DNA from: Nitrospinota bacterium
Lineage (GTDB): Bacteria > UBA8248
Reading direction: 5' to 3'
Length of the DNA: 57,855 nucleotides
NCBI GenBank assembly: GCA_030754595.1
Contig: JASLZZ010000130.1
Location: forward strand, 1 to 57,855
Shown here: positions 1 through 57,855 of the stretch, piece after piece
Numbering within the stretch: position 1 is the stretch's first letter
Layout of the letters: each line of letters begins with the position of its first letter
The notes under the pieces: model-generated
The model's database searches: none
The model's input: the letters and a program-made list of their open reading frames with translations, nothing else
Told to the model about the DNA's origin: nothing
Made by a program: the position numbers and the translations under genes

Positions 1-255
1 TACGGTGGATCTGGATGGAAGAGGTGCCCAGGAGGGTATCTTTTTGTGGACTTTTTGGACTTCTCGGCGGGAAGTACCGCCGACAGGGAAAATAAGGCCG
101 TATTTTGCGAAAAGGAGAGCGTTGCCGCATAATTCCGGTTATAAGATGTTAATTTTCCCAACTGTGAGTGGAATTATGGATATATAAAAAAGAGAGAATT
201 GCAAATATTAACAGTTAAACCAGAGAATTATATCTAAACTAAGGAACCATTTCGA

Positions 256-1285
256 ATGCCAGAAAATGACAAGCCTGCGAGCGACCAAAGCCAAAAGAAG
301 GACCGGCTGAAAACCGGCCAGGGAAGTGACGGGAAAGGTAAAACTCGCGTGCGGCTCCGCCCCGTCGCCCTTGGAAATATCCCTTGGGGAATTCAGGCGC
401 CGGTCGATCTGTATATAAACAAAGGAAAAGAACTCTCCCTCCTTTTCAGGAAGGACCAAAGACTGTCGTCGGATGCCTATGTGGAAATTTCCAAAGTGAC
501 CGACCGGTTATATTACGACAAGGAAGCCGACGTTAACTGGCAAACCTTTGTTGAGAGTAATCTTTCAGCGATTCTCGATTCTCCCCTTCCCACCGAGGGA
601 AAAGCGGCCGTTGCCTACGGCTCCGCCACACGTTAAACTCAACAGATATTCAGTGAGTTCAACGAGGAAGGCTACGAGGTGGCCAATACGACCGTTGAGG
701 CTATCAACAAGTTGATGGATAAACCAGGCGCCATAGAAAGTTTCTTCCAGCTTACCGTTCACGACTATTATACCTACACCCACTCCGTACACGTTTACAT
801 ATATTCGTCCATGCTCACCAGGGAGATTATCGGGGATGAAAACGAGGCGCTCCTGAAAGAGCTTGGCGTGGGATTCCTGTTGCACGATATCGGAAAAAAA
901 AGGTATCTCTCCCGAGATACTCAACAAAAAAGGAAAGTTGGACGACGACGAATGGGAGGAAATCAAAAAACACCCGGCTACAGGCTATGACCTATTAACA
1001 GAAATTTCCGGCGGATTAACCGAAGAAGTCACCCAAATCGTTCTTCAGCACCACGAAAAGATTGATGGGTCAGGCTACCCGAAAGGGCTAAAAGAAATCG
1101 ACATCGGTCGGTTCGGAAGAATATATTGTATCGTGGATGTTTACGATGCGCTTACAACAAAGCGCTCTTACAAGGAAGCCATGTCGAAAATGACAGCCTT
1201 CACAATTATGCAGGACAGCCCCGGACACTTTGACGAAAAACTTCTCGCCCGATTCATTCGACTTGCCGTGCCTCATCTCGAATAG
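256..1285 (+). pseudogene. HD-GYP domain c-di-GMP phosphodiesterase, interrupted
   Basis: HD-GYP motifs are spread over three ORF pieces (YTYTHSVHV, LLHDIGK, HHEKIDGSGYPKGL, IVDVYDALTTKRSY). In-frame TAA at 634-636 and a +1 frameshift in the A8 run at 894-901. Confidence 0.85.
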
Positions 1286-1338
1286 CCTGCTTCATTTTTT
1301 CCGGCCCCCATTACCGCCCGAAAGAACAGGCATCCGGA

Positions 1339-2022
1339 ATGCATTTTTCAACAAGGCCTTACATATCTCCGCCCACCGGATATTTTGTTAGGGCATATAT
1401 ATGCGCTGCGGTTTTCCTTCTTTTTTTGTCGGGTTGTTCCTCTACACCTGATTATCCATCGGCCGCACCTCTATCCGCTTCCCAGGAAGGTCTTAGAGGG
1501 TATGCCTCTTGGTACGGTCCTCCCTATCACGGCCGAAAAACATCAAACGGCGAAATTTACGACATGTACGCCTTCACCGCGGCTCACCGCACACTTCCTT
1601 TCAATTCCCGGGTTCGCGTTAAACGGCTCGATAGCGGCGAATTCGTTGATGTACGAATTAACGATAGGGGCCCTTTCGTCAATGACCGAGTGATCGATCT
1701 ATCCAAGGGAGCAGCCGGAAAAATCAATATGATCTCCAAAGGAATTGCATATGTCCAATTAATTCCCCTCCGGATTCCTCCCGGGAAACACGGCAGGTGG
1801 CTCATTATGATAGGAGGATTCCGAAGCAGAAAAGAGGCATTTAATTTCACAAGCATAATGCAAAATCGCTCCAAAAAATCACGAGTTGTCCGTGGATGGC
1901 ATGGAGACCGAAATCGTTATCGCGTCCAGCTCGAAGGCTTTAGGAGCCGTCAAAGAGCGATTAATCTTAAGAATCTCTTGAAACGAAAAGGGTATGACGC
2001 TTTCCTGGTACGGATCGGGTAG
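1339..2022 (+). CDS. rlpA: Septal ring lytic transglycosylase RlpA family lipoprotein with C-terminal SPOR-like domain
   Basis: Lipobox LSGC; GYASWYG, TAAHRTLPF and VRINDRGPF..RVIDLS motifs; basic SPOR-like C-terminus. Confidence 0.9.
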   Translation: MHFSTRPYISPPTGYFVRAYICAAVFLLFLSGCSSTPDYPSAAPLSASQEGLRGYASWYGPPYHGRKTSNGEIYDMYAFTAAHRTLPFNSRVRVKRLDSGEFVDVRINDRGPFVNDRVIDLSKGAAGKINMISKGIAYVQLIPLRIPPGKHGRWLIMIGGFRSRKEAFNFTSIMQNRSKKSRVVRGWHGDRNRYRVQLEGFRSRQRAINLKNLLKRKGYDAFLVRIG

Positions 2023-2034
2023 GTCACCCTGCCA

Positions 2035-2580
2035 TCAAAGATTTCTGAGACGCTCCTCCACCGCATCCGCGTCGGTGAGAGGTTCCCGACAAACAAAATT
2101 CTCACAAATATAAACGGTAGCCGCGCTCTCCAATCTAACTTTTCCATCCAAAAAAGGCACCAGATTATTCGAATCGGTTCCATCCATGCCGGACTGAAAA
2201 GCAAGCACTTTGTTGGGGAGAAATACCCTATTCACCGCTCGGAGCGACGTTTTGCTGTCCAGAGAAAGAAGATCCCTCGCTATGGCGATTTCAAGGGGCT
2301 TATCAAGATGAAAATCAAGTGCGATGAGAAGCATAGGAAAAGCGGCTGGAACTTTTTCAAGGAGCTGCCCGTAGGCCTTAATTGTCCTAAACCCTTTCTC
2401 GGAAAAAAAAGTCATCCTCCAATAATTTCCCCAGACGCAGCAAAGCAATCGCCGCCACGGAATTCCCCGAGGGAATAGCGCCATCCTGTGATGTTTTCTT
2501 TCGGACGATGAGGTCTTCGTGATCGCTCGCCGTGAAAAAGAACCCCTCCCCGTCGTCATCCCAAAAGCGGGTGATCGCCT
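2035..2580 (-). pseudogene. C-terminal fragment of a YyaL/SSP411-like thioredoxin-domain protein, frameshifted
   Basis: RFWDDDGEGFFFT..DGAIPSGNSVAA..LLRLG in one frame, continuing to AT.YICENFVCREP in another. Shift at the T8 run (A8 at 2403-2410 on +). The N-terminal part of the protein is absent. Confidence 0.75.
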
Positions 2581-2719
2581 CCCGATCTCCTTCGCTCTCC
2601 GGACGGATCGCCAAGTTTTTCACGAATTCTTCTCTCCTATCCACGGAATGATGTTCCAACAGGGGCGCTTTCCTTGATTCCGCGCCGAGCACCAATAATC
2701 CGGGAGAGGAAGCCTCCCT

Positions 2720-4063
2720 CTAGGCCAAGCCTTCGATGACCGCCGTGGCGAGCTCGCTGCCGCGGTGGAGGAGATCGATCCGCAGATTTTCCTCGGGGGC
2801 GTGGGCGTTCGAGTCGGCGTTCGCGAAGGGGAACCAGAGCGAAGGAATGCCGAGATCGCGGGTGAAGTGAATGTCCGGGACGCTGCCCCCGGAGTTGGGA
2901 AAGACAATGGGCGGCTCGCCCCGCGCGGCGACGGCCGAGAAGATTTTCTCGATGAGGGGGTGGTCGGCGGGCGTCTTGCTCGGAAAAAAAGCGGCCTTCC
3001 GATCCACCTCGATGTCTCCGAAGCCCTCGGAGTCGAGGAATTCACATAAATCCCCGAAAATCTGGTCCGGGTCCTGATCAACCACGAGGCGAAAATCGAG
3101 TTTCGCCCTGGCCCCGCCGGGAAGGACGGTCTTCACCCCCTCCTGGGAGTAGCCGCCCTGAAAACCGCAAATATTCAAGTTCGGCTGGACGAGGGTTCTC
3201 TCGTAGAAGGCTGCGGGCTCGGGTATCCGCCGCATCCCCTCCTCGCCAAGGGCGGCGGCGAGTTCCGAGGCCGGGTCGGGAATCTCGGCGAGAGCCTTCC
3301 GGTCGGCCTCGCCCACCGGGCGGACAGCTCCGTAGAATCCGGGCACGCGCACACGGCCCTCCTCGTCCCGCAGGACGCGGACGGCCTCGATGAGCCGCCA
3401 GAACGGGCTCGCCACCGCACCGCCGTAGATCCCGGAGTGGAGATCCTTGCCCGCGCCCCTCGAGATTAGTTCGACATACAAAAGTCCGCGGCAGCCGAGC
3501 GTGATCGTCGGACGGTCCGAGGGGTGGAGGGAACCGTCCGACGAGCAGGCGATGTCCGCGCGGAAGAGATCGCGGTGCTCCGCCACGAACGCCCCCAAAT
3601 TCGTCGAACCCATCTCCTCTTCGCCCTCGATCAGGAATTTGACGTTGATCGGAAGCGCGGCGCCGGTCTCACGATAGGCCTGGGCCGCCTTGATCTGGGC
3701 GAAGTGCTGTCCCTTGTTGTCGGCGGCCCCACGGGCGTAGATGCGCCCATCGCGGATGTCGGGCTCGAAGGGCGGCGATGTCCAGCCCTCGGCGGCGTCC
3801 GCCGGCTGGACATCATAGTGCCCGTAAACGAGAAGCGTCGCCGCCCCCTCGGGGCCCTTCACCTCGCCGAAGACGGCGGGGTGACCGGCGGTGTCCATGA
3901 TCCGGGTGTCGATGCCGGCCCGCTCCATCAGGGCGGCCAGGTGCTCGGCTCCCTCGCGGACGCGGTGGCCGGTCGTGGAGACGCAGGGAATTTTCAGATA
4001 TTCGAGGAACTCGGCGAGATTCTCCTCCCGCCGGGAACGGAGGTACTCGATGACGGTGGACAT
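2720..4063 (-). CDS. M20 family dipeptidase / metallohydrolase
   Basis: YGHYDVQP, ARGAADNKGQ, EGEEEMGS and AHAPEEN motifs. Confidence 0.9.
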   Translation of the reverse strand: MSTVIEYLRSRREENLAEFLEYLKIPCVSTTGHRVREGAEHLAALMERAGIDTRIMDTAGHPAVFGEVKGPEGAATLLVYGHYDVQPADAAEGWTSPPFEPDIRDGRIYARGAADNKGQHFAQIKAAQAYRETGAALPINVKFLIEGEEEMGSTNLGAFVAEHRDLFRADIACSSDGSLHPSDRPTITLGCRGLLYVELISRGAGKDLHSGIYGGAVASPFWRLIEAVRVLRDEEGRVRVPGFYGAVRPVGEADRKALAEIPDPASELAAALGEEGMRRIPEPAAFYERTLVQPNLNICGFQGGYSQEGVKTVLPGGARAKLDFRLVVDQDPDQIFGDLCEFLDSEGFGDIEVDRKAAFFPSKTPADHPLIEKIFSAVAARGEPPIVFPNSGGSVPDIHFTRDLGIPSLWFPFANADSNAHAPEENLRIDLLHRGSELATAVIEGLA

Positions 4064-4134
4064 GATTCCTCCCCGGGAAATGGGTTATTTTAAGATAGCG
4101 TTGCCACATCGGATTTCGCTCATTATGCTCCCAG

Positions 4135-5145
4135 ATGACCGCCATGAAAATCGCGGGGCCCGCCGGAAACGGACTAGCCCCGCCGGAGAAAATTCGTTTG
4201 AGTTTCGACCTTGGGCGGGAAGATAAGCCCCGCCGCCGGAGACGCGCCGGCCTCAGGAAAACACTCCTCCTGATCACCCTTATGATCGCGGTGACGAGTT
4301 GCGTCCGGGCGCGGACGGTCGGGCTCCGGCCGCTCGAGTCTCCCACCTACGCCTACGAGGAGGCATCCATCGACCTCCCCGGAGGAGATCCAGGCGTCCG
4401 CCTCGACGGTTATTTCACCCGGCCGAAGGCGGAGGGGAGATTTCCCTGCGCGGTTCTCCTTCACGGCAAGGGCGGCTGGTGGCGGGCCTACCTCCGCTAC
4501 GCGCGCGAGCTGGCCGGCCGGGGGATCGCCTCGCTCATCCTCGATTACTACTCGGGCCATTACGTCGATCTTGAGGGCCTCAGCGTCCCCTTCGAGCACC
4601 GTCGGAAACAGTTCGAGCTTCAGAACAGCGACATCCGCGCGGCGGCAGCGGCGTTTTCAAGGCGCCCAGTCTGTGCCGGAGGCCAGGTGGGGCTGATCGG
4701 CTTCTCGCTCGGGGCCGACAAAGCCTTCCGCACCGCGGCGGCCCAGCCCGGAATCAAGGCGGTGGTCGCCTATTACGGGCCCTACGACTATGTTTCCTTC
4801 ATCCGCTACCGCGTGAACGCGGTGCTCCTCGCGCTGGCGGGCGAGGAGGCCCTCCGCTGGAAAAGCTATCTGGAGAAAAACAGCCCTCTCGCCATGGCCG
4901 GCAAGGTCGAGGCCAACGTGCTTTTATTCCACGGCGTCGAGGACCGCACGATCCGGGCCGCGCAATCCGTCCGGATGCTGGCCGCCCTTATGCGGCGGGG
5001 CGAGCGGAGCGCCCGGATGAAACTCTACGGGAGGGCCGGGCACAATTTCGTCCTCAGGCGGGGCCTGAGTGCCGAGCGGTCGGACTCACTCCGGCTGACG
5101 GTCGCCTTCCTCCGGGAAAATCTCACTCCTAAAACCGGCCTCTGA
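4135..5145 (+). CDS. Dienelactone hydrolase-like alpha/beta hydrolase, possibly membrane-anchored or a lipoprotein
   Basis: GFSLG nucleophile elbow, FHGVED and GHNF motifs; hydrophobic segment ending in AVTSC. Start codon uncertain. Confidence 0.75.
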   Translation: MTAMKIAGPAGNGLAPPEKIRLSFDLGREDKPRRRRRAGLRKTLLLITLMIAVTSCVRARTVGLRPLESPTYAYEEASIDLPGGDPGVRLDGYFTRPKAEGRFPCAVLLHGKGGWWRAYLRYARELAGRGIASLILDYYSGHYVDLEGLSVPFEHRRKQFELQNSDIRAAAAAFSRRPVCAGGQVGLIGFSLGADKAFRTAAAQPGIKAVVAYYGPYDYVSFIRYRVNAVLLALAGEEALRWKSYLEKNSPLAMAGKVEANVLLFHGVEDRTIRAAQSVRMLAALMRRGERSARMKLYGRAGHNFVLRRGLSAERSDSLRLTVAFLRENLTPKTGL

Positions 5146-5281
5146 AGATCGACTGCCGGGGGCACAATCGTTGTGGACACACCCATCGGCCGGAGGCCAC
5201 CCGGCCGGATATATAGTATCCTTTCCCCCGTTTTTTTAGATAGTTCCTCTGAGTCGGCGATTCGAACGGCTGGAGAAATGA

Positions 5282-5701
5282 ATGCTCGATGAAGGTGCCG
5301 TCAAGGAGTTGTCGGATGAACACTACAATGGCACGATCATCGGCATCGAGCGGACCCACGAGACGCTCGCCCTTTTCCGGATCAAGACCGACTTTCCGAT
5401 TCCCGGCTACAGACCGAGCCAATACACCACCCTGGGCCTGGGCTACTGGGAGCCCCGCCACGAGGACGCTGTAAAGGAAGGGGAACTGGGCTAGGAGAAG
5501 ATCGGCCGCAAGATGGACCCCTCCGACACCCACATCTTCCTCTGCGGAAACCCCGCCATGCTCGGCATCCCCAAGGTGCGCGAGGGCGAGAAAATCTGGC
5601 CGGAGGGGAAAATGGTCGTCATCCAACTCATGGAAAACCAGGGCTTCTTCATAGACTACGGCCGGACGAAGGGAAACATCCACTACGAAAAGTATTGGTA
5701 G
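5282..5701 (+). pseudogene. Ferredoxin-NADP+ reductase remnant (internal deletion plus amber codon)
   Basis: N-terminal YNGTI..QYTTLGLGYWEPR joins in frame, across TAG 5492-5494, to the C-terminal HIFLCGNPAM..IHYEKYW. The central RxYS/NADP-binding region is missing. Confidence 0.75.
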
Positions 5702-5741
5702 CGGCCCGAAAACCGCGCTACCCTCAACCATCGGAGGGAAG

Positions 5742-6521
5742 ATGTCCCACCTGATCTGCGAGGAAGACGCCGGAATCGTCACCCTCACCCTGAACCGCCC
5801 CGGCGTGCGAAACGCCATCGACGATGAAATAATGCGGCTTCTCTCGGAGCGGATCGGCGGCCTGGCCGGGGATGACTCCCTGTGTGCGGTGCTGATCACG
5901 GGGGCGGGAGACGAGGCTTTCTGCGCGGGGGGCGACCTCAAATGGCTCCAGAGCTTCGAGGGGGCCGAGGCAGGCGAGGCGATGAGCCGCCGGATGCAGG
6001 ACATCCTCGCCCGCCTGGCGAATCTTCCGGTTCCGGTTATCGGGGTGCTGAACGGCTACGCCCTCGGTGGCGGCACCGAGATCGCCCTCTCGTGCGACCT
6101 GCGCGTGATGGAAGAGAGCGCCTACCTGAGCTTCAAGCAGGCTCGCGTGGGCCTCATGCCCGGCTGGGGCGGGGGCGCCCGACTCCTCCGCCTCGCCGGC
6201 TACGCCCGGGCGATGGAGCTTCTGACCACCTGCCGCGACCTTCCCGCCCGCGAGGCGCTCGCGATCGGGGTGGCCAACGCCGTCGCACCCGACGGCGAAG
6301 GGCTCGCAGAGGGCCGGCGCATCGCCCGCGAGATCGTCCGCGCCGCGCCGCTTTCCGTCCGCTCGATCAAAAAACTGCTGATCGAAGCCGCGGAAAAACC
6401 GATGACCGAGGCGGCGGACCTCGAAGCGAGATTATTCAGCCGGATCTGGACCTCGGAGGACCACGACGAGGCGGTGAGAGCTTTTTTCGAAAAGCGCGAG
6501 CCGAATTTCAAGGGCCGTTAA
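5742..6521 (+). CDS. Enoyl-CoA hydratase/isomerase family protein
   Basis: AFCAGGDL, NGYALGGGTEIALSCD and C-terminal AFFEKREPNFKG. Confidence 0.9.
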   Translation: MSHLICEEDAGIVTLTLNRPGVRNAIDDEIMRLLSERIGGLAGDDSLCAVLITGAGDEAFCAGGDLKWLQSFEGAEAGEAMSRRMQDILARLANLPVPVIGVLNGYALGGGTEIALSCDLRVMEESAYLSFKQARVGLMPGWGGGARLLRLAGYARAMELLTTCRDLPAREALAIGVANAVAPDGEGLAEGRRIAREIVRAAPLSVRSIKKLLIEAAEKPMTEAADLEARLFSRIWTSEDHDEAVRAFFEKREPNFKGR

Positions 6522-6540
6522 AACGGAAAGGAGATATATC

Positions 6541-8133
6541 GTGCCCGAAGGCGACAAGCGAAAACGCTTCGTGACCCACTCGGACCTGCCCATCAAGGCC
6601 CTCTACGGGCCCGGCGACGTTTCCCCGGCCACCGGGGAAGAAGAGCCCGGCGAGTATCCATTCACCCGGGGCATTCATCCCGAGATGTACCGCCGCCGCC
6701 TCTGGACGATGCGCCAGTACTCGGGTTTCGGCACCGCCGAGGAGACCAACCGGCGCTACCGCTTTTTGCTCGAACAGGGCGGCGCCGGCCTTTCGGTGGC
6801 CCTCGACCTTCCCACCCAGATCGGGATCGACAGCGACGACGAGCGCGCCGCGGGCGAGGTCGGCAAGGTGGGCGTCGCCATCGACACCCTCGCCGACATG
6901 GAAACCCTGTTCGAGGGAATCCCCCTCGGTGAAATCAGCACCTCGTTCACCATCAACTCGACGGCGGCGATCCTCTATGCGATGTACATCGCCGTCGCCC
7001 GAAAACAAGACGTCCCCCACGGGGAGATCACCGGGACCATCCAGAACGATATCCTCAAGGAGTACGTCTCCCGGGGGACCTGGATTTTTCCGCCCGAGCC
7101 CTCCCTGCGCCTCATCGTGGACACCATCGAATACGGCGCCGCCCACACGCCCCGCTTCAACACCATCAGCGCCGCCGGCGCCCATTTTCGCGACGCCGGG
7201 TCCACCGCCGTCCAGGAGGGCGGCTTCACCCTCGCCGACGCTATCGTCTACGCTGAGCGGTGCGCCGCGCGCGGGATGGATATCGACACCTTCGCCCCGC
7301 GGTTCAGCTTCTATTTTTACACCCACTCCGATTTCTTCGAGGAGATCGCCAAGTACCGCGCCATGCGCCGCCTCTGGGCGCGCATCATGCGCGAGCGCTT
7401 CGGGGCGAAGGACCCGAGGAGTTGGAAATTCCGCTTCGGCGTCGTCTGCGGGGGGAGCACCCTGACCGCCGCCGACCCCGAGAACAACATCGTGCGCGTG
7501 GCCTACCAGGCCCTCTCCTCCGTTCTCGGCGGGGTGCAGACCATGTTCACCTGCGCCTACGACGAGGCCCTGGCCCTCCCGACCGAGGAGAGCGCCCTTC
7601 TCGCCCTACGCACCCAGCAAATCATCGCCGAGGAGACCGGCGTCACCGGCACGGCGGACCCCTTCGGCGGCTCCTATTTTCTCGAAAACCTCACCGACGA
7701 GATGGAGGCCGCCATGGAGTCGCTCATCGGCGCCGTCGAGTCCGAAGGCGGGATGGTCTCCTGCATCGAGTGCGGCCTGATCCAGCGGTGGATATCCGAT
7801 AGCGCCTACAAAACCCAGAAAGAAATCGACTCGGGCGAGCGGATCGTCATCGGAGTGAACCGGCATGCCGGGGAAGCTGCGGAGAGCCAGTCGCTCTTCT
7901 CGATCTCCCCCCATCTCGCCGAGCAGCAGGTCGAGCGCCTCAATAAAGTAAAGGCGGGCCGCGACCCGGCCCAGGTCGAGGCCACCCTCGCCCGCATCGG
8001 AGACGCTGCCCGGGGGACGGCGAACCTGATGGAGCCCATCGGCGAGGCCGCCGGCGCCTACGCCACCGTCGGCGAGATATCGAACGTTCTCAGGGGCGTT
8101 TTCGGCGAGTTTCAAGAGCCGGCGGGGATTTAA
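6541..8133 (+). CDS. B12-dependent acyl-CoA mutase large (substrate-binding) subunit, methylmalonyl-CoA mutase family
   Basis: PGEYPFTRGI, WTMRQYSGFG, GEVGKVGVAID, GTIQNDILKEY and FFEEIAKYRAMRR. No DxHxxG B12-binding domain. Confidence 0.9.
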   Translation: MPEGDKRKRFVTHSDLPIKALYGPGDVSPATGEEEPGEYPFTRGIHPEMYRRRLWTMRQYSGFGTAEETNRRYRFLLEQGGAGLSVALDLPTQIGIDSDDERAAGEVGKVGVAIDTLADMETLFEGIPLGEISTSFTINSTAAILYAMYIAVARKQDVPHGEITGTIQNDILKEYVSRGTWIFPPEPSLRLIVDTIEYGAAHTPRFNTISAAGAHFRDAGSTAVQEGGFTLADAIVYAERCAARGMDIDTFAPRFSFYFYTHSDFFEEIAKYRAMRRLWARIMRERFGAKDPRSWKFRFGVVCGGSTLTAADPENNIVRVAYQALSSVLGGVQTMFTCAYDEALALPTEESALLALRTQQIIAEETGVTGTADPFGGSYFLENLTDEMEAAMESLIGAVESEGGMVSCIECGLIQRWISDSAYKTQKEIDSGERIVIGVNRHAGEAAESQSLFSISPHLAEQQVERLNKVKAGRDPAQVEATLARIGDAARGTANLMEPIGEAAGAYATVGEISNVLRGVFGEFQEPAGI

Positions 8134-8289
8134 TCGGCCGCCATCCCCCTTGCCCGCACCCCCCGGATCGGGAATAATCGGCGGGTCGATTTCAAGAACG
8201 ATTTCCAGTGGCCCGCCAGCAGCCCACCAGCGCTGGAGCCCGGATTTCCGCTTTTTTCCCGACATTATTATCTGGAGGTAGTCTCACCC

Positions 8290-10158
8290 ATGTGGACGGA
8301 CACCAAAAACGAAAACAACGCGCCGGCCGACTATAAATACCGGAGCGCCTCGGTCGATCTCACGGCCGGAAACATCACGATCGAAGAGAAGGCCTGCGCC
8401 GACCTCGAGGAATTCCTCGGCGGCATCGGACGGCTCTTCAAGGTCCTCACCGGCTACGACGTATCGGACCCCTACGACCCCGCCGCACCTCTCGTCATGG
8501 AACTCGGCTGTTTTTCGGGCACCAACGTGATGACCGGCCTGCGCACCTTCTTCGGCGGCTACAGCCCGCTCAAGAGCACCCGCGCGGGCGCGCCCTCGGC
8601 GATGTGGTCGGCCGGCTCGGGCAAGTTCGGGTCGAAAACCGCCTTCGCCGGCGTCGACGAGATCGTCTTCACCGGCCGGAGCGAGAAGCCCGTCACCCTC
8701 GTGATCAAAAGCGAGGCCGTGGGCGGGCCGCCCACCTTCGAGCTCGTGGACGCCGCCTCCCTCCTCGAAAAGACGGCCCACGACAAGATCATGGACCTTC
8801 AGGGCCGGTACGCGGACGCCCACTTCGCCGTCATCGGCCCCTCGGGCGAGAATTTCGAGACCAACCGCATGGCGGCCATCGCCCTGAGCTCTGAGAACCA
8901 GCTCAAGAGCGGGGACAACAAACCGCGCTTCTGCGGCCGGGGCGGCTTCGGCGGCGTGATGGGGAGCAAGAACCTCATCGCCATCGTCTCCCAGGCGCCC
9001 GACGATAAAACCCGGGTGACCGAAGTGGTGAAGGAGGCCAACAAGGTCATCTCCAAGGGCGCCGGCTCTAAAAACTACCGCGACGCCCACAAAACGGACG
9101 GCGGCGGCGGAACCTGGCGCAACATCGCGGGCCTTCATGCCATCGGCTGCCTGCCCGAGAACAACTTCGAGACCCCCGGAAGCGAGGACGCCGTGGCGCT
9201 CTACCGGGGCTCTTTCGAGGAGCCCTACGTCATCAAGGATGAGCCCTGCTTCAAGTGCGGCATCGCCTGCCACAAGAACATCTACGACCGGCCCGAGGGC
9301 GAGACCGCCGAGGGGCGAAAGGCCAAGAGGGGGCCCTTCCGCGCGAAATTCGACTACGAGCCCCTCGACCTCATGGCGGCCAACTGCGGCGTCTACGACG
9401 CGGAGCAGGCCCTCGAGCTGGTCGAACTGGCCGATCTCTACTCCTACGATGCCATCAGCCTCGGCGCCACCATCAGCTATGCGATGGACTGGAACCGCCG
9501 CAACCCGAACAACCAGATTTTGGACGGCATGGTCTTCGGCGACTTCGAAAAAATGGTGAAATTCATCAAGGAAACCGCCGCCGGGCGCTGCAACCTGCTC
9601 GGGCAGGGCTCGATGCGCCTCGCCCTGGAGATGGGCGACCTCTCCTTCGCCATGCAGGGAAAGGGCCTCGAATACCCGGCCTATCTCCCCGACACAAACC
9701 CCGGCTACCCCTGGGCGCTCGCGGGCGGGCACATGAGCATGAGGACCTTCCTGCTCCTCATCCTCGACGGCCAGAAAACCGACATGGACTACTGGGAGAA
9801 CGCCATCCTGAACGGCATCTACTACACGCGCGACGACCTCATCGGCACCTGCAAGTTCGCCGGCGTGCCCAACGGCAACATCATCGACAGCATCAACGAC
9901 ATGTTCGGCCTCTCGATCACCGAGGAGGAGATGAACACCGCCATCCGGCGGACCTATCTCCGGGGCCGGCTGCTCGAGAAAAAGGTGGGCTACACCGATG
10001 AAGAGTACGACGTGCCCGCCCGCGTCTACGAGCGGGTGAACGAAAACATCAAGGTGCCCGCCTTCATCACCCGCGAGTTCATGGACGAGCTCAAGGGGCG
10101 GGTCGAAAAGGGCTGGGACGATCTCACCGAAAAAGAGGGAATTTCATTCCCAGCATAG
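8290..10158 (+). CDS. Aldehyde:ferredoxin oxidoreductase (AOR, W/Mo-pterin) family protein
   Basis: SPLKS, IGPSGEN, GRGGFGGVMGSKNL, CFKCGIAC 4Fe-4S motif, KGLEYPAY and a distal Cys in GTCKF. Confidence 0.85.
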   Translation: MWTDTKNENNAPADYKYRSASVDLTAGNITIEEKACADLEEFLGGIGRLFKVLTGYDVSDPYDPAAPLVMELGCFSGTNVMTGLRTFFGGYSPLKSTRAGAPSAMWSAGSGKFGSKTAFAGVDEIVFTGRSEKPVTLVIKSEAVGGPPTFELVDAASLLEKTAHDKIMDLQGRYADAHFAVIGPSGENFETNRMAAIALSSENQLKSGDNKPRFCGRGGFGGVMGSKNLIAIVSQAPDDKTRVTEVVKEANKVISKGAGSKNYRDAHKTDGGGGTWRNIAGLHAIGCLPENNFETPGSEDAVALYRGSFEEPYVIKDEPCFKCGIACHKNIYDRPEGETAEGRKAKRGPFRAKFDYEPLDLMAANCGVYDAEQALELVELADLYSYDAISLGATISYAMDWNRRNPNNQILDGMVFGDFEKMVKFIKETAAGRCNLLGQGSMRLALEMGDLSFAMQGKGLEYPAYLPDTNPGYPWALAGGHMSMRTFLLLILDGQKTDMDYWENAILNGIYYTRDDLIGTCKFAGVPNGNIIDSINDMFGLSITEEEMNTAIRRTYLRGRLLEKKVGYTDEEYDVPARVYERVNENIKVPAFITREFMDELKGRVEKGWDDLTEKEGISFPA

Positions 10159-10181
10159 GTTTTTTCAGCCAGGCAAAACAA

Positions 10182-10215
10182 AACGCCCCGCCGCGATCTA
10201 TCGCGGCGGGGCGTT
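10182..10215. terminator. Intrinsic terminator hairpin between convergent genes
   Basis: aacgccccgccgcgat / atcgcggcggggcgtt perfect inverted repeat; T-rich tail on the minus strand. Confidence 0.8.
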
Positions 10216-10246
10216 CATTGTTCTACGGGGCGGGGCCTCCTCTCCA

Positions 10247-10477
10247 TCAGTGGTGCGCGTGAGCGCCTCGTTGATGCACACCGCAGGGGCATGCATTCGA
10301 GCTGAGATCAACTACCCCGCCCCGGCGGTGGATGCTCGTTCGCGCGGCGAAACCCGAGACCAGCCGGTCGAGCTTCTTGGACCCGCAGGCCGGACAGGCG
10401 TCCCGCTCCAGGGGGGTGCCGGTGATGCTCTCGAACATCTCGCCGCAGGCCTCGCAGCAATACTCGTGAATCGGCAT
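10247..10477 (-). CDS. FmdB family zinc-ribbon protein
   Basis: MPIHEYCCEACG..CPACGS pattern; GGAGG RBS upstream; extra CPC and His-rich C-terminus. Confidence 0.8.
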   Translation of the reverse strand: MPIHEYCCEACGEMFESITGTPLERDACPACGSKKLDRLVSGFAARTSIHRRGGVVDLSSNACPCGVHQRGAHAHH

Positions 10478-10488
10478 CGCGCTTCCTC

Positions 10489-11766
10489 CTACATCGGGAT
10501 GACGGAGATCTCCTTGACGGGCCATTTCGAGAGAATCTCCACACCCGTCTTCGTGACGTGGATCACCTCCTCGATCCGCACGCCCTGGCCTTCGCCGTCG
10601 CCCTCCTGGGTCTCAATTGCGAAACACATGTCCTCTTCGATCACCTGGGGATGATCGATCGAGCAGCCACGCCAGACCATCGGGGGCTCGTAGAGCGTTA
10701 GTCCGATGCCGTGCGCCCAGTTGTTGCCCGCCGTCTGGTCCTCGTGGGCGACGCCGATGTCGCTCCAGACTTCCGGTCCGGGCGGCCATTTCTCGGCGAC
10801 TTCCTTCGTCGTCACGCCGGGCTTGATGATGTTGATGGCATCGTAGAGCCAGTCGTAGGCGCGCTGGTAGGCGTCCTTGGTGGCCTTGGAGGGCTCGCCG
10901 ATGCTGAAGGTGCGGTAGTAGCAGGTTTTGTATCCGTTCCAGGAGGTGTTGTAGACGTCCATGTAGATAACGTCGCCGGGGTTGAGCCGCCGGCCCGTGT
11001 GGTGGCGAAGGTTGGGCCAGGTGTAGGGCCCCGAGGTGCAGAAAACGCCCGAGTAAACCTCGCCGCCGTTGGCGTAGCAGGCCTTGAATACTTCGCCGAG
11101 GATCTCGTGCTCGCTCACGCCGGGACCCGCCGTTTTGCGGAGGGCTCCGAACATGGCGTCGCCCACCGAGCAGGTGTTGCGCAGGCACTGGACCTCCTCG
11201 GGCGTTTTGTACTTGCGCGCCTCGAGCAGGGCCAGGTAGCCGTCTCCGCTCGTCTTCACCCCCTTGGCCCCGAAGGCCTCGGTGATGTAGGGGTCGGCGA
11301 AGTCCATCGCGAGGGTTTTCTTCTCCACCCCGTTGCGCTTGAGCTCATCGTAAATCTGACCCACGAAGCGGTTGACCGCCGCCTCGTGGGCCCCCTCACC
11401 CATGCACCGCGCGATCCAGCCCATCCCGGTGATGGCGTACTTGACGTTGCCCTTGGGCAGCCAGGGGGCGAAGCGCTCGGTGTGGTAGCCGATGTCGCCC
11501 TGCTCGTAGACGATGGGTTGATCGTCGCCCTCGACGAGCAGCGAATACCGGAGCCCCGAGCTGTTCGTCGTCCACGAGGGCGTGTAGGTGCTCGTCATGT
11601 AGCGCGTGTTCCACTCGTTGAGAGAGATGTAGGCGCCGATGTCTCTTTTCTCGAATAGCTCCCTTTTCGTGCTGGCGAGGCGCTGCTCGCGCAGCCGGTC
11701 CATGTTGATGCCTTGAATCCAATCGGTGTTCTGAAACGGATACGAAAGGCCATGCGCTTCGGTCAT
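10489..11766 (-). CDS. M24 (Xaa-Pro peptidase/creatinase) family protein
   Basis: ARKYKTPEE, GDVIYMD, YYRTF, HGIGL, FAIET and GVRIEE pita-bread fold motifs. Confidence 0.85.
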   Translation of the reverse strand: MTEAHGLSYPFQNTDWIQGINMDRLREQRLASTKRELFEKRDIGAYISLNEWNTRYMTSTYTPSWTTNSSGLRYSLLVEGDDQPIVYEQGDIGYHTERFAPWLPKGNVKYAITGMGWIARCMGEGAHEAAVNRFVGQIYDELKRNGVEKKTLAMDFADPYITEAFGAKGVKTSGDGYLALLEARKYKTPEEVQCLRNTCSVGDAMFGALRKTAGPGVSEHEILGEVFKACYANGGEVYSGVFCTSGPYTWPNLRHHTGRRLNPGDVIYMDVYNTSWNGYKTCYYRTFSIGEPSKATKDAYQRAYDWLYDAINIIKPGVTTKEVAEKWPPGPEVWSDIGVAHEDQTAGNNWAHGIGLTLYEPPMVWRGCSIDHPQVIEEDMCFAIETQEGDGEGQGVRIEEVIHVTKTGVEILSKWPVKEISVIPM

Positions 11767-12190
11767 GGGTTTTTCTCCTCTCTCGGAAAAAGCGATCCTC
11801 TCGGAAACGAAGACTCGCGAAATCGGACATGGCGCGGAACGGGTGAACGACAGGACAAAAATCCTACATGATGCCTGTCGGAACGAACACCCGCGAAATC
11901 CCTGGAGATGAACGGTAATATAGGATGCTTATATCCTGATTGCAACTCGAAAACTGTTCGCACCGATCTCAAATTATTCAGGGCATGAACCAACGAGGAA
12001 GGCGGGGGCCTCCGGAGGCCAACTACTCCGCCTCACCGAGGAGAAAGAATTTTGATCAGGGCCCGGGCGTTTCGCGGAAAAATCGGGATCACCTCAGCCC
12101 CTGGAGTGTATATTGGCTTCGCGGAAAAACCTCATGGGTAAATTTTTCGGATAAATTCAATATGATTGGAATTCAGAAAGGGACGAAGCC

Positions 12191-12966
12191 TTGAAGACGC
12201 CCTTAAAAAAAAATCGCGGGCCTTCTGGGCTTTGAAATAATTTGGAAGGGTTCGGTGCCCTCCGATCTGACGAGGCTCCGGAGTGATTTCACCCCCCCCC
12301 GAAGAACATCAGTAAAGCCTGGAAACCTACACCCAGACAAGCCCCGAAAGACTTTTGGCCCTGATACGGGCGGTGGAATATACCGTGAAATTCAAGATTC
12401 CCGGCGCTTTCGTGGAATGTGGCGTCTGGAAAGGCGGAAGCATAATGACTGTCGCATATACACTGAACCGGCTGGGCGTTCGAGATCGAGACTTGTTTCT
12501 TTATGACACCTTTGAGGGAATGACCGAGCCAACCGAAATAGATGTATCCCACTACGGGGTGGCCGCCGCCGAAAGTTAGCGCCGCTACAGGGAAGAAAAA
12601 GTTGACGACGCGGGATTATTCGAAATCAACATCGCCCCTCTGGAAGAGGTTCGAAAAGCGCTTGAAAAAACAGGATATCCCCAAAAACACGTTCATTTCG
12701 TGAAGGGAAAAGTGGAGAATACGATACCGGGAACCGCTCCGGAGCAAATTGCGCTTCTTCGGCTCGATACCGATTGGTACGAATCGACCCGCTACGAGAT
12801 GGCGCACCTCTTCCCACGCCTCTCGACCGGAGGAGTGCTAATCGTGGATGACTATGGAGAGTGGCGGGGCTCCCGCCAGGCTATCGACGAATACATCAAC
12901 GATAATAATATTCCGCTACTCATGAATCGCATCGATTACACGGGCCGGATAGCGGTCAAACCCTGA
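12191..12966 (+). pseudogene. TylF/MycF/NovP-type sugar O-methyltransferase, interrupted
   Basis: TSPERL, GAFVECGVWKGGS, LYDTFEGM, LLRLDTDWYES and VDDYGEW motifs. In-frame TAG at 12577-12579 and frameshifts near A9 (12205-12213) and C9 (12292-12300). Start approximate. Confidence 0.8.
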
Positions 12967-13016
12967 CTAAATCCCTCGCCTTGAAAAACGCATGCGCGAA
13001 CGGGGAATACACCCCC

Positions 13017-13760
13017 TCACACCGCCCGCCTATCACCCCACAAAATTACATGAAGGCGCGGGGTGAACCGGAAGCCGCGCTCGAGGGCGGCCTCGGCGAG
13101 GGGAAGGAGGCGGGGCTCCATGTGCTCAAACTTTTTTCCGCCGGGAGAGATGATGATCCGATCGGAGGGTAATTCGGCGAGGCCGTAGCGTTCGAGGAGG
13201 GCGTCCACCTCGGCGATCTCACCCGATTTGTGGAGGACGAACTTGAGGTAGGGCTCCTTGGCCCGCCAGAGCCAGCCGAGGGAGGCGGGCTGCTTGTCCG
13301 GGGCGATGGCGGCGGAGGCGAGCTTGGGCGAGACGTTCCACTGATCCACCGGGCCGAGCAGGGCGGCGGAGGGCTCGATGTAGCCCGAGGTCTCGACCTC
13401 GACCCGCAGGCCCGCCGCCTTGAGATGGGTGATCAGCGGGACGCAGGCCGGACTTTCGAGCGGCTCGCCTCCCGTCACGATGACCTGGCTGCCGGGGCGC
13501 CCGGCGCAATAGTCTAAAATCTCGGCCGCCGATAGCTCCAGGACCGGCGGGCCCTCCCAGCTGTACTTCGTGTCGCACCAGGCGCAGCCCACCGTGCAGC
13601 CCATCAGGCGAACAAAAACCGAGGGGCGGCCCAGCGTCGCTCCCTCCCCCTGGAGGGAGTAGAAGAGTTCGTCCGCCAGCGGCACTCGCAGGGCGGCGAC
13701 CGACGAGACAGACGCTGCCGGCGAGGTTGACTCTGGGTGAATAGCGGGCGCTTCGGACAT
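13017..13760 (-). CDS. queE: 7-carboxy-7-deazaguanine synthase (radical SAM)
   Basis: ELFYSLQGEG, GCTVGCAWCDT (CxxxCxxC), TGGEP, VETSG, NVSPKL and PRLHVILWG. Confidence 0.88.
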   Translation of the reverse strand: MSEAPAIHPESTSPAASVSSVAALRVPLADELFYSLQGEGATLGRPSVFVRLMGCTVGCAWCDTKYSWEGPPVLELSAAEILDYCAGRPGSQVIVTGGEPLESPACVPLITHLKAAGLRVEVETSGYIEPSAALLGPVDQWNVSPKLASAAIAPDKQPASLGWLWRAKEPYLKFVLHKSGEIAEVDALLERYGLAELPSDRIIISPGGKKFEHMEPRLLPLAEAALERGFRFTPRLHVILWGDRRAV

Positions 13761-13832
13761 CGATGGCTCCTCGAGCCGGCCTGGGACGCGGCCTTGACCG
13801 AGGGCGCTGGGCCCTAGCCGAGGGTAGTGATC

Positions 13833-14126
13833 CTAGCCGAGGGCGGCGGCGACGATGATGGCGATCCCGATGAAAATCGCGCCGACGACGATTCCCACCG
13901 CGCGGTTTTGATCCTTTGAGAGGGCGTCGTTCACCGAAAAGGGCGTGACCCACTCGAAAATCTTGTAGCCCACCATCAGAAGAATGATACCCACCAGGCC
14001 GTAGACGACCGAGAGAACGAGGTTCCCCACCGGGCCGATTTTCTGGGCGCCATTGGCGAGGGCCTGCGCCGGAACCACCAGGGTGGCCGAGAGCGCAAGA
14101 AAAGAAAGCCTGAATTTGATCGTCAC
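13833..14126 (-). CDS. DUF350 family small membrane protein
   Basis: KIFEWVTPF..NRAVGIVVGAIFIGIAIIVAAA; AGGAGG RBS before GTG. Confidence 0.75.
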   Translation of the reverse strand: MTIKFRLSFLALSATLVVPAQALANGAQKIGPVGNLVLSVVYGLVGIILLMVGYKIFEWVTPFSVNDALSKDQNRAVGIVVGAIFIGIAIIVAAALG

Positions 14127-14356
14127 CAAAAAATCCTCCTGGGGGCGGCCCGAGCACCGCGCGGCGGGGCGCCGCGCGGCTTCCGGAGAGACCATAGCAA
14201 GAGGGGGCAACCTCGCCAAGGGAGCGCCGCGCTCCGGCGGGCCGCCCCAACGGGGTTTCTCGCCACCAATCCCGCTAACATGGTATACATTGGTTCGGGA
14301 TTCTCTACGAAGGGCCCGGAAGGCGGCTGCCCGGGCCGATTTATTGAGGATTTTCG

Positions 14357-15334
14357 ATGGACTGGAAGGGCCGGAAAGTTCTCGTGACAGGGGCCGGCGG
14401 CTTCATCGGGAGCCATCTCGCCGAGGCGCTGCTCGGCCTGGGAGCCGAAGTGACCGCCCTCGTGCGCTACACCTCGCGCAGTTCGGCGGGCTTTCTCGAC
14501 CCAATCGCCGGAAAAATCCGCGTCCTCTCGAACGACATCACCGAATCGAGCGGCGTCCTGGCGGCGATGGAGGGCCAGGAGTTCGTCTTCCACCTCGCCG
14601 CCCTCATCGGCATTCCGTTTTCCTTCGAGCATCCCCAGGAAGTCACCCAGGTCAACACCGTGGGCACCCTCAACGTCCTTACGGCTGCTCGCCATACCGC
14701 GCCCCGGCGGGTGGTCCTCACCTCGACGAGCGAGGTCTACGGGACCGCCCGGTATGTGCCCATCGACGAGGACCATCCCCTCCAGGCCCAGTCCCCCTAC
14801 TCGGCGAGCAAGATCGCGGCCGACAAGCTGGGCGAGTCGTTTTTCCACACCTACGAGATGCCTGTCATCACGGTTCGGCCCTTCAACACCTACGGGCCGA
14901 GACAGTCCGCCCGGGCCGTCATCCCCTCCCTGATCACCCAGATGCTCGCCGGGGGCCGGGTGAAACTCGGCGCTACCACCCCGACGCGGGATTTCAACTT
15001 CGTCAAGGACACCGCGAACGGCTTCATCAAGGCCGCCGAGACCGAGGCCGCCATCGGGGAGACCCTCAACCTCGCCACCGGAAAGGAAATTTCAATCGGC
15101 GATCTGGCGAGGAAGATCGCTGGGCTGATCGATAAGGAGGTGGAATTCGAGACCGAAGAGCGGCGAATCCGCCCCGGCACGAGCGAGGTCATGCGCTTAT
15201 GCGGCAGCGGAGAGAAGGCGGCGGCCATCATCGGGTGGACGCCCGAATTCACCCTCGATGAAGGCCTCCGGCAAACCATCGACTGGCTCCGCGATACGGG
15301 CAGCGTCGATGATCCGGGCAGGTACCGCGTCTAA
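14357..15334 (+). CDS. NAD-dependent nucleotide-sugar 4,6-dehydratase/epimerase (LegB-like)
   Basis: TGAGGFIGSHL, HLAALIGIP, STSEVYG, QSPYSASK and RPFNTYGPRQSARAVIP. Confidence 0.85.
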   Translation: MDWKGRKVLVTGAGGFIGSHLAEALLGLGAEVTALVRYTSRSSAGFLDPIAGKIRVLSNDITESSGVLAAMEGQEFVFHLAALIGIPFSFEHPQEVTQVNTVGTLNVLTAARHTAPRRVVLTSTSEVYGTARYVPIDEDHPLQAQSPYSASKIAADKLGESFFHTYEMPVITVRPFNTYGPRQSARAVIPSLITQMLAGGRVKLGATTPTRDFNFVKDTANGFIKAAETEAAIGETLNLATGKEISIGDLARKIAGLIDKEVEFETEERRIRPGTSEVMRLCGSGEKAAAIIGWTPEFTLDEGLRQTIDWLRDTGSVDDPGRYRV

Positions 15335-16050
15335 TGAAGGCCATCGTCCTGGCCGGCGGCCTCGGAACACGCCTGCGCCCCCTCACCTTTGCTATTCCCA
15401 AGCCCCTCGTCCCCGTCGGCGAGAAGCCGATTCTCGAAATCCTCGTCGAAAACCTCAAGTCGCACGGCACCGAGGACATCTACCTCGCCGTCGGCTACCG
15501 GGCCGAGTTGATCGAAACCTACTTCCAGAGGGGCGACCGATTCGGGGTCAACATTCACTACTCCCGCGAGGAGAGCCGCCTCGGGACCGCCGGGCCCGCT
15601 CGGCTGGCGCGCGATCAGTTCGAAATCTCCGAGCCGGTCCTCGTCATGAACGCCGACATCATCACCAATCTGAATTTTCGGGACCTCTACCAATGGCATG
15701 AGGAGAAAGGAGCGGCGATCACCGTCGGCATCCGACCCTTCAGGCAGACGATACCCTTCGGCGTCGTCGAGACCGAGGGTGACCGGATCACCACCATCGT
15801 CGAGCGCCCGGCCCAGACCTGCCAGATCAACTGCGGAATCTACGTCGTCAACCCCGGTGTGCTCGACCTCGTTCCTCCGGACGTGGAGTTCTACATGCCC
15901 GATCTCATCGAGGCAGCCATGAAAGAAGGAAACCCGGTCCACGGTTACGAAATCCGCGAAAAGTGGGTCTCCATCGACAATCTCGGCGACCTCGAGGAGG
16001 AAACCGGCCGGATGGAGCGGGACGCCCCCCAGCGGGACGAGGCGCGATGA
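15334..16050 (+). CDS. Sugar-phosphate nucleotidyltransferase
   Basis: LAGGLGTRLRPLT..PKPL, LGTAG and VMNADI; translationally coupled to the upstream gene. Confidence 0.88.
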   Translation: MKAIVLAGGLGTRLRPLTFAIPKPLVPVGEKPILEILVENLKSHGTEDIYLAVGYRAELIETYFQRGDRFGVNIHYSREESRLGTAGPARLARDQFEISEPVLVMNADIITNLNFRDLYQWHEEKGAAITVGIRPFRQTIPFGVVETEGDRITTIVERPAQTCQINCGIYVVNPGVLDLVPPDVEFYMPDLIEAAMKEGNPVHGYEIREKWVSIDNLGDLEEETGRMERDAPQRDEAR

Positions 16051-17066
16051 AAGTTCTTTTCTGTACGAACGATCAGAGCTTTCAGCCTTCGAACGAGCCC
16101 TACGGCTTCTATCTCGGCATCACCTCCCTCGGACACAGCGCCGAGGTTTTCTACTACCGCCGGAAAAGTTTTTTCTACTCGAACTTCCGCAAGCCGTGGG
16201 TTCGGTGGATGAACAACCACCTCGCGGAAAAGTGCATCGGCGAGGAGATTGACTTGCTCCTCGTCCACCGGGGCGGCTACGTCGCCGCCGAGACCCTGGA
16301 GCGAATCCGGCGCGAGAGCGGCTGCCGGACGGCTTGTTTTTTTCCGGACAATCCCTTCGGCGCCTACACTCCGCCCTTGCCCTTCGATCTGATCGCCGCC
16401 TACGATCTTTTCATCACCAAGGACACTTATTTCGGCGAGGAATTCGAGACCTACGGGTTCGAGAACGTCGTCGCCCTCCCTCACGCCTACGACCCCTCGG
16501 AGTTCGAAGCCCGCTTCACTGATGAAGAGCTGGCCCCCTTCCGGGCGGACGTGGCTTTCATCGGCGGCTATCACGCCTTCAGGGAGCGCATATTCTCAGG
16601 GCTGACGGACGAGGGCGTAGATTTCCGAATCTGGGGCCCGCGCTGGGCGCAGGCCACGGACCCCTGGATCCGGGAGCGGGTTCATATGAAAAGAGCGCTC
16701 GACCGGGAGGAAAAACTCAAGGCCCTTCAGGCGAGCAAGATACTGATCAACCTTCAGCACGGCGGCGGCGCGCTCTACTGGCCCGACGACAAGGTGGTCC
16801 AGTACATGGGTGCCGGAGCACTGATGATCGTCAACGACAAGCGCGACCTCGGGAAAATCTTCGAGCGCGGGCAGGAAATACTGACCTACCGCAATCGGGG
16901 GGAGCTTCAGGCCCTCATCCGCGAGCATCTCGCGGACGAGCCGAGGCGCCTTGAGATCGCCCGGAAAGGCCGGGAGCGCGCCCGGCGCGACCACACCACC
17001 GCCGTCCGGTTCAACCAGATACTCGATATTCTTCGGGAGCGGGGGATTCCGGCCGGGAATGAATAG
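16047..17066 (+). CDS. CgeB-like glycosyltransferase
   Basis: ATGA overlap; FFPDNP, LPHAYDP, DVAFIG, IWGPRW and IARKGRERARRDHT C-terminal GT pattern. Confidence 0.75.
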   Translation: MKVLFCTNDQSFQPSNEPYGFYLGITSLGHSAEVFYYRRKSFFYSNFRKPWVRWMNNHLAEKCIGEEIDLLLVHRGGYVAAETLERIRRESGCRTACFFPDNPFGAYTPPLPFDLIAAYDLFITKDTYFGEEFETYGFENVVALPHAYDPSEFEARFTDEELAPFRADVAFIGGYHAFRERIFSGLTDEGVDFRIWGPRWAQATDPWIRERVHMKRALDREEKLKALQASKILINLQHGGGALYWPDDKVVQYMGAGALMIVNDKRDLGKIFERGQEILTYRNRGELQALIREHLADEPRRLEIARKGRERARRDHTTAVRFNQILDILRERGIPAGNE

Positions 17067-17147
17067 AGAAGCCGCCCCGCGTGGCGCCCGCCGCCCGATT
17101 CCGCTATCTTCTCCTTATCCGCCCGCACCGAAAGGAACCAACGCGAA

Positions 17148-17924
17148 ATGAATCAGCCGCGGAATCTCACCTACGACGAGGTCAAGGATCATCTCGCCGT
17201 GCGGATACGCGCGCACACCAAGTTCGCCAATTTTCAGCTAGAGACCTGGTTCGCCGAGAACCTGAAAATCCCCCCGGGCGGTGCGCTGCTCGAAATCGGC
17301 TGCGGGGACGGAAACTGGTTCAAGACCTGGGCGGGCTGTCTCGGAGCGGAGGGGTTCATCGCCGGTATCGACAAAAACGAAGAGTTGATAGCCCGCGGTG
17401 CGGCGCGGAAAGTCGCGTGCCGCAAGCTTCTCCTGCGAATGGATTTCAGTGATCTCACCGCGTTCCTGCCGGAGACGTTCGACTGCGCAGTCGCGCCTTA
17501 CTCGATCTACTACGCTGACGACGCCCGCGAGACGGTGGAGGCGATACGCTCCCTGCTGAAGGAGGGAAGCTGGGCCTACCTCATCGGCCCGACCGAGCGC
17601 AACGCGGACGAGCTTTACCAACTGAACAAGCTCCTGTTCGGATTCGAAAGCGACGACCCGACTAAGCGGCGGGCCTGCCGAATCGAGGAGGAGTTTCTTC
17701 CGGCGGCGGAGGAACTGTTCGCCGAGGTCGCGAGCCGGCGCGTCCCCCGCATGATCACTTTCCCCTCGCTGGACCACTACTGCGAGTACTATCGAGCGAC
17801 GCTGCTCTTCCGCGAGTCCTGCAAGAAGGCGGGCAGGACCCCATCGGCCGGCGAAATCGCCGATTGCGGCTGGGAGAATCTCGACCTCTCGAAGGAGGTC
17901 GTCGTCGTCGAGGCCCGCCGCTGA
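17148..17924 (+). CDS. Class I SAM-dependent methyltransferase
   Basis: LLEIGCGDG motif I; AGID motif II. Confidence 0.8.
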   Translation: MNQPRNLTYDEVKDHLAVRIRAHTKFANFQLETWFAENLKIPPGGALLEIGCGDGNWFKTWAGCLGAEGFIAGIDKNEELIARGAARKVACRKLLLRMDFSDLTAFLPETFDCAVAPYSIYYADDARETVEAIRSLLKEGSWAYLIGPTERNADELYQLNKLLFGFESDDPTKRRACRIEEEFLPAAEELFAEVASRRVPRMITFPSLDHYCEYYRATLLFRESCKKAGRTPSAGEIADCGWENLDLSKEVVVVEARR

Positions 17925-18014
17925 TTGTGGCCCGCGGCTGAGCGGGCCCCGCTGCAGAGCGTGACCCGGAATTTACCGTCCGATTTTTTTTAAGGAACAC
18001 CAGGGAGAATCGTC

Positions 18015-18686
18015 ATCGCGCAGCCAGGCGCCATTCTCGTCATCGCTCCCCACCCGGACGATGAGACGCTCGGACCGGGGGGGACCCTCCTCCGGCGCGC
18101 CGACGAGGGTTGGGAGCTTCACTGGCTGCTCGTGACCGACGGGCAACACGCAACCGGCGAGGCATCGGACGAGCGGCGCGAACACGAGATCGAGGCCGTC
18201 GCCGGACGCTACGACTTTAAAAGCATCCGCCGCCTGAAGATGCCGGTCTCGGCCCTCCACCGGGTGCCCGAGACGGAACTCTACGAGGGAATCGCCGGGG
18301 CGATCCGCGAGGCGGAGCCCTCCGAGGTGCTGCTCCCCTTCCGGAGCGATGCCCACAGCGACCATCACGCCGTCAACGCGATCGGCTGGTCGTGCTCGAA
18401 ATCGTTCCGCTTCCCCACGGTGCGCCGGGTGCTCATGTACGACACGCCCTCGGAAACCGATTTCTCGCACCCGGGCGATCCGTTCGTCCCTGGTGTGCTG
18501 GTGGACGTCACCGGCTACCTGGATCGCAAAATCGAGATCATGGGAATCTACGAGAGCGAGTTGAGGGCGCACCCCTTCCCGCGCTCCGAGGAAGCCCTTC
18601 GGGCGCGGGCAACGCTCTACGGCGCGATGGCGGGCTGCGTGGCGGCCGAGGGATTCATGCTCATGCGCGACATCGATCGTCTCTGA
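18015..18686 (+). CDS. PIG-L/LmbE family N-acetyl deacetylase (no canonical start codon)
   Basis: ILVIAPHPDDETLG lies upstream of and in frame with the predicted ORF; also DAHSDH, YDTPSET and FPRSEEA. The frame opens after TAA 17991 with only ATC after the GGGAGA RBS. Confidence 0.75.
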   Translation: MAQPGAILVIAPHPDDETLGPGGTLLRRADEGWELHWLLVTDGQHATGEASDERREHEIEAVAGRYDFKSIRRLKMPVSALHRVPETELYEGIAGAIREAEPSEVLLPFRSDAHSDHHAVNAIGWSCSKSFRFPTVRRVLMYDTPSETDFSHPGDPFVPGVLVDVTGYLDRKIEIMGIYESELRAHPFPRSEEALRARATLYGAMAGCVAAEGFMLMRDIDRL

Positions 18687-18689
18687 GGT

Positions 18690-19076
18690 TCAATCCTTCC
18701 GGTACTCCGAGATTTCGACGAGGTTACCGTCCGGGTCGCGGATGTAGGCCGAGGTGATCGACCCTTCGGCGTCCGACTTGAGGACGGGGCCCACCTCGAT
18801 GGAGACGCCGGCCTCCCCGAGTTGGCGGATGACCTCCGCTATCGGCTCTTCGCTGATCAGGCAAAAATCTCCCGCCCCAGGGGCGGGCGCCTTGGCCTTG
18901 GGCTCGAACTCGCGCCCCGCCTGGTGGAGGTTAATCTTCTGGCGGCCAAAAACGAGCGCCCGCCTACCGCTGTCGAACTTGACGGCCCTCATGCCCAACA
19001 CCCGATCATAGAATTCGCAGGTGGCCGGAATCGAGCGCACCGTCAGGACAAAATGATCGATCGCGGAAATCTTCAT
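18690..19076 (-). CDS. VOC/glyoxalase family protein
   Basis: IDHFVLTV, KINLHQ and YIRDPDGNLVEIS. Confidence 0.88.
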   Translation of the reverse strand: MKISAIDHFVLTVRSIPATCEFYDRVLGMRAVKFDSGRRALVFGRQKINLHQAGREFEPKAKAPAPGAGDFCLISEEPIAEVIRQLGEAGVSIEVGPVLKSDAEGSITSAYIRDPDGNLVEISEYRKD

Positions 19077-19296
19077 CGGCAGGTCAACTCTCCTCCTAGC
19101 CCCGGTTTCGGACTCGAAACGGCGAAATTGGGCCGCAATCTCCGATACCCAAAACGCCATCATCTACGAATGGCGGGGGAAGGTCCACGGCGATTCCGAC
19201 CGGACCACCCTTTTATCCCAGATTGGACAGCCGGGGGACGGAATCAGTAAAATCGGCTCACAGATTTGTTTTCAGTCAAACCCTGGAGAAAAATGA

Positions 19297-20606
19297 ATGC
19301 CAACTCCCGCGGAACTCGCGGAATGGGTCAACGATGCGCGGGACCGAACCCGCGAGTTCGTGGACGATCTTTCGGACGATCAACTCATCGGCCCGAAACT
19401 CATCTGCGTGAATCCACTTCTCTGGGAGATCGGGCACATGGCCTGGTTCCAGGGAAAATGGATGCTGCGCGGCATCAACGGGCGCGAGCCGATCCGCGCC
19501 GACGAGGACGAACCCTACGATTCCATGGAGATTCACCACCACACGAGGTGGGATCTTCCCCTGCCCCCGCGCCGGGAAATCTATCGCTACATGGACCAGA
19601 TCGTCGCCAAGGTGATGGAGCGCGTCGAAAGCGGCGGCCTGACCGAGGACGAGGCCTATCATGTCATGTACGGGGTCTATCACGAGGACATGCACACCGA
19701 GGCTTTCTCCTACACGCGTCAGACCCTGGGCTACCCGGTTCCCTCGGGGCTCCTCGAATACACCGAGCGCACCCGCACGAAAGAGGACATCGGCGGCGGA
19801 CCGTTCCCCGGCGATGCGCGGATACCGGGCGGCGTCTATATGCTCGGCGCCCCCAGGGACGAATCCTTCGCCTTCGATAACGAGAAGTGGGCGCACCCGG
19901 TCGAGATCGCACCATTCGCCATTGCCCGGGCGGCGGTGACACAGACCGAGTTCTCGGAGTTCGTTGACGGCGGCGGCTACCGGAACGAATCGCTCTGGTC
20001 CGGGGAGGGTGGAAGTGGCGCTCCGAGGAGGATTCACAGCATCCCGTTCATTGGCGCCGCGGCGCGGACGGTTGGGAGCGGCGCAACTTCGACGAGTGGT
20101 TGCCGCTCGAACCGCACCGGCCCGTGATTCACATAAACTTCTACGAGGCCGAGGCCTATTGCCGGTGGGCGGGCCGGCGGCTTCCCACCGAGGCCGAGTG
20201 GGAGTTGGCCGCCTCGGGCGAACGATCCGCCTCGGGCGGCGGATTCACCGAGCGAAAGCGGCGCTACCCCTGGGGGGATGAGCCGCCCACCCCGGATCGG
20301 GTCAACCTCGACTGGCGGCACATGGGCTGCGTGGACGTCGGCGCGTTTCCAAAGGGCGACAGCGCCTTCGGCTGCCGCCAGATGCTCGGGAACGCCTGGG
20401 AGTGGACCAGTTCGGTTTTCGCCCCCTTCCCCGGCTTCGTCGCCGACCCCTATAAGGACTACTCTGAGCCCTGGTTCCACTCGCGCCGGGTGCTTCGTGG
20501 AGGTGCCTGGCCCACCCGCTCCCGGTTGATCAGGAACCTGTATCGAAACTATTTTACCCCCGAGCGCAAGGATGTCTGGGCCGGATTCCGGACCTGCGCT
20601 CTCTAG
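19297..20606 (+). pseudogene. senA: Selenoneine synthase SenA (EgtB-like DinB + FGE-sulfatase domains), 1-nt frameshift
   Basis: NPLLWEIGHMAWFQ and HEDMHTEAF iron-binding motifs; FAFDNE, RRLPTEAEWE, GNAWEW and AGFRTC. Adding one base at 20007-20009 restores SGEGWKWR and a 436-aa protein. Directly upstream of senB. Confidence 0.8.
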
Positions 20607-20627
20607 ATGCCACTGCACCAAAGGCCG

Positions 20628-21581
20628 ATGAAAATATCCCTGGTGACTCCAGCCCCTCCCCGCTCCCGTAAGGGAAACCGCGTCACCGCGATTTCGTGGT
20701 CGCGCCACCTCCGGGCCCTGGGCCACCGCGTCTACATCGAAGAGAAATACACCGGGCGCGGTTGCGATCTGCTGATCGCCCTTCACGCACGGCGAAGCTT
20801 CCCCTCCGTCGCGCGGTTCCGGGAGGCGCACCCCGGCCTGCCGCTGATCGTCGGGCTCACCGGAACCGACCTCTACCAAGATATCCGCACCAACGCCGAC
20901 GCCCGGCTTTCCCTCGAGCTGGCCGACCGCCTGATCGTCCTTCAGTCGATGGGAGTGGAAGAGCTGCCCAGGCGTCACCGTGGCAAGGCACGGGTAATCG
21001 TCCAGTCCGTCAAAGCGCCCGCCGGTGATTTCCAGCCGCGCAAGGGTTCCTTCGAGGTATGCGTTGTCGGCCATCTGAGATCGGTTAAGGATCCGTTTCG
21101 CGCGGCGAAGGCCACCCGGCTGCTCAAGCCTCCCTCGAAAATTAAGGTGGTCCAGGCGGGAGGCGCCCTGACCAAAGAGATGGCGGATCAGGCCCGAAGC
21201 GAAGCGAAGACCAACCCGCGCTATAAGTGGATCGGAGAGATACCCCGCTGGAAGGCCCTACGGCTTATATCGAGAAGCCGGCTTCACGTCCTCAGCTCGG
21301 AAATGGAAGGCGGCGCCAATGTGCTCTGCGAGGCCATCGCTTGCTCGGTGCCGACGCTGGCATCCCGTATTTCGGGCTCCATCGGACTGCTGGGGGAGGA
21401 CTATCCTGGCTACTTCGAGGTGAAGGACACCGACAGGCTCGCGTCGATGCTGGACCGGGCCGAAAAAGACGCCGATTATTACCGCGAGCTCAAAAACTGG
21501 AGCAAGCGGATCAAGCCTATCGTCTCGCCTTCGACCGAGCGCAAATGCTGGAAGGACCTGATCGCCGAATTCTCGGCCTGA
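20628..21581 (+). CDS. senB: Selenosugar synthase SenB (TIGR04348-type glycosyltransferase)
   Basis: VTPAP..GNRVTA..W, LIALHARRS, LTGTDLY, VGHLRSVKDP, SSEMEGGANV and GLLGEDYPGYF; adjacent to an EgtB-like gene. Confidence 0.85.
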   Translation: MKISLVTPAPPRSRKGNRVTAISWSRHLRALGHRVYIEEKYTGRGCDLLIALHARRSFPSVARFREAHPGLPLIVGLTGTDLYQDIRTNADARLSLELADRLIVLQSMGVEELPRRHRGKARVIVQSVKAPAGDFQPRKGSFEVCVVGHLRSVKDPFRAAKATRLLKPPSKIKVVQAGGALTKEMADQARSEAKTNPRYKWIGEIPRWKALRLISRSRLHVLSSEMEGGANVLCEAIACSVPTLASRISGSIGLLGEDYPGYFEVKDTDRLASMLDRAEKDADYYRELKNWSKRIKPIVSPSTERKCWKDLIAEFSA

Positions 21582-21587
21582 TCGCCC

Positions 21588-22556
21588 TCAGTCGATTCTC
21601 AGATAGACGACGGCGAACAACCACCCTGCATCCGTCCAAACCCGCTCGGCCGTAAAGCCAACCTCCGCCGCGAACGCCGAAAAATCCTCGATGTCGTATT
21701 TGTGCGAATTTTCGGTATGGATGGCCTCGCCCTCCCGGAAGGCAAAGGCCTCCCCGCCCAGCCTCACGCTTTGGTCCGCCCGGCTCACCAGATGGCTTTC
21801 GATTCGCCGTTCGCCGTAATTATAGAATGCGAAGTGATCGAATTTCTCGAGATCGAAATCGGCGTCAAGCTCCCGGTTCATCCTGCGGAGAATGTTTTTA
21901 TTGAACTCCGCCGTCACACCCAGGCCGTCGTTATAGGCGGCCTCGAGCCTTTCAACGTCCTTGATGAGATCGATTCCGACCAAAAGCCCTCCTCCGCTCC
22001 CACAGGTTTTTGCCATGTTTTTCAGAAGCACCGCCGCCTCCTCCGGCGTCAGGTTGCCTATCGTGGAGCCGGGAAAATAGGCAACGGCACGCGCGGGCTT
22101 CCGCTTCGTCGGCGGCAGATCGAAGGGCTCGGAGAAATTAGCGCAGACGGGAAGAAACTCGATTTTCGGGAAAATCGCGGCCAGATCCTTCGCCGATCGA
22201 ATCAGGAACTCCCGCGATATATCCACTGGAATGCACGCAGCCGGCTCAATCAGGCGCTCCAGGAGGATGCGCGTCTTCAGGGCCGAGCCGATCCCGTACT
22301 CGACAATGGCGCATCCCGGACCGATGGCCTCGGCCATCTCGGAGGCATACTCTTGCATGATGGCGATCTCGGTGCGCGTCGGGTAGTACTCCTCGAGTTC
22401 GCAAATCCGCGCGAAAAGCTCCGAACCCCGCTCATCGTAGAAATAGTTGCAGGGGAGGGTTTTCCGGGGCTTCCGCAGGCCCGACAGCGCTTCCTCGAGA
22501 AAGCTGGCGGCGGTGGGCTCGCAATCAATTAGCTGGATTCCCTCAAACAGGTTCAC
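21588..22556 (-). CDS. egtD: L-histidine N-alpha-methyltransferase (hercynine synthesis)
   Basis: KTLP..YFYDERGSELF..ICELEEYYPTRTE, FPGSTIGN, AAYND..GVTAEFNKN and IHTENSHKY; GTG start after a GAGG RBS. Confidence 0.92.
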   Translation of the reverse strand: MNLFEGIQLIDCEPTAASFLEEALSGLRKPRKTLPCNYFYDERGSELFARICELEEYYPTRTEIAIMQEYASEMAEAIGPGCAIVEYGIGSALKTRILLERLIEPAACIPVDISREFLIRSAKDLAAIFPKIEFLPVCANFSEPFDLPPTKRKPARAVAYFPGSTIGNLTPEEAAVLLKNMAKTCGSGGGLLVGIDLIKDVERLEAAYNDGLGVTAEFNKNILRRMNRELDADFDLEKFDHFAFYNYGERRIESHLVSRADQSVRLGGEAFAFREGEAIHTENSHKYDIEDFSAFAAEVGFTAERVWTDAGWLFAVVYLRID

Positions 22557-22753
22557 ACGGACCTCTTTGACAATCTTCCCGCCGGCGGGCGGGCGAGAAA
22601 ATTCCGGGCCGGGGCCCTTTTCGAATTTACACATATGGGTCGATGATAGGGCGTGAAACACTCATTCAAAGACAGAGTGAGCATGAACTCCCGGCAGGGT
22701 AGCACAAAGATCGGCCGATTCAACCGAATGCGCCCGGCCGCCTTGGGACTCAC

Positions 22754-24274
22754 CTATAACCGGGGCGCGAGGCGCAGCCCCTCCGGTACGAAGAACCGCT
22801 CGGTCAGATCGAACCCCCACTGAACTATCAGGGCGAGCGCCGCGGCGGGCACCGCCCCCTCGAGGATGAGCCCTACATCGTCAAGCCGGATGCCCGTCAG
22901 GATCGGCTGGCCGTATCCCCCGGCCCCGATGAGGGCGCCAAGCGTCGCCGTGCCCACATTGATCACAGCCGAGGTCTTCACGCCCGCCAGGATGGAGCGC
23001 GAGGCCATGGGAAGTTCTACCCGCCGCAGCCGCGCCAGGGGCGGAAGACCCAGCGCCGCCGCCGACTCCCTGAGGCCCGCCGGAATATCGTGGAGACCGG
23101 CGTGGGTGTTCCGCACGATGGGAAGCAGGCTGTACAGAAACAGCGCCATTATCGCCGGCGGCCCGCCGATGCCGAGAAGCGGGATCATGAACACGAGGAC
23201 GGCGAGCGAGGGGATCGTCTGAATGACGCCGACGGCGCCGAGTATGAATCGCCCCGTGGCCTGCCGCCTGGCGGCGACAATCCCCAATGGTATAGAGACG
23301 AAAATAGCGGCGCCCAGGGAGATCAGAACCAGATAGAGGTGATCGCGGGTGTTACGCAGAAGCCGCCGCCAGCGCGTATTCTCTACGGCGGACGACTGGA
23401 CGCCGAGCGATTCCCGGAGAAAATCGGACGCCACCCGCCTCTCCGGAGTCTTCTCGATTTTCGCCCGGGCGTTCAGCCCGATCATCCGGCCCTCGCCGAT
23501 TCGCCCCTCGAGGCGGAGGACGGAGCGCACGGCCGCCGGGGCAGTATTTTCGAGCTCCGTTCTGTAGAGGATCACGGCATCATAGCGGGGGAAGTGGCCC
23601 AGGTCATCCTCGAGGGCGAGCAGGTCGTAATACCGGATATCCGCGTCGGTTGAGTAGAGATCGATCACCTGAACGCTTCCGCTTTCGAGCGCCCGGTAGG
23701 CGATGTCGTGGTCGAGTCCGCGGACAAACGTCTGGGGAAGGCGGTATCGGCCCCTGAGGCTGGGCCATCCGTCCCCCCGGTTCATGAACTCATTCGTAAG
23801 CCCGAACTTCAGGGCCGGGCGCGCACGGAGATCCGAGATCGAACGGATGCCGAGCTTGCCCGCAACCTCTTTTTTCATTCCCATCGCGTAGGTGTTGTTG
23901 AAGCCGATGGGGCGGCTCATCGAGACGCCGCGCTTTTTCAGCGCCCCCCGGATGTCGACCTCTTTTTTCAGACTCCGGCCGGCCATAATTTCCTGGCCGA
24001 TGGTTCCGGTGTACTCGGGATAGATGCCCACCTCTCCGGCGAGGAGGGCGTTCCAAAGGATGCGCGTGCCGCCGAGTTCGCGGCGGTGGCGGGCGGCGCT
24101 TCCCGAGTCCCGCACGAGGCCCGCGAGAATCTCGCCGAGGATGACGGACTCGGTGAATTTCTTCGAGCCCACCGTGACTTCGTTTCCAGAGGCGGACGGG
24201 AGTACGGCGACGGCCGAGAACGCGGCGATGAAAAACGAGAGGGTAATTCCCCACGGCCCGCCGGTGAATCTCAT
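22754..24274 (-). CDS. Betaine/quaternary-amine type ABC transporter: substrate-binding domain fused to permease
   Basis: VGSKKFTES, YPEYTGT, GFNNTY and DLYSTD (OpuAC/OsmF-like), followed by TM domain QTIPSLA..ESAAALG. Start 24274 or 24283. Confidence 0.88.
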   Translation of the reverse strand: MRFTGGPWGITLSFFIAAFSAVAVLPSASGNEVTVGSKKFTESVILGEILAGLVRDSGSAARHRRELGGTRILWNALLAGEVGIYPEYTGTIGQEIMAGRSLKKEVDIRGALKKRGVSMSRPIGFNNTYAMGMKKEVAGKLGIRSISDLRARPALKFGLTNEFMNRGDGWPSLRGRYRLPQTFVRGLDHDIAYRALESGSVQVIDLYSTDADIRYYDLLALEDDLGHFPRYDAVILYRTELENTAPAAVRSVLRLEGRIGEGRMIGLNARAKIEKTPERRVASDFLRESLGVQSSAVENTRWRRLLRNTRDHLYLVLISLGAAIFVSIPLGIVAARRQATGRFILGAVGVIQTIPSLAVLVFMIPLLGIGGPPAIMALFLYSLLPIVRNTHAGLHDIPAGLRESAAALGLPPLARLRRVELPMASRSILAGVKTSAVINVGTATLGALIGAGGYGQPILTGIRLDDVGLILEGAVPAAALALIVQWGFDLTERFFVPEGLRLAPRL

Positions 24275-25023
24275 TCGCCCCACCCGCCCATGGCATCGAG
24301 CGGGCTCCGCTGGGCGTTGATGAAGCGGGTGACGAAATCATCCGCCGGCCGGCGGAGGAGATCCTCGAGGCTGCCCTGCTGATGGATTAGACCCTCTTTC
24401 ATCAGAAAAATGTCGTCTCCGAAAAAACCCGCCTCGCCGATATCGTGCGTTACCATGACCACGGTTTTGTTCAGTTGCCGGAAAATTTTCCGGAGATCGT
24501 CCTGGAGTTCATGGCGAATCATCGGGTCGAGCGCACCGAGCGGCTCGTCGAGAAGCAACACTTCGGGGTCGAGCATGAGGGCGCGCATGAGGCTGACGCG
24601 CTGGCGCTGGCCGCCGGAAAGTTGGGCGGGAAACCGGTCAAGCCCACCCCTGGGGAACCGGGTCAGGGAGGCGAGCTCTTCAAGGCGGCCCTCGATCCGC
24701 TCGCCGGGCCATTTCAGGTGGCGGGCCATCAGCGTCACATTGTCTCGGGCCGTCAGGTGGGGAAAAAGCCCTCCGTCCTGGATGACATAGCCCAGCCGCA
24801 GCCTCAGAGCGAGAATATTCGAGGGAACGAGGCGATCACCGTCCAAAAAGACCTCGCCCGAGTCCGGGGGGACGAGGCCGATCATGAGCCGAAGGAGGGT
24901 GCTCTTGCCGCATCCGCTCCGCCCGATCAGAACGCTGGTCCGCCCCGGTTTGACCTCGATCGAGAGCGGACCGGCCGCGCGCGCACCGCCGTAGGATTTC
25001 GACACCCCTTCGAGCTTCAGCAA
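24271..25023 (-). CDS. ABC transporter ATP-binding subunit (OpuBA/ProV-like, no CBS domains)
   Basis: GRSGCGKST, LGYVIQDGGLFPH, LSGGQRQR and LLLDEP. Confidence 0.9.
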   Translation of the reverse strand: MLKLEGVSKSYGGARAAGPLSIEVKPGRTSVLIGRSGCGKSTLLRLMIGLVPPDSGEVFLDGDRLVPSNILALRLRLGYVIQDGGLFPHLTARDNVTLMARHLKWPGERIEGRLEELASLTRFPRGGLDRFPAQLSGGQRQRVSLMRALMLDPEVLLLDEPLGALDPMIRHELQDDLRKIFRQLNKTVVMVTHDIGEAGFFGDDIFLMKEGLIHQQGSLEDLLRRPADDFVTRFINAQRSPLDAMGGWGE

Positions 25024-25215
25024 ATGGAACCTCCCGCCAAAATCTCAGTCACTTTATCACATCCTTGCGGCGGAAGCCGAACGGAGTCGCAGGCCAATAA
25101 CTGAAATACGGGATGGGTAACCGCGAATAAGGATGGTTTAATCGGGAGCGTCAGAGAGCCGGGAGTCCATTAACCCTCCGGTGGCAGGGGGCGAAGACCC
25201 CGGAGAGAGACGAAA

Positions 25216-25494
25216 CTAGGCGGCGTGGCCTACGGCGAGTTCGTGCATGGAGATATGACAAGGGAAGTAGAGAACCTCTCCCCGCGGGTCTTCGATGACG
25301 ACCGTGCAGGATCCGAATTCCTTCAGCATTCTCAGGAGCGAGTTAATTTCCCACTCCTCGCGCCGCCTGACGCCGATGCTCCAGATAAGACGTTCGGAGA
25401 GTTCTCCAATGGACTCGTCCACCCTCCAGGTAATGCTCGGATGCTCCTCGGAGTAAAAGTCCACGATAAACCCTCCTAAATTACTAGAGGTCAT
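25216..25494 (-). CDS. Hypothetical protein (92 aa)
   Basis: Protein-like composition and a GAGG RBS before ATG; no recognised family. Confidence 0.5.
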   Translation of the reverse strand: MTSSNLGGFIVDFYSEEHPSITWRVDESIGELSERLIWSIGVRRREEWEINSLLRMLKEFGSCTVVIEDPRGEVLYFPCHISMHELAVGHAA

Positions 25495-25606
25495 TTCATA
25501 ACCTCTTTCGCGGAATCTTCGTCCGTCAAAGGCCTTGATTTTATCGGCCTTCTCACAGGGGTGGAAACCTCGGGAATGGATTATGAAATGACTTCTAATT
25601 ATTTTG
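25476..25606. repeat. Imperfect 26-bp inverted repeat flanking a 79-bp spacer
   Basis: Reverse complement of 25476-25501 (ttatgaaatgacctctagtaatttag) versus 25581-25606 (ttatgaaatgacttctaattattttg): 22/26 identical. Confidence 0.75.
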
Positions 25607-25738
25607 AGCATTTTTCCTGGAACAGGGATTGCGGCCCTGCCCGCCGGAAATCCTCTGATCCTTCATCATCTCTTATCGGCCGGAATCGGCCCGGCCTTAA
25701 TGGAAAAACCGAGAATGAAAAATCGAGGAAATCGGACG

Positions 25739-26710
25739 CTATCTTCCCGCCTCCGGGGCGAGGCAGGTTCGAAGGGAGGAGGTCATCCGCCTCATCAGCG
25801 AAAAATACATGTCTCCGCCCGGCTTCAGGTCCGCACCGAGAGGATCGAGCACCCCCAATCTCGCGCCTGTTCCCTCCATCACCATTTTGGCCAGCCGAGG
25901 AGTAAACTGAGGTTCGGCTAAAATACAGGCCACCCGGAGTGAGCGAATTGTACTCCGAATTAGCGTGAGACGCTTCGCCCCCGGCCGCCGTCCGGGAGCG
26001 ACGGCGATGGCTCCCGCCGGGCTCAGGCCGAACCGCGACTCAAAATACCGGTAAGCATCGTGAAATACGACATAGGGCGCCCCCGCCAGAGGATCTAGCT
26101 CCGCGCGGATTTCACCGGTGAGCGAACCGAGCCTTTGGGACAGCGCCGCCGCATTTTTCTGGTAGAGCGCCGCGTTCGCCGGGTCCACACGGCTCAACTC
26201 CGCCGCGATTTTTCGCGCCATGTGCTGGGCGTTTTGGGGGTCGAGCCAGATATGTGGGTCGGTTCCTCCGCCGTCTCCGGCCTGCGCCTCCTTGAGGTTG
26301 CCGCCCCCAGCCTCCCATGCCCTTGCCCGGTGGACCCCTGCCCGACGGGCTGGAAGGAGAATAAGGCCCTTCGCCTCCGAGAGCGTAACGAGCGCGCCGC
26401 GCCGAAGAAGGGACACAAGCGGCCGCTTAAGAGCGGTTTCGAGCCCCTCTCCCACCCAGAATACGAGACGGGCCCGCCGAAGCGCCCGCGCCCCCGAGGG
26501 CCTCAGGGCATAGGAATGTGGGGAGGCCGCACCGCGTATGAGGAGAGCCGGCTCCCCCGCCCCCCGCATCACGCCCGCCACCAGGGAGTGAATCGGCTTG
26601 ATGGTGGCGACGACCGCAGGCGCCACCCCTGCCTGAGCAGCGGCGCGGGCAGCGGCTGGGATGGTAAGCAGAGAGCCGGCGAGCAGCAGGCCGGTCAGTG
26701 ATCGCCTCAT
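25739..26710 (-). CDS. znuA: Zinc ABC transporter substrate-binding protein
   Basis: VVATIKPIHSL, ASPHSY, DPHIWLDP, VFHDAY and LDPLG; signal peptide. Confidence 0.9.
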   Translation of the reverse strand: MRRSLTGLLLAGSLLTIPAAARAAAQAGVAPAVVATIKPIHSLVAGVMRGAGEPALLIRGAASPHSYALRPSGARALRRARLVFWVGEGLETALKRPLVSLLRRGALVTLSEAKGLILLPARRAGVHRARAWEAGGGNLKEAQAGDGGGTDPHIWLDPQNAQHMARKIAAELSRVDPANAALYQKNAAALSQRLGSLTGEIRAELDPLAGAPYVVFHDAYRYFESRFGLSPAGAIAVAPGRRPGAKRLTLIRSTIRSLRVACILAEPQFTPRLAKMVMEGTGARLGVLDPLGADLKPGGDMYFSLMRRMTSSLRTCLAPEAGR

Positions 26711-26772
26711 CAAAAGATCCTCAAAATATAATTTATTCAATAGGGCGAAAATTTCGATCTTCCCGCCGATAT

Positions 26773-26790
26773 TTATGTTATAACATAACA
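26773..26790. promoter_or_regulatory. Zur box in the divergent znuA / zur-znuCB promoter
   Basis: Perfect palindrome ttatgttataacataa overlapping TGTTATnnnATAACA, which resembles proteobacterial Zur operators. Confidence 0.8.
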
Positions 26791-26847
26791 ATACGGGCGC
26801 CCCAAGGGGTTTCAGAGAGCCTCGGCAGCATACCCGGGCGCTCGATA

Positions 26848-26965
26848 GGCGTTTCGAATCAAGGGGGGCCGGGCGTTTCGGCTCATGCGGGATCGGGCAT
26901 TCCGAATCAAGCGGGGCCGGCGTTCCGGCTCACGCGGGTTCGGGGGTTCCGACTCAAGTGGGCTC
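26848..26965 (+). repeat. Degenerate tandem repeat of about 24 bp, five units
   Basis: ggcgtttcgaatcaaggggggccg / ggcgtttcggctcatgcgggatcg / ggcattccgaatcaagcggggccg / gcgttccggctcacgcgggttcg / ggggttccgactcaagtgggctc. Confidence 0.75.
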
Positions 26966-27024
26966 AAAACCCATGGCGCCCCTTTCATTACGCTCGTTTC
27001 AAAGACACTTTTCACCAGGGAGCG

Positions 27025-27735
27025 ATGATGCCGGCTCATGACCCGTGGGACCACAACCCGGAGGCTGCTTTCCTCCTCCGCGATTCCGACATTCACCCCG
27101 GGGCCGGAGGCCCCCCGGAGGACGCTTCCATCCCCCGCGATCACGGCCTCCCCCACGATCACGGGCCCGGAAAATCCACCCCGGGGGTCATCGACCCGGG
27201 GATCACGGACCCGGAGGACCCCAGTCCCGAGGACGCATTCCACCCCCGAGAACACGATCACGGCCACTGCATCGCGGACGCCCTGTTAAAGGCCGAGGCG
27301 ATCTGCACCAGACGGGGCGCCCGCCTGACGCGCATCCGCCGGAGCGTTCTTGAATTCGTCTGGGAGAGCCACTCCCCCGTCGGCGCCTACGACATTTTAG
27401 ATCGCATGAACGCAGACGGCCCCTTGCCGGGGGGCGGTCCCCGCAGCGCGCCGATCACGGTCTACCGCGCCCTCGAATTCCTGATGGCCCAGGGCCTCGT
27501 CCACCGCCTCGCCAGCATGAACGCCTACACCGGCTGCGGGCTGCCGGGCACCCCCCACGGCGCGCATTTCCTGATCTGCGACGATTGCGGCGCCGCCGCC
27601 GAGCTCCATGACACCGATATCGAGCGGGCCATCTCGCGGGGGGCCGCCCGCGCCGGTTTCGCCATAAAATCCCCCGTCGTCGAAGTGCAGGGCCGCTGCC
27701 CCGCCTGCCGGCCCTTCCAAGACGAGGCCGAGTAG
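27025..27735 (+). CDS. zur: Zinc uptake regulator (Fur family) with long N-terminal extension
   Basis: HDHGHC, GARLTRIRR, GAYDIL, PITVYRALEFL and CDDC...CPAC; within the znu locus. Confidence 0.88.
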   Translation: MMPAHDPWDHNPEAAFLLRDSDIHPGAGGPPEDASIPRDHGLPHDHGPGKSTPGVIDPGITDPEDPSPEDAFHPREHDHGHCIADALLKAEAICTRRGARLTRIRRSVLEFVWESHSPVGAYDILDRMNADGPLPGGGPRSAPITVYRALEFLMAQGLVHRLASMNAYTGCGLPGTPHGAHFLICDDCGAAAELHDTDIERAISRGAARAGFAIKSPVVEVQGRCPACRPFQDEAE

Positions 27736-28674
27736 ATGACAGCGCGACCGAGCAATGAGGTTCTGATTGGCGAGGGGGCTCTGATTGAGGGTAAAGGCAT
27801 CGGCCACGCCTTCGAAAAAAACAGCGTCCTCTCCGGCGTCGATATCTCGGTCTCCCCCGGCGAGATCGTCACCCTCATCGGCCCGAACGGCGCGGGTAAA
27901 ACCACCCTCGTCCGCGTCCTCCTCGGCCTCCTCCGGCCAGACTCAGGCGAAGTCGTGAGGCGCCCCGGCCTCGTCGTGGGCTACCTGCCCCAACAGCTCG
28001 CCATCGACCCCGTACTCCCGATGACGGTGCGCCGCCTCCTCCGGCTGACGAACCGGCCCGGTCCGGGAGAGATGACGGAAGCCCTCGCGGAAACCGGGGC
28101 GGCCCACCTGATCGACCGCGCCGTGCAGGACCTTTCGGGGGGCGAGCTACAGCGGGTCCTCCTCGCGCGGGCGCTGGCCCGGCGGCCCGACCTCCTCGTG
28201 CTCGACGAGCCCATCCAGGGAATCGACATCTCGGGCCAGACCGAGCTTTACGAGCTCATCGCCCGAATCCGGAGCCTGCGGGGCTGCGGCGTCCTGATGA
28301 TCTCCCACGACCTCCACATCGTCATGGCCTCGACCGACCGGGTCGTCTGCATCAACCGCTACCTCTGCTGCTCGGGCCACCCCGAGACCGTGAGCCGCCA
28401 CCCCGAATACATGGCCATGTTCGCCCCCCACGATGCGCGGACCCTCGCCGTCTACACCCACGACCACGATCACAGCCACGACCTCGCCGGTCATGTCGTT
28501 CCAATCGGAGATGGGGAGCATGCCTCCCCCGGCTCCCCCGATCATGCCCACGATAATTCGAGCCACGAGCATGATAACGAACACCCGGAAGATGAGGATG
28601 GCCACGACGCCTCCAGCGGAGGCGGCGCTCATCCAGGCCCTGGAAGGGCCCCCACCGGAGGTGACGCCTTTTGA
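27736..28674 (+). CDS. znuC: Zinc ABC transporter ATP-binding protein with His/acidic tail
   Basis: GPNGAGKTT, LSGGELQR, CINRYLCCSGHP and YTHDHDHSHD. Confidence 0.9.
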   Translation: MTARPSNEVLIGEGALIEGKGIGHAFEKNSVLSGVDISVSPGEIVTLIGPNGAGKTTLVRVLLGLLRPDSGEVVRRPGLVVGYLPQQLAIDPVLPMTVRRLLRLTNRPGPGEMTEALAETGAAHLIDRAVQDLSGGELQRVLLARALARRPDLLVLDEPIQGIDISGQTELYELIARIRSLRGCGVLMISHDLHIVMASTDRVVCINRYLCCSGHPETVSRHPEYMAMFAPHDARTLAVYTHDHDHSHDLAGHVVPIGDGEHASPGSPDHAHDNSSHEHDNEHPEDEDGHDASSGGGAHPGPGRAPTGGDAF

Positions 28675-29474
28675 TCTTCGAGGACTTCATCTGGCGCGCC
28701 CTGCTCGGCGGGGCCGGAGTCGCGTCGGTCAGCGGCCCGCTGGGCTGCTTCATCGTCTGGCGGCGAATGGCCTATTTCGGGGACTCGGTGGCGCACAGCG
28801 CCCTGCTCGGCGTCGCCCTCGGGTTTTTCTTCGGAATCGACATCAGGCTCGGCACGCTCATCGCCTGCGTCTCGCTCGCCCTTTTTCTCGTTCTCCTTCA
28901 GGGGCAAAAGCGGCTCTCCTCTGACACGATACTCGGCATCCTCGCGCACACCGCGCTCTCGGTCGGCCTCGTCACGATCAGCTTCATGGAATCGCTCCGG
29001 GTGGACCTGATCGGCTACCTTTTAGGCGACATCCTCTCGGTCACGGCATCCGACATCGGATGGATATACGGCGGCGGGGCGCTCGCGCTCGTCTGGCTCG
29101 CCCTGATCTGGCGTTCCCTGATGGCCATCACCGTCCACGAGGAACTCGCGCGGGCTGAGGGTATCCCGGTCTGGGCGGTCCGGGTCTCCTTCATGGCGCT
29201 CATCGCGTTCGTGATCGCAATCGCCATGAAGATCATCGGCATCCTCCTGATCACCTCGCTGCTCATCATCCCCGCCGCCACCGCGCGTCGCTTTTCCAGA
29301 ACCCCCGAGCAGATGGCCGCCCTCGCCGCCCTTTTCGGCGGGCTCGCCGTCCTCGGGGGAATCATGGCCTCGCTCAGATGGGACACCCCGTCCGGGCCAT
29401 CGGTTGTGGTGGCCGCCGCGGCGCTGTTTGCCGTTAGTTCGATGGGGGGTGTGGTTTTGGGGAGAGCGAGGTGA
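28671..29474 (+). CDS. znuB: Zinc ABC transporter permease
   Basis: GPLGCFIVWRRMAYFGD..AHSALLG and LLIIPAATAR. Confidence 0.92.
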   Translation: MIFEDFIWRALLGGAGVASVSGPLGCFIVWRRMAYFGDSVAHSALLGVALGFFFGIDIRLGTLIACVSLALFLVLLQGQKRLSSDTILGILAHTALSVGLVTISFMESLRVDLIGYLLGDILSVTASDIGWIYGGGALALVWLALIWRSLMAITVHEELARAEGIPVWAVRVSFMALIAFVIAIAMKIIGILLITSLLIIPAATARRFSRTPEQMAALAALFGGLAVLGGIMASLRWDTPSGPSVVVAAAALFAVSSMGGVVLGRAR

Positions 29475-29575
29475 GTTTTTACGGTGAAAAACCTGTATTC
29501 TCTGCCGGGTAGTTTAGAATGGTGTTCCATGAACTCAATAATTAGACTCAAAATTTAATATGCCGGAGATGGAAA

Positions 29576-29728
29576 ATGCCGAAACCGGAAGACATGAAAC
29601 TTTTCGAGGCGCTGGAGGATTCCGTGGACAACGAGGAAGTCGATAAAATTCTCGCGCGCATCGAGAGCGGCGAGGAAGAAGTACTCGACTGGGCCGAGGC
29701 GAAGATGGAATTGCGGGGGGAAGATTAG
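29576..29728 (+). CDS. 50-aa acidic ORF resembling the C-terminal half of a type II antitoxin
   Basis: MPKPEDMKLFEALEDSVDNEEVDKILARIESGEEEVLDWAEAKMELRGED; below the ORF-track size cutoff; GGAG upstream. Confidence 0.4.
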   Translation: MPKPEDMKLFEALEDSVDNEEVDKILARIESGEEEVLDWAEAKMELRGED

Positions 29729-29790
29729 GCGGGGGGATGAACATCGAGGAGTCCTGATCATCCCCGCCCGTTTCAGGAGGAGGTGTTTTC

Positions 29791-30687
29791 ATGGCCAACG
29801 AAGAACACCTCGCCATCCTTAAGCAGGGGGTGGAGGCCTGGAACAAATGGCGGGAGAAGAATCCGAATATCCATCCGGACCTCAGTTCGGCGAGGCTCAT
29901 CGACGCGAACCTCACTAACGCGAACCTCAACAAGGTAAGCCTCTTCAGGGCAGACCTTAGCAGATCGAACTTCACCGAGGCGGACCTCAACAGGGCGAAT
30001 CTCGGCGGGACGAACCTCAACGGGACGAACCTCGTCGGGGCGGACCTCAGCGGGGCGAACTTTTATGAAACCATTTTCGCCGATGTAGATTTGAGCGAGG
30101 TCAAGGGACTGGATAAATGTATACATCATGGCCCAAGCACGATTGACCACCGCACCCTGATGAAATCCGGCGAATTGCCCCTGGAATTTCTCCGGGGAGT
30201 GGGCCTGCCGGACGATTACATTCAATTTCTCGCATCCTTCCGGAACGAACCTTTTCAGTTTTATTCCTGCTTCATCAGCTATTCACACAAGGACGAAGAG
30301 ATCGCCAAACGATTGTATGATGCCCTTCAAGGCGAAGGCGTTCGCTGCTGGTTCGCGCCGGAGGACATGAAAATTGGGGACAAGACCCGCCGCCGGATCG
30401 ACGATTCGATCCGGGTGCACGACAAGCTTCTTCTAATCCTTTCGGAAAATTCGATTGCGAGTGACTGGGTGGAATACGAGGCCGAGCGGGCGCTGGATCA
30501 GGAGCGGAAGCGCGGCGGAACCGTACTGTTCCCCATTCGCCTCGATGACGCCATTACGAAAGTGGAAGGAGGCTGGGCGGATCATATCCGCGAACGCCAC
30601 ATTGGCGACTTCCACAACTGGAAAGACCACGACAGCTATCAGAAGGCTTTTGACCGGCTGATGCGGGATTTAAAGGCGGAAGAGTAG
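29791..30687 (+). CDS. Pentapeptide-repeat + TIR domain protein
   Basis: A(D/N)L pentapeptide repeats, then CFISYSHKD, RCWFAPED, SDWVEYE and LFPIRLDD (TIR_2-like); strong AGGAGG RBS. Confidence 0.88.
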   Translation: MANEEHLAILKQGVEAWNKWREKNPNIHPDLSSARLIDANLTNANLNKVSLFRADLSRSNFTEADLNRANLGGTNLNGTNLVGADLSGANFYETIFADVDLSEVKGLDKCIHHGPSTIDHRTLMKSGELPLEFLRGVGLPDDYIQFLASFRNEPFQFYSCFISYSHKDEEIAKRLYDALQGEGVRCWFAPEDMKIGDKTRRRIDDSIRVHDKLLLILSENSIASDWVEYEAERALDQERKRGGTVLFPIRLDDAITKVEGGWADHIRERHIGDFHNWKDHDSYQKAFDRLMRDLKAEE

Positions 30688-30748
30688 CACTCCTGCCCCG
30701 CCAGCACCCTGCCCCTTAAACCCTTTGAAAAACCAAAACACGCGAACA

Positions 30749-30826
30749 TGTCATTCCGAAGGAGCGGAGCGACTGAGGAATCTTCTGGTTTTACACGTAG
30801 ATTTCTCGCTGGCGCTCGAAATGACA
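30749..30826. repeat. REP/MITE-like palindromic element
   Basis: Terminal inverted repeats tgtcattccga ... tcgaaatgaca with internal ggagcggagcgactgaggaatct. Confidence 0.7.
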
Positions 30827-30876
30827 AATCTTTGCTTTTGATCCGGACTCATGAAAGCTAACTCCGGGACGCAACG

Positions 30877-31671
30877 CTAATTCATGTCCAAAAACCCCTT
30901 GATGTCGGCCATGGATTCGTCGAAACACTGGATCATGAAGAAGTGGCTGGCGCCTTCGTAGATTTTGATCTCGCAGCCCGGGACGCGCTCGGCGATCTGT
31001 CTGGCGGCCCCGACGGAGCAGAGGATGTCCTCCCCCCCGGCGAGGACGAGGGTGGGGCATTTGACCCGGTCAAGGCGATCGAGGGCGTCGTGCTCAAGGC
31101 AGGCGTGGGTAGAGTTGGTGTAGCCGTGAACCGGGCGGCCGGTGTCGCCGAGGCCTTCCTCGAAGCCGTCCATCTGCGCCTGGTTTTCGTTGAAGTAGAG
31201 CGGCGGAAAGAAGAAGAGGGACTGATGCCGGGCGGCGGCGGGGTAGCCCTGCGCCTTTACCACCTCGTTGATGTTGTGGAGGATCCGGTGGCCGTAGCGG
31301 TCGAGCTTGCCGAACGAGGCGGTGATGAGCATGCTCCGGACTCGGTCCGGGTAGTTGATGCCCATCTCCTGGGCGATGGCGCCGCCCATCGAGCGGCCGA
31401 TGACGTGGGCGGGCTCGGTGATGTCGAGGGCGTCCATTAATCCGACCGTATCGTCCGCGAAGTGGCGCGTGGTGTAGGGATAATCGGGTGCGGAACTCCG
31501 CCCGGCGCCCCGGTTGTCGAGCGCGATGATCTTGTAGCCGCTCTCCAGAACATTTATCTGGGGCGCCCAGGCGCCGCAGTCCCCGGCAAGGCCGTGGATA
31601 AGGACGACGGGCGGGCCCTCGCCGTGGATTTCGTAGTAAAGCTCGACATCGCCTACCGTCACCTGGGCCAC
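30877..31671 (-). CDS. Alpha/beta hydrolase (enol-lactonase/RutD-like)
   Basis: LIHGL, DNRGAGRS, GRSMGG, GGED and ASHF. Confidence 0.88.
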   Translation of the reverse strand: MAQVTVGDVELYYEIHGEGPPVVLIHGLAGDCGAWAPQINVLESGYKIIALDNRGAGRSSAPDYPYTTRHFADDTVGLMDALDITEPAHVIGRSMGGAIAQEMGINYPDRVRSMLITASFGKLDRYGHRILHNINEVVKAQGYPAAARHQSLFFFPPLYFNENQAQMDGFEEGLGDTGRPVHGYTNSTHACLEHDALDRLDRVKCPTLVLAGGEDILCSVGAARQIAERVPGCEIKIYEGASHFFMIQCFDESMADIKGFLDMN

Positions 31672-31845
31672 TGGGCTCTCCTTTATTTAGGATTAATTGG
31701 ACTACTGTATGGGTTTGACAGAGCTACAGTAAGCTATCATATTGTTTTCGATATTCTACCAATTATGTTCGCAAGTTTGCACGGCCCGCAGAGGCGATGG
31801 CGTATCCGCCGCCGCCTCTCGGCCCTTCATAAGGGGGATATTTCC

Positions 31846-33294
31846 ATGAGCAAATCCAAAATCACCAGAAGAAAGTTCATCAAGGGCGCGGCGACGACGG
31901 CCATCGCGGCCCCGATTGCGCTCCGCCAAGGGGGGGTCGCCGAGGCTGGCGCGGAGGAGGACCGGATCGTCAAGGCCGCCAAGAAGGTGGGGCCCGCCGC
32001 CCTGAACGGTATGATGTGGTCGCTCTATTGGCGAAACTATCCGGGCCTCAACAAGGAGTTCAAGGGCAAGGCCGGCATCTACATGGAAAAGGTGAACGAC
32101 GTGCCGAACCTGCTCATCCCGCAGCGGGCGATGGCCGAGGCGATCAGCCGGTCGGGCAAGTTCGACTTTTTCCACGTCGAGTCGATGATGATTCCTTCGC
32201 TCGTCGCGGCGGGGCTCGCCGAGCCTCTCGACGGGTATATGAAGGACGCGGGCTTCAAGCTCAAAATGGTCGGGAACTTCAAGAAATTCATGACCTACAA
32301 GGGCAAGACCTACGCCATGCCCACGGACGGGAACGTGTGTCCCCAGTTGATCCGGAAGGACCTGTTCGAGAACCCCGACGAGCGCAAGGCCTTCGCCGAC
32401 AAGCACGGCAAGCCCATGAAATGGCCCGTGACGTTCGAGGACGAAGTCGAGCTGTGCAAGCACTTCCACCGGCCCGACAAGGACCTCTACGGCTCCGGAA
32501 GCCTGCGCGACAAGGCGAACAGCAGCTTCTGGTACTGGCAGTACCTCTACGCCGCCGGCGGGTTCCCCTTTACCGACGACGCCGAACCCACGCTGAACAC
32601 CCCGGCCGCCCAGTACGCCATGGACACCTACCTGTCCTACAAGCAGGTCTCCCACCCCGAGGCCGCGGCCTGGGGCTCTCCCCAGATGATCCCCCGGCTC
32701 GTGGGCGGAAAGATATTCTCGTGCCAGTACTGGGACGGAATCATCGGGAAAATCGAGGCCGGAAAGTTCCCGACGACGGGCAAGATGCTCTACGACATGC
32801 CGGTGGGCTCCCGGTTCTCGGGCAAGCTCATTCACCGCGCCTTCTCCGCGCCGGTGATGGGCATCATCGTGAACAAGCTCAGCCCGCGGAAAAAGCAGGC
32901 CGCCATGTGGGCCCTTTACATGTCCACGGCGAAGAACAGCACCGAGGTCGTCGGGCACCCGACGATGACCTTCCACGATCCCTGGCATCCGGCCCACTTC
33001 GAGAAAGGCAACAAAACGGCCAAGGTTTACACCGCCGCGGGGATGAAAGCCGTCAACCGGTCTCTCCTGATCACCTGCCCGCCGCCGTATGTGACCGGCT
33101 ACCCGGAGTTCAAGGAAGCCATTGACCAGAATCTTTCGGAAGCCTATGCCGGCCGGAAGACAGGCAAGCAAGCCATGAAGGATACGCAGGAAAAGTGGGC
33201 GAAGATCGTCCGCAAGGTCGGCAAGCGGAGGCTCAAGAAAGAGATTCCCTTCTACAAGGCGATGATGCCTTCGATGGACATCCCGCCCGCATAA
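31846..33294 (+). CDS. Tat-exported carbohydrate-type (CUT1) ABC substrate-binding protein
   Basis: ITRRKFIKG twin-arginine signal; YKGKTYAMPTDG..IRKDLF; first gene of the ABC operon. Confidence 0.85.
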   Translation: MSKSKITRRKFIKGAATTAIAAPIALRQGGVAEAGAEEDRIVKAAKKVGPAALNGMMWSLYWRNYPGLNKEFKGKAGIYMEKVNDVPNLLIPQRAMAEAISRSGKFDFFHVESMMIPSLVAAGLAEPLDGYMKDAGFKLKMVGNFKKFMTYKGKTYAMPTDGNVCPQLIRKDLFENPDERKAFADKHGKPMKWPVTFEDEVELCKHFHRPDKDLYGSGSLRDKANSSFWYWQYLYAAGGFPFTDDAEPTLNTPAAQYAMDTYLSYKQVSHPEAAAWGSPQMIPRLVGGKIFSCQYWDGIIGKIEAGKFPTTGKMLYDMPVGSRFSGKLIHRAFSAPVMGIIVNKLSPRKKQAAMWALYMSTAKNSTEVVGHPTMTFHDPWHPAHFEKGNKTAKVYTAAGMKAVNRSLLITCPPPYVTGYPEFKEAIDQNLSEAYAGRKTGKQAMKDTQEKWAKIVRKVGKRRLKKEIPFYKAMMPSMDIPPA

Positions 33295-33409
33295 GGCGGA
33301 AAGGGGCGTTCGGCCCCTCATTCGAGCGTTTCACCTGCCGGGGCGGGTCAAGCCGGCCCGCCCCGGCATGAAATAACGCGGAACACTATCTTTCAGAGTT
33401 CGCTTTCCA

Positions 33410-34399
33410 ATGCAGGAGCGCGGGAGGTCCACCTTGGCCACCGAAGCGGCGATTAAAATCGGGGAGCAGGCGACCTCCCGGACACACGGGATCAAGATGT
33501 TCAAATGGTCCCTGCTTTCCCCGTTGATTGTCCTGGCATTGTTCCTGATGCCCATTTTCTTGCTGCAGATCTATTTTTCGCTCCACTCCTGGACGATTTA
33601 CCTCTCCACTTGGTGGGCTGCTGAATACGTCGGTCTCGAGATGTTCCAGGACGTTTTGACGGACAAACGCTTCTACTGGGCCCTCGCGCGTTCGTTCCTT
33701 TTCGCGGGAGTCTCGACGGTGGGCTGCTTCGTCTTCGGCTTCGCTCTGGCCCTCCTGATGTACCGGCCGTTCAGGGGGCAGGCGTTTTTCTATATTCTCT
33801 TTCTTCTCCCCATGCTCACGGTGCCGATCGTACTCACCTACGCGGCCGACATGCTCTTGTACCGTCAGGGCCCGATCAACGGGATTCTGAGCTTCATAAC
33901 GGGGCTGGACATGAGATTTACATGGCTCGCGAATCCGAACTACGCCATATACACGATCATATTGCTCGAAATCTGGAACTGGACCCCCTTCGCCTTCATC
34001 ATCATGCTGGCGGGGCTCTCCTCCCTTCCCTATGAGCCCGTGGAAGCCGCCAGGATCCTCGGCGCGAACCGCTTTCAAATCTTCTGGGAGATACAGGTCC
34101 CGCTTCTGCGGCCGGTGATATTTCTGGCGCTTATTCTGAGGTTCCTCGAAGCGATGGCGGAGTTCCCGAAAACCTGGGGCCTCCTTCAGGGCGGCCCGGG
34201 GTCGGCCACGGAGACGATACCCATCTATCTATACATCGTGACCTGGCAGGCCTTCGATGTGTCCAAGGGCGCGGCGATGTCCTACATCATCATGGTGATC
34301 ATGATCGTGATAATCCTCGCCGCGATACGAATCCTTCGCCGGGAGAAAAGCGCGCTCGACGCCCTTTATCAGGCGCCGGCGCCGGGAGAAGGAGAATGA
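33410..34399 (+). CDS. Carbohydrate ABC transporter permease
   Basis: IWNWTPF..LAGL..EPVEAARILGA EAA loop; GGPGSATET. Start uncertain. Confidence 0.88.
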   Translation: MQERGRSTLATEAAIKIGEQATSRTHGIKMFKWSLLSPLIVLALFLMPIFLLQIYFSLHSWTIYLSTWWAAEYVGLEMFQDVLTDKRFYWALARSFLFAGVSTVGCFVFGFALALLMYRPFRGQAFFYILFLLPMLTVPIVLTYAADMLLYRQGPINGILSFITGLDMRFTWLANPNYAIYTIILLEIWNWTPFAFIIMLAGLSSLPYEPVEAARILGANRFQIFWEIQVPLLRPVIFLALILRFLEAMAEFPKTWGLLQGGPGSATETIPIYLYIVTWQAFDVSKGAAMSYIIMVIMIVIILAAIRILRREKSALDALYQAPAPGEGE

Positions 34400-35304
34400 A
34401 ACGAATTCTGAAAAAATGGCGGTTCCCGGCGTTTCGCTATACCGCTCTGATTGCCTGGGCGCTGATCGCCACGTTTCCCATCTTCTGGATCGTCTCGACC
34501 TCGTTCAAGCCCGACCACGAGTGGTTCGCCTGGCCGCCGGTCTATTGGTCCGAAAACGCCACCATGAACAACTACAACATGGTTTGGGGCAACCCCACGA
34601 CGGAAAAAGAGCTCACCCAGAGCTACACGTCGGGCAAAGCGGTGAAGCTCGAGTCCGTCCCCCTGAACAAGGCCTGGGTGGCCTTGCGGACCAGCCTGAT
34701 GACATCCCTGATCGCCACCGCCTTCTCGGTCGCCTTCGGCACCCTTCTAGCGTACGGGGTGTCCCGGTACCGGATATTGTCGGACGTGCGGATGTTCCAG
34801 CTTCTGGTCCTGAGAATGATACCGCCCATCGTCGTCGCGGCCCCCCTCACATTGTACTACTCGACGATCCATCTCATGGACAGTATCACCGGCCTTGTCA
34901 TCGTCTACTTCATCACGACGCTGCCCTACGCCGTCTGGATGACGAAAAGTTTTATCGACGAGGTTCCCCTCGAGATGGAGCAGGCGGCCGAGATACTGGG
35001 AGCGAGCCGCTGGCAGACGATCTGGGAGGTCGTTCTGCCCCTCGTCCGCTCCGGTATCGTGGCGACCTTTCTCTTTATTCTCATTTTGACCTGGAGCGAG
35101 TACCTGCTCTCCTTCATTCTCTCGAAGGTGGACGTGGTGACGCTGCCGGTCCAGCTCAGCAAATACGAGGGATCGACCGAGGGCCGCGTCTACGGCCATC
35201 AGGCGGCACTGGCGGTAGGAATCACGCTCCCGCTGATGATCATCGGAATATTCATTCGCAAACACCTGGTCCGGGGATTCAGTTTCGGAATGGTGAAGAG
35301 GTAA
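34396..35304 (+). CDS. Carbohydrate ABC transporter permease
   Basis: FPIFWIVSTSFK, LPYAVW..FIDEVP.EMEQAA and KHLVRG. Confidence 0.88.
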   Translation: MKRILKKWRFPAFRYTALIAWALIATFPIFWIVSTSFKPDHEWFAWPPVYWSENATMNNYNMVWGNPTTEKELTQSYTSGKAVKLESVPLNKAWVALRTSLMTSLIATAFSVAFGTLLAYGVSRYRILSDVRMFQLLVLRMIPPIVVAAPLTLYYSTIHLMDSITGLVIVYFITTLPYAVWMTKSFIDEVPLEMEQAAEILGASRWQTIWEVVLPLVRSGIVATFLFILILTWSEYLLSFILSKVDVVTLPVQLSKYEGSTEGRVYGHQAALAVGITLPLMIIGIFIRKHLVRGFSFGMVKR

Positions 35305-35310
35305 TCGACC

Positions 35311-36408
35311 GTGGCTCATATCGAACTCAAGGGACTCAGAAAAGTTTTCGGCAAGAACATCGAGGCGGTGAAGAACATCGACCTCTCGATCGAGGACGGC
35401 GAGTTTCTCGTCCTCGTCGGCCCATCGGGCTGCGGGAAGACGACGACCCTCCGCATGATCGCGGGCTTCGAGGAGCCCACCGCGGGCGAGATCGTCATCG
35501 ACGGCAACGTGGTCAACGACATGGAGCCGAGCCAGCGCAACCTCGGCATGGTTTTTCAGAACCACGCCCTGTTCCCGCATAAAACCATTTTCCAGAACAT
35601 CGAGTTCGGCCCGCGCATGAAAAAAATCGACCCCGGAACGCGGAAACGGCGCGTTGCCGAAGTGGCCGAGATGGTCCGGATCACGGACCTCCTCGACAAG
35701 CTGCCGGGCCAGTGCTCGGGCGGCGAGGCCCAGCGCGTCGCCCTCGCCAGGACGCTTATCACCGACCCTTCAATCTTCCTGCTCGACGAGCCCCTCTCGA
35801 GCCTGGACGCCAAGCTGCGCCGCGAGATGCGGGCCGAGATCGACCGCCTCCACCAGGAACTGAAAAAATCGTTCGTTTACGTGACCCACGATCAGGAAGA
35901 GGCGATGACCCTCGCCGACCGGATCGTCGTCATGCGGGGCGGCCTCATCGAGCAGGTGGGAAGCCCCTTGGAGATATACGGCGACCCGGTGAGTTATTTC
36001 GTCGCGGATTTCTTCGGCAGCCCGTCGATGAATCTCATCGCGGGGAACGTTCAAAAAGCCGGCGGCGCCCCCTCTTTCGAGGGCGCGGGGATATCCGTAA
36101 ATCTCTCGAACGGGTTCTCGGGGATCGCGGAGGGGGCCTACACCCTGGGGGTGCGGCCCGAGCATCTCGAGGTATCGCCCATCGGCTCCGGGGGAGACTC
36201 CGTCGCTCTTCAGTGCGATATCGGCCTGGTGGAGCCCCTCGGGAAAGACACCCTGCTCTATTTCGACCACGGCGCCGAGCGCCCCACCATCGCCGTCGTC
36301 GATGGGTCGGAGGGCGGCCACAAGGCCGGAAACCGTGTGGGGCTCACGATTCCCTCCGGCGCCCTCTACCTCTTCGGCCCGGACGGACGGCGCGTGCGCT
36401 CCGCCTAG
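35311..36408 (+). CDS. Carbohydrate ABC transporter ATP-binding protein (MalK-like)
   Basis: GPSGCGKTT, CSGGEAQR, YVTHDQEEA and a TOBE-like tail. Confidence 0.92.
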   Translation: MAHIELKGLRKVFGKNIEAVKNIDLSIEDGEFLVLVGPSGCGKTTTLRMIAGFEEPTAGEIVIDGNVVNDMEPSQRNLGMVFQNHALFPHKTIFQNIEFGPRMKKIDPGTRKRRVAEVAEMVRITDLLDKLPGQCSGGEAQRVALARTLITDPSIFLLDEPLSSLDAKLRREMRAEIDRLHQELKKSFVYVTHDQEEAMTLADRIVVMRGGLIEQVGSPLEIYGDPVSYFVADFFGSPSMNLIAGNVQKAGGAPSFEGAGISVNLSNGFSGIAEGAYTLGVRPEHLEVSPIGSGGDSVALQCDIGLVEPLGKDTLLYFDHGAERPTIAVVDGSEGGHKAGNRVGLTIPSGALYLFGPDGRRVRSA

Positions 36409-36457
36409 AGGCATCGCCTCCTAGAGGATAAAAACACCAATAAAAAATATTCGCCGG

Positions 36458-36495
36458 AAAAAAAAGCGGGCCCCAGGGTGGGGCCCGCTTTTTTT
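36458..36495. terminator. Bidirectional intrinsic terminator
   Basis: A8-gcgggcccc-loop-ggggcccgc-T7 between convergent genes. Confidence 0.88.
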
Positions 36496-36508
36496 GCCTA
36501 AAGATGCG

Positions 36509-37744
36509 TCAGACCGTGCAGCGAAGAATGTGGAGCCCGTGGTTTTTGTCGGTGACGTACATGTATCCGCGGCGATCCACCAGGACATCCTCGCTCTGGG
36601 TCACCAGCGTTTTCGGCAGCATGCCCAGCCGCTCGGTCGGGTCGGCGGGGATGTAGTGGGCGATCTCGGTGGGCCGCACAGGGTCGGCCAGATCGTATAT
36701 CCGCAGCCCCGCGTTGAAGTAGGTGAGGTAGATGCGGTCCTCGCGCTGCTCGAGGCAATCGAGCCCCTGGGAATGGTGCTGATTGTGGGGGCCGAAGCGC
36801 CCGCCGCGCTCGCAGAAGTTTTTATGGGTGTATCCCTCCGGCGGATCGGGAACCGGAAACAGGCTCATCACGCGGGGATTTTTCTCATCCTTGATGTCGA
36901 TCACCGCGGTGTAGTTGAGCGGCTCGTCGCAGTTTTCCCTCAGGGCCTCGCTGTTCGCGATGGCGATGTTCCGGCTCAGGTAGGGATAGACGGTGTGGAC
37001 CGCGAGGTTGCTCCCCAGCGGGGGATGGACGTTGAGGCGGCTGACCATCTTGGGCGAGGAGAGGTCCTCGATGTCGAGGATGATCATCCCCGCCCCGGCG
37101 TAGGGGAGATAGACCCGGCCCGCCTCGGCGTGGGCGGGGCCGTGCTGGAAGGCCATCGACCGCTCGCCGCTCATGTCGCTCTCCCCGCCCGCCTCCTGCT
37201 CGGGGAGCGCCCAGCGGCCCGCCTCCACGGGGTTGGCGGGGTCTTTGAGATCCAAAACCCGGTAAATGCGGCCCTTGTAGCCGGGCGCGGCGGCCGAGAG
37301 ATGCGCGTAGCGGCCCCCGTTATAAAAATTCCGGTGGGTGCCGTCGGCGCCCGTCTCCCAGTGGGCGATTCGCCGGGGAGAGGCGGGGTCGGCCGCCACA
37401 TCCCAGATATAGACGCCCTCGCCCTCGGGCGGATCGTCGGACATGGGTCCCCAGCCGGGGGGGATTTTTTCCATCGAGGTGATCAAAAGGCCATCGGCCA
37501 CCTGTACCTGGAGGGTCCAGGTGTTGCCGGGCCCCTCGATCCAGGACTTATGCTCCGGGGCCTCGGGGTCGGTCACGTCGAGGACGGTCCAGCCGCTCTG
37601 CCAGAAGGTGGAAAGATAAAGATAAAAGCGCCCGCCGGCCTCCTGCAGGGCTATCTTGAAGGCCGGGCGGTTCTCCAGGTCGTGGTAGCCCACGAGTTCG
37701 ATGTTTTCCGCCGAGATCGCGGCGGGCGCGTTCGATACCGTCAT
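36509..37744 (-). CDS. LVIVD-repeat (beta-propeller) protein
   Basis: Repeated xxxD(V/I/L)xDPxxP units (VLDVTDPEAP, VLDLKDPANP, IYDLADPVRP); GPHNQH; YFNAGLRIYD. Confidence 0.8.
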   Translation of the reverse strand: MTVSNAPAAISAENIELVGYHDLENRPAFKIALQEAGGRFYLYLSTFWQSGWTVLDVTDPEAPEHKSWIEGPGNTWTLQVQVADGLLITSMEKIPPGWGPMSDDPPEGEGVYIWDVAADPASPRRIAHWETGADGTHRNFYNGGRYAHLSAAAPGYKGRIYRVLDLKDPANPVEAGRWALPEQEAGGESDMSGERSMAFQHGPAHAEAGRVYLPYAGAGMIILDIEDLSSPKMVSRLNVHPPLGSNLAVHTVYPYLSRNIAIANSEALRENCDEPLNYTAVIDIKDEKNPRVMSLFPVPDPPEGYTHKNFCERGGRFGPHNQHHSQGLDCLEQREDRIYLTYFNAGLRIYDLADPVRPTEIAHYIPADPTERLGMLPKTLVTQSEDVLVDRRGYMYVTDKNHGLHILRCTV

Positions 37745-37822
37745 CTCATCTCCATCCTTTTTATTAGATTAGGGAAAGAGTTCTCCTGTCTCAGGCTCGG
37801 CCTGTCCCAGGCTCGGCCTGTC

Positions 37823-39013
37823 TCAGGAAACGGCAGAGCCCTCGGGCTCCTCGTCCACCGGGTCGTCGAGATTGACCCGCTTTTTCTGGGTGGGGGCGTA
37901 GCCGCCCGTCTTCATCCTGGAGGCCGCCTCGAGACTTTCCCCGAGCGACTCGGGAACCCCGGCCGGATACACCTCATCCGGGCAGCGGCTGTCGGTCATG
38001 TAGGTGCACGGGCGGCACCTGACGCAGCGGACGATCTCCTCCCCCCGGTCCGCCATGGCCTTCGAGGCGTAGTCCGGGTCGGCGAGCATCGCCCGCCCGA
38101 CGGCCACGATGTCGGCTCCGATATCCATATAGGCCTCGACCCGCCCCGGGTCGAAGCTGGCGCCGTTGGCGATGAGGGCGAGCCCCGTTTTATTCCCGAG
38201 CCGCTCGAAGGCCGGGTTATAGAATTCCGGCTCGACGGGCACCCCGTTTCGCGCGTTGCGCGAACAGTGAATGAGGTCAATATCGGCCTCCTCGAGCCCG
38301 GCCGCGAGAGCGAGCGTGTCCTCGACGGTGAAGCCGCCCTCCCAGGGCTCGAGCAGACAAGTCCGGTAGCTGATGACCATCTCATCGCCCGCGCCCTCGC
38401 GCACGGCGCGGGCCACCTCGAGCGGAAAGCGCATCCGGTTCTCGAGGCTGCCGCCCCACTCGTCCGTCCTCCGGTTCGAGACGGGCGAGAAAAACTGCTG
38501 GATCAGATACCAGGTCCCTCCGTGAATCTCGAGCATCTTTATCCCCGCCTCGCTGACTCGGCGCGCCGCCTCCCCGAAGGCGCGGACGGTCTCCTTCACC
38601 TCGCGGGTCGATAGCTCGCGGGGCATCTCGTCGCTCACGGGGTGTTTGATCGGCGAGGGCGCGGCGATGGGCATCCCCGTCACCGCGCTCAGGGCGGTGC
38701 GCCCGGCGTGGAATATCTGGGCCGCAAGGTGCGTCCCGGCGGCCTCCACCTCCCCGGCCAACCGCTTCAGGCCGGGAATCAGCGCGTCGTCATGGGAGCC
38801 CAGCTGGCAGGGAAACCCCTTGCCCTCCCGGTTGACGTAGGTGGCCTCGGTAAAACAGATCGCTGCCCCGCCCCTCGCCCGGGCGGTGTAGTGGGCGCGG
38901 CTCCACTCCGACGCGGCTCCGTCGTCCTCGGCGCGGGACGAAGTCATCGCCGACATCGCGATGCGGTGCTTGATCCGAAGGCCCCTGATCTCGATTGGCT
39001 CTTTGAATTTCAC
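37823..39013 (-). CDS. NADH:flavin oxidoreductase (Old Yellow Enzyme family) with C-terminal Cys cluster
   Basis: RIAMSAM, AQIFHAGR, NRRTDEWGGSLENRMRF, VGRAMLADP and CVRCRPC..C. Confidence 0.85.
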   Translation of the reverse strand: MKFKEPIEIRGLRIKHRIAMSAMTSSRAEDDGAASEWSRAHYTARARGGAAICFTEATYVNREGKGFPCQLGSHDDALIPGLKRLAGEVEAAGTHLAAQIFHAGRTALSAVTGMPIAAPSPIKHPVSDEMPRELSTREVKETVRAFGEAARRVSEAGIKMLEIHGGTWYLIQQFFSPVSNRRTDEWGGSLENRMRFPLEVARAVREGAGDEMVISYRTCLLEPWEGGFTVEDTLALAAGLEEADIDLIHCSRNARNGVPVEPEFYNPAFERLGNKTGLALIANGASFDPGRVEAYMDIGADIVAVGRAMLADPDYASKAMADRGEEIVRCVRCRPCTYMTDSRCPDEVYPAGVPESLGESLEAASRMKTGGYAPTQKKRVNLDDPVDEEPEGSAVS

Positions 39014-39044
39014 GCGCCGCCCCCCCCTCGATTCACACAAGGGT

Positions 39045-39434
39045 TCATCTTCCGGCGAGGCGCTCTTTCACTTCGTCCGCGTCCGCCGCCCTGTTGTAGT
39101 CCCCTTCCATGTGGCCGTCCCCGACCGGGCTCTTGACGTGAAAAAAGACCGCCGGCCCTTCGAGGACATGGATGCCGTGCCGCGTGTTCCGGGGGATGTG
39201 CACCAGATCGCCCTTCCCGACGACGCGCACCTCCTCGCCGAGGATCATGTTGAATTTTCCTTCGGGCATGAGAATGAACTGCTCTTCGTTGGGATGAAAA
39301 TGGGGTGGAGGTCCGCCGTCCACCTGATAGGTGATCATCGCCGCCTTCATCAACTCGCCGGCCGTCGTCTGCACCGCTCCGTCGCCCAGCGCCGTGGCTA
39401 TCGTCTCCATCTCCGAAATCTTGCAAAAAGGCAT
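39045..39434 (-). CDS. Cupin domain protein
   Basis: PHFHPNEEQF and HIPRNTRHG. Confidence 0.85.
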   Translation of the reverse strand: MPFCKISEMETIATALGDGAVQTTAGELMKAAMITYQVDGGPPPHFHPNEEQFILMPEGKFNMILGEEVRVVGKGDLVHIPRNTRHGIHVLEGPAVFFHVKSPVGDGHMEGDYNRAADADEVKERLAGR

Positions 39435-39545
39435 CGCTTCGCCTCCCTTGGATTGGTTCGCATAAAGAATAAAAAATCCTGCTGTGGCTCGCCGCTTCGT
39501 GGAGATTCGCCGCTCCACAGGGCACGCCCCCCGCAGGGGTCGCCG

Positions 39546-39926
39546 CTAGTCCGCCCGGCGGTGAAGGGGGTTCATCTTCTTCGCCCGACCGCAGGTGAAC
39601 ACCGTGACGCCCATGGGATACTCATAGGGCCCGTGTGCGTTCCCGGCCCCGCCTCCGTATATGTAATCGCCCGCCTTGATGACCTTTCCGTCCACGTGCA
39701 TCTCGCCCTCGAGGACATAGATGCAGTGATAATGGTCGTGCTCGTGGCGCGGCTCGACATAGCCCGGAGGAAAACGGACAAACTGCTCCGTCCGCTCCGA
39801 GACCTCGTCGTAGCCCTCGCGGATCCGCTTGATCTCCACCCCCTCGGGGAGCCCCAGGATCGTCGAGCCGTCCTCCCATTCTATCTCGTCCGTATCCACC
39901 GCGAAAAAACCGCCGACATATTCCAC
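39546..39926 (-). CDS. Cupin domain protein (ChrR/Cupin_7-like)
   Basis: FPPGYVEPRHEH..YVLEGEM..AHGP. Confidence 0.82.
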   Translation of the reverse strand: MEYVGGFFAVDTDEIEWEDGSTILGLPEGVEIKRIREGYDEVSERTEQFVRFPPGYVEPRHEHDHYHCIYVLEGEMHVDGKVIKAGDYIYGGGAGNAHGPYEYPMGVTVFTCGRAKKMNPLHRRAD

Positions 39927-39965
39927 GGCCTGTCTCCTTCATGGATAAATCGGGAAAAATTCCTT

Positions 39966-40376
39966 CTAATACCCCTTGGTGAGATCCGAGCCCTTCTCGC
40001 CCCGCGGGTTACGGTGAATCTGGTTCATCTTCACGGCGCGGCTGCACGAGAACACCGTACAGCCGACGGGGTAGTGAAACGGGCCGTGCTGCTCGCCGGG
40101 GCCCCCGAAGACGAAATCGCCGGGCTTGAGTATTTTCCCGTGCACATGCATCTCGCCCTCGATCACGAGGGTGCTGTGAAGGTGATCGTGGATGTGAAGC
40201 GGCTCAGTGTAGCCGGGGGGGAATTTCACGAACTTGTCCACCCGCTCCGAGACATCGTCGTAGCCCTCGGCGACGATTTTCACCTCGACCCCGGGCGGCA
40301 GGCCGATGATGTTCTCGCCGTCCTCCCATTCAAGCTCGCCGGTGTGCACCGTCAAGAACTTTTCGGCTGGGTTCAT
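39966..40376 (-). CDS. Cupin domain protein, paralog of 39546-39926
   Basis: FPPGYTEPLHIH..LVIEGEM..QHGP. Confidence 0.82.
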   Translation of the reverse strand: MNPAEKFLTVHTGELEWEDGENIIGLPPGVEVKIVAEGYDDVSERVDKFVKFPPGYTEPLHIHDHLHSTLVIEGEMHVHGKILKPGDFVFGGPGEQHGPFHYPVGCTVFSCSRAVKMNQIHRNPRGEKGSDLTKGY

Positions 40377-40419
40377 GCAGCAACCTCCCTCAAAAAAACC
40401 GGCCTGGAAATAACCGGAT

Positions 40420-41619
40420 TCAGATCAACGGCATGGCGCGGGCGCGAAGGGAGTTCATCATCACGCCCGAGTGCATGAAACTCGTCATATCACGGACAAA
40501 CCGCTCCATCGGCGCCTCGGTCATGTAGCCCGCTCCGCCCCATACCTCCATCGAGCGGCGGGCGATTCGCTCGCAGGCTTCCGAGACAAAAACCCGCGTC
40601 AGGTAACTTTCACGAAGATCGGGCACCTCCCCGTTGAAACCGTCCTGATCGGCCGCCCAGGCCGCCGCCTGAAGGGCGCGCCGCGCGGCGGTCATCTCCA
40701 TCAGGTTTTCCGCGAGCATGAAGCCGACCGTCTGGTGCTCGATGATGGGCTTTCCGCCCTGCACTCTTTCACGGGCGTGACCTGTTGCGTGCTCCGTCGC
40801 GCGCCGCGCGCACCCCAGGGCCGCCGAGGCCGGCAGCGCGAAAAACGACGGGACGGCCCTCGCCCATGCGCCGGACTCGCAGGGTATTTCGCTGCTGTCA
40901 GACACCCTCAGATCCTCGAACGCGAGAGCCACGTCCTGGCATGATCGCATCCCTATCGGGTCGTGGTGGCGCGAGACCCGGGGGCCGCCGCCCTCGGCGG
41001 CATCCACCAGAAAGGCCCGCCGCCCTTCCTCCCCAACGGAATCATCAGAATCACCGGAATCAACGGAGACCAGAATCCACCGCGCCGCCGCGCCGTTCAT
41101 CACATGAGAGGCGAAACCGCTCAGCGCCCATCCACCCCCCTCGCGGGCGGCGCCCGCCGGAATATCTTCGTCCGCTTCTTCGGCATCGGGGGCATAGGGC
41201 ATCCAGTTTTCGGCCGGGGGATTGGCGGAAAGCTCGGTCCGCGTCAGATGGGCGGCGTGGTCGGCGGCGAAGCGCGATGAAAAATCGGCGAATTGCGCCT
41301 CCCCGCAGATGCCGCCGAGGGCGCGGGAGACGCACCAATCCTGAGCGAAGGTCGAGGCGACGCCCAGGTCGCCCCAGCCGATCTCCTCTCCGACGAAACA
41401 GAGGGTGAGAAGGTCCGCGCCGCCGCCGCCACGCTCCTCGGGCAGAGCCAGGGTGCGGAGCCCGAGCCGGCTTCCCTTCTCTAAAAGCGCGGCCGGGAAT
41501 CGAACAGCCGGGTCCTTCTGGCGATCGATATCTTCCACATCGGGCAGGATTTCCTGCCGCGCGAAGTCGTTCGCCATCCGCTGGAGTGCCAGGTGCGTCT
41601 CCTCGGGAGCAAAATCCAT
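40420..41619 (-). CDS. Acyl-CoA dehydrogenase-like protein (divergent)
   Basis: LPEERGGGG, EEIGWGD, ERVQGGKPIIEHQ and VWGGAGYMTEAPMERFVRD. Confidence 0.8.
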   Translation of the reverse strand: MDFAPEETHLALQRMANDFARQEILPDVEDIDRQKDPAVRFPAALLEKGSRLGLRTLALPEERGGGGADLLTLCFVGEEIGWGDLGVASTFAQDWCVSRALGGICGEAQFADFSSRFAADHAAHLTRTELSANPPAENWMPYAPDAEEADEDIPAGAAREGGGWALSGFASHVMNGAAARWILVSVDSGDSDDSVGEEGRRAFLVDAAEGGGPRVSRHHDPIGMRSCQDVALAFEDLRVSDSSEIPCESGAWARAVPSFFALPASAALGCARRATEHATGHARERVQGGKPIIEHQTVGFMLAENLMEMTAARRALQAAAWAADQDGFNGEVPDLRESYLTRVFVSEACERIARRSMEVWGGAGYMTEAPMERFVRDMTSFMHSGVMMNSLRARAMPLI

Positions 41620-41659
41620 GCGCTTGGCCTCAATCGAAACGAAATCAAACGGGGTCGCC

Positions 41660-42628
41660 CTAGTCGATCAGCCCCACGCTCCGGAGATCGCCCTCGAGCT
41701 CTTTTTTCTCGTCCACCGTCAGGGGAATCATCGGCGCCCGGGTGGGACCCCCGGCCATGCCCATGAGGTCCATCCAGTCCTTCAGCGCCGCGATCGGGAA
41801 AGCGCCCTTCGACCACGGTCCCCAGAGCCATTTCTCGGCGGTGCGGCGGACCGGGTTCATCGACTCACGGGCGGTCCAGGCCTCCTCGAGATTTCCCTCG
41901 TCGATGAGGTCGGTGTATTTCTGCATGCCCAGGTTACCGGTTCGCTGAAGGAGGAACGGGTCGGGGCCGCTCATGAAGGTCTGCTGCTTGTGATAGGCGC
42001 GGTTGTAGAACCACTGGGTCTCCATCGGGTCGCTCACGACGACCTCATCGCCCACCGCCTCGCGCACTTCGTCGCAGTGATACTTCGGCTGGGCGTTCTT
42101 GATGCAGCAGATGTTCTCGTTGTCGCCGACGAGCTCGCGGACCAGCTGGGGCGAGAGGGAGTAGCCCGTCGCCCCCGTGTTGAAGAGGGAGACGCCCAGC
42201 TCCACGTTGTCGCAGACATATGTAAAGAAGGCCCGCACCCGCTCGGGGATGCCCTGGGCCCCGAGGTAGGGGTTGGCCAGAATCGCGTAGGTGGCGCCCG
42301 CCTCGGCGGCGGCGTTGGTGAGCTCGACGGCCTCCTTGGCCGAGGTGTGGCCCGTGTGGGCGATGATGGGCACGTCGCCCGCCTCGTCGCAGGCGATCTC
42401 CTGTCCGCGCAGGCGCTCTTCCTTGGTCATGCACCAGAACTCGCCGATCATTCCGCCGACGAAGAAGCCCTTGATGCCGAGGTCGTCGATGTAATGGCGA
42501 ACGTCGGCGCGGAAGGCGTCCTCGTCGATATTGTCGCTCGCATCGAAGGGATAGGGGATCGCCGCCCAGAGTCCCTTCATGTTCTCTTTGCAGTAGGCCC
42601 GCGCGTCTGATTTATTGTAGGAAGCCAT
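41660..42628 (-). CDS. DapA/NanA-like class I aldolase family protein
   Basis: AIPYPF, GGMIGEF..MTKEER and ICCIKN (Schiff-base Lys). Confidence 0.82.
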   Translation of the reverse strand: MASYNKSDARAYCKENMKGLWAAIPYPFDASDNIDEDAFRADVRHYIDDLGIKGFFVGGMIGEFWCMTKEERLRGQEIACDEAGDVPIIAHTGHTSAKEAVELTNAAAEAGATYAILANPYLGAQGIPERVRAFFTYVCDNVELGVSLFNTGATGYSLSPQLVRELVGDNENICCIKNAQPKYHCDEVREAVGDEVVVSDPMETQWFYNRAYHKQQTFMSGPDPFLLQRTGNLGMQKYTDLIDEGNLEEAWTARESMNPVRRTAEKWLWGPWSKGAFPIAALKDWMDLMGMAGGPTRAPMIPLTVDEKKELEGDLRSVGLID

Positions 42629-42681
42629 TGTCATTCTCCTTTTAAATGAGCAAAAATTGCGCGAAAAAAGTTTTGAGGTTT

Positions 42682-43860
42682 TTACCATTCATCCTCGCCG
42701 GGTGGCGCGAGGAAAGGCGCCGCCTTGAGTTTCACCGCTTCGTTCGTTCCGAACCCGTGAAGATAGCTGAGCACGTCGCGCCAGCATTTCTCGGGCGTGG
42801 GCCGGTCGTCGTGATAGGTGGCTCCCGTCCGGCCCCAGATATCCATCGCCATCCGGCAAACCTTGATGCCGGCCTCGGAGGCGAAGACCTTCGACATGAG
42901 GCGCCGCTTCGAGTCGTCCGTGGGGCGGTCGCCGTGCCAGGCGGCGGAGTAGAGTACCGTCCGCGCCGCCTCGATGAGCATGTACATCTCGGTCAAATCC
43001 ATTTTAACCCATTGCTCGGAGAAAGCCCCCGTCTCGTGGGCCGCCGTGCGGGCGAGATCATAGGCCAGCCGCGAGGGGCCCATGACGGGAATCAGCGCGC
43101 CGCTCACCATCTTGCGGAGGATCGCCAACCCGCCGTTCCACTCCCCGAAAAGGTTGGCGGCGGGCACGCGGCAATCCTGAAGAACGAGCTCGCCGTTTTG
43201 AAGCAGCCGCCGCCCGAGCTTGCTGTGCGCCTCGCCGATGGTGAAGCCCTCGGTGTCGCGGGGGACGAGGAAGCAGGTGAGCCCTTCGCTCATCGGAAGC
43301 TCGGGCGCCGTCCGGGCGAAAATAAAATAATACTTGGCGAGTCCTCCGTTCGAGATGTAGTGCTTGGTTCCGTTCAAGACGTAGCTCTCTCCCTCCCGGC
43401 GAGCCGTCATCCGCGGGCCGGCATGGGGGGCGTCGTAGAGAAGAAAGGTGTCGGTCCCGCTCTGGGGCTCGGTCGTCGCCAGGGCGAGCAGCGCCCGGGG
43501 GTCGCTCATGAAGTCGCCCAGATAACTCTCCCGCTGGTCCTCGGTGGTCTCATCGGTCAGGAGGCGGGTGAATTTATAGGTCTGGTCCAGCGAGACGGCC
43601 ACGCCCAGATCGCCGTAGGCAATCTCCTCGGTCACCATCGCCTGAAGGAGGTGGCGCGCCCCGAAGCCGCCTAATTTCTCGGGGACGGTCAGCGTCCTCA
43701 GGCCCGCCGCGTCGATTTTATCGGTGATATCCCAGGGATAGGCCTGGTCGGGGGGGTAGTTGCGGTCGCGCTCGGCGGCGATGGGCAGGATATCGCGCCG
43801 GGCAATTTCGCGGGCCCGTTGCACGATTTCGGCTTCCTCGGTCGATAAATCCGGCTGCAC
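42682..43860 (-). CDS. Acyl-CoA dehydrogenase-like protein (divergent)
   Basis: ALATTEPQSGTD, YVLNGTKHYISNG, KLGRR, SKVFASE and EKCWRD. Confidence 0.85.
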   Translation of the reverse strand: MQPDLSTEEAEIVQRAREIARRDILPIAAERDRNYPPDQAYPWDITDKIDAAGLRTLTVPEKLGGFGARHLLQAMVTEEIAYGDLGVAVSLDQTYKFTRLLTDETTEDQRESYLGDFMSDPRALLALATTEPQSGTDTFLLYDAPHAGPRMTARREGESYVLNGTKHYISNGGLAKYYFIFARTAPELPMSEGLTCFLVPRDTEGFTIGEAHSKLGRRLLQNGELVLQDCRVPAANLFGEWNGGLAILRKMVSGALIPVMGPSRLAYDLARTAAHETGAFSEQWVKMDLTEMYMLIEAARTVLYSAAWHGDRPTDDSKRRLMSKVFASEAGIKVCRMAMDIWGRTGATYHDDRPTPEKCWRDVLSYLHGFGTNEAVKLKAAPFLAPPGEDEW

Positions 43861-44068
43861 ACTTGCCTCATTTCATTTATCAATATTCAGGCGCTTTTTT
43901 TCAGGCGCCTGTTTTCAAGAAAATCCCGGCGAAGGGGCTTTGTTCGGGAGAAATCAGGCTACGGCCCCGCCGCCGGGTTGTCAATGAAACCAGCCCGCCG
44001 AGGTTCACCCCCGCCCGGCGCCCTGCTAGGATGTCGCCGCTCACGAAAACACGGATAAAGGAAATAAA

Positions 44069-44956
44069 ATGCGGCCTTTGCGCAGTTTACTGTTCAGCCC
44101 CGGCATCCGCCCCGAGATGATGGAAAAAGCCCCCCGCTCGGGGGCGGACGCCCTTATATTCGATCTGGAGGACTCAGTCCCCCGCAGCGGACGGCCCGAG
44201 GCTCGCGGCCACGTCGCCCAGGCGATCAGCCGCACCAAAACGCTCGGCCGCGAGGGAGCACCCCCGGTTTTTGTCCGGGTGAACCATCCCTCGACGGGGG
44301 AGATGGAAAAGGACCTGGAGGCCGTCGTTCCGGCCCGCCCCTACGGGGTGATTCTACCCAAGGTGGAGACGGCGGGAGACGTTGAGCGGCTGGACTCGGT
44401 TCTCTCCGCCATCGAGGCCAGCGCGGGAATCGCGCCGGGCGATATTGCCGTCGTTCCCCTGCTCGAGAGCTGCCGGGGCCTTCACTTCACCTACGAGATC
44501 GCCACCGCCTCCCCGAGGGTTCGGGCCATGGCCTTCTCGAGCGGCGAGGAGGGGGACTTCATGATGGACATCGGGGGCAGGTGGACGCCCGAGGGGGAGG
44601 CGTTCCTCTACCCGAGGAGCAAACTCGTCTGCGAGGCTCGGGTGGCGGGGATCAAATTTCCCCTCGACGGGGTTTTCATGAATTTGGGGGATGAGGCCGC
44701 ACTCCTCCGGGAGTGCCGCCTCGCCCGGAACATGGGGTACACCGGCAAGATGGCCATCCATCCAAAGCAGGTCGCCGCCATTCACTCCGTCTTCACGCCC
44801 TCGGACGAGGAGATCGAGTACAACCGGGGGCTCATCGAGGCCTTCCGGCGGGCCGAGGCCGAGGGGAAAGCCGCCGTCGAGTTTCGCGGCATGATGGTGG
44901 ACTACGCCAACCTCAAGCGGGCCGAGCAGATCCTCGCGCTCGCCGATTCCTTCTAG
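44069..44956 (+). CDS. CitE/malyl-CoA lyase-like CoA-ester lyase
   Basis: RSLLFSPG, FDLEDSV, FVRVN, GKMAIHPKQ and GMMVDYAN. Confidence 0.88.
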   Translation: MRPLRSLLFSPGIRPEMMEKAPRSGADALIFDLEDSVPRSGRPEARGHVAQAISRTKTLGREGAPPVFVRVNHPSTGEMEKDLEAVVPARPYGVILPKVETAGDVERLDSVLSAIEASAGIAPGDIAVVPLLESCRGLHFTYEIATASPRVRAMAFSSGEEGDFMMDIGGRWTPEGEAFLYPRSKLVCEARVAGIKFPLDGVFMNLGDEAALLRECRLARNMGYTGKMAIHPKQVAAIHSVFTPSDEEIEYNRGLIEAFRRAEAEGKAAVEFRGMMVDYANLKRAEQILALADSF

Positions 44957-45001
44957 CCGGTTTCTATTGGACCGATTCTTATAAGAAAGGCGCTCTCCCA
45001 A

Positions 45002-47137
45002 GTGACCCCCTCACCTTCTCTTTTTCGCCTTTTGCGCCCCGCCTCGGTGTCCATCGTGGGACTCTCCGCCGATCAATCGAAACACGGCGGGCGCGTTCTC
45101 TCGTTCCTCCGGGCCGCCGGATTCGAAGGATCGATCTGGGGGGTGCATCCCCGGACACCCGCCGTCGAGGGAGTCGAAATGTTTCCCTCGCTGGAGGAGG
45201 TCCCCGCCTCGCCGGACGCCATCGTCCTCGCCGTTCCGCCGCCCTCGATTCCGGGAGTCCTCGAAGCCGCCGGAGAGAAAAAGGCGGGCGGCGCCATTAT
45301 TTTCAGCGGCGGATTCGCCGAAACCGGGGCGGAAGGCGCGGCGCTTCAAGACCGCGTCCTGGATGTCGCCCGCGCCGGGGGGGTCCGGCTGCTCGGGCCC
45401 AACTCGGCGGGAATCATCCTCCCCGGCGCACGGACCATTCTGAGCTTCCTGACCTGCCTCGAGCGGCCGATGGCGGAAATCCGCCCGGGGCCCGTCGGGC
45501 TCGTCACCCAGAGCGGGGGAACGGGCAGCTTCATCCACAACCTCGCCGCCGACCGGGGGGGCGGCCTCGCCATTTCCGTTTCAACCGGCAACGAGGCCGA
45601 CATCGAACTCGGCGAGGTGTTCGCCGCCCTGGTGGGCGAGCCCTATGTCCGGGCCATCGCCCTTCTGCTCGAAACCGTGCGGGACGGCCCGCGATTCATC
45701 GCGGCGGCCCGGGCGGCCCGCGCGGCGGGTAAACCCGTCGTCGCCTGCAAGATCGGCCGCACGCGGGTCGGCCAGGAAATCATGCGGACGCACACCGGCG
45801 CCCTCGCCGGCCCCCTGCGCACTTTTGAGGCGGCGTTCGAATCCCTGGGCATCGCCTCCGTCCGGACCCCGGCCGAACTCCTCGATGTGGCCGAGGTCAT
45901 GGCGCGCGCTCCCCTTCCCGGGGGAGAGGGCGTGGGGATTGTCACCCACTCGGGCGGCGCGGCGGTCATGCTGGCGGACCGGGCCGGGGAGCTGGGGCTA
46001 TCGCTTCCCGGGCCCTCCCCCGATCTGAAAAGCCGCCTCGCCCCACTACTCCAGATGGGCGCCGCCGGAAACCCCGTCGATCTCGGGGGAATTGTCAGCA
46101 GGCCCGAGCGCTACGGAGAAGCGATCCGCCTTTTTCTAGGAGATCCCGCCTACGACCTCGTCATCCCGGTTTCGACGCCCCACCCCTCCGCCCACTCGGC
46201 GGGCCGGGCGCGGGAGTTGACCCGAATATCGAGAGGGGCGAGAGAGCCGCTCCCGAACCTCTGGCTGGCCGGGAAGCTCGGGCGGGCGGGGCTCGAAATT
46301 CTGCGCGAGGAAGACGCGCCAGTCGCTGAAAACGCCGAGAGTTTACTGCTGGCGGTGAAGGGACTCGTCCGGCTGGGCGTCATGAAACGCGCCGAAAGCG
46401 CGGATGCCTCAAGCGTAGAAGCTCCGGCCCCGGACGCGGGAATGATGAAACGGCTGCGCAAGCGGCGGGCCGAGGGAAATCTCAACCTCTCCGAGGCTGA
46501 GAGCAAGGTGCTTCTCGGAGAATTGGGGATTCCAGTAGTCACCGGCGAGGCGGCGGCCTCGCCGATTGAGGCCGCCCGCGCCGCCGCGCGAATCGGGTAT
46601 CCCGTCGTCCTCAAGGCGATCTCGGCCAATCTCCCGCACAAAAGCGAAGCCGGCGGGGTGCGGCTGAACCTTCGGAGCGAGGACGAGCTTCGGCGGGCCT
46701 GGGAGGAGATGATGAGCGGCCTCGACGCGAACGAGCCCGGCGTTTCGGTCGAGGGGTGGCTGGTCGAGGAGTTCGCGCCGGGGACCGAGATGATAATTGG
46801 CAGTGTGCGCGACGCCACCTTCGGCCCCATGGTGCTCGCCGGGGCGGGAGGCGTCCTCGCCGAGGCGCTTGATGATGTGGCCCTCGCCATGGCACCGGCC
46901 ACCGAGGCCGACGCGGCCCGGATGATAGCCTCGCTTCGCGGAAGGCGGCTCCTCCGGGGGTTCCGGGGGGCCCCGCCGGCGGACGAGGGGGCCCTCGCCG
47001 CGCTCATCGCCCGCCTCTCTCGGGCCGCCGCCGCCTATGGGGGGGATATCTCCGAGATCGATCTTAATCCGGTGACCTATTCGGGGGGGCGCTGGCTCGC
47101 GGCGGACGCCCTGATCAAACTGACGCCGATCAAATAG
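45002..47137 (+). CDS. ADP-forming acyl-CoA synthetase (fused alpha/beta)
   Basis: GPNSAG, TQSGG, STGNEAD, THTGALAG phospho-His, HKSEAGGV and IDLNPV. Confidence 0.9.
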   Translation: MTPSPSLFRLLRPASVSIVGLSADQSKHGGRVLSFLRAAGFEGSIWGVHPRTPAVEGVEMFPSLEEVPASPDAIVLAVPPPSIPGVLEAAGEKKAGGAIIFSGGFAETGAEGAALQDRVLDVARAGGVRLLGPNSAGIILPGARTILSFLTCLERPMAEIRPGPVGLVTQSGGTGSFIHNLAADRGGGLAISVSTGNEADIELGEVFAALVGEPYVRAIALLLETVRDGPRFIAAARAARAAGKPVVACKIGRTRVGQEIMRTHTGALAGPLRTFEAAFESLGIASVRTPAELLDVAEVMARAPLPGGEGVGIVTHSGGAAVMLADRAGELGLSLPGPSPDLKSRLAPLLQMGAAGNPVDLGGIVSRPERYGEAIRLFLGDPAYDLVIPVSTPHPSAHSAGRARELTRISRGAREPLPNLWLAGKLGRAGLEILREEDAPVAENAESLLLAVKGLVRLGVMKRAESADASSVEAPAPDAGMMKRLRKRRAEGNLNLSEAESKVLLGELGIPVVTGEAAASPIEAARAAARIGYPVVLKAISANLPHKSEAGGVRLNLRSEDELRRAWEEMMSGLDANEPGVSVEGWLVEEFAPGTEMIIGSVRDATFGPMVLAGAGGVLAEALDDVALAMAPATEADAARMIASLRGRRLLRGFRGAPPADEGALAALIARLSRAAAAYGGDISEIDLNPVTYSGGRWLAADALIKLTPIK

Positions 47138-47316
47138 CGCTTTTATTATCAATTATTTATGCGCTTTAAAGGGAAACCGTATGAGGGAATCTGCGGCCGC
47201 CCGTCCGCCCGGTGAATCTGGCGCGTAAGGGCCAAATTCAATACAATGGGCGGCAAGCTATGGAGAAGTTCCAGTAATCTCGAACGCGCCCTCAAGAGGA
47301 AAACGGAGGGTACCCG

Positions 47317-47805
47317 ATGAGCCCCGAAGGCGAATTATCCGAGAAGGACCAAAAGCGGAACCTCACCCTCGACGTTCTCTCCTCGAAGCTGAGGCAGCAC
47401 TACGAATTCTTCGCCAGCCTGAGCAAAGAGGAACTGCTCGATTTTCTCCGCTCCTGCGACAGCCAGGATTTCCAGTCCGGGGAGATTATTTTCGAGGAGG
47501 GCGAGCTGGACGCCGCCTGGTTCATCGTCATCTCGGGGCGGGTGCTCATCCACCGCTAGGAGAAGACGATGGGCTACATCGGCGAGGGGCAATGCTTCGG
47601 AGAGGTCGGCCTCCTGAAAGACGCCCCCCACTCGGCCTCGGCGAGGGCCGAGACCGACACCATCCTTTTGTCCATCCAGCGGACCATTCTCAGCGATAAC
47701 ATGCCGGCCCTCGGCTACAAGGTCCTCGAATTCATCGCCAGCCAGCTGGCCGACAAACTCGCCAAGGCCAACCTCCAGATCGAAAACATGGGCACCGAGG
47801 AGTAA
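47317..47805 (+). pseudogene. Cyclic-nucleotide-binding domain protein with in-frame amber codon
   Basis: GEIIFEEG..FIVISGRV, then TAG 47557-47559, then in-frame GEGQCFGEVGLL..HSASARA. Confidence 0.8.
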
Positions 47806-47942
47806 ACGCCTTATTTGAGGAAAGTCCCGCGCCGCGCTAGAATCCCCTCGGACCAGCCACCTGAAGCATTCATCCACCCTCGCACCCTGCGGGCCGCGCC
47901 CTGCCGTGCGCGAAAAAATTCATGGGCGAGCCGAAGGAATTC

Positions 47943-49139
47943 ATGATCAAAAAAACATCGCGCAAAAAATCACGGAGCGCCGCCGCCTTCCTCGGGTACC
48001 GCCGCCCCTCGGGCCCCCCCGGCGCGCGGAACCACCTCGCCGCCGTCAGCGTCATGGACAACACGAACCCGCTCGTGCGCCGCATCGGCTCGCTCCGTCG
48101 GGACGTCCTGGCGCTCAACACCACCTTCGGGCGCAATCTCATGGCAGATGATGAGACTCAGCATTTTCGCGTCATGGGCCACCTGGCGGGCCACCCCAAC
48201 GTGGGCGCGGCCCTCATCGTGGGTCTCGAGCCCGAGAGCGCGGCGAAAATGGCTGAGACGGCGGCCAAGGCCTCCCCCTGGATGCCGATCGAGATCGTCA
48301 CCGTCCAGGAGTCGGGCGGCACCCTCAAGACGACCGACCGGGCGCTCGAGGCGGCGGCCCGGCTGTCGGATCACCTGGCCTCGGCGCTCCGCGTGGAGTG
48401 CCCGCTGGGCGAGATCACCCTCGGCGCCGAGTGCGGAGGGTCGGACACCACGAACGGGCTGGTCTCCAACCCCGTCACGGGGATGCTGGCCGACAGACTC
48501 GTCGCCCGAGGGGGCGCGGTTATTTTCTCCGAGACGCTCGAGATCGTCGGGGCCGAACATCTGCTCGCCCGCCGCGCTGGGGACGCGAAAACCCGTCGCC
48601 GGCTGCTGGCGGGCGTGCGGCGCGCCCTCGACTATGCCGCCGGTGCGGGGGTGGACCTTATCGGCTGCAACCCGTCGGCAGACAATATCAAGGGCGGCAT
48701 CTCCTCCACCGAGGAAAAAAGCCTCGGCGCCGTGAAAAAAGGCGGCAGCGGCCCCATCAACGAGGTCGTCGGCGTCGGCGAGCGCCCCTCCCGTCGGGGG
48801 ACGATCTTCGCCGACGCGCCCTGCGGCGGGGTGGAGAACCTCACCTCGCTCTCGGCGAGCGGGGCCCAGGCGATCATCTTTTCCACCGGAATCGGAAACC
48901 CCATCGGACACCCCGTCTCCCCGACGATTCACGTCACCGGCAACCCGAGGACCGCCGCCCGCATGGCCGAGAACATCGACCTGGACCTGAGTGCGGTGAT
49001 TTCGGGCGGCATGGGGTTTGAGGAGGCGGCGGACCGCCTCGAGGCGGAGTTGATCGATGTTATGAGCGGAAAGCCGACCTGCGCGGAGGCCCTCGGCGAG
49101 ACCGAAATCACCGTCAGCCGCGCGGGGCTGAATCTATAG
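47943..49139 (+). CDS. UxaA/GarD/SuyB-family dehydratase or sulfo-lyase large subunit
   Basis: FLGYRRP.G..GARNH, GAECGGSD, NPSADNIKGGISSTEEKSLGA and FSTGIGNP. Start 47922 or 47943. Confidence 0.85.
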   Translation: MIKKTSRKKSRSAAAFLGYRRPSGPPGARNHLAAVSVMDNTNPLVRRIGSLRRDVLALNTTFGRNLMADDETQHFRVMGHLAGHPNVGAALIVGLEPESAAKMAETAAKASPWMPIEIVTVQESGGTLKTTDRALEAAARLSDHLASALRVECPLGEITLGAECGGSDTTNGLVSNPVTGMLADRLVARGGAVIFSETLEIVGAEHLLARRAGDAKTRRRLLAGVRRALDYAAGAGVDLIGCNPSADNIKGGISSTEEKSLGAVKKGGSGPINEVVGVGERPSRRGTIFADAPCGGVENLTSLSASGAQAIIFSTGIGNPIGHPVSPTIHVTGNPRTAARMAENIDLDLSAVISGGMGFEEAADRLEAELIDVMSGKPTCAEALGETEITVSRAGLNL

Positions 49140-49184
49140 GACTTCACTTATTCAAAGAGAGAACACTCAAAGGGAGAATCGTTC

Positions 49185-50399
49185 ATGGCCCAGGAAATCG
49201 CTCCCGTCCCGGTGGACGGAGACTACGTCGTCAATCTGGCCCGGGAACTGATCCGAATCCCGGCGGAGAACCCGCCCGGCGATTGCTCGGAGATCGCCGG
49301 CCGGATTTTGTCCGAACTCAAAACGCTCGGCGTGGATCGGATCGAGACCCACGAATTCAAAAGCGGGATGCCGAACTTCGTCATCCAGACCGGGGAGGAG
49401 GGAGCGGGCGACCACTTCGTCATCGGCGGCCATATGGACACCGTTCCCGTCCACCCCGAGGAGGTGGAGGCCTGGGAGGTCCCGCCCTTCAGCGGCGAGC
49501 TTCGCGGCGATGAAATCTGGGGACGCGGCGCGGCGGACATGAAGGGCGCGCTCGCCTCGACGCTCGGGGCCTTCAAGGCGCTGCGCGACGGGGGAGTCAA
49601 TATCCCCGGCAAGTTGACCTGGGTCCTTCTCTCCGACGGCGAGCACGGAGACCAGAACGGCGCGGCCACCCTCGCCGAGCGGGGCATCCTCAAGGAGATC
49701 GGCGGCGATATGGTCCTCTACACCGAATCGACCTCGAACAACATCATTCGCTCCTTCAAGGGCCGGATATTCTTCGAGGTCAAGGTGCGGGGGCGCTCGG
49801 TCCACGTCAGCGTCCCCGACAAGGGAATCAACGCCATCGAAAAAATGTCGCGGATCGTCGAGACCTTCAAGGCGGATCTTCTGGGCACGGAGCCCCACCC
49901 CTTCCTCGGGCCGTGCACCCTGACCTTCTCGACGATTCAGGGCGGCTCGGCGGTGAACGTCGTGGGCGGGCGGTGCGCCGCGACTTTCGATGTCCGGATG
50001 ATCCCCGGACAAACCTCCGCCGGCGTGCGCGACATGCTTCGGGGGGTTCTGGAAAACATGAAAAAAGACGACCCGGAGCTGGACGCCTCCCTCGACATCA
50101 TTCTCAGCGGGGCGCGGGAGGTGACCGAAATCGCCGGGGACGAGCCCGTGGTCCGCCTGATGGAAAAGGTGGTGCCCGCCGTGCGGGGGAGGCCGAACGA
50201 GTTCCTGCCCGGAATCGAGTCGCCGGGGGCGCTGCGCCTGTTCATCGACAACGGGGTTCCGGGAATCTTCTTCGGGCCGGGCGGGTTCATCTCGGAGGCC
50301 CACCTACCCAACGAGCGGGTGCCCGCCCGGAACCTCATCGACGCGGCCGGGATGTTCGCCACCGCCGCGCGGGCCGTCACCGGCCGGGAGGCGTACTAG
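49185..50399 (+). CDS. M20 ArgE/DapE-like amidohydrolase
   Basis: GHMDTVP, GRGAADMKG, GRSVH, GGSAVNVV and AHLPNE. Confidence 0.85.
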   Translation: MAQEIAPVPVDGDYVVNLARELIRIPAENPPGDCSEIAGRILSELKTLGVDRIETHEFKSGMPNFVIQTGEEGAGDHFVIGGHMDTVPVHPEEVEAWEVPPFSGELRGDEIWGRGAADMKGALASTLGAFKALRDGGVNIPGKLTWVLLSDGEHGDQNGAATLAERGILKEIGGDMVLYTESTSNNIIRSFKGRIFFEVKVRGRSVHVSVPDKGINAIEKMSRIVETFKADLLGTEPHPFLGPCTLTFSTIQGGSAVNVVGGRCAATFDVRMIPGQTSAGVRDMLRGVLENMKKDDPELDASLDIILSGAREVTEIAGDEPVVRLMEKVVPAVRGRPNEFLPGIESPGALRLFIDNGVPGIFFGPGGFISEAHLPNERVPARNLIDAAGMFATAARAVTGREAY

Positions 50400-50412
50400 G
50401 ACGCGAGGCGTA

Positions 50413-50850
50413 CTAGGACGCCTCATTACTCAGGGCCGGCGGGGGCGCCATCGTGAACACTTTTTCCGGGCGAATTTTATAGAGCACGCGCACCTGGCCG
50501 GGCTGGCGGTTCTGATAGGTCTCGGTGCCGAGGTATTTCCTTGCCAGCGCGTCGATGTGGGCCTCGGCCCCCTCCTCGGTAATCTCCACGACCGTCCCCT
50601 TGATCCCCAGCCAGCAGAACGGGTCTTCCGGATCGACGATGGCGGCGGCGACGGCGGGCCGGGAGCGCATCACCTTGTCCTTGAGGCGGCCCCTGGCCGA
50701 ATTGATCCGGATCAAATCGCCCTCGGTGTCGAACCATACGGGCGAGACCTGCGGGGTGCCGTCCTTCAGGACGAGCGCCAGATGGAGCAGCGCCTTGCTC
50801 TCGAGAATATGGGCGTGACTATCGGGGACCTGGGCTGCGGATTCCGGCAT
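50413..50850 (-). CDS. PPOX-class (F420-dependent-like) split-barrel oxidoreductase
   Basis: DGTPQVSPVW, GRLKDK and HIDALARKYLG. Confidence 0.82.
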   Translation of the reverse strand: MPESAAQVPDSHAHILESKALLHLALVLKDGTPQVSPVWFDTEGDLIRINSARGRLKDKVMRSRPAVAAAIVDPEDPFCWLGIKGTVVEITEEGAEAHIDALARKYLGTETYQNRQPGQVRVLYKIRPEKVFTMAPPPALSNEAS

Positions 50851-51099
50851 GTCGTATCTCCCTTTCCGGGAAATGAAAAATGGCAAAAGAAATAACGCGG
50901 GACGAAACGCTCAACCCCGCAAAGCGGGCGCATGACCTCGATCACCTTGCCGGTCCGGCCGCCGCCGCTATGAATTACCGATGGGTAGCTATAAGTAAAA
51001 TGTGATATATCCGATGGATCGTCAAGACGCGCGCCCGGGCTACTCTATCGGCCGGCGCCGTTTCACCTCTCGCACGGGACCCGGTCGCATGAGATCCGG

Positions 51100-51849
51100 A
51101 TGAATCTTCTTCTCGTATTCCTGGCGGCCTTCGTCGGTTCGGGCCTGAAGGCCATCGGCGGCTTTGGCTTCGCTACGCTGACCACCCCCGCGGTGGCGAT
51201 CTTCTGGAGCGTTCCGACCGCGATCGCGGTGATTTCGGTTCCCACCCTGCTGACCAGCCTTCTCAACGGCTGGCGCACGCGCTCGGCGGCCGCGGAGGGG
51301 CTGGTGCCGTTCGCTCCCTTCTTCCTCGCCGGGCTGGCCGGCCTGGCCCTTGGCCTGACCGTCCTTTTCAACGCCGACGCCCGGCTCATGAAATTTTTCC
51401 TGGGCGCGTTCCTGATCGGTCAGGTCCTCTGGCAGTGGACCCACCCGGAGAGCGCGAAGCCGCCCGGGGCCTCCCCTCTCCGGGGAATCGGGATGGGTCT
51501 TCTCGCGGGCGTCATGCTCGGCACCGTCGGCATGCCCTCGCACGGCATCGCCGCCTATCTGACAGGCCTGAATCTTTCAAAAACCCGCTACCTTTTCGTT
51601 CTGAGCGCCGCCCAGGTGATCCTCCGCGCGGCGGTCATCGCATCGCTCCTCGCGGCGGGGACCTTCTCCAGGGACTCGCTCCTTCTGATTGCGGCCGTCA
51701 CCATTCCGGTGTTTTCGGGCTTTTTCGTGGGCACCCTCCTCTTCGCCCGGCTGCCGGAGCGGGCGTTTTTCAGGGCGGTGACGGCGGCGCTTCTGGCGAT
51801 GGCGGTCTCTCTCGTCGCCGCCAATTGGAGCGTACTTTTGGCTTCTTAG
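51100..51849 (+). CDS. TauE/SafE (TSUP) family membrane transporter
   Basis: KAIGGFGFA N-terminal motif and multiple hydrophobic helices. Confidence 0.75.
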   Translation: MNLLLVFLAAFVGSGLKAIGGFGFATLTTPAVAIFWSVPTAIAVISVPTLLTSLLNGWRTRSAAAEGLVPFAPFFLAGLAGLALGLTVLFNADARLMKFFLGAFLIGQVLWQWTHPESAKPPGASPLRGIGMGLLAGVMLGTVGMPSHGIAAYLTGLNLSKTRYLFVLSAAQVILRAAVIASLLAAGTFSRDSLLLIAAVTIPVFSGFFVGTLLFARLPERAFFRAVTAALLAMAVSLVAANWSVLLAS

Positions 51850-51974
51850 GGCCTAGACAGCCCAAATTGACGCGGCCTTTCCCTTTGAAGTAACTTAAGG
51901 GCCATCCATATGACATCCCACCATTGGGCCGGAGCGAAAGCGTTCAGCTTTTTTATGCCGCAAGGGGAAGGGTT

Positions 51975-52727
51975 ATGCCTGCGAAAGTCAGCATCAAGAA
52001 TCTCACGATGGACTACATGCTCAAGGACAGTGTGGTCACCGCCTTGAAGGACATCAACCTGGATATCAAGGACGGTGAGTTTTTATGCGTGGTGGGCCTA
52101 TCGGGCTGCGGAAAAACGACCCTGCTCAATATTCTCGGCGGCTTTTTCCCGCACACGGAGGGGGAAATCCTACTGGACGGAAAGCCCATCACCGATGCCG
52201 TGCGGATGAACCGCGGCGTCGTTTTTCAGGAGTACGCCCTTTTCCCCTGGCGCACCGCCCTCAAAAACGTCGAGTTCGGCCTCGAGATGAAGGGGATGGA
52301 ACCCAAGCTGCGCGAGGAGACCGCGAAGAAGTACATCGAACTCGTTCACCTCGAGAAATTCGCGCATCTTTATCCGCACAACCTCTCGGGCGGGATGAAG
52401 CAGCGTGTGGCCGTGGCGCGGGCCTACGCCTATGAGCCCGAGTTTTTGCTGATGGACGAGCCCTTCGGCGCCCTCGACGCACAGACGCGGGAAAATCTCC
52501 AGGAGATGACCATCGAGGTGTGGCAGCAGACGCACAAAACCATCTTCTACGTGACGCACAATCTGGGCGAGGCCGTCTATCTGGCCGACCGGATCATCGT
52601 CCTCGCCGGGCAGCCAGGCGTCATCCACAAGGAAATCCGGGTGGACCTGCCCCGGCCCCGCGATCCGTTCGACCCGAAGGTGATCGAACTGGAGCGCCAG
52701 ACCACCGAGGCCGTCCGGGGAAATTAA
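51975..52727 (+). CDS. NitT/TauT family ABC ATP-binding protein
   Basis: GLSGCGKTT, VFQEYALFPW, LSGGMKQR and DEPFGALD. Confidence 0.92.
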   Translation: MPAKVSIKNLTMDYMLKDSVVTALKDINLDIKDGEFLCVVGLSGCGKTTLLNILGGFFPHTEGEILLDGKPITDAVRMNRGVVFQEYALFPWRTALKNVEFGLEMKGMEPKLREETAKKYIELVHLEKFAHLYPHNLSGGMKQRVAVARAYAYEPEFLLMDEPFGALDAQTRENLQEMTIEVWQQTHKTIFYVTHNLGEAVYLADRIIVLAGQPGVIHKEIRVDLPRPRDPFDPKVIELERQTTEAVRGN

Positions 52728-52751
52728 TCGATTGCGGGTCCACTGAAGAAT

Positions 52752-52786
52752 AAAAAAAAAAGCCGGCCCTTCGGAGCCGGCTTTTT
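52752..52786. terminator. Bidirectional intrinsic terminator
   Basis: A10-gccggc..ttcg..gccggc-T5 between convergent genes. Confidence 0.85.
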
Positions 52787-52800
52787 AGTCTTATCCGCCG

Positions 52801-53667
52801 CTAGCCGGCGCCGGTGCCGCCGCCGACTTCTTCCATCATGCCCCATTTCACGACGGTGACTTTTTCGAGCTTCTCGAAGATGAACTTTTCCATCATGAAA
52901 CCGACCAAGGCGATGCAGGCGATGCCCACCAACATGAAGGCCGTATCCAGGTCCTCACGGCTGTCGAAAATCGAGTAGCCCAGGCCCCAGTCGCTGGCCG
53001 CGACCATCTCGCCCGCGATGCCGGCCCGCCAGGCGCGCGCCAGGCCGATGCGGATTCCGGAGAGAATGAACGGCAGAGCGCCGGGAAATATCACCTTCCA
53101 GAACAGCGTCATGCCCCGGGCATCCATCGATCGCGCCGCCCGTATCCAAATGGGATTCACCGTTTTCACGCCCGTCCACGTCGAAGAGATAGCCGGGAGC
53201 GCGGCCGCGAAGGCCGTGATGAAAATCATGGTGGTATTTCCGAGGCCAAACCAGAGCACCAGAATCGGGCTCCAGGCCAGCGCCGGGATCGGGAGGAGCA
53301 TGCTCAGTATCGGAACCATCAATCTTTCGAACCAGGCGACCCGCCCCATCGCGATGCCGATGGAAATCCCGGCCACGGTCGCAATCGCCATCCCGACCAT
53401 GATCCGCCAGGCCGTATGGTAGATGTGGACACACAAGATACAGGCCGGCGCATCCTCGAACTTGACGAAAATCACCTCGTAGGCCCGGTAAACAATGGGA
53501 CCCACCCGTGGAAACAAGGCGGGCTCAGCGACGTACATTGCGATGAGCTCCCAGCCCGCGATTAGCAGGATAAAACTCGGTACATTGTCGAAAATCCATT
53601 TGACCGTCTTTTCCTTGGTGGATAATTCAACTGGAAGCTTCACTTCATCGTGTGTGGCTACTGCCAT
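52801..53667 (-). CDS. NitT/TauT family ABC permease
   Basis: PIPALAWSP..LWFGLG, IRAARSMDA and PGALPFILSG..GEMVA. Confidence 0.9.
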   Translation of the reverse strand: MAVATHDEVKLPVELSTKEKTVKWIFDNVPSFILLIAGWELIAMYVAEPALFPRVGPIVYRAYEVIFVKFEDAPACILCVHIYHTAWRIMVGMAIATVAGISIGIAMGRVAWFERLMVPILSMLLPIPALAWSPILVLWFGLGNTTMIFITAFAAALPAISSTWTGVKTVNPIWIRAARSMDARGMTLFWKVIFPGALPFILSGIRIGLARAWRAGIAGEMVAASDWGLGYSIFDSREDLDTAFMLVGIACIALVGFMMEKFIFEKLEKVTVVKWGMMEEVGGGTGAG

Positions 53668-53804
53668 CGGAATTCTCCTTCCGCTATTTATCCCCATTCC
53701 ACGGAAAAGGGGACCTCTGTGTACCGGAAAAATTTTGCTCCAAACAACATATCACACCCGCAAGCAGTCACTGGAGCGGGGGATGCGCTGTGCTCGCCTC
53801 CCGC

Positions 53805-54350
53805 CTAGTTCCGGGCGCGGGCCGATTTCTTTTTCGGGGCGGCCTTCTTTTTCACGCTCTTTCGGGCCGTTTTTTTCTTTTGCCCGGGCAAAGGCTTGGA
53901 CTTGAGAGACTTGCCCGAACTCTTTAAATCGACGGCGATTTTTTCGTATTTCGCGGCGACTTTTTTCCTCGCCCCCTTGCCGAGATAGGCGCCCACGACG
54001 CTGTCGTCGTCGGGATCGCCCTCGATTCCCCATGCGGTGTCCTTGGCCACGATGAAAATAACATCCTCATCGTCGGTGGCCACCATACTGTGGAGCGCGT
54101 TCGCGGGGATGTGGATGATCCCGCCCGTCTTCACGGTCTTGCGCTTGCCTTCGATCATGGCCTTGAGGGTGCCCTTGTGCACGAGGATGAACTGCTCGTT
54201 CGCATGGCGGTGGGGGCGGCTGCCCGTCCCGGCGGGTTTGTCGATGATGCCGAAAAGCATCCGCTCGCCGGTGGCCCAAACGCCCTCGGAGGTGCTGTAG
54301 GTCGCCCCGGCCAGGGCGCGCTTCATCTTCTTCGGATCATAGAAAGGCAT
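53805..54350 (-). CDS. Cupin domain protein with Lys-rich tail
   Basis: GSRPHRHANEQF and HIPANALH; tail KKKTARKSVKKKAAPKKK. Confidence 0.82.
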   Translation of the reverse strand: MPFYDPKKMKRALAGATYSTSEGVWATGERMLFGIIDKPAGTGSRPHRHANEQFILVHKGTLKAMIEGKRKTVKTGGIIHIPANALHSMVATDDEDVIFIVAKDTAWGIEGDPDDDSVVGAYLGKGARKKVAAKYEKIAVDLKSSGKSLKSKPLPGQKKKTARKSVKKKAAPKKKSARARN

Positions 54351-54423
54351 GTTGATCTCCATTCATGAAGGCACCCCTCTCACGGGGGGTCCCCTCCGGT
54401 TATCTCCTGCGCGTCAAGAGGAG

Positions 54424-55476
54424 TTAAATTTTCTTCGTTTTGGTGGCGATGGCGAATCCCTTGTTCCCCACCTCCACCGGCCCGCTGCACCGGCTAAAAA
54501 ACAGAATTCCATCCGAAGGACTCCTCAGCTCCTCGGTCACCTCCAGCGTATATGGGTCGAGCATCTCCCCAAGGAGCTGCCCCTTTCTCACCCGCCCACC
54601 GATATCGGCGAAGCGGGTTTTCCGGGAGAGCAGATAGCCCCCCGCCGAGGGGTTCACCTCGGCCCGGTGGGAAACGTCGAAATACGTCAGCCGCGAGCGC
54701 CGCTCCCGCCCGGCCAGCATCCCCAGGTGAACCATCAGGTTCCAGAGCCCCTCCTCGAGGCATCGGCGGTAGAGCGCCTCCTCGGCCTCGGGCAGGTAGG
54801 CTCCGCCGATCTCAACGCTGATGGCGGGAATCCCCCGGGAGAGCGCGTAGCCCGGCGCGCTCGCCTTTGAGAGCGGAACGCCGTGGACCAGCCCCGCCCC
54901 GCCCCTCGCGAACGCAAGGGCCATGGTGCGGGCCTTTTTTCCCGCCGAGCCCTTGACCTCCGGGTCTTTGACCCCCGGGTCCATGTCCACCCGGTTCTGA
55001 ATCCGCCCGGCCCGGCCGCCCGAGTGGAACTCCGCGAAAAAATCCGCGTTATCGATCAGCGCCTCCCGGATTTTGGCGGCGTAGCGCTGCGTCAGCGTCC
55101 CCTTCGGGTTTCCGGGAAAAGCGCCCCAGAGGTTCGTCTGCTCGTGCTGGTCGGGGGACTGCCGGGAGAAATCCGCGAAAGCGAACGGATTCGCCACCGG
55201 GATCATCAGCAGCGTTCCGCGAAATTTCTCAGCGTCGATTTTTTTCAGCACATTATGGAGGGCACGGACCGGCTGGGGCTCGTCCCCGTGCACGCAGGCC
55301 TGGACGGCGAGCACCGGCCCGGAGGATGCGCCCCGGACGCAATGAAGGGGCAGCGCCGTCTCCCCGCCCCCCAGCATCCCGGCGATGGGCAAGGGAATAT
55401 ATCCCCTGAACCCCGGCTCAATTTCCCCGCCATCTATTAATAAAGATTCGCGTTTCGGTGGATTAATCCGGCGCAT
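54424..55476 (-). CDS. Succinylglutamate desuccinylase/aspartoacylase (M14-like) family deacylase
   Basis: ACVHGDE, IPVANP, EFHSGG, SVEIGG and a C-terminal barrel-sandwich domain. Confidence 0.85.
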   Translation of the reverse strand: MRRINPPKRESLLIDGGEIEPGFRGYIPLPIAGMLGGGETALPLHCVRGASSGPVLAVQACVHGDEPQPVRALHNVLKKIDAEKFRGTLLMIPVANPFAFADFSRQSPDQHEQTNLWGAFPGNPKGTLTQRYAAKIREALIDNADFFAEFHSGGRAGRIQNRVDMDPGVKDPEVKGSAGKKARTMALAFARGGAGLVHGVPLSKASAPGYALSRGIPAISVEIGGAYLPEAEEALYRRCLEEGLWNLMVHLGMLAGRERRSRLTYFDVSHRAEVNPSAGGYLLSRKTRFADIGGRVRKGQLLGEMLDPYTLEVTEELRSPSDGILFFSRCSGPVEVGNKGFAIATKTKKI

Positions 55477-55580
55477 GCCATATCCCTAATCAACCACGGC
55501 GGGGGGGAGATGCCGCTCGCATCCCCTGCCCCGCCGCGGGATATCCTCAAAACCAATTTCCGGCGAATCAACTTAAAAAA

Positions 55581-56582
55581 CTAGTTGGCCGGTTCCTTCC
55601 AGCCTTCCGCCTTTATGGCTTCCTTCACCATGGTCAGGTCCATGCCGTCCTTGCGAAGGTCGACGGTCCGCTTGGCCTTTCTCAGCTTGAGCAGAACGCC
55701 CCCCATGAAGTCAAACCACTTGTAATCTTTTTCGCTGGGAAGAAGCCTTATATCCAGATCGTTCACCGAGGCCGTTACGACGCCCAGGGACATCTTCGCG
55801 CCCTTGGACCGCAGGTGGGAACGGTAAACCTTGGCAAATTTCGCGCGGTCCGTCTGATGCAGCTTCAAGCCGCGAATGAAGCCTCGGAGAAACTGAACAT
55901 ACTGGGCACGCTTGGCTTTCAGGGTTTTTCCGTTGCCCATGATGATCCAGAGATTGTTCGCGTACTTGCAGAAGGTTTCCACCGAGCGCGCGATTCCCAT
56001 TTCGATTGCGATGGCCGCCTGGGGGTTGTTCAGGCCGATCATATCGACCGTCTTCGATTTCAGGGCGGCGATACGGGTGTCGTTGTTCATGTTGATAACC
56101 GTGTAGTCTTTCGTCGTCATTCCGTACTTGGGAAGGACGAAATTCTTGAAGGTGAAGTATGTCCCGGTCGCTTTTCCGATGCCAAGTTTTTTGCCCTTCA
56201 GGCCCGCCACGGATTTGATGGGAGAGTTTGGTTCAACGAGCAGGCGGTTCGCCTTGCACCAGTAATTGGCGTTGGCGATTCCCTTGATACTAGCTTGCTT
56301 CGAAATCGCGGAATAAAATGCCCGGTCCGCGGCGCCGCCAACGTCGAGTGCGTTGGCCAGAACCGCCTGGCGCATCAATTTTCCCTGGGCGAACTGTTTG
56401 ATGGAGTATTTTCCCTTGCCCAATGTATCGTTGAAATAGCCCATCTTGTGGGCGACGACGGTGATGGCGCCCATGACGGAGCGATGGTGGCCGATGCGGA
56501 ACTTCGCGGCCATGGCCGCCGGCGAAGCGGCGATTGTAGCGATGAGGGCAAGGGCCGCTATCGCCATGATCTTCTTGTACAT
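55581..56582 (-). CDS. NitT/TauT family ABC substrate-binding protein
   Basis: Signal peptide, SPIKSVAGLKGKKLG and ALKSKTVD; GGAGG RBS. Confidence 0.85.
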   Translation of the reverse strand: MYKKIMAIAALALIATIAASPAAMAAKFRIGHHRSVMGAITVVAHKMGYFNDTLGKGKYSIKQFAQGKLMRQAVLANALDVGGAADRAFYSAISKQASIKGIANANYWCKANRLLVEPNSPIKSVAGLKGKKLGIGKATGTYFTFKNFVLPKYGMTTKDYTVINMNNDTRIAALKSKTVDMIGLNNPQAAIAIEMGIARSVETFCKYANNLWIIMGNGKTLKAKRAQYVQFLRGFIRGLKLHQTDRAKFAKVYRSHLRSKGAKMSLGVVTASVNDLDIRLLPSEKDYKWFDFMGGVLLKLRKAKRTVDLRKDGMDLTMVKEAIKAEGWKEPAN

Positions 56583-56909
56583 GGTCATTACCTCCGGTGA
56601 AACTGAGAAAAATTTCCAGTCCACAGGCCAATCGAAAAAAACCTATCCGCTTGGAGCCGCAAACGGATAAGGGCGCTACACTTACATCCGACAAACATTA
56701 TCGATTCCGGGTATGGAAAAAAAAAGCGCCCCCTCTCCGGACATTAAAAAGACCGCGCACTCCGACGGACGCGCTCTTCACCCTCTAAATTCAAAAAATG
56801 ATATAGTAAACTTAACATTCAACTGTACAACATTCAAGATTTTTCATTTATTCCCCCTGTTTCCGGGGGTTGGAGGGCGCCGGCGCCTTTCACCGGAGGA
56901 CGATTTAAA

Positions 56910-57713
56910 ATGCCTTTTTACCGTTTCGAGGAATTCGGCGAGGAAAAACTCACCCCCCATCTCTCGTCCGCGCGGGGACCCATCATCGAGGGCGATTACA
57001 TCTACTTTTGCCTGGTCTCGAAGGACCCGGGCACCGGGTCCAAACTTCACTATCATCCGAACGAGCTCATGATTTTTCCGGTGGCCGGAAAGATTCACTC
57101 CCTCGTCGGCAAGGACCGGCGCATCGTCGCGCCCGGAACCTTCATCCACATCCCGCCCTACGCGCGCCATCAGATGCTCGCCACCGAGGACGGACAGATA
57201 GACTATCTGTACGTCAAGGACCGCAGCTGGACCGTCGTCGGCATCGCCCAGGACGAGGCCGTCCCCGACGCGGCCCCCACGGTCGAGGCCGTCAACAAGG
57301 AATTCGACGCGGGAAACTACCCCGGCCAGGAAAAAGAGCCCGAAAAGTCCGAGGCCATCGTCGAGGGCCTCCGCAACTCCTACCATCCCATCATCGACTC
57401 CCTCGACGCCCCGCCGTTTTCGACGCTCAACTATAAATGGGTGGAGGGCGAGCGGCTGACCTTCGGCTTCTTCGACCTGCCCGAGGCCTACGAGGAGCCC
57501 TCCGGCGAGAACGCGCACGAACAGTTCATCTACATTATTAAAGGAGTGGTGGACGCCCGGGTGGACGGCGAGCGCGAGACCGTGACCGCCGGCGGGGTGA
57601 TTCACATCCCCAAGGGCTCGAAACGGAGCGTCTCGACCGCGAAGGGAAAGTTCGCCCGCTACGCGACGGTGCGCGCCTCCAAGAATCTAGAGGACCTGCT
57701 CGCCAAGAGCTAG
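56910..57713 (+). CDS. Bicupin protein
   Basis: First cupin GSKLHYHPNE..HIPPYARH; second, degenerate cupin AHEQF..HIPKG. Confidence 0.82.
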   Translation: MPFYRFEEFGEEKLTPHLSSARGPIIEGDYIYFCLVSKDPGTGSKLHYHPNELMIFPVAGKIHSLVGKDRRIVAPGTFIHIPPYARHQMLATEDGQIDYLYVKDRSWTVVGIAQDEAVPDAAPTVEAVNKEFDAGNYPGQEKEPEKSEAIVEGLRNSYHPIIDSLDAPPFSTLNYKWVEGERLTFGFFDLPEAYEEPSGENAHEQFIYIIKGVVDARVDGERETVTAGGVIHIPKGSKRSVSTAKGKFARYATVRASKNLEDLLAKS

Positions 57714-57855
57714 GCTGACCTCCCCCCATTTGTAGTACCACTAGTTACGAGGGTTCTGGAACCATGGACGACGGGCGAAGCAGAGCGAAGCCCGGAGGCC
57801 ATGGTTCTTTCGTTTCAGGTGCTGGGGGCCGATAGCCCAGTGAACCGTGCGGCCT

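Follow-up and report, generated by a model that had tools for sequence, protein, structure and literature searches.

In bacteria, the uptake of ergothioneine is known only through EgtU, in organisms that do not produce the compound. The transporter, EgtUV or EgtU(A,BC), has been described in Streptococcus pneumoniae and Helicobacter pylori (PDB 7TXK, 8DP6/8DP7) and combines a small ATPase with a single chain in which permease and binding domain are fused. Excerpts of the literature place the permease of EgtU at the N-terminus and the binding domain at the C-terminus (PMC12922746) and assign the system to non-producers, almost only Firmicutes and H. pylori (PMC9732360). Our literature searches turned up no published bacterial transporter of either hercynine or selenoneine. 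OpuA of Lactococcus lactis and ProU/OpuC are members of the same ABC subfamily, and OpuA is also a fusion of permease and binding domain, in which the binding domain is C-terminal. Osmoregulated importers of the OpuA/ProU/OpuC type are defined by an ATPase with C-terminal tandem CBS domains, which serve osmotic gating. A further relative is AfProX of Archaeoglobus fulgidus (PDB 1SW1, 3MAM), which binds glycine betaine and proline betaine; it belongs to an osmoprotectant system as a free binding protein and has no reported link to egt genes.

We analysed a transporter locus in a stretch of 57,855 nucleotides from a Nitrospinota bacterium, which we call the window. The locus comprises three genes on the minus strand: an ABC ATPase gene (24271..25023, 250 aa), a gene for a fusion of an OpuAC binding domain and a permease (22754..24283, 509 aa), whose reading frame overlaps that of the ATPase by 13 nt, and egtD for L-histidine N-alpha-methyltransferase, the hercynine synthase (21588..22556). 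The original prediction had placed an ATPase without CBS domains and a fusion of binding protein and permease directly upstream of egtD on the same strand, and both the open reading frames and the domain profiles agree with this arrangement. A conserved open reading frame of 131 aa (25216..25611, minus strand) lies between znuA and the ATPase gene; it occurs at the same position in three related loci with 72%, 75% and 44% identity (L007, L021 and L022), and scans with Pfam-type and NCBIfam profiles matched it to no known family.

The egtD product is matched by TIGR03438 with 389.5 bits (cut-off 290.9) and by PF10017 with 356 bits. Its reading frame is open over 21588-22661, and the likely start is a GTG at 22556 that is preceded by AAGAGG at 22567-22562. 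The three minus-strand genes converge on senA and senB on the plus strand. The selenosugar synthase gene senB (20607..21581; TIGR04348, 386 bits, cut-off 300) is convergent with egtD, and the selenoneine synthase gene senA (19297..20606) is read in two frames, with positions 4-237 and 265-382 of NF041186 falling in different frames. An alignment with L007 and L008 shows that one G is absent from a G-run near 20006, and the two frames thus result from a deletion of one nucleotide. Contigs from two other DNA runs carry the identical sequence in this region without a gap, and a second, intact SenA is encoded on another contig of the host genome (C23). We detected no selD within the window; a Sec-type selD is present on contig C16 of the same genome.

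The sole Pfam match of the ATPase is PF00005 (ABC_tran, 116 bits), and reading the translation revealed a Walker A motif (GRSGCGKST), a signature motif (LSGGQ), a Walker B motif (LLLDEP) and an H-loop. Among NCBIfam profiles it scores best with that of the proV subfamily, TIGR01186 (214 bits), which aligns only over profile positions 3-233 of 363; hence the C-terminal CBS part found in the ATPases of OpuA, ProU and OpuC is missing here. In our accounting, the missing CBS domains were counted for an importer of histidine betaines. The fusion protein begins with a hydrophobic segment (aa 13-31), followed by the OpuAC domain (PF04069, 155 bits; about aa 35-292, nt 23408-24181) and the permease domain (PF00528 BPD_transp_1, 76 bits; aa 331-486). 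The permease part (nt 22823-23332) includes an EAA-like loop, has hydrophobic segments at aa 318-336, 346-364, 369-390 and 469-487, and matches the permease chains of MetI and OpuA (PDB 7AHC for OpuA). Judged from these sequence matches, the two genes encode a quaternary-amine ABC importer of the OpuB/OpuC/EgtU class that depends on a binding protein.

Since the OpuAC domain (aa 35-291) precedes the permease (aa 331-486), the binding domain is N-terminal, whereas it is C-terminal in OpuA and in EgtU as described in the excerpts cited above. The predicted contrast to EgtUV is thus present; however, the N-terminal binding domain does not set this importer apart, as had been proposed, because the same architecture is standard in a very large family. 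At E <= 0.001 we found at least 8000 relatives (8000 of 8000 scored candidates), and the architecture with an N-terminal binding domain was seen in all 120 of the 120 matches listed. An AF2 model of the binding domain (pLDDT 94.7) has the same fold as EgtU and AfProX, with TM scores of 0.89-0.93 to apo (open) structures of solved members (Foldseek TM 0.93 to apo HpEgtU) and 0.76-0.77 to ligand-bound ones. The best match among PDB sequences is EgtUC, and the five best alignments all involve EgtUC or a sensor protein. Neither sequence nor fold could separate EgtU from AfProX, since the binding domain is about 32% identical to SpEgtU, HpEgtU and AfProX alike, with similar scores; identity to sensor scaffolds derived from Thermoanaerobacter is 28-29%.

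To compare the distribution of the transporter with that of egtD, we counted both across genomes. In three phyla taken together, egtD was present in 56 of 61 genomes with the transporter compared to 78 of 342 genomes without it, counts that are uncorrected for phylogeny or habitat; in the remaining 5 of 61 carriers egtD was not detected. The Fisher tests within phyla, which are uncorrected for kinship, gave p = 7e-12 for Nitrospinota (18/18 with the transporter versus 2/33 without), p = 3e-13 for the Planctomycetota sample (23/27 versus 25/174) and p = 1.5e-5 for the Myxococcota sample (15/16 versus 51/135). In an initial set of 14 loci, drawn from six phyla or more, 13 of the 14 genomes held egtD, and an ATPase relative of equal length lay directly upstream of the fusion gene in all 14. 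Thus, whereas EgtU belongs to non-producers, the family described here occurs in genomes with egtD, which are presumed producers.

The gene order points in the same direction. Among 50 loci with a fused transporter, 23 carry egtD, EgtB, SenA or SenB beside the transporter in the stretch that was fetched. In all 13 genomes from the taxonomic family to which the window belongs, egtD lies downstream of the transporter on the same strand. Strings on a single strand take the order ATPase, fusion, egtD, senA and senB in three Nitrospinota loci (L024, L026 and L027), and the order ATPase, fusion, EgtB and egtD in four loci of Planctomycetota (L041-L044); the EgtB and SenA calls in these strings are above the NCBIfam cut-offs. 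On a tree built from the 50 proteins, linked members are spread over both main clades, with at least 3-4 changes for SEN and three for EGTB. The linkage of orthologs to egt and sen genes, on which the original prediction depended, is therefore strong in both co-occurrence and gene order and extends over several phyla. One paper from 2026 tabulates the co-localisation without comment, and in the literature on anammox salt adaptation we found nothing on the Kuenenia ortholog.

Because this betaine-class importer is strung together with selenoneine and ergothioneine genes in many unrelated bacteria, it probably carries histidine betaines and not ordinary osmoprotectants. Based on gene context and sequence, the best reading, with a probability of roughly 0.6, is that the system imports or recaptures hercynine, ergothioneine or selenoneine. 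The earlier proposal of an importer for histidine betaines, possibly selenoneine, is thus supported in its first part by the egt/sen linkage; its second part is not, since the family is also linked to EgtB-type ergothioneine clusters and nothing points to selenoneine specifically. In addition, the family alignment revealed no consistent differences in the pocket between sen-linked and egtB-linked transporters.

The main rival explanation is that the genes encode an ordinary importer of osmoprotectants such as glycine betaine, proline betaine or choline, and that the adjacency to egt and sen genes stems from a stress-gene neighbourhood or from the marine habitat. We regard this as rather unlikely, although several observations would fit it. 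The relatives bear database names such as 'osmoprotectant transport system permease' or 'glycine betaine ABC transporter', and the OpuAC domain of the fusion is the sole one found in the host genome (3.55 Mb, 96.9% complete), a marine genome in which no BCCT carrier was found either. Furthermore, about half of the loci (27/50) have no egt or sen gene within the fetched stretch, and the neighbours in the six of these that were examined (L013, L014, L015, L017, L019 and L020) are unrelated. On the other hand, 33 of the 51 Nitrospinota genomes, including all 23 of the largest genus sampled, do without the transporter, and its presence tracks egtD with few exceptions (18/18 versus 2/33). Carriers of other OpuAC proteins are not enriched in egtD, as seen in the Planctomycetota sample (5/20, compared to 20/154 in genomes without any OpuAC domain). 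The recurrence of tight same-strand strings with egtD, egtB, senA and senB in several phyla and an ATPase that is devoid of the CBS domains of osmoregulated OpuA/ProU-type systems also argue against an osmoprotectant importer.

For the binding pocket, we counted conservation over the 50 fused family proteins. The aromatic cage consists of Y91, Y132 and Y234, which are invariant, Y210 (47/50) and N130 at its floor (49/50). The carboxylate clamp K41, T94 and R169 is invariant as well and matches K242, T296 and R379 of EgtU, and E165 (47/50) corresponds to E375 of SpEgtU, which binds the imidazole. Thus, the EgtU cage residues N339, Y341, Y419 and Y443, the clamp and the imidazole-binding glutamate are all kept, and we counted this conservation in favour of a histidine betaine as cargo. 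The differences from EgtU, at about 32% identity, are a phenylalanine at G244, a Y/F pair for F293/Y337, a histidine at P401 and a variable position 243. F43 occupies the G244 position, which is invariant in EgtU, in all 50 proteins, and Y91 (50/50) and F128 (47/50) replace the F293/Y337 pair, the 'F-Y switch' by which EgtU differs from AfProX, so that the AfProX arrangement is present here. According to excerpts of the EgtU study (PMC9732360), G244 leaves room for a water network around the thione, the exchange G244F in SpEgtU lowers the affinity for ergothioneine 100-fold, and F293Y weakens binding 10-fold. The same excerpts attribute to AfProX a four-tyrosine cage with phenylalanine at the positions of G244 and Y337, as seen here, and our comparison with the AfProX pocket rests on these statements and on collinear numbering. 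The first shell (four tyrosines, phenylalanine at G244, and the K/T/R clamp) is thus that reported for AfProX, which speaks for an osmoprotectant. Taken by its aligned residues, the pocket resembles that of this glycine- and proline-betaine binder and lacks the marks of ergothioneine binding in EgtU, which argues against our best reading. The ligand is for this reason assigned from gene context.

One feature of the pocket is specific to the family. H192, present in 41 of the 50 proteins, is a polar residue at the place where EgtU touches the thione sulfur, and the distal pocket is thus unlike that of all solved relatives. This residue could also suit uptake of a different quaternary-amine or sulfonium compound, one that supplies the pathway or runs alongside it, for instance a methylated or oxidised derivative of ergothioneine or selenoneine, a histidine-betaine peptide, or a methyl donor making up for the three SAM that EgtD consumes; the cage and clamp require just a betaine-like head. 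We nevertheless consider such a cargo improbable, as no gene of a side pathway was seen travelling with the transporter and the recurring neighbours in the loci examined are only egtD, EgtB, SenA and SenB.

The transporter genes may be co-transcribed with egtD. The gap between the fusion gene and egtD (22557..22753, minus strand) spans 197 nt and contains a weak hairpin with a T-tract (22711-22727); this gap with its hairpin was entered among the points against our best reading. Terminator-like sites are not in excess in the region (7 compared to 5.2 +/- 2.2 in shuffled sequences). Four short metatranscriptome contigs map with 100% identity to the ATPase and fusion genes; as they may stem from DNA carry-over, they lend weak support to the importer reading. 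No metatranscriptome contig was found over egtD or bridging 22556-22754. A TGTG(A/G)TA motif about 35 nt before the ATPase start is conserved across four close relatives and may be an extended -10 element. A riboswitch before the operon was rejected as a candidate, with an Rfam scan of 18000-27000 giving only a chance SgrS-like match (E 0.06).

In an importer of histidine betaines, the binding domain would be exported and remain tethered to the first membrane helix. The cage formed by Y91, Y132, Y210 and Y234, with N130 as its floor, would trap the trimethylammonium head, and K41, T94 and R169 would clamp the carboxylate. The binding domain would then dock on the dimeric permease, with uptake powered by the ATPase lacking CBS domains. 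The cargo would be a histidine betaine: hercynine, its derivatives selenoneine (2-seleno) and ergothioneine (2-thio), or a combination of these. Binding-protein-dependent ABC systems of this class import their substrates. This makes an outward system that secretes the product of the pathway very improbable, given the type I importer architecture: the binding domain is extracytoplasmic, and the permease is MetI-like with an EAA loop. Secretion would be in line with the position among biosynthetic genes, and according to excerpts of a published account (PMC12689799) no organism is known to possess an exporter of ergothioneine.

Returning to import, the placement of the transporter with egtD, senA and senB suggests that the cell could either make hercynine or retake hercynine or the finished product from outside. 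We infer both the ligand and the direction of the physiological flux, which may be recapture or scavenging. Recapture would follow the logic of salvage transporters that regain leaked compatible solutes. TeaABC of Halomonas elongata, a transporter of the TRAP class, recaptures ectoine in an ectoine producer; the analogy concerns only the role of a producer regaining a leaked solute, as the transporter class is unrelated. More tentatively, the family could be the uptake system so far missing in producers of ergothioneine and selenoneine, with hercynine as its true ligand. Hercynine is the intermediate common to both pathways and the stable end product of their oxidation. The Nitrospinota string could then be seen as a 'make or take' operon: hercynine brought in from outside would bypass the step that consumes three SAM. 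If this holds, the family would include the first bacterial transporter serving selenoneine metabolism, in marine nitrite oxidisers.

If the family indeed imports histidine betaines, producers too would exchange or recapture these antioxidants. It would furthermore show a second way of building a pocket that binds histidine betaines and would offer a handle on the cycling of selenium and sulfur antioxidants in the sea.

The transporter is encoded by two genes directly upstream of egtD, the hercynine synthase gene, and all three reading frames (21588–25023) are on the same strand (minus), as the original prediction had it in terms of order and shared strand. The ABC ATPase (250 aa, 24271–25023) has PF00005 as its sole Pfam match, and its best NCBIfam match, the proV subfamily, covers profile positions 3–233 of 363 only; this ATPase thus lacks the CBS tail that ProV-type ATPases have, as had been proposed. 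Its ORF overlaps by 13 nt with that of a 509 aa fusion protein (22754–24283), where the expected N-terminal binding domain (PF04069 OpuAC, aa 35–291) followed by a permease (PF00528 BPD_transp_1, aa 331–486) was found. A hydrophobic segment (aa 13–31) precedes the binding domain and hydrophobic segments resume at aa 318, from which we infer that the binding domain is exported and anchored to a MetI-like permease of N-out topology; the Arg-rich linker ahead of the first helix is unusual. The egtD ORF (21588–22661, TIGR03438, 389.5 bits, cut-off 290.9) likely starts at GTG 22556, with AAGAGG ahead of it. With this start, the gap to the fusion gene is 197 nt and contains a weak hairpin (22711–22727); the region contains no more terminator-like sites than shuffled sequence does.

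On the other side of the transporter, a 131 aa ORF of no known family (25216–25611, minus strand) lies between the ATPase gene and znuA, and has the same place in three related loci (L007, L021 and L022, 44–75% identity). The zinc uptake cluster (25739–29474) consists of znuA (minus strand), then a Zur-like ORF, znuC and znuB (plus strand); the Zur-like protein has a Pro/His/Asp-rich N-terminal extension of ~190 aa and ZnuC a His/Asp-rich C-terminal tail. A 298 aa protein with pentapeptide repeats and a HetL-like match is encoded at 29791–30687 (plus strand); on visual inspection, its C-terminal half resembles a TIR domain. G+C content is clearly lower at 1–2000 (0.475) and 34416–36431, and two low-G+C ORFs have a third-position G+C of 0.40–0.45 compared to ~0.8 elsewhere; these stretches may be foreign DNA.

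Convergent with egtD are the selenoneine pathway genes senB (plus strand, TIGR04348, 386 bits, cut-off 300) and senA (19297–20606, plus strand). The senA match to NF041186 is split over two frames, which results from one G missing in a G-run at 20000–20012 (GGGGA-GGG compared to GGGGAGGGG in the related loci L007 and L008). The identical senA sequence, with 0 gaps, is present in contigs from two DNA runs of other studies, which rules out an assembly slip; the split is therefore a feature of the population. A second, intact SenA is encoded on another contig of the genome (C23; L059, 6181–7512; 489 bits, cut-off 420) and a Sec-type selD on a contig other than the window. No EgtB above its cut-off was found in this genome (a MAG of 3.55 Mb, 96.9% complete, 6.4% contamination), and the predicted pathway product is selenoneine, not ergothioneine. 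Divergent from senA is a glyoxalase/VOC-family gene (18690–19163, minus strand) that adjoins senA also in L007, L008, L021, L022 and L023 and is a possible accessory gene to this cluster.

Co-occurrence of the transporter family with egtD, a check that the original prediction had suggested, was estimated in 403 genomes of three phyla. Here, 56 of the 61 genomes with the transporter (carriers) contain egtD compared to 78 of the 342 non-carriers, kin not being independent. The fractions for carriers and non-carriers are 18/18 and 2/33 in Nitrospinota (all 51 available genomes; in one carrier, a contig end interrupts egtD), 23/27 and 25/174 in an even sample of Planctomycetota (201 genomes), and 15/16 and 51/135 in an even sample of Myxococcota (151 genomes). 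The Fisher p-values (7e-12, 3e-13 and 1.5e-5, respectively) count kin as independent and thus overstate the evidence. Two of the four Planctomycetota carriers without egtD have unfused proteins that are probably not members of the family. The near-perfect match between transporter and egtD presence within a marine phylum argues against the main rival reading, that of a plain glycine-betaine importer, and so does the control in Planctomycetota, where carriers of other OpuAC proteins are not enriched (egtD in 5/20, and in 20/154 genomes without any OpuAC domain). Two of the five control genomes that do have egtD encode a fusion in the EgtU order (permease ahead of OpuAC) close to it: the fusion adjoins egtD in G102, with an EgtB-like gene convergent (L060, 2–2182), and is ~2 kb away in G260, where a class I/II aminotransferase is also encoded (L061, 2646–7335). 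This strengthens the general link of this binding-domain class with egt genes.

Gene order points in the same direction. An ATPase relative is directly upstream of the fusion in all 14 related loci of our first set, which was drawn from species genomes, and egtD directly downstream in five (5/10 with sufficient downstream sequence), which come from two Nitrospinota, one Nitrospinaceae, one Gammaproteobacteria and one Myxococcota. Six first-set loci without adjacent egtD have unrelated neighbours; of the nine genomes without demonstrated adjacency, eight have egtD elsewhere. All carriers from the taxonomic family of the window (13/13) have egtD on the same strand as the fusion and downstream of it. 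We then retrieved the loci of all matches from two phylum surveys and mapped them by tblastn, which gave 50 distinct fused loci including the window; egtD, EgtB, SenA or SenB occurs within the retrieved stretch in 23. Single-strand strings that recur, which again disfavour the glycine-betaine reading, are ATPase-fusion-egtD-senA-senB (L024, L026 and L027; L011 begins alike until a contig end inside senA) and ATPase-fusion-EgtB-egtD (L041–L044). Five loci are convergent like the window (L007, L008, L021, L022 and L023), and in a more distant Nitrospinota family (L029–L032, 40–42% identity) senB, or senB and senA, adjoins the fusion. The pair EgtB-egtD converges with the fusion in L036 but diverges from it in L053, and SenA-egtD converges with it in L038. 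NCBIfam confirmed both EgtB (459–553 bits, cut-off 360; L036, L041 and L053) and SenA (465–532 bits, cut-off 420; L027, L031 and L038), which connects the transporter family with the sulfur as well as the selenium branch. A quickly built maximum-likelihood tree of all 50 proteins places egt/sen-linked loci across both main clades, with at least 3–4 changes needed for SEN and 3 for EGTB. Two members of the more distant clade have a divergent EgtD-like methyltransferase directly upstream of ATPase-fusion: L050 (genome G165, 2240–3148; NCBIfam 168 bits, below the TIGR03438 cut-off) and L062 (genome G399, 1197–3212; Pfam 226 bits), whose ORF also includes a class I methyltransferase domain.

The binding domain resembles several characterised proteins about equally. 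Its best PDB sequence match is Streptococcus pneumoniae EgtUC (E ~1e-36), with Archaeoglobus fulgidus ProX (AfProX) and Helicobacter pylori EgtU nearly equal; family-profile scores are 270 bits for both EgtUC and a sensor scaffold derived from a choline/betaine binder, 263 for Lmo1422 and 247 for AfProX, and identity to all these structures is 28–32%. The AlphaFold model (pLDDT 94.7) has a TM of 0.89–0.93 to apo HpEgtU, Lmo1422, sensor scaffolds and open AfProX, and of 0.76–0.77 to ligand-bound SpEgtUC and AfProX (1SW1). Pocket residues described for SpEgtU were mapped by sequence alignment. Kept are K41 (K242 in SpEgtU), T73 (T275), T94 (T296), N130 (N339), Y132 (Y341), E165 (E375), R169 (R379), Y210 (Y419) and Y234 (Y443), whereas F43 replaces the invariant G244, Y91 F293, F128 Y337, H192 P401, K42 I243 and G72 T274. 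Phe at the G244 position with the Tyr/Phe pair is the AfProX state according to the SpEgtU paper, where G244F lowers ergothioneine affinity 100-fold, F293Y 10-fold, E375Q 400-fold and T274G not at all (PMC9732360, Table 1). As the EgtU of H. pylori has P243, G274 and I451, EgtU pockets vary. The cage and the clamp change little or not at all over 50 family members; H192 is found in 41/50, and is replaced by Gln in distant sen-linked Nitrospinota and by Asn in the only genome of the first set that lacks egtD. The pocket is certainly suited to a carboxylated betaine, and may accommodate an imidazole side chain.

The AfProX-like pocket favours glycine betaine as cargo, as does the transporter being the genome's sole one of the betaine class (one OpuAC domain, that of the fusion; no BCCT carrier was found in the genome). 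The ATPase without CBS speaks against it, and together with the distribution of egtD we consider a glycine-betaine importer rather unlikely. Another betaine-like cargo is improbable, and export highly so. We thus favour an importer for histidine betaines kept by their producers, with a probability of roughly 0.6.

The closest characterised system is EgtU, from which the family differs in domain order, G244 and the F/Y pair; as it lacks these three defining features, we do not classify it as EgtU. The suggested link to selenoneine is not specific, the family being tied to the sulfur branch (EgtB) as well. The N-terminal binding domain has lost its role as a special mark: a word-based database search with the fusion scored at least 8000 candidates (all E ≤ 0.001), and in each of the best 120 (63–100% identity; among the sources are Nitrospinaceae, Kuenenia, Scalindua, Poribacteria, Aminicenantes and Thermodesulfovibrionales) OpuAC precedes BPD_transp_1, so that this order is not peculiar to the window locus. 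Our literature search, largely of the main text of open-access papers, found no functional study of this clade. The one mention of the co-localisation in print that it turned up is two rows of Table 1 in PMC13674229, whose text puts them among housekeeping genes; the available sections of the selenoneine discovery preprint mention nothing beyond a putative selenate transporter and, in some cases, egtD close to sen clusters.

The stretch is found nearly verbatim in 18 marine DNA runs from 10 studies. Four short contigs from two RNA runs of a single study match the ATPase gene and two parts of the fusion gene at 100% identity and may reflect expression; none of the four lies on egtD or bridges the fusion-egtD gap. 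An importer of histidine betaines would serve to regain product that has leaked out, or to take up hercynine, ergothioneine or selenoneine present in the community. As cargo, hercynine has the appeal of being shared by both linked pathways, and its import would bypass the three SAM-dependent methylations of EgtD.
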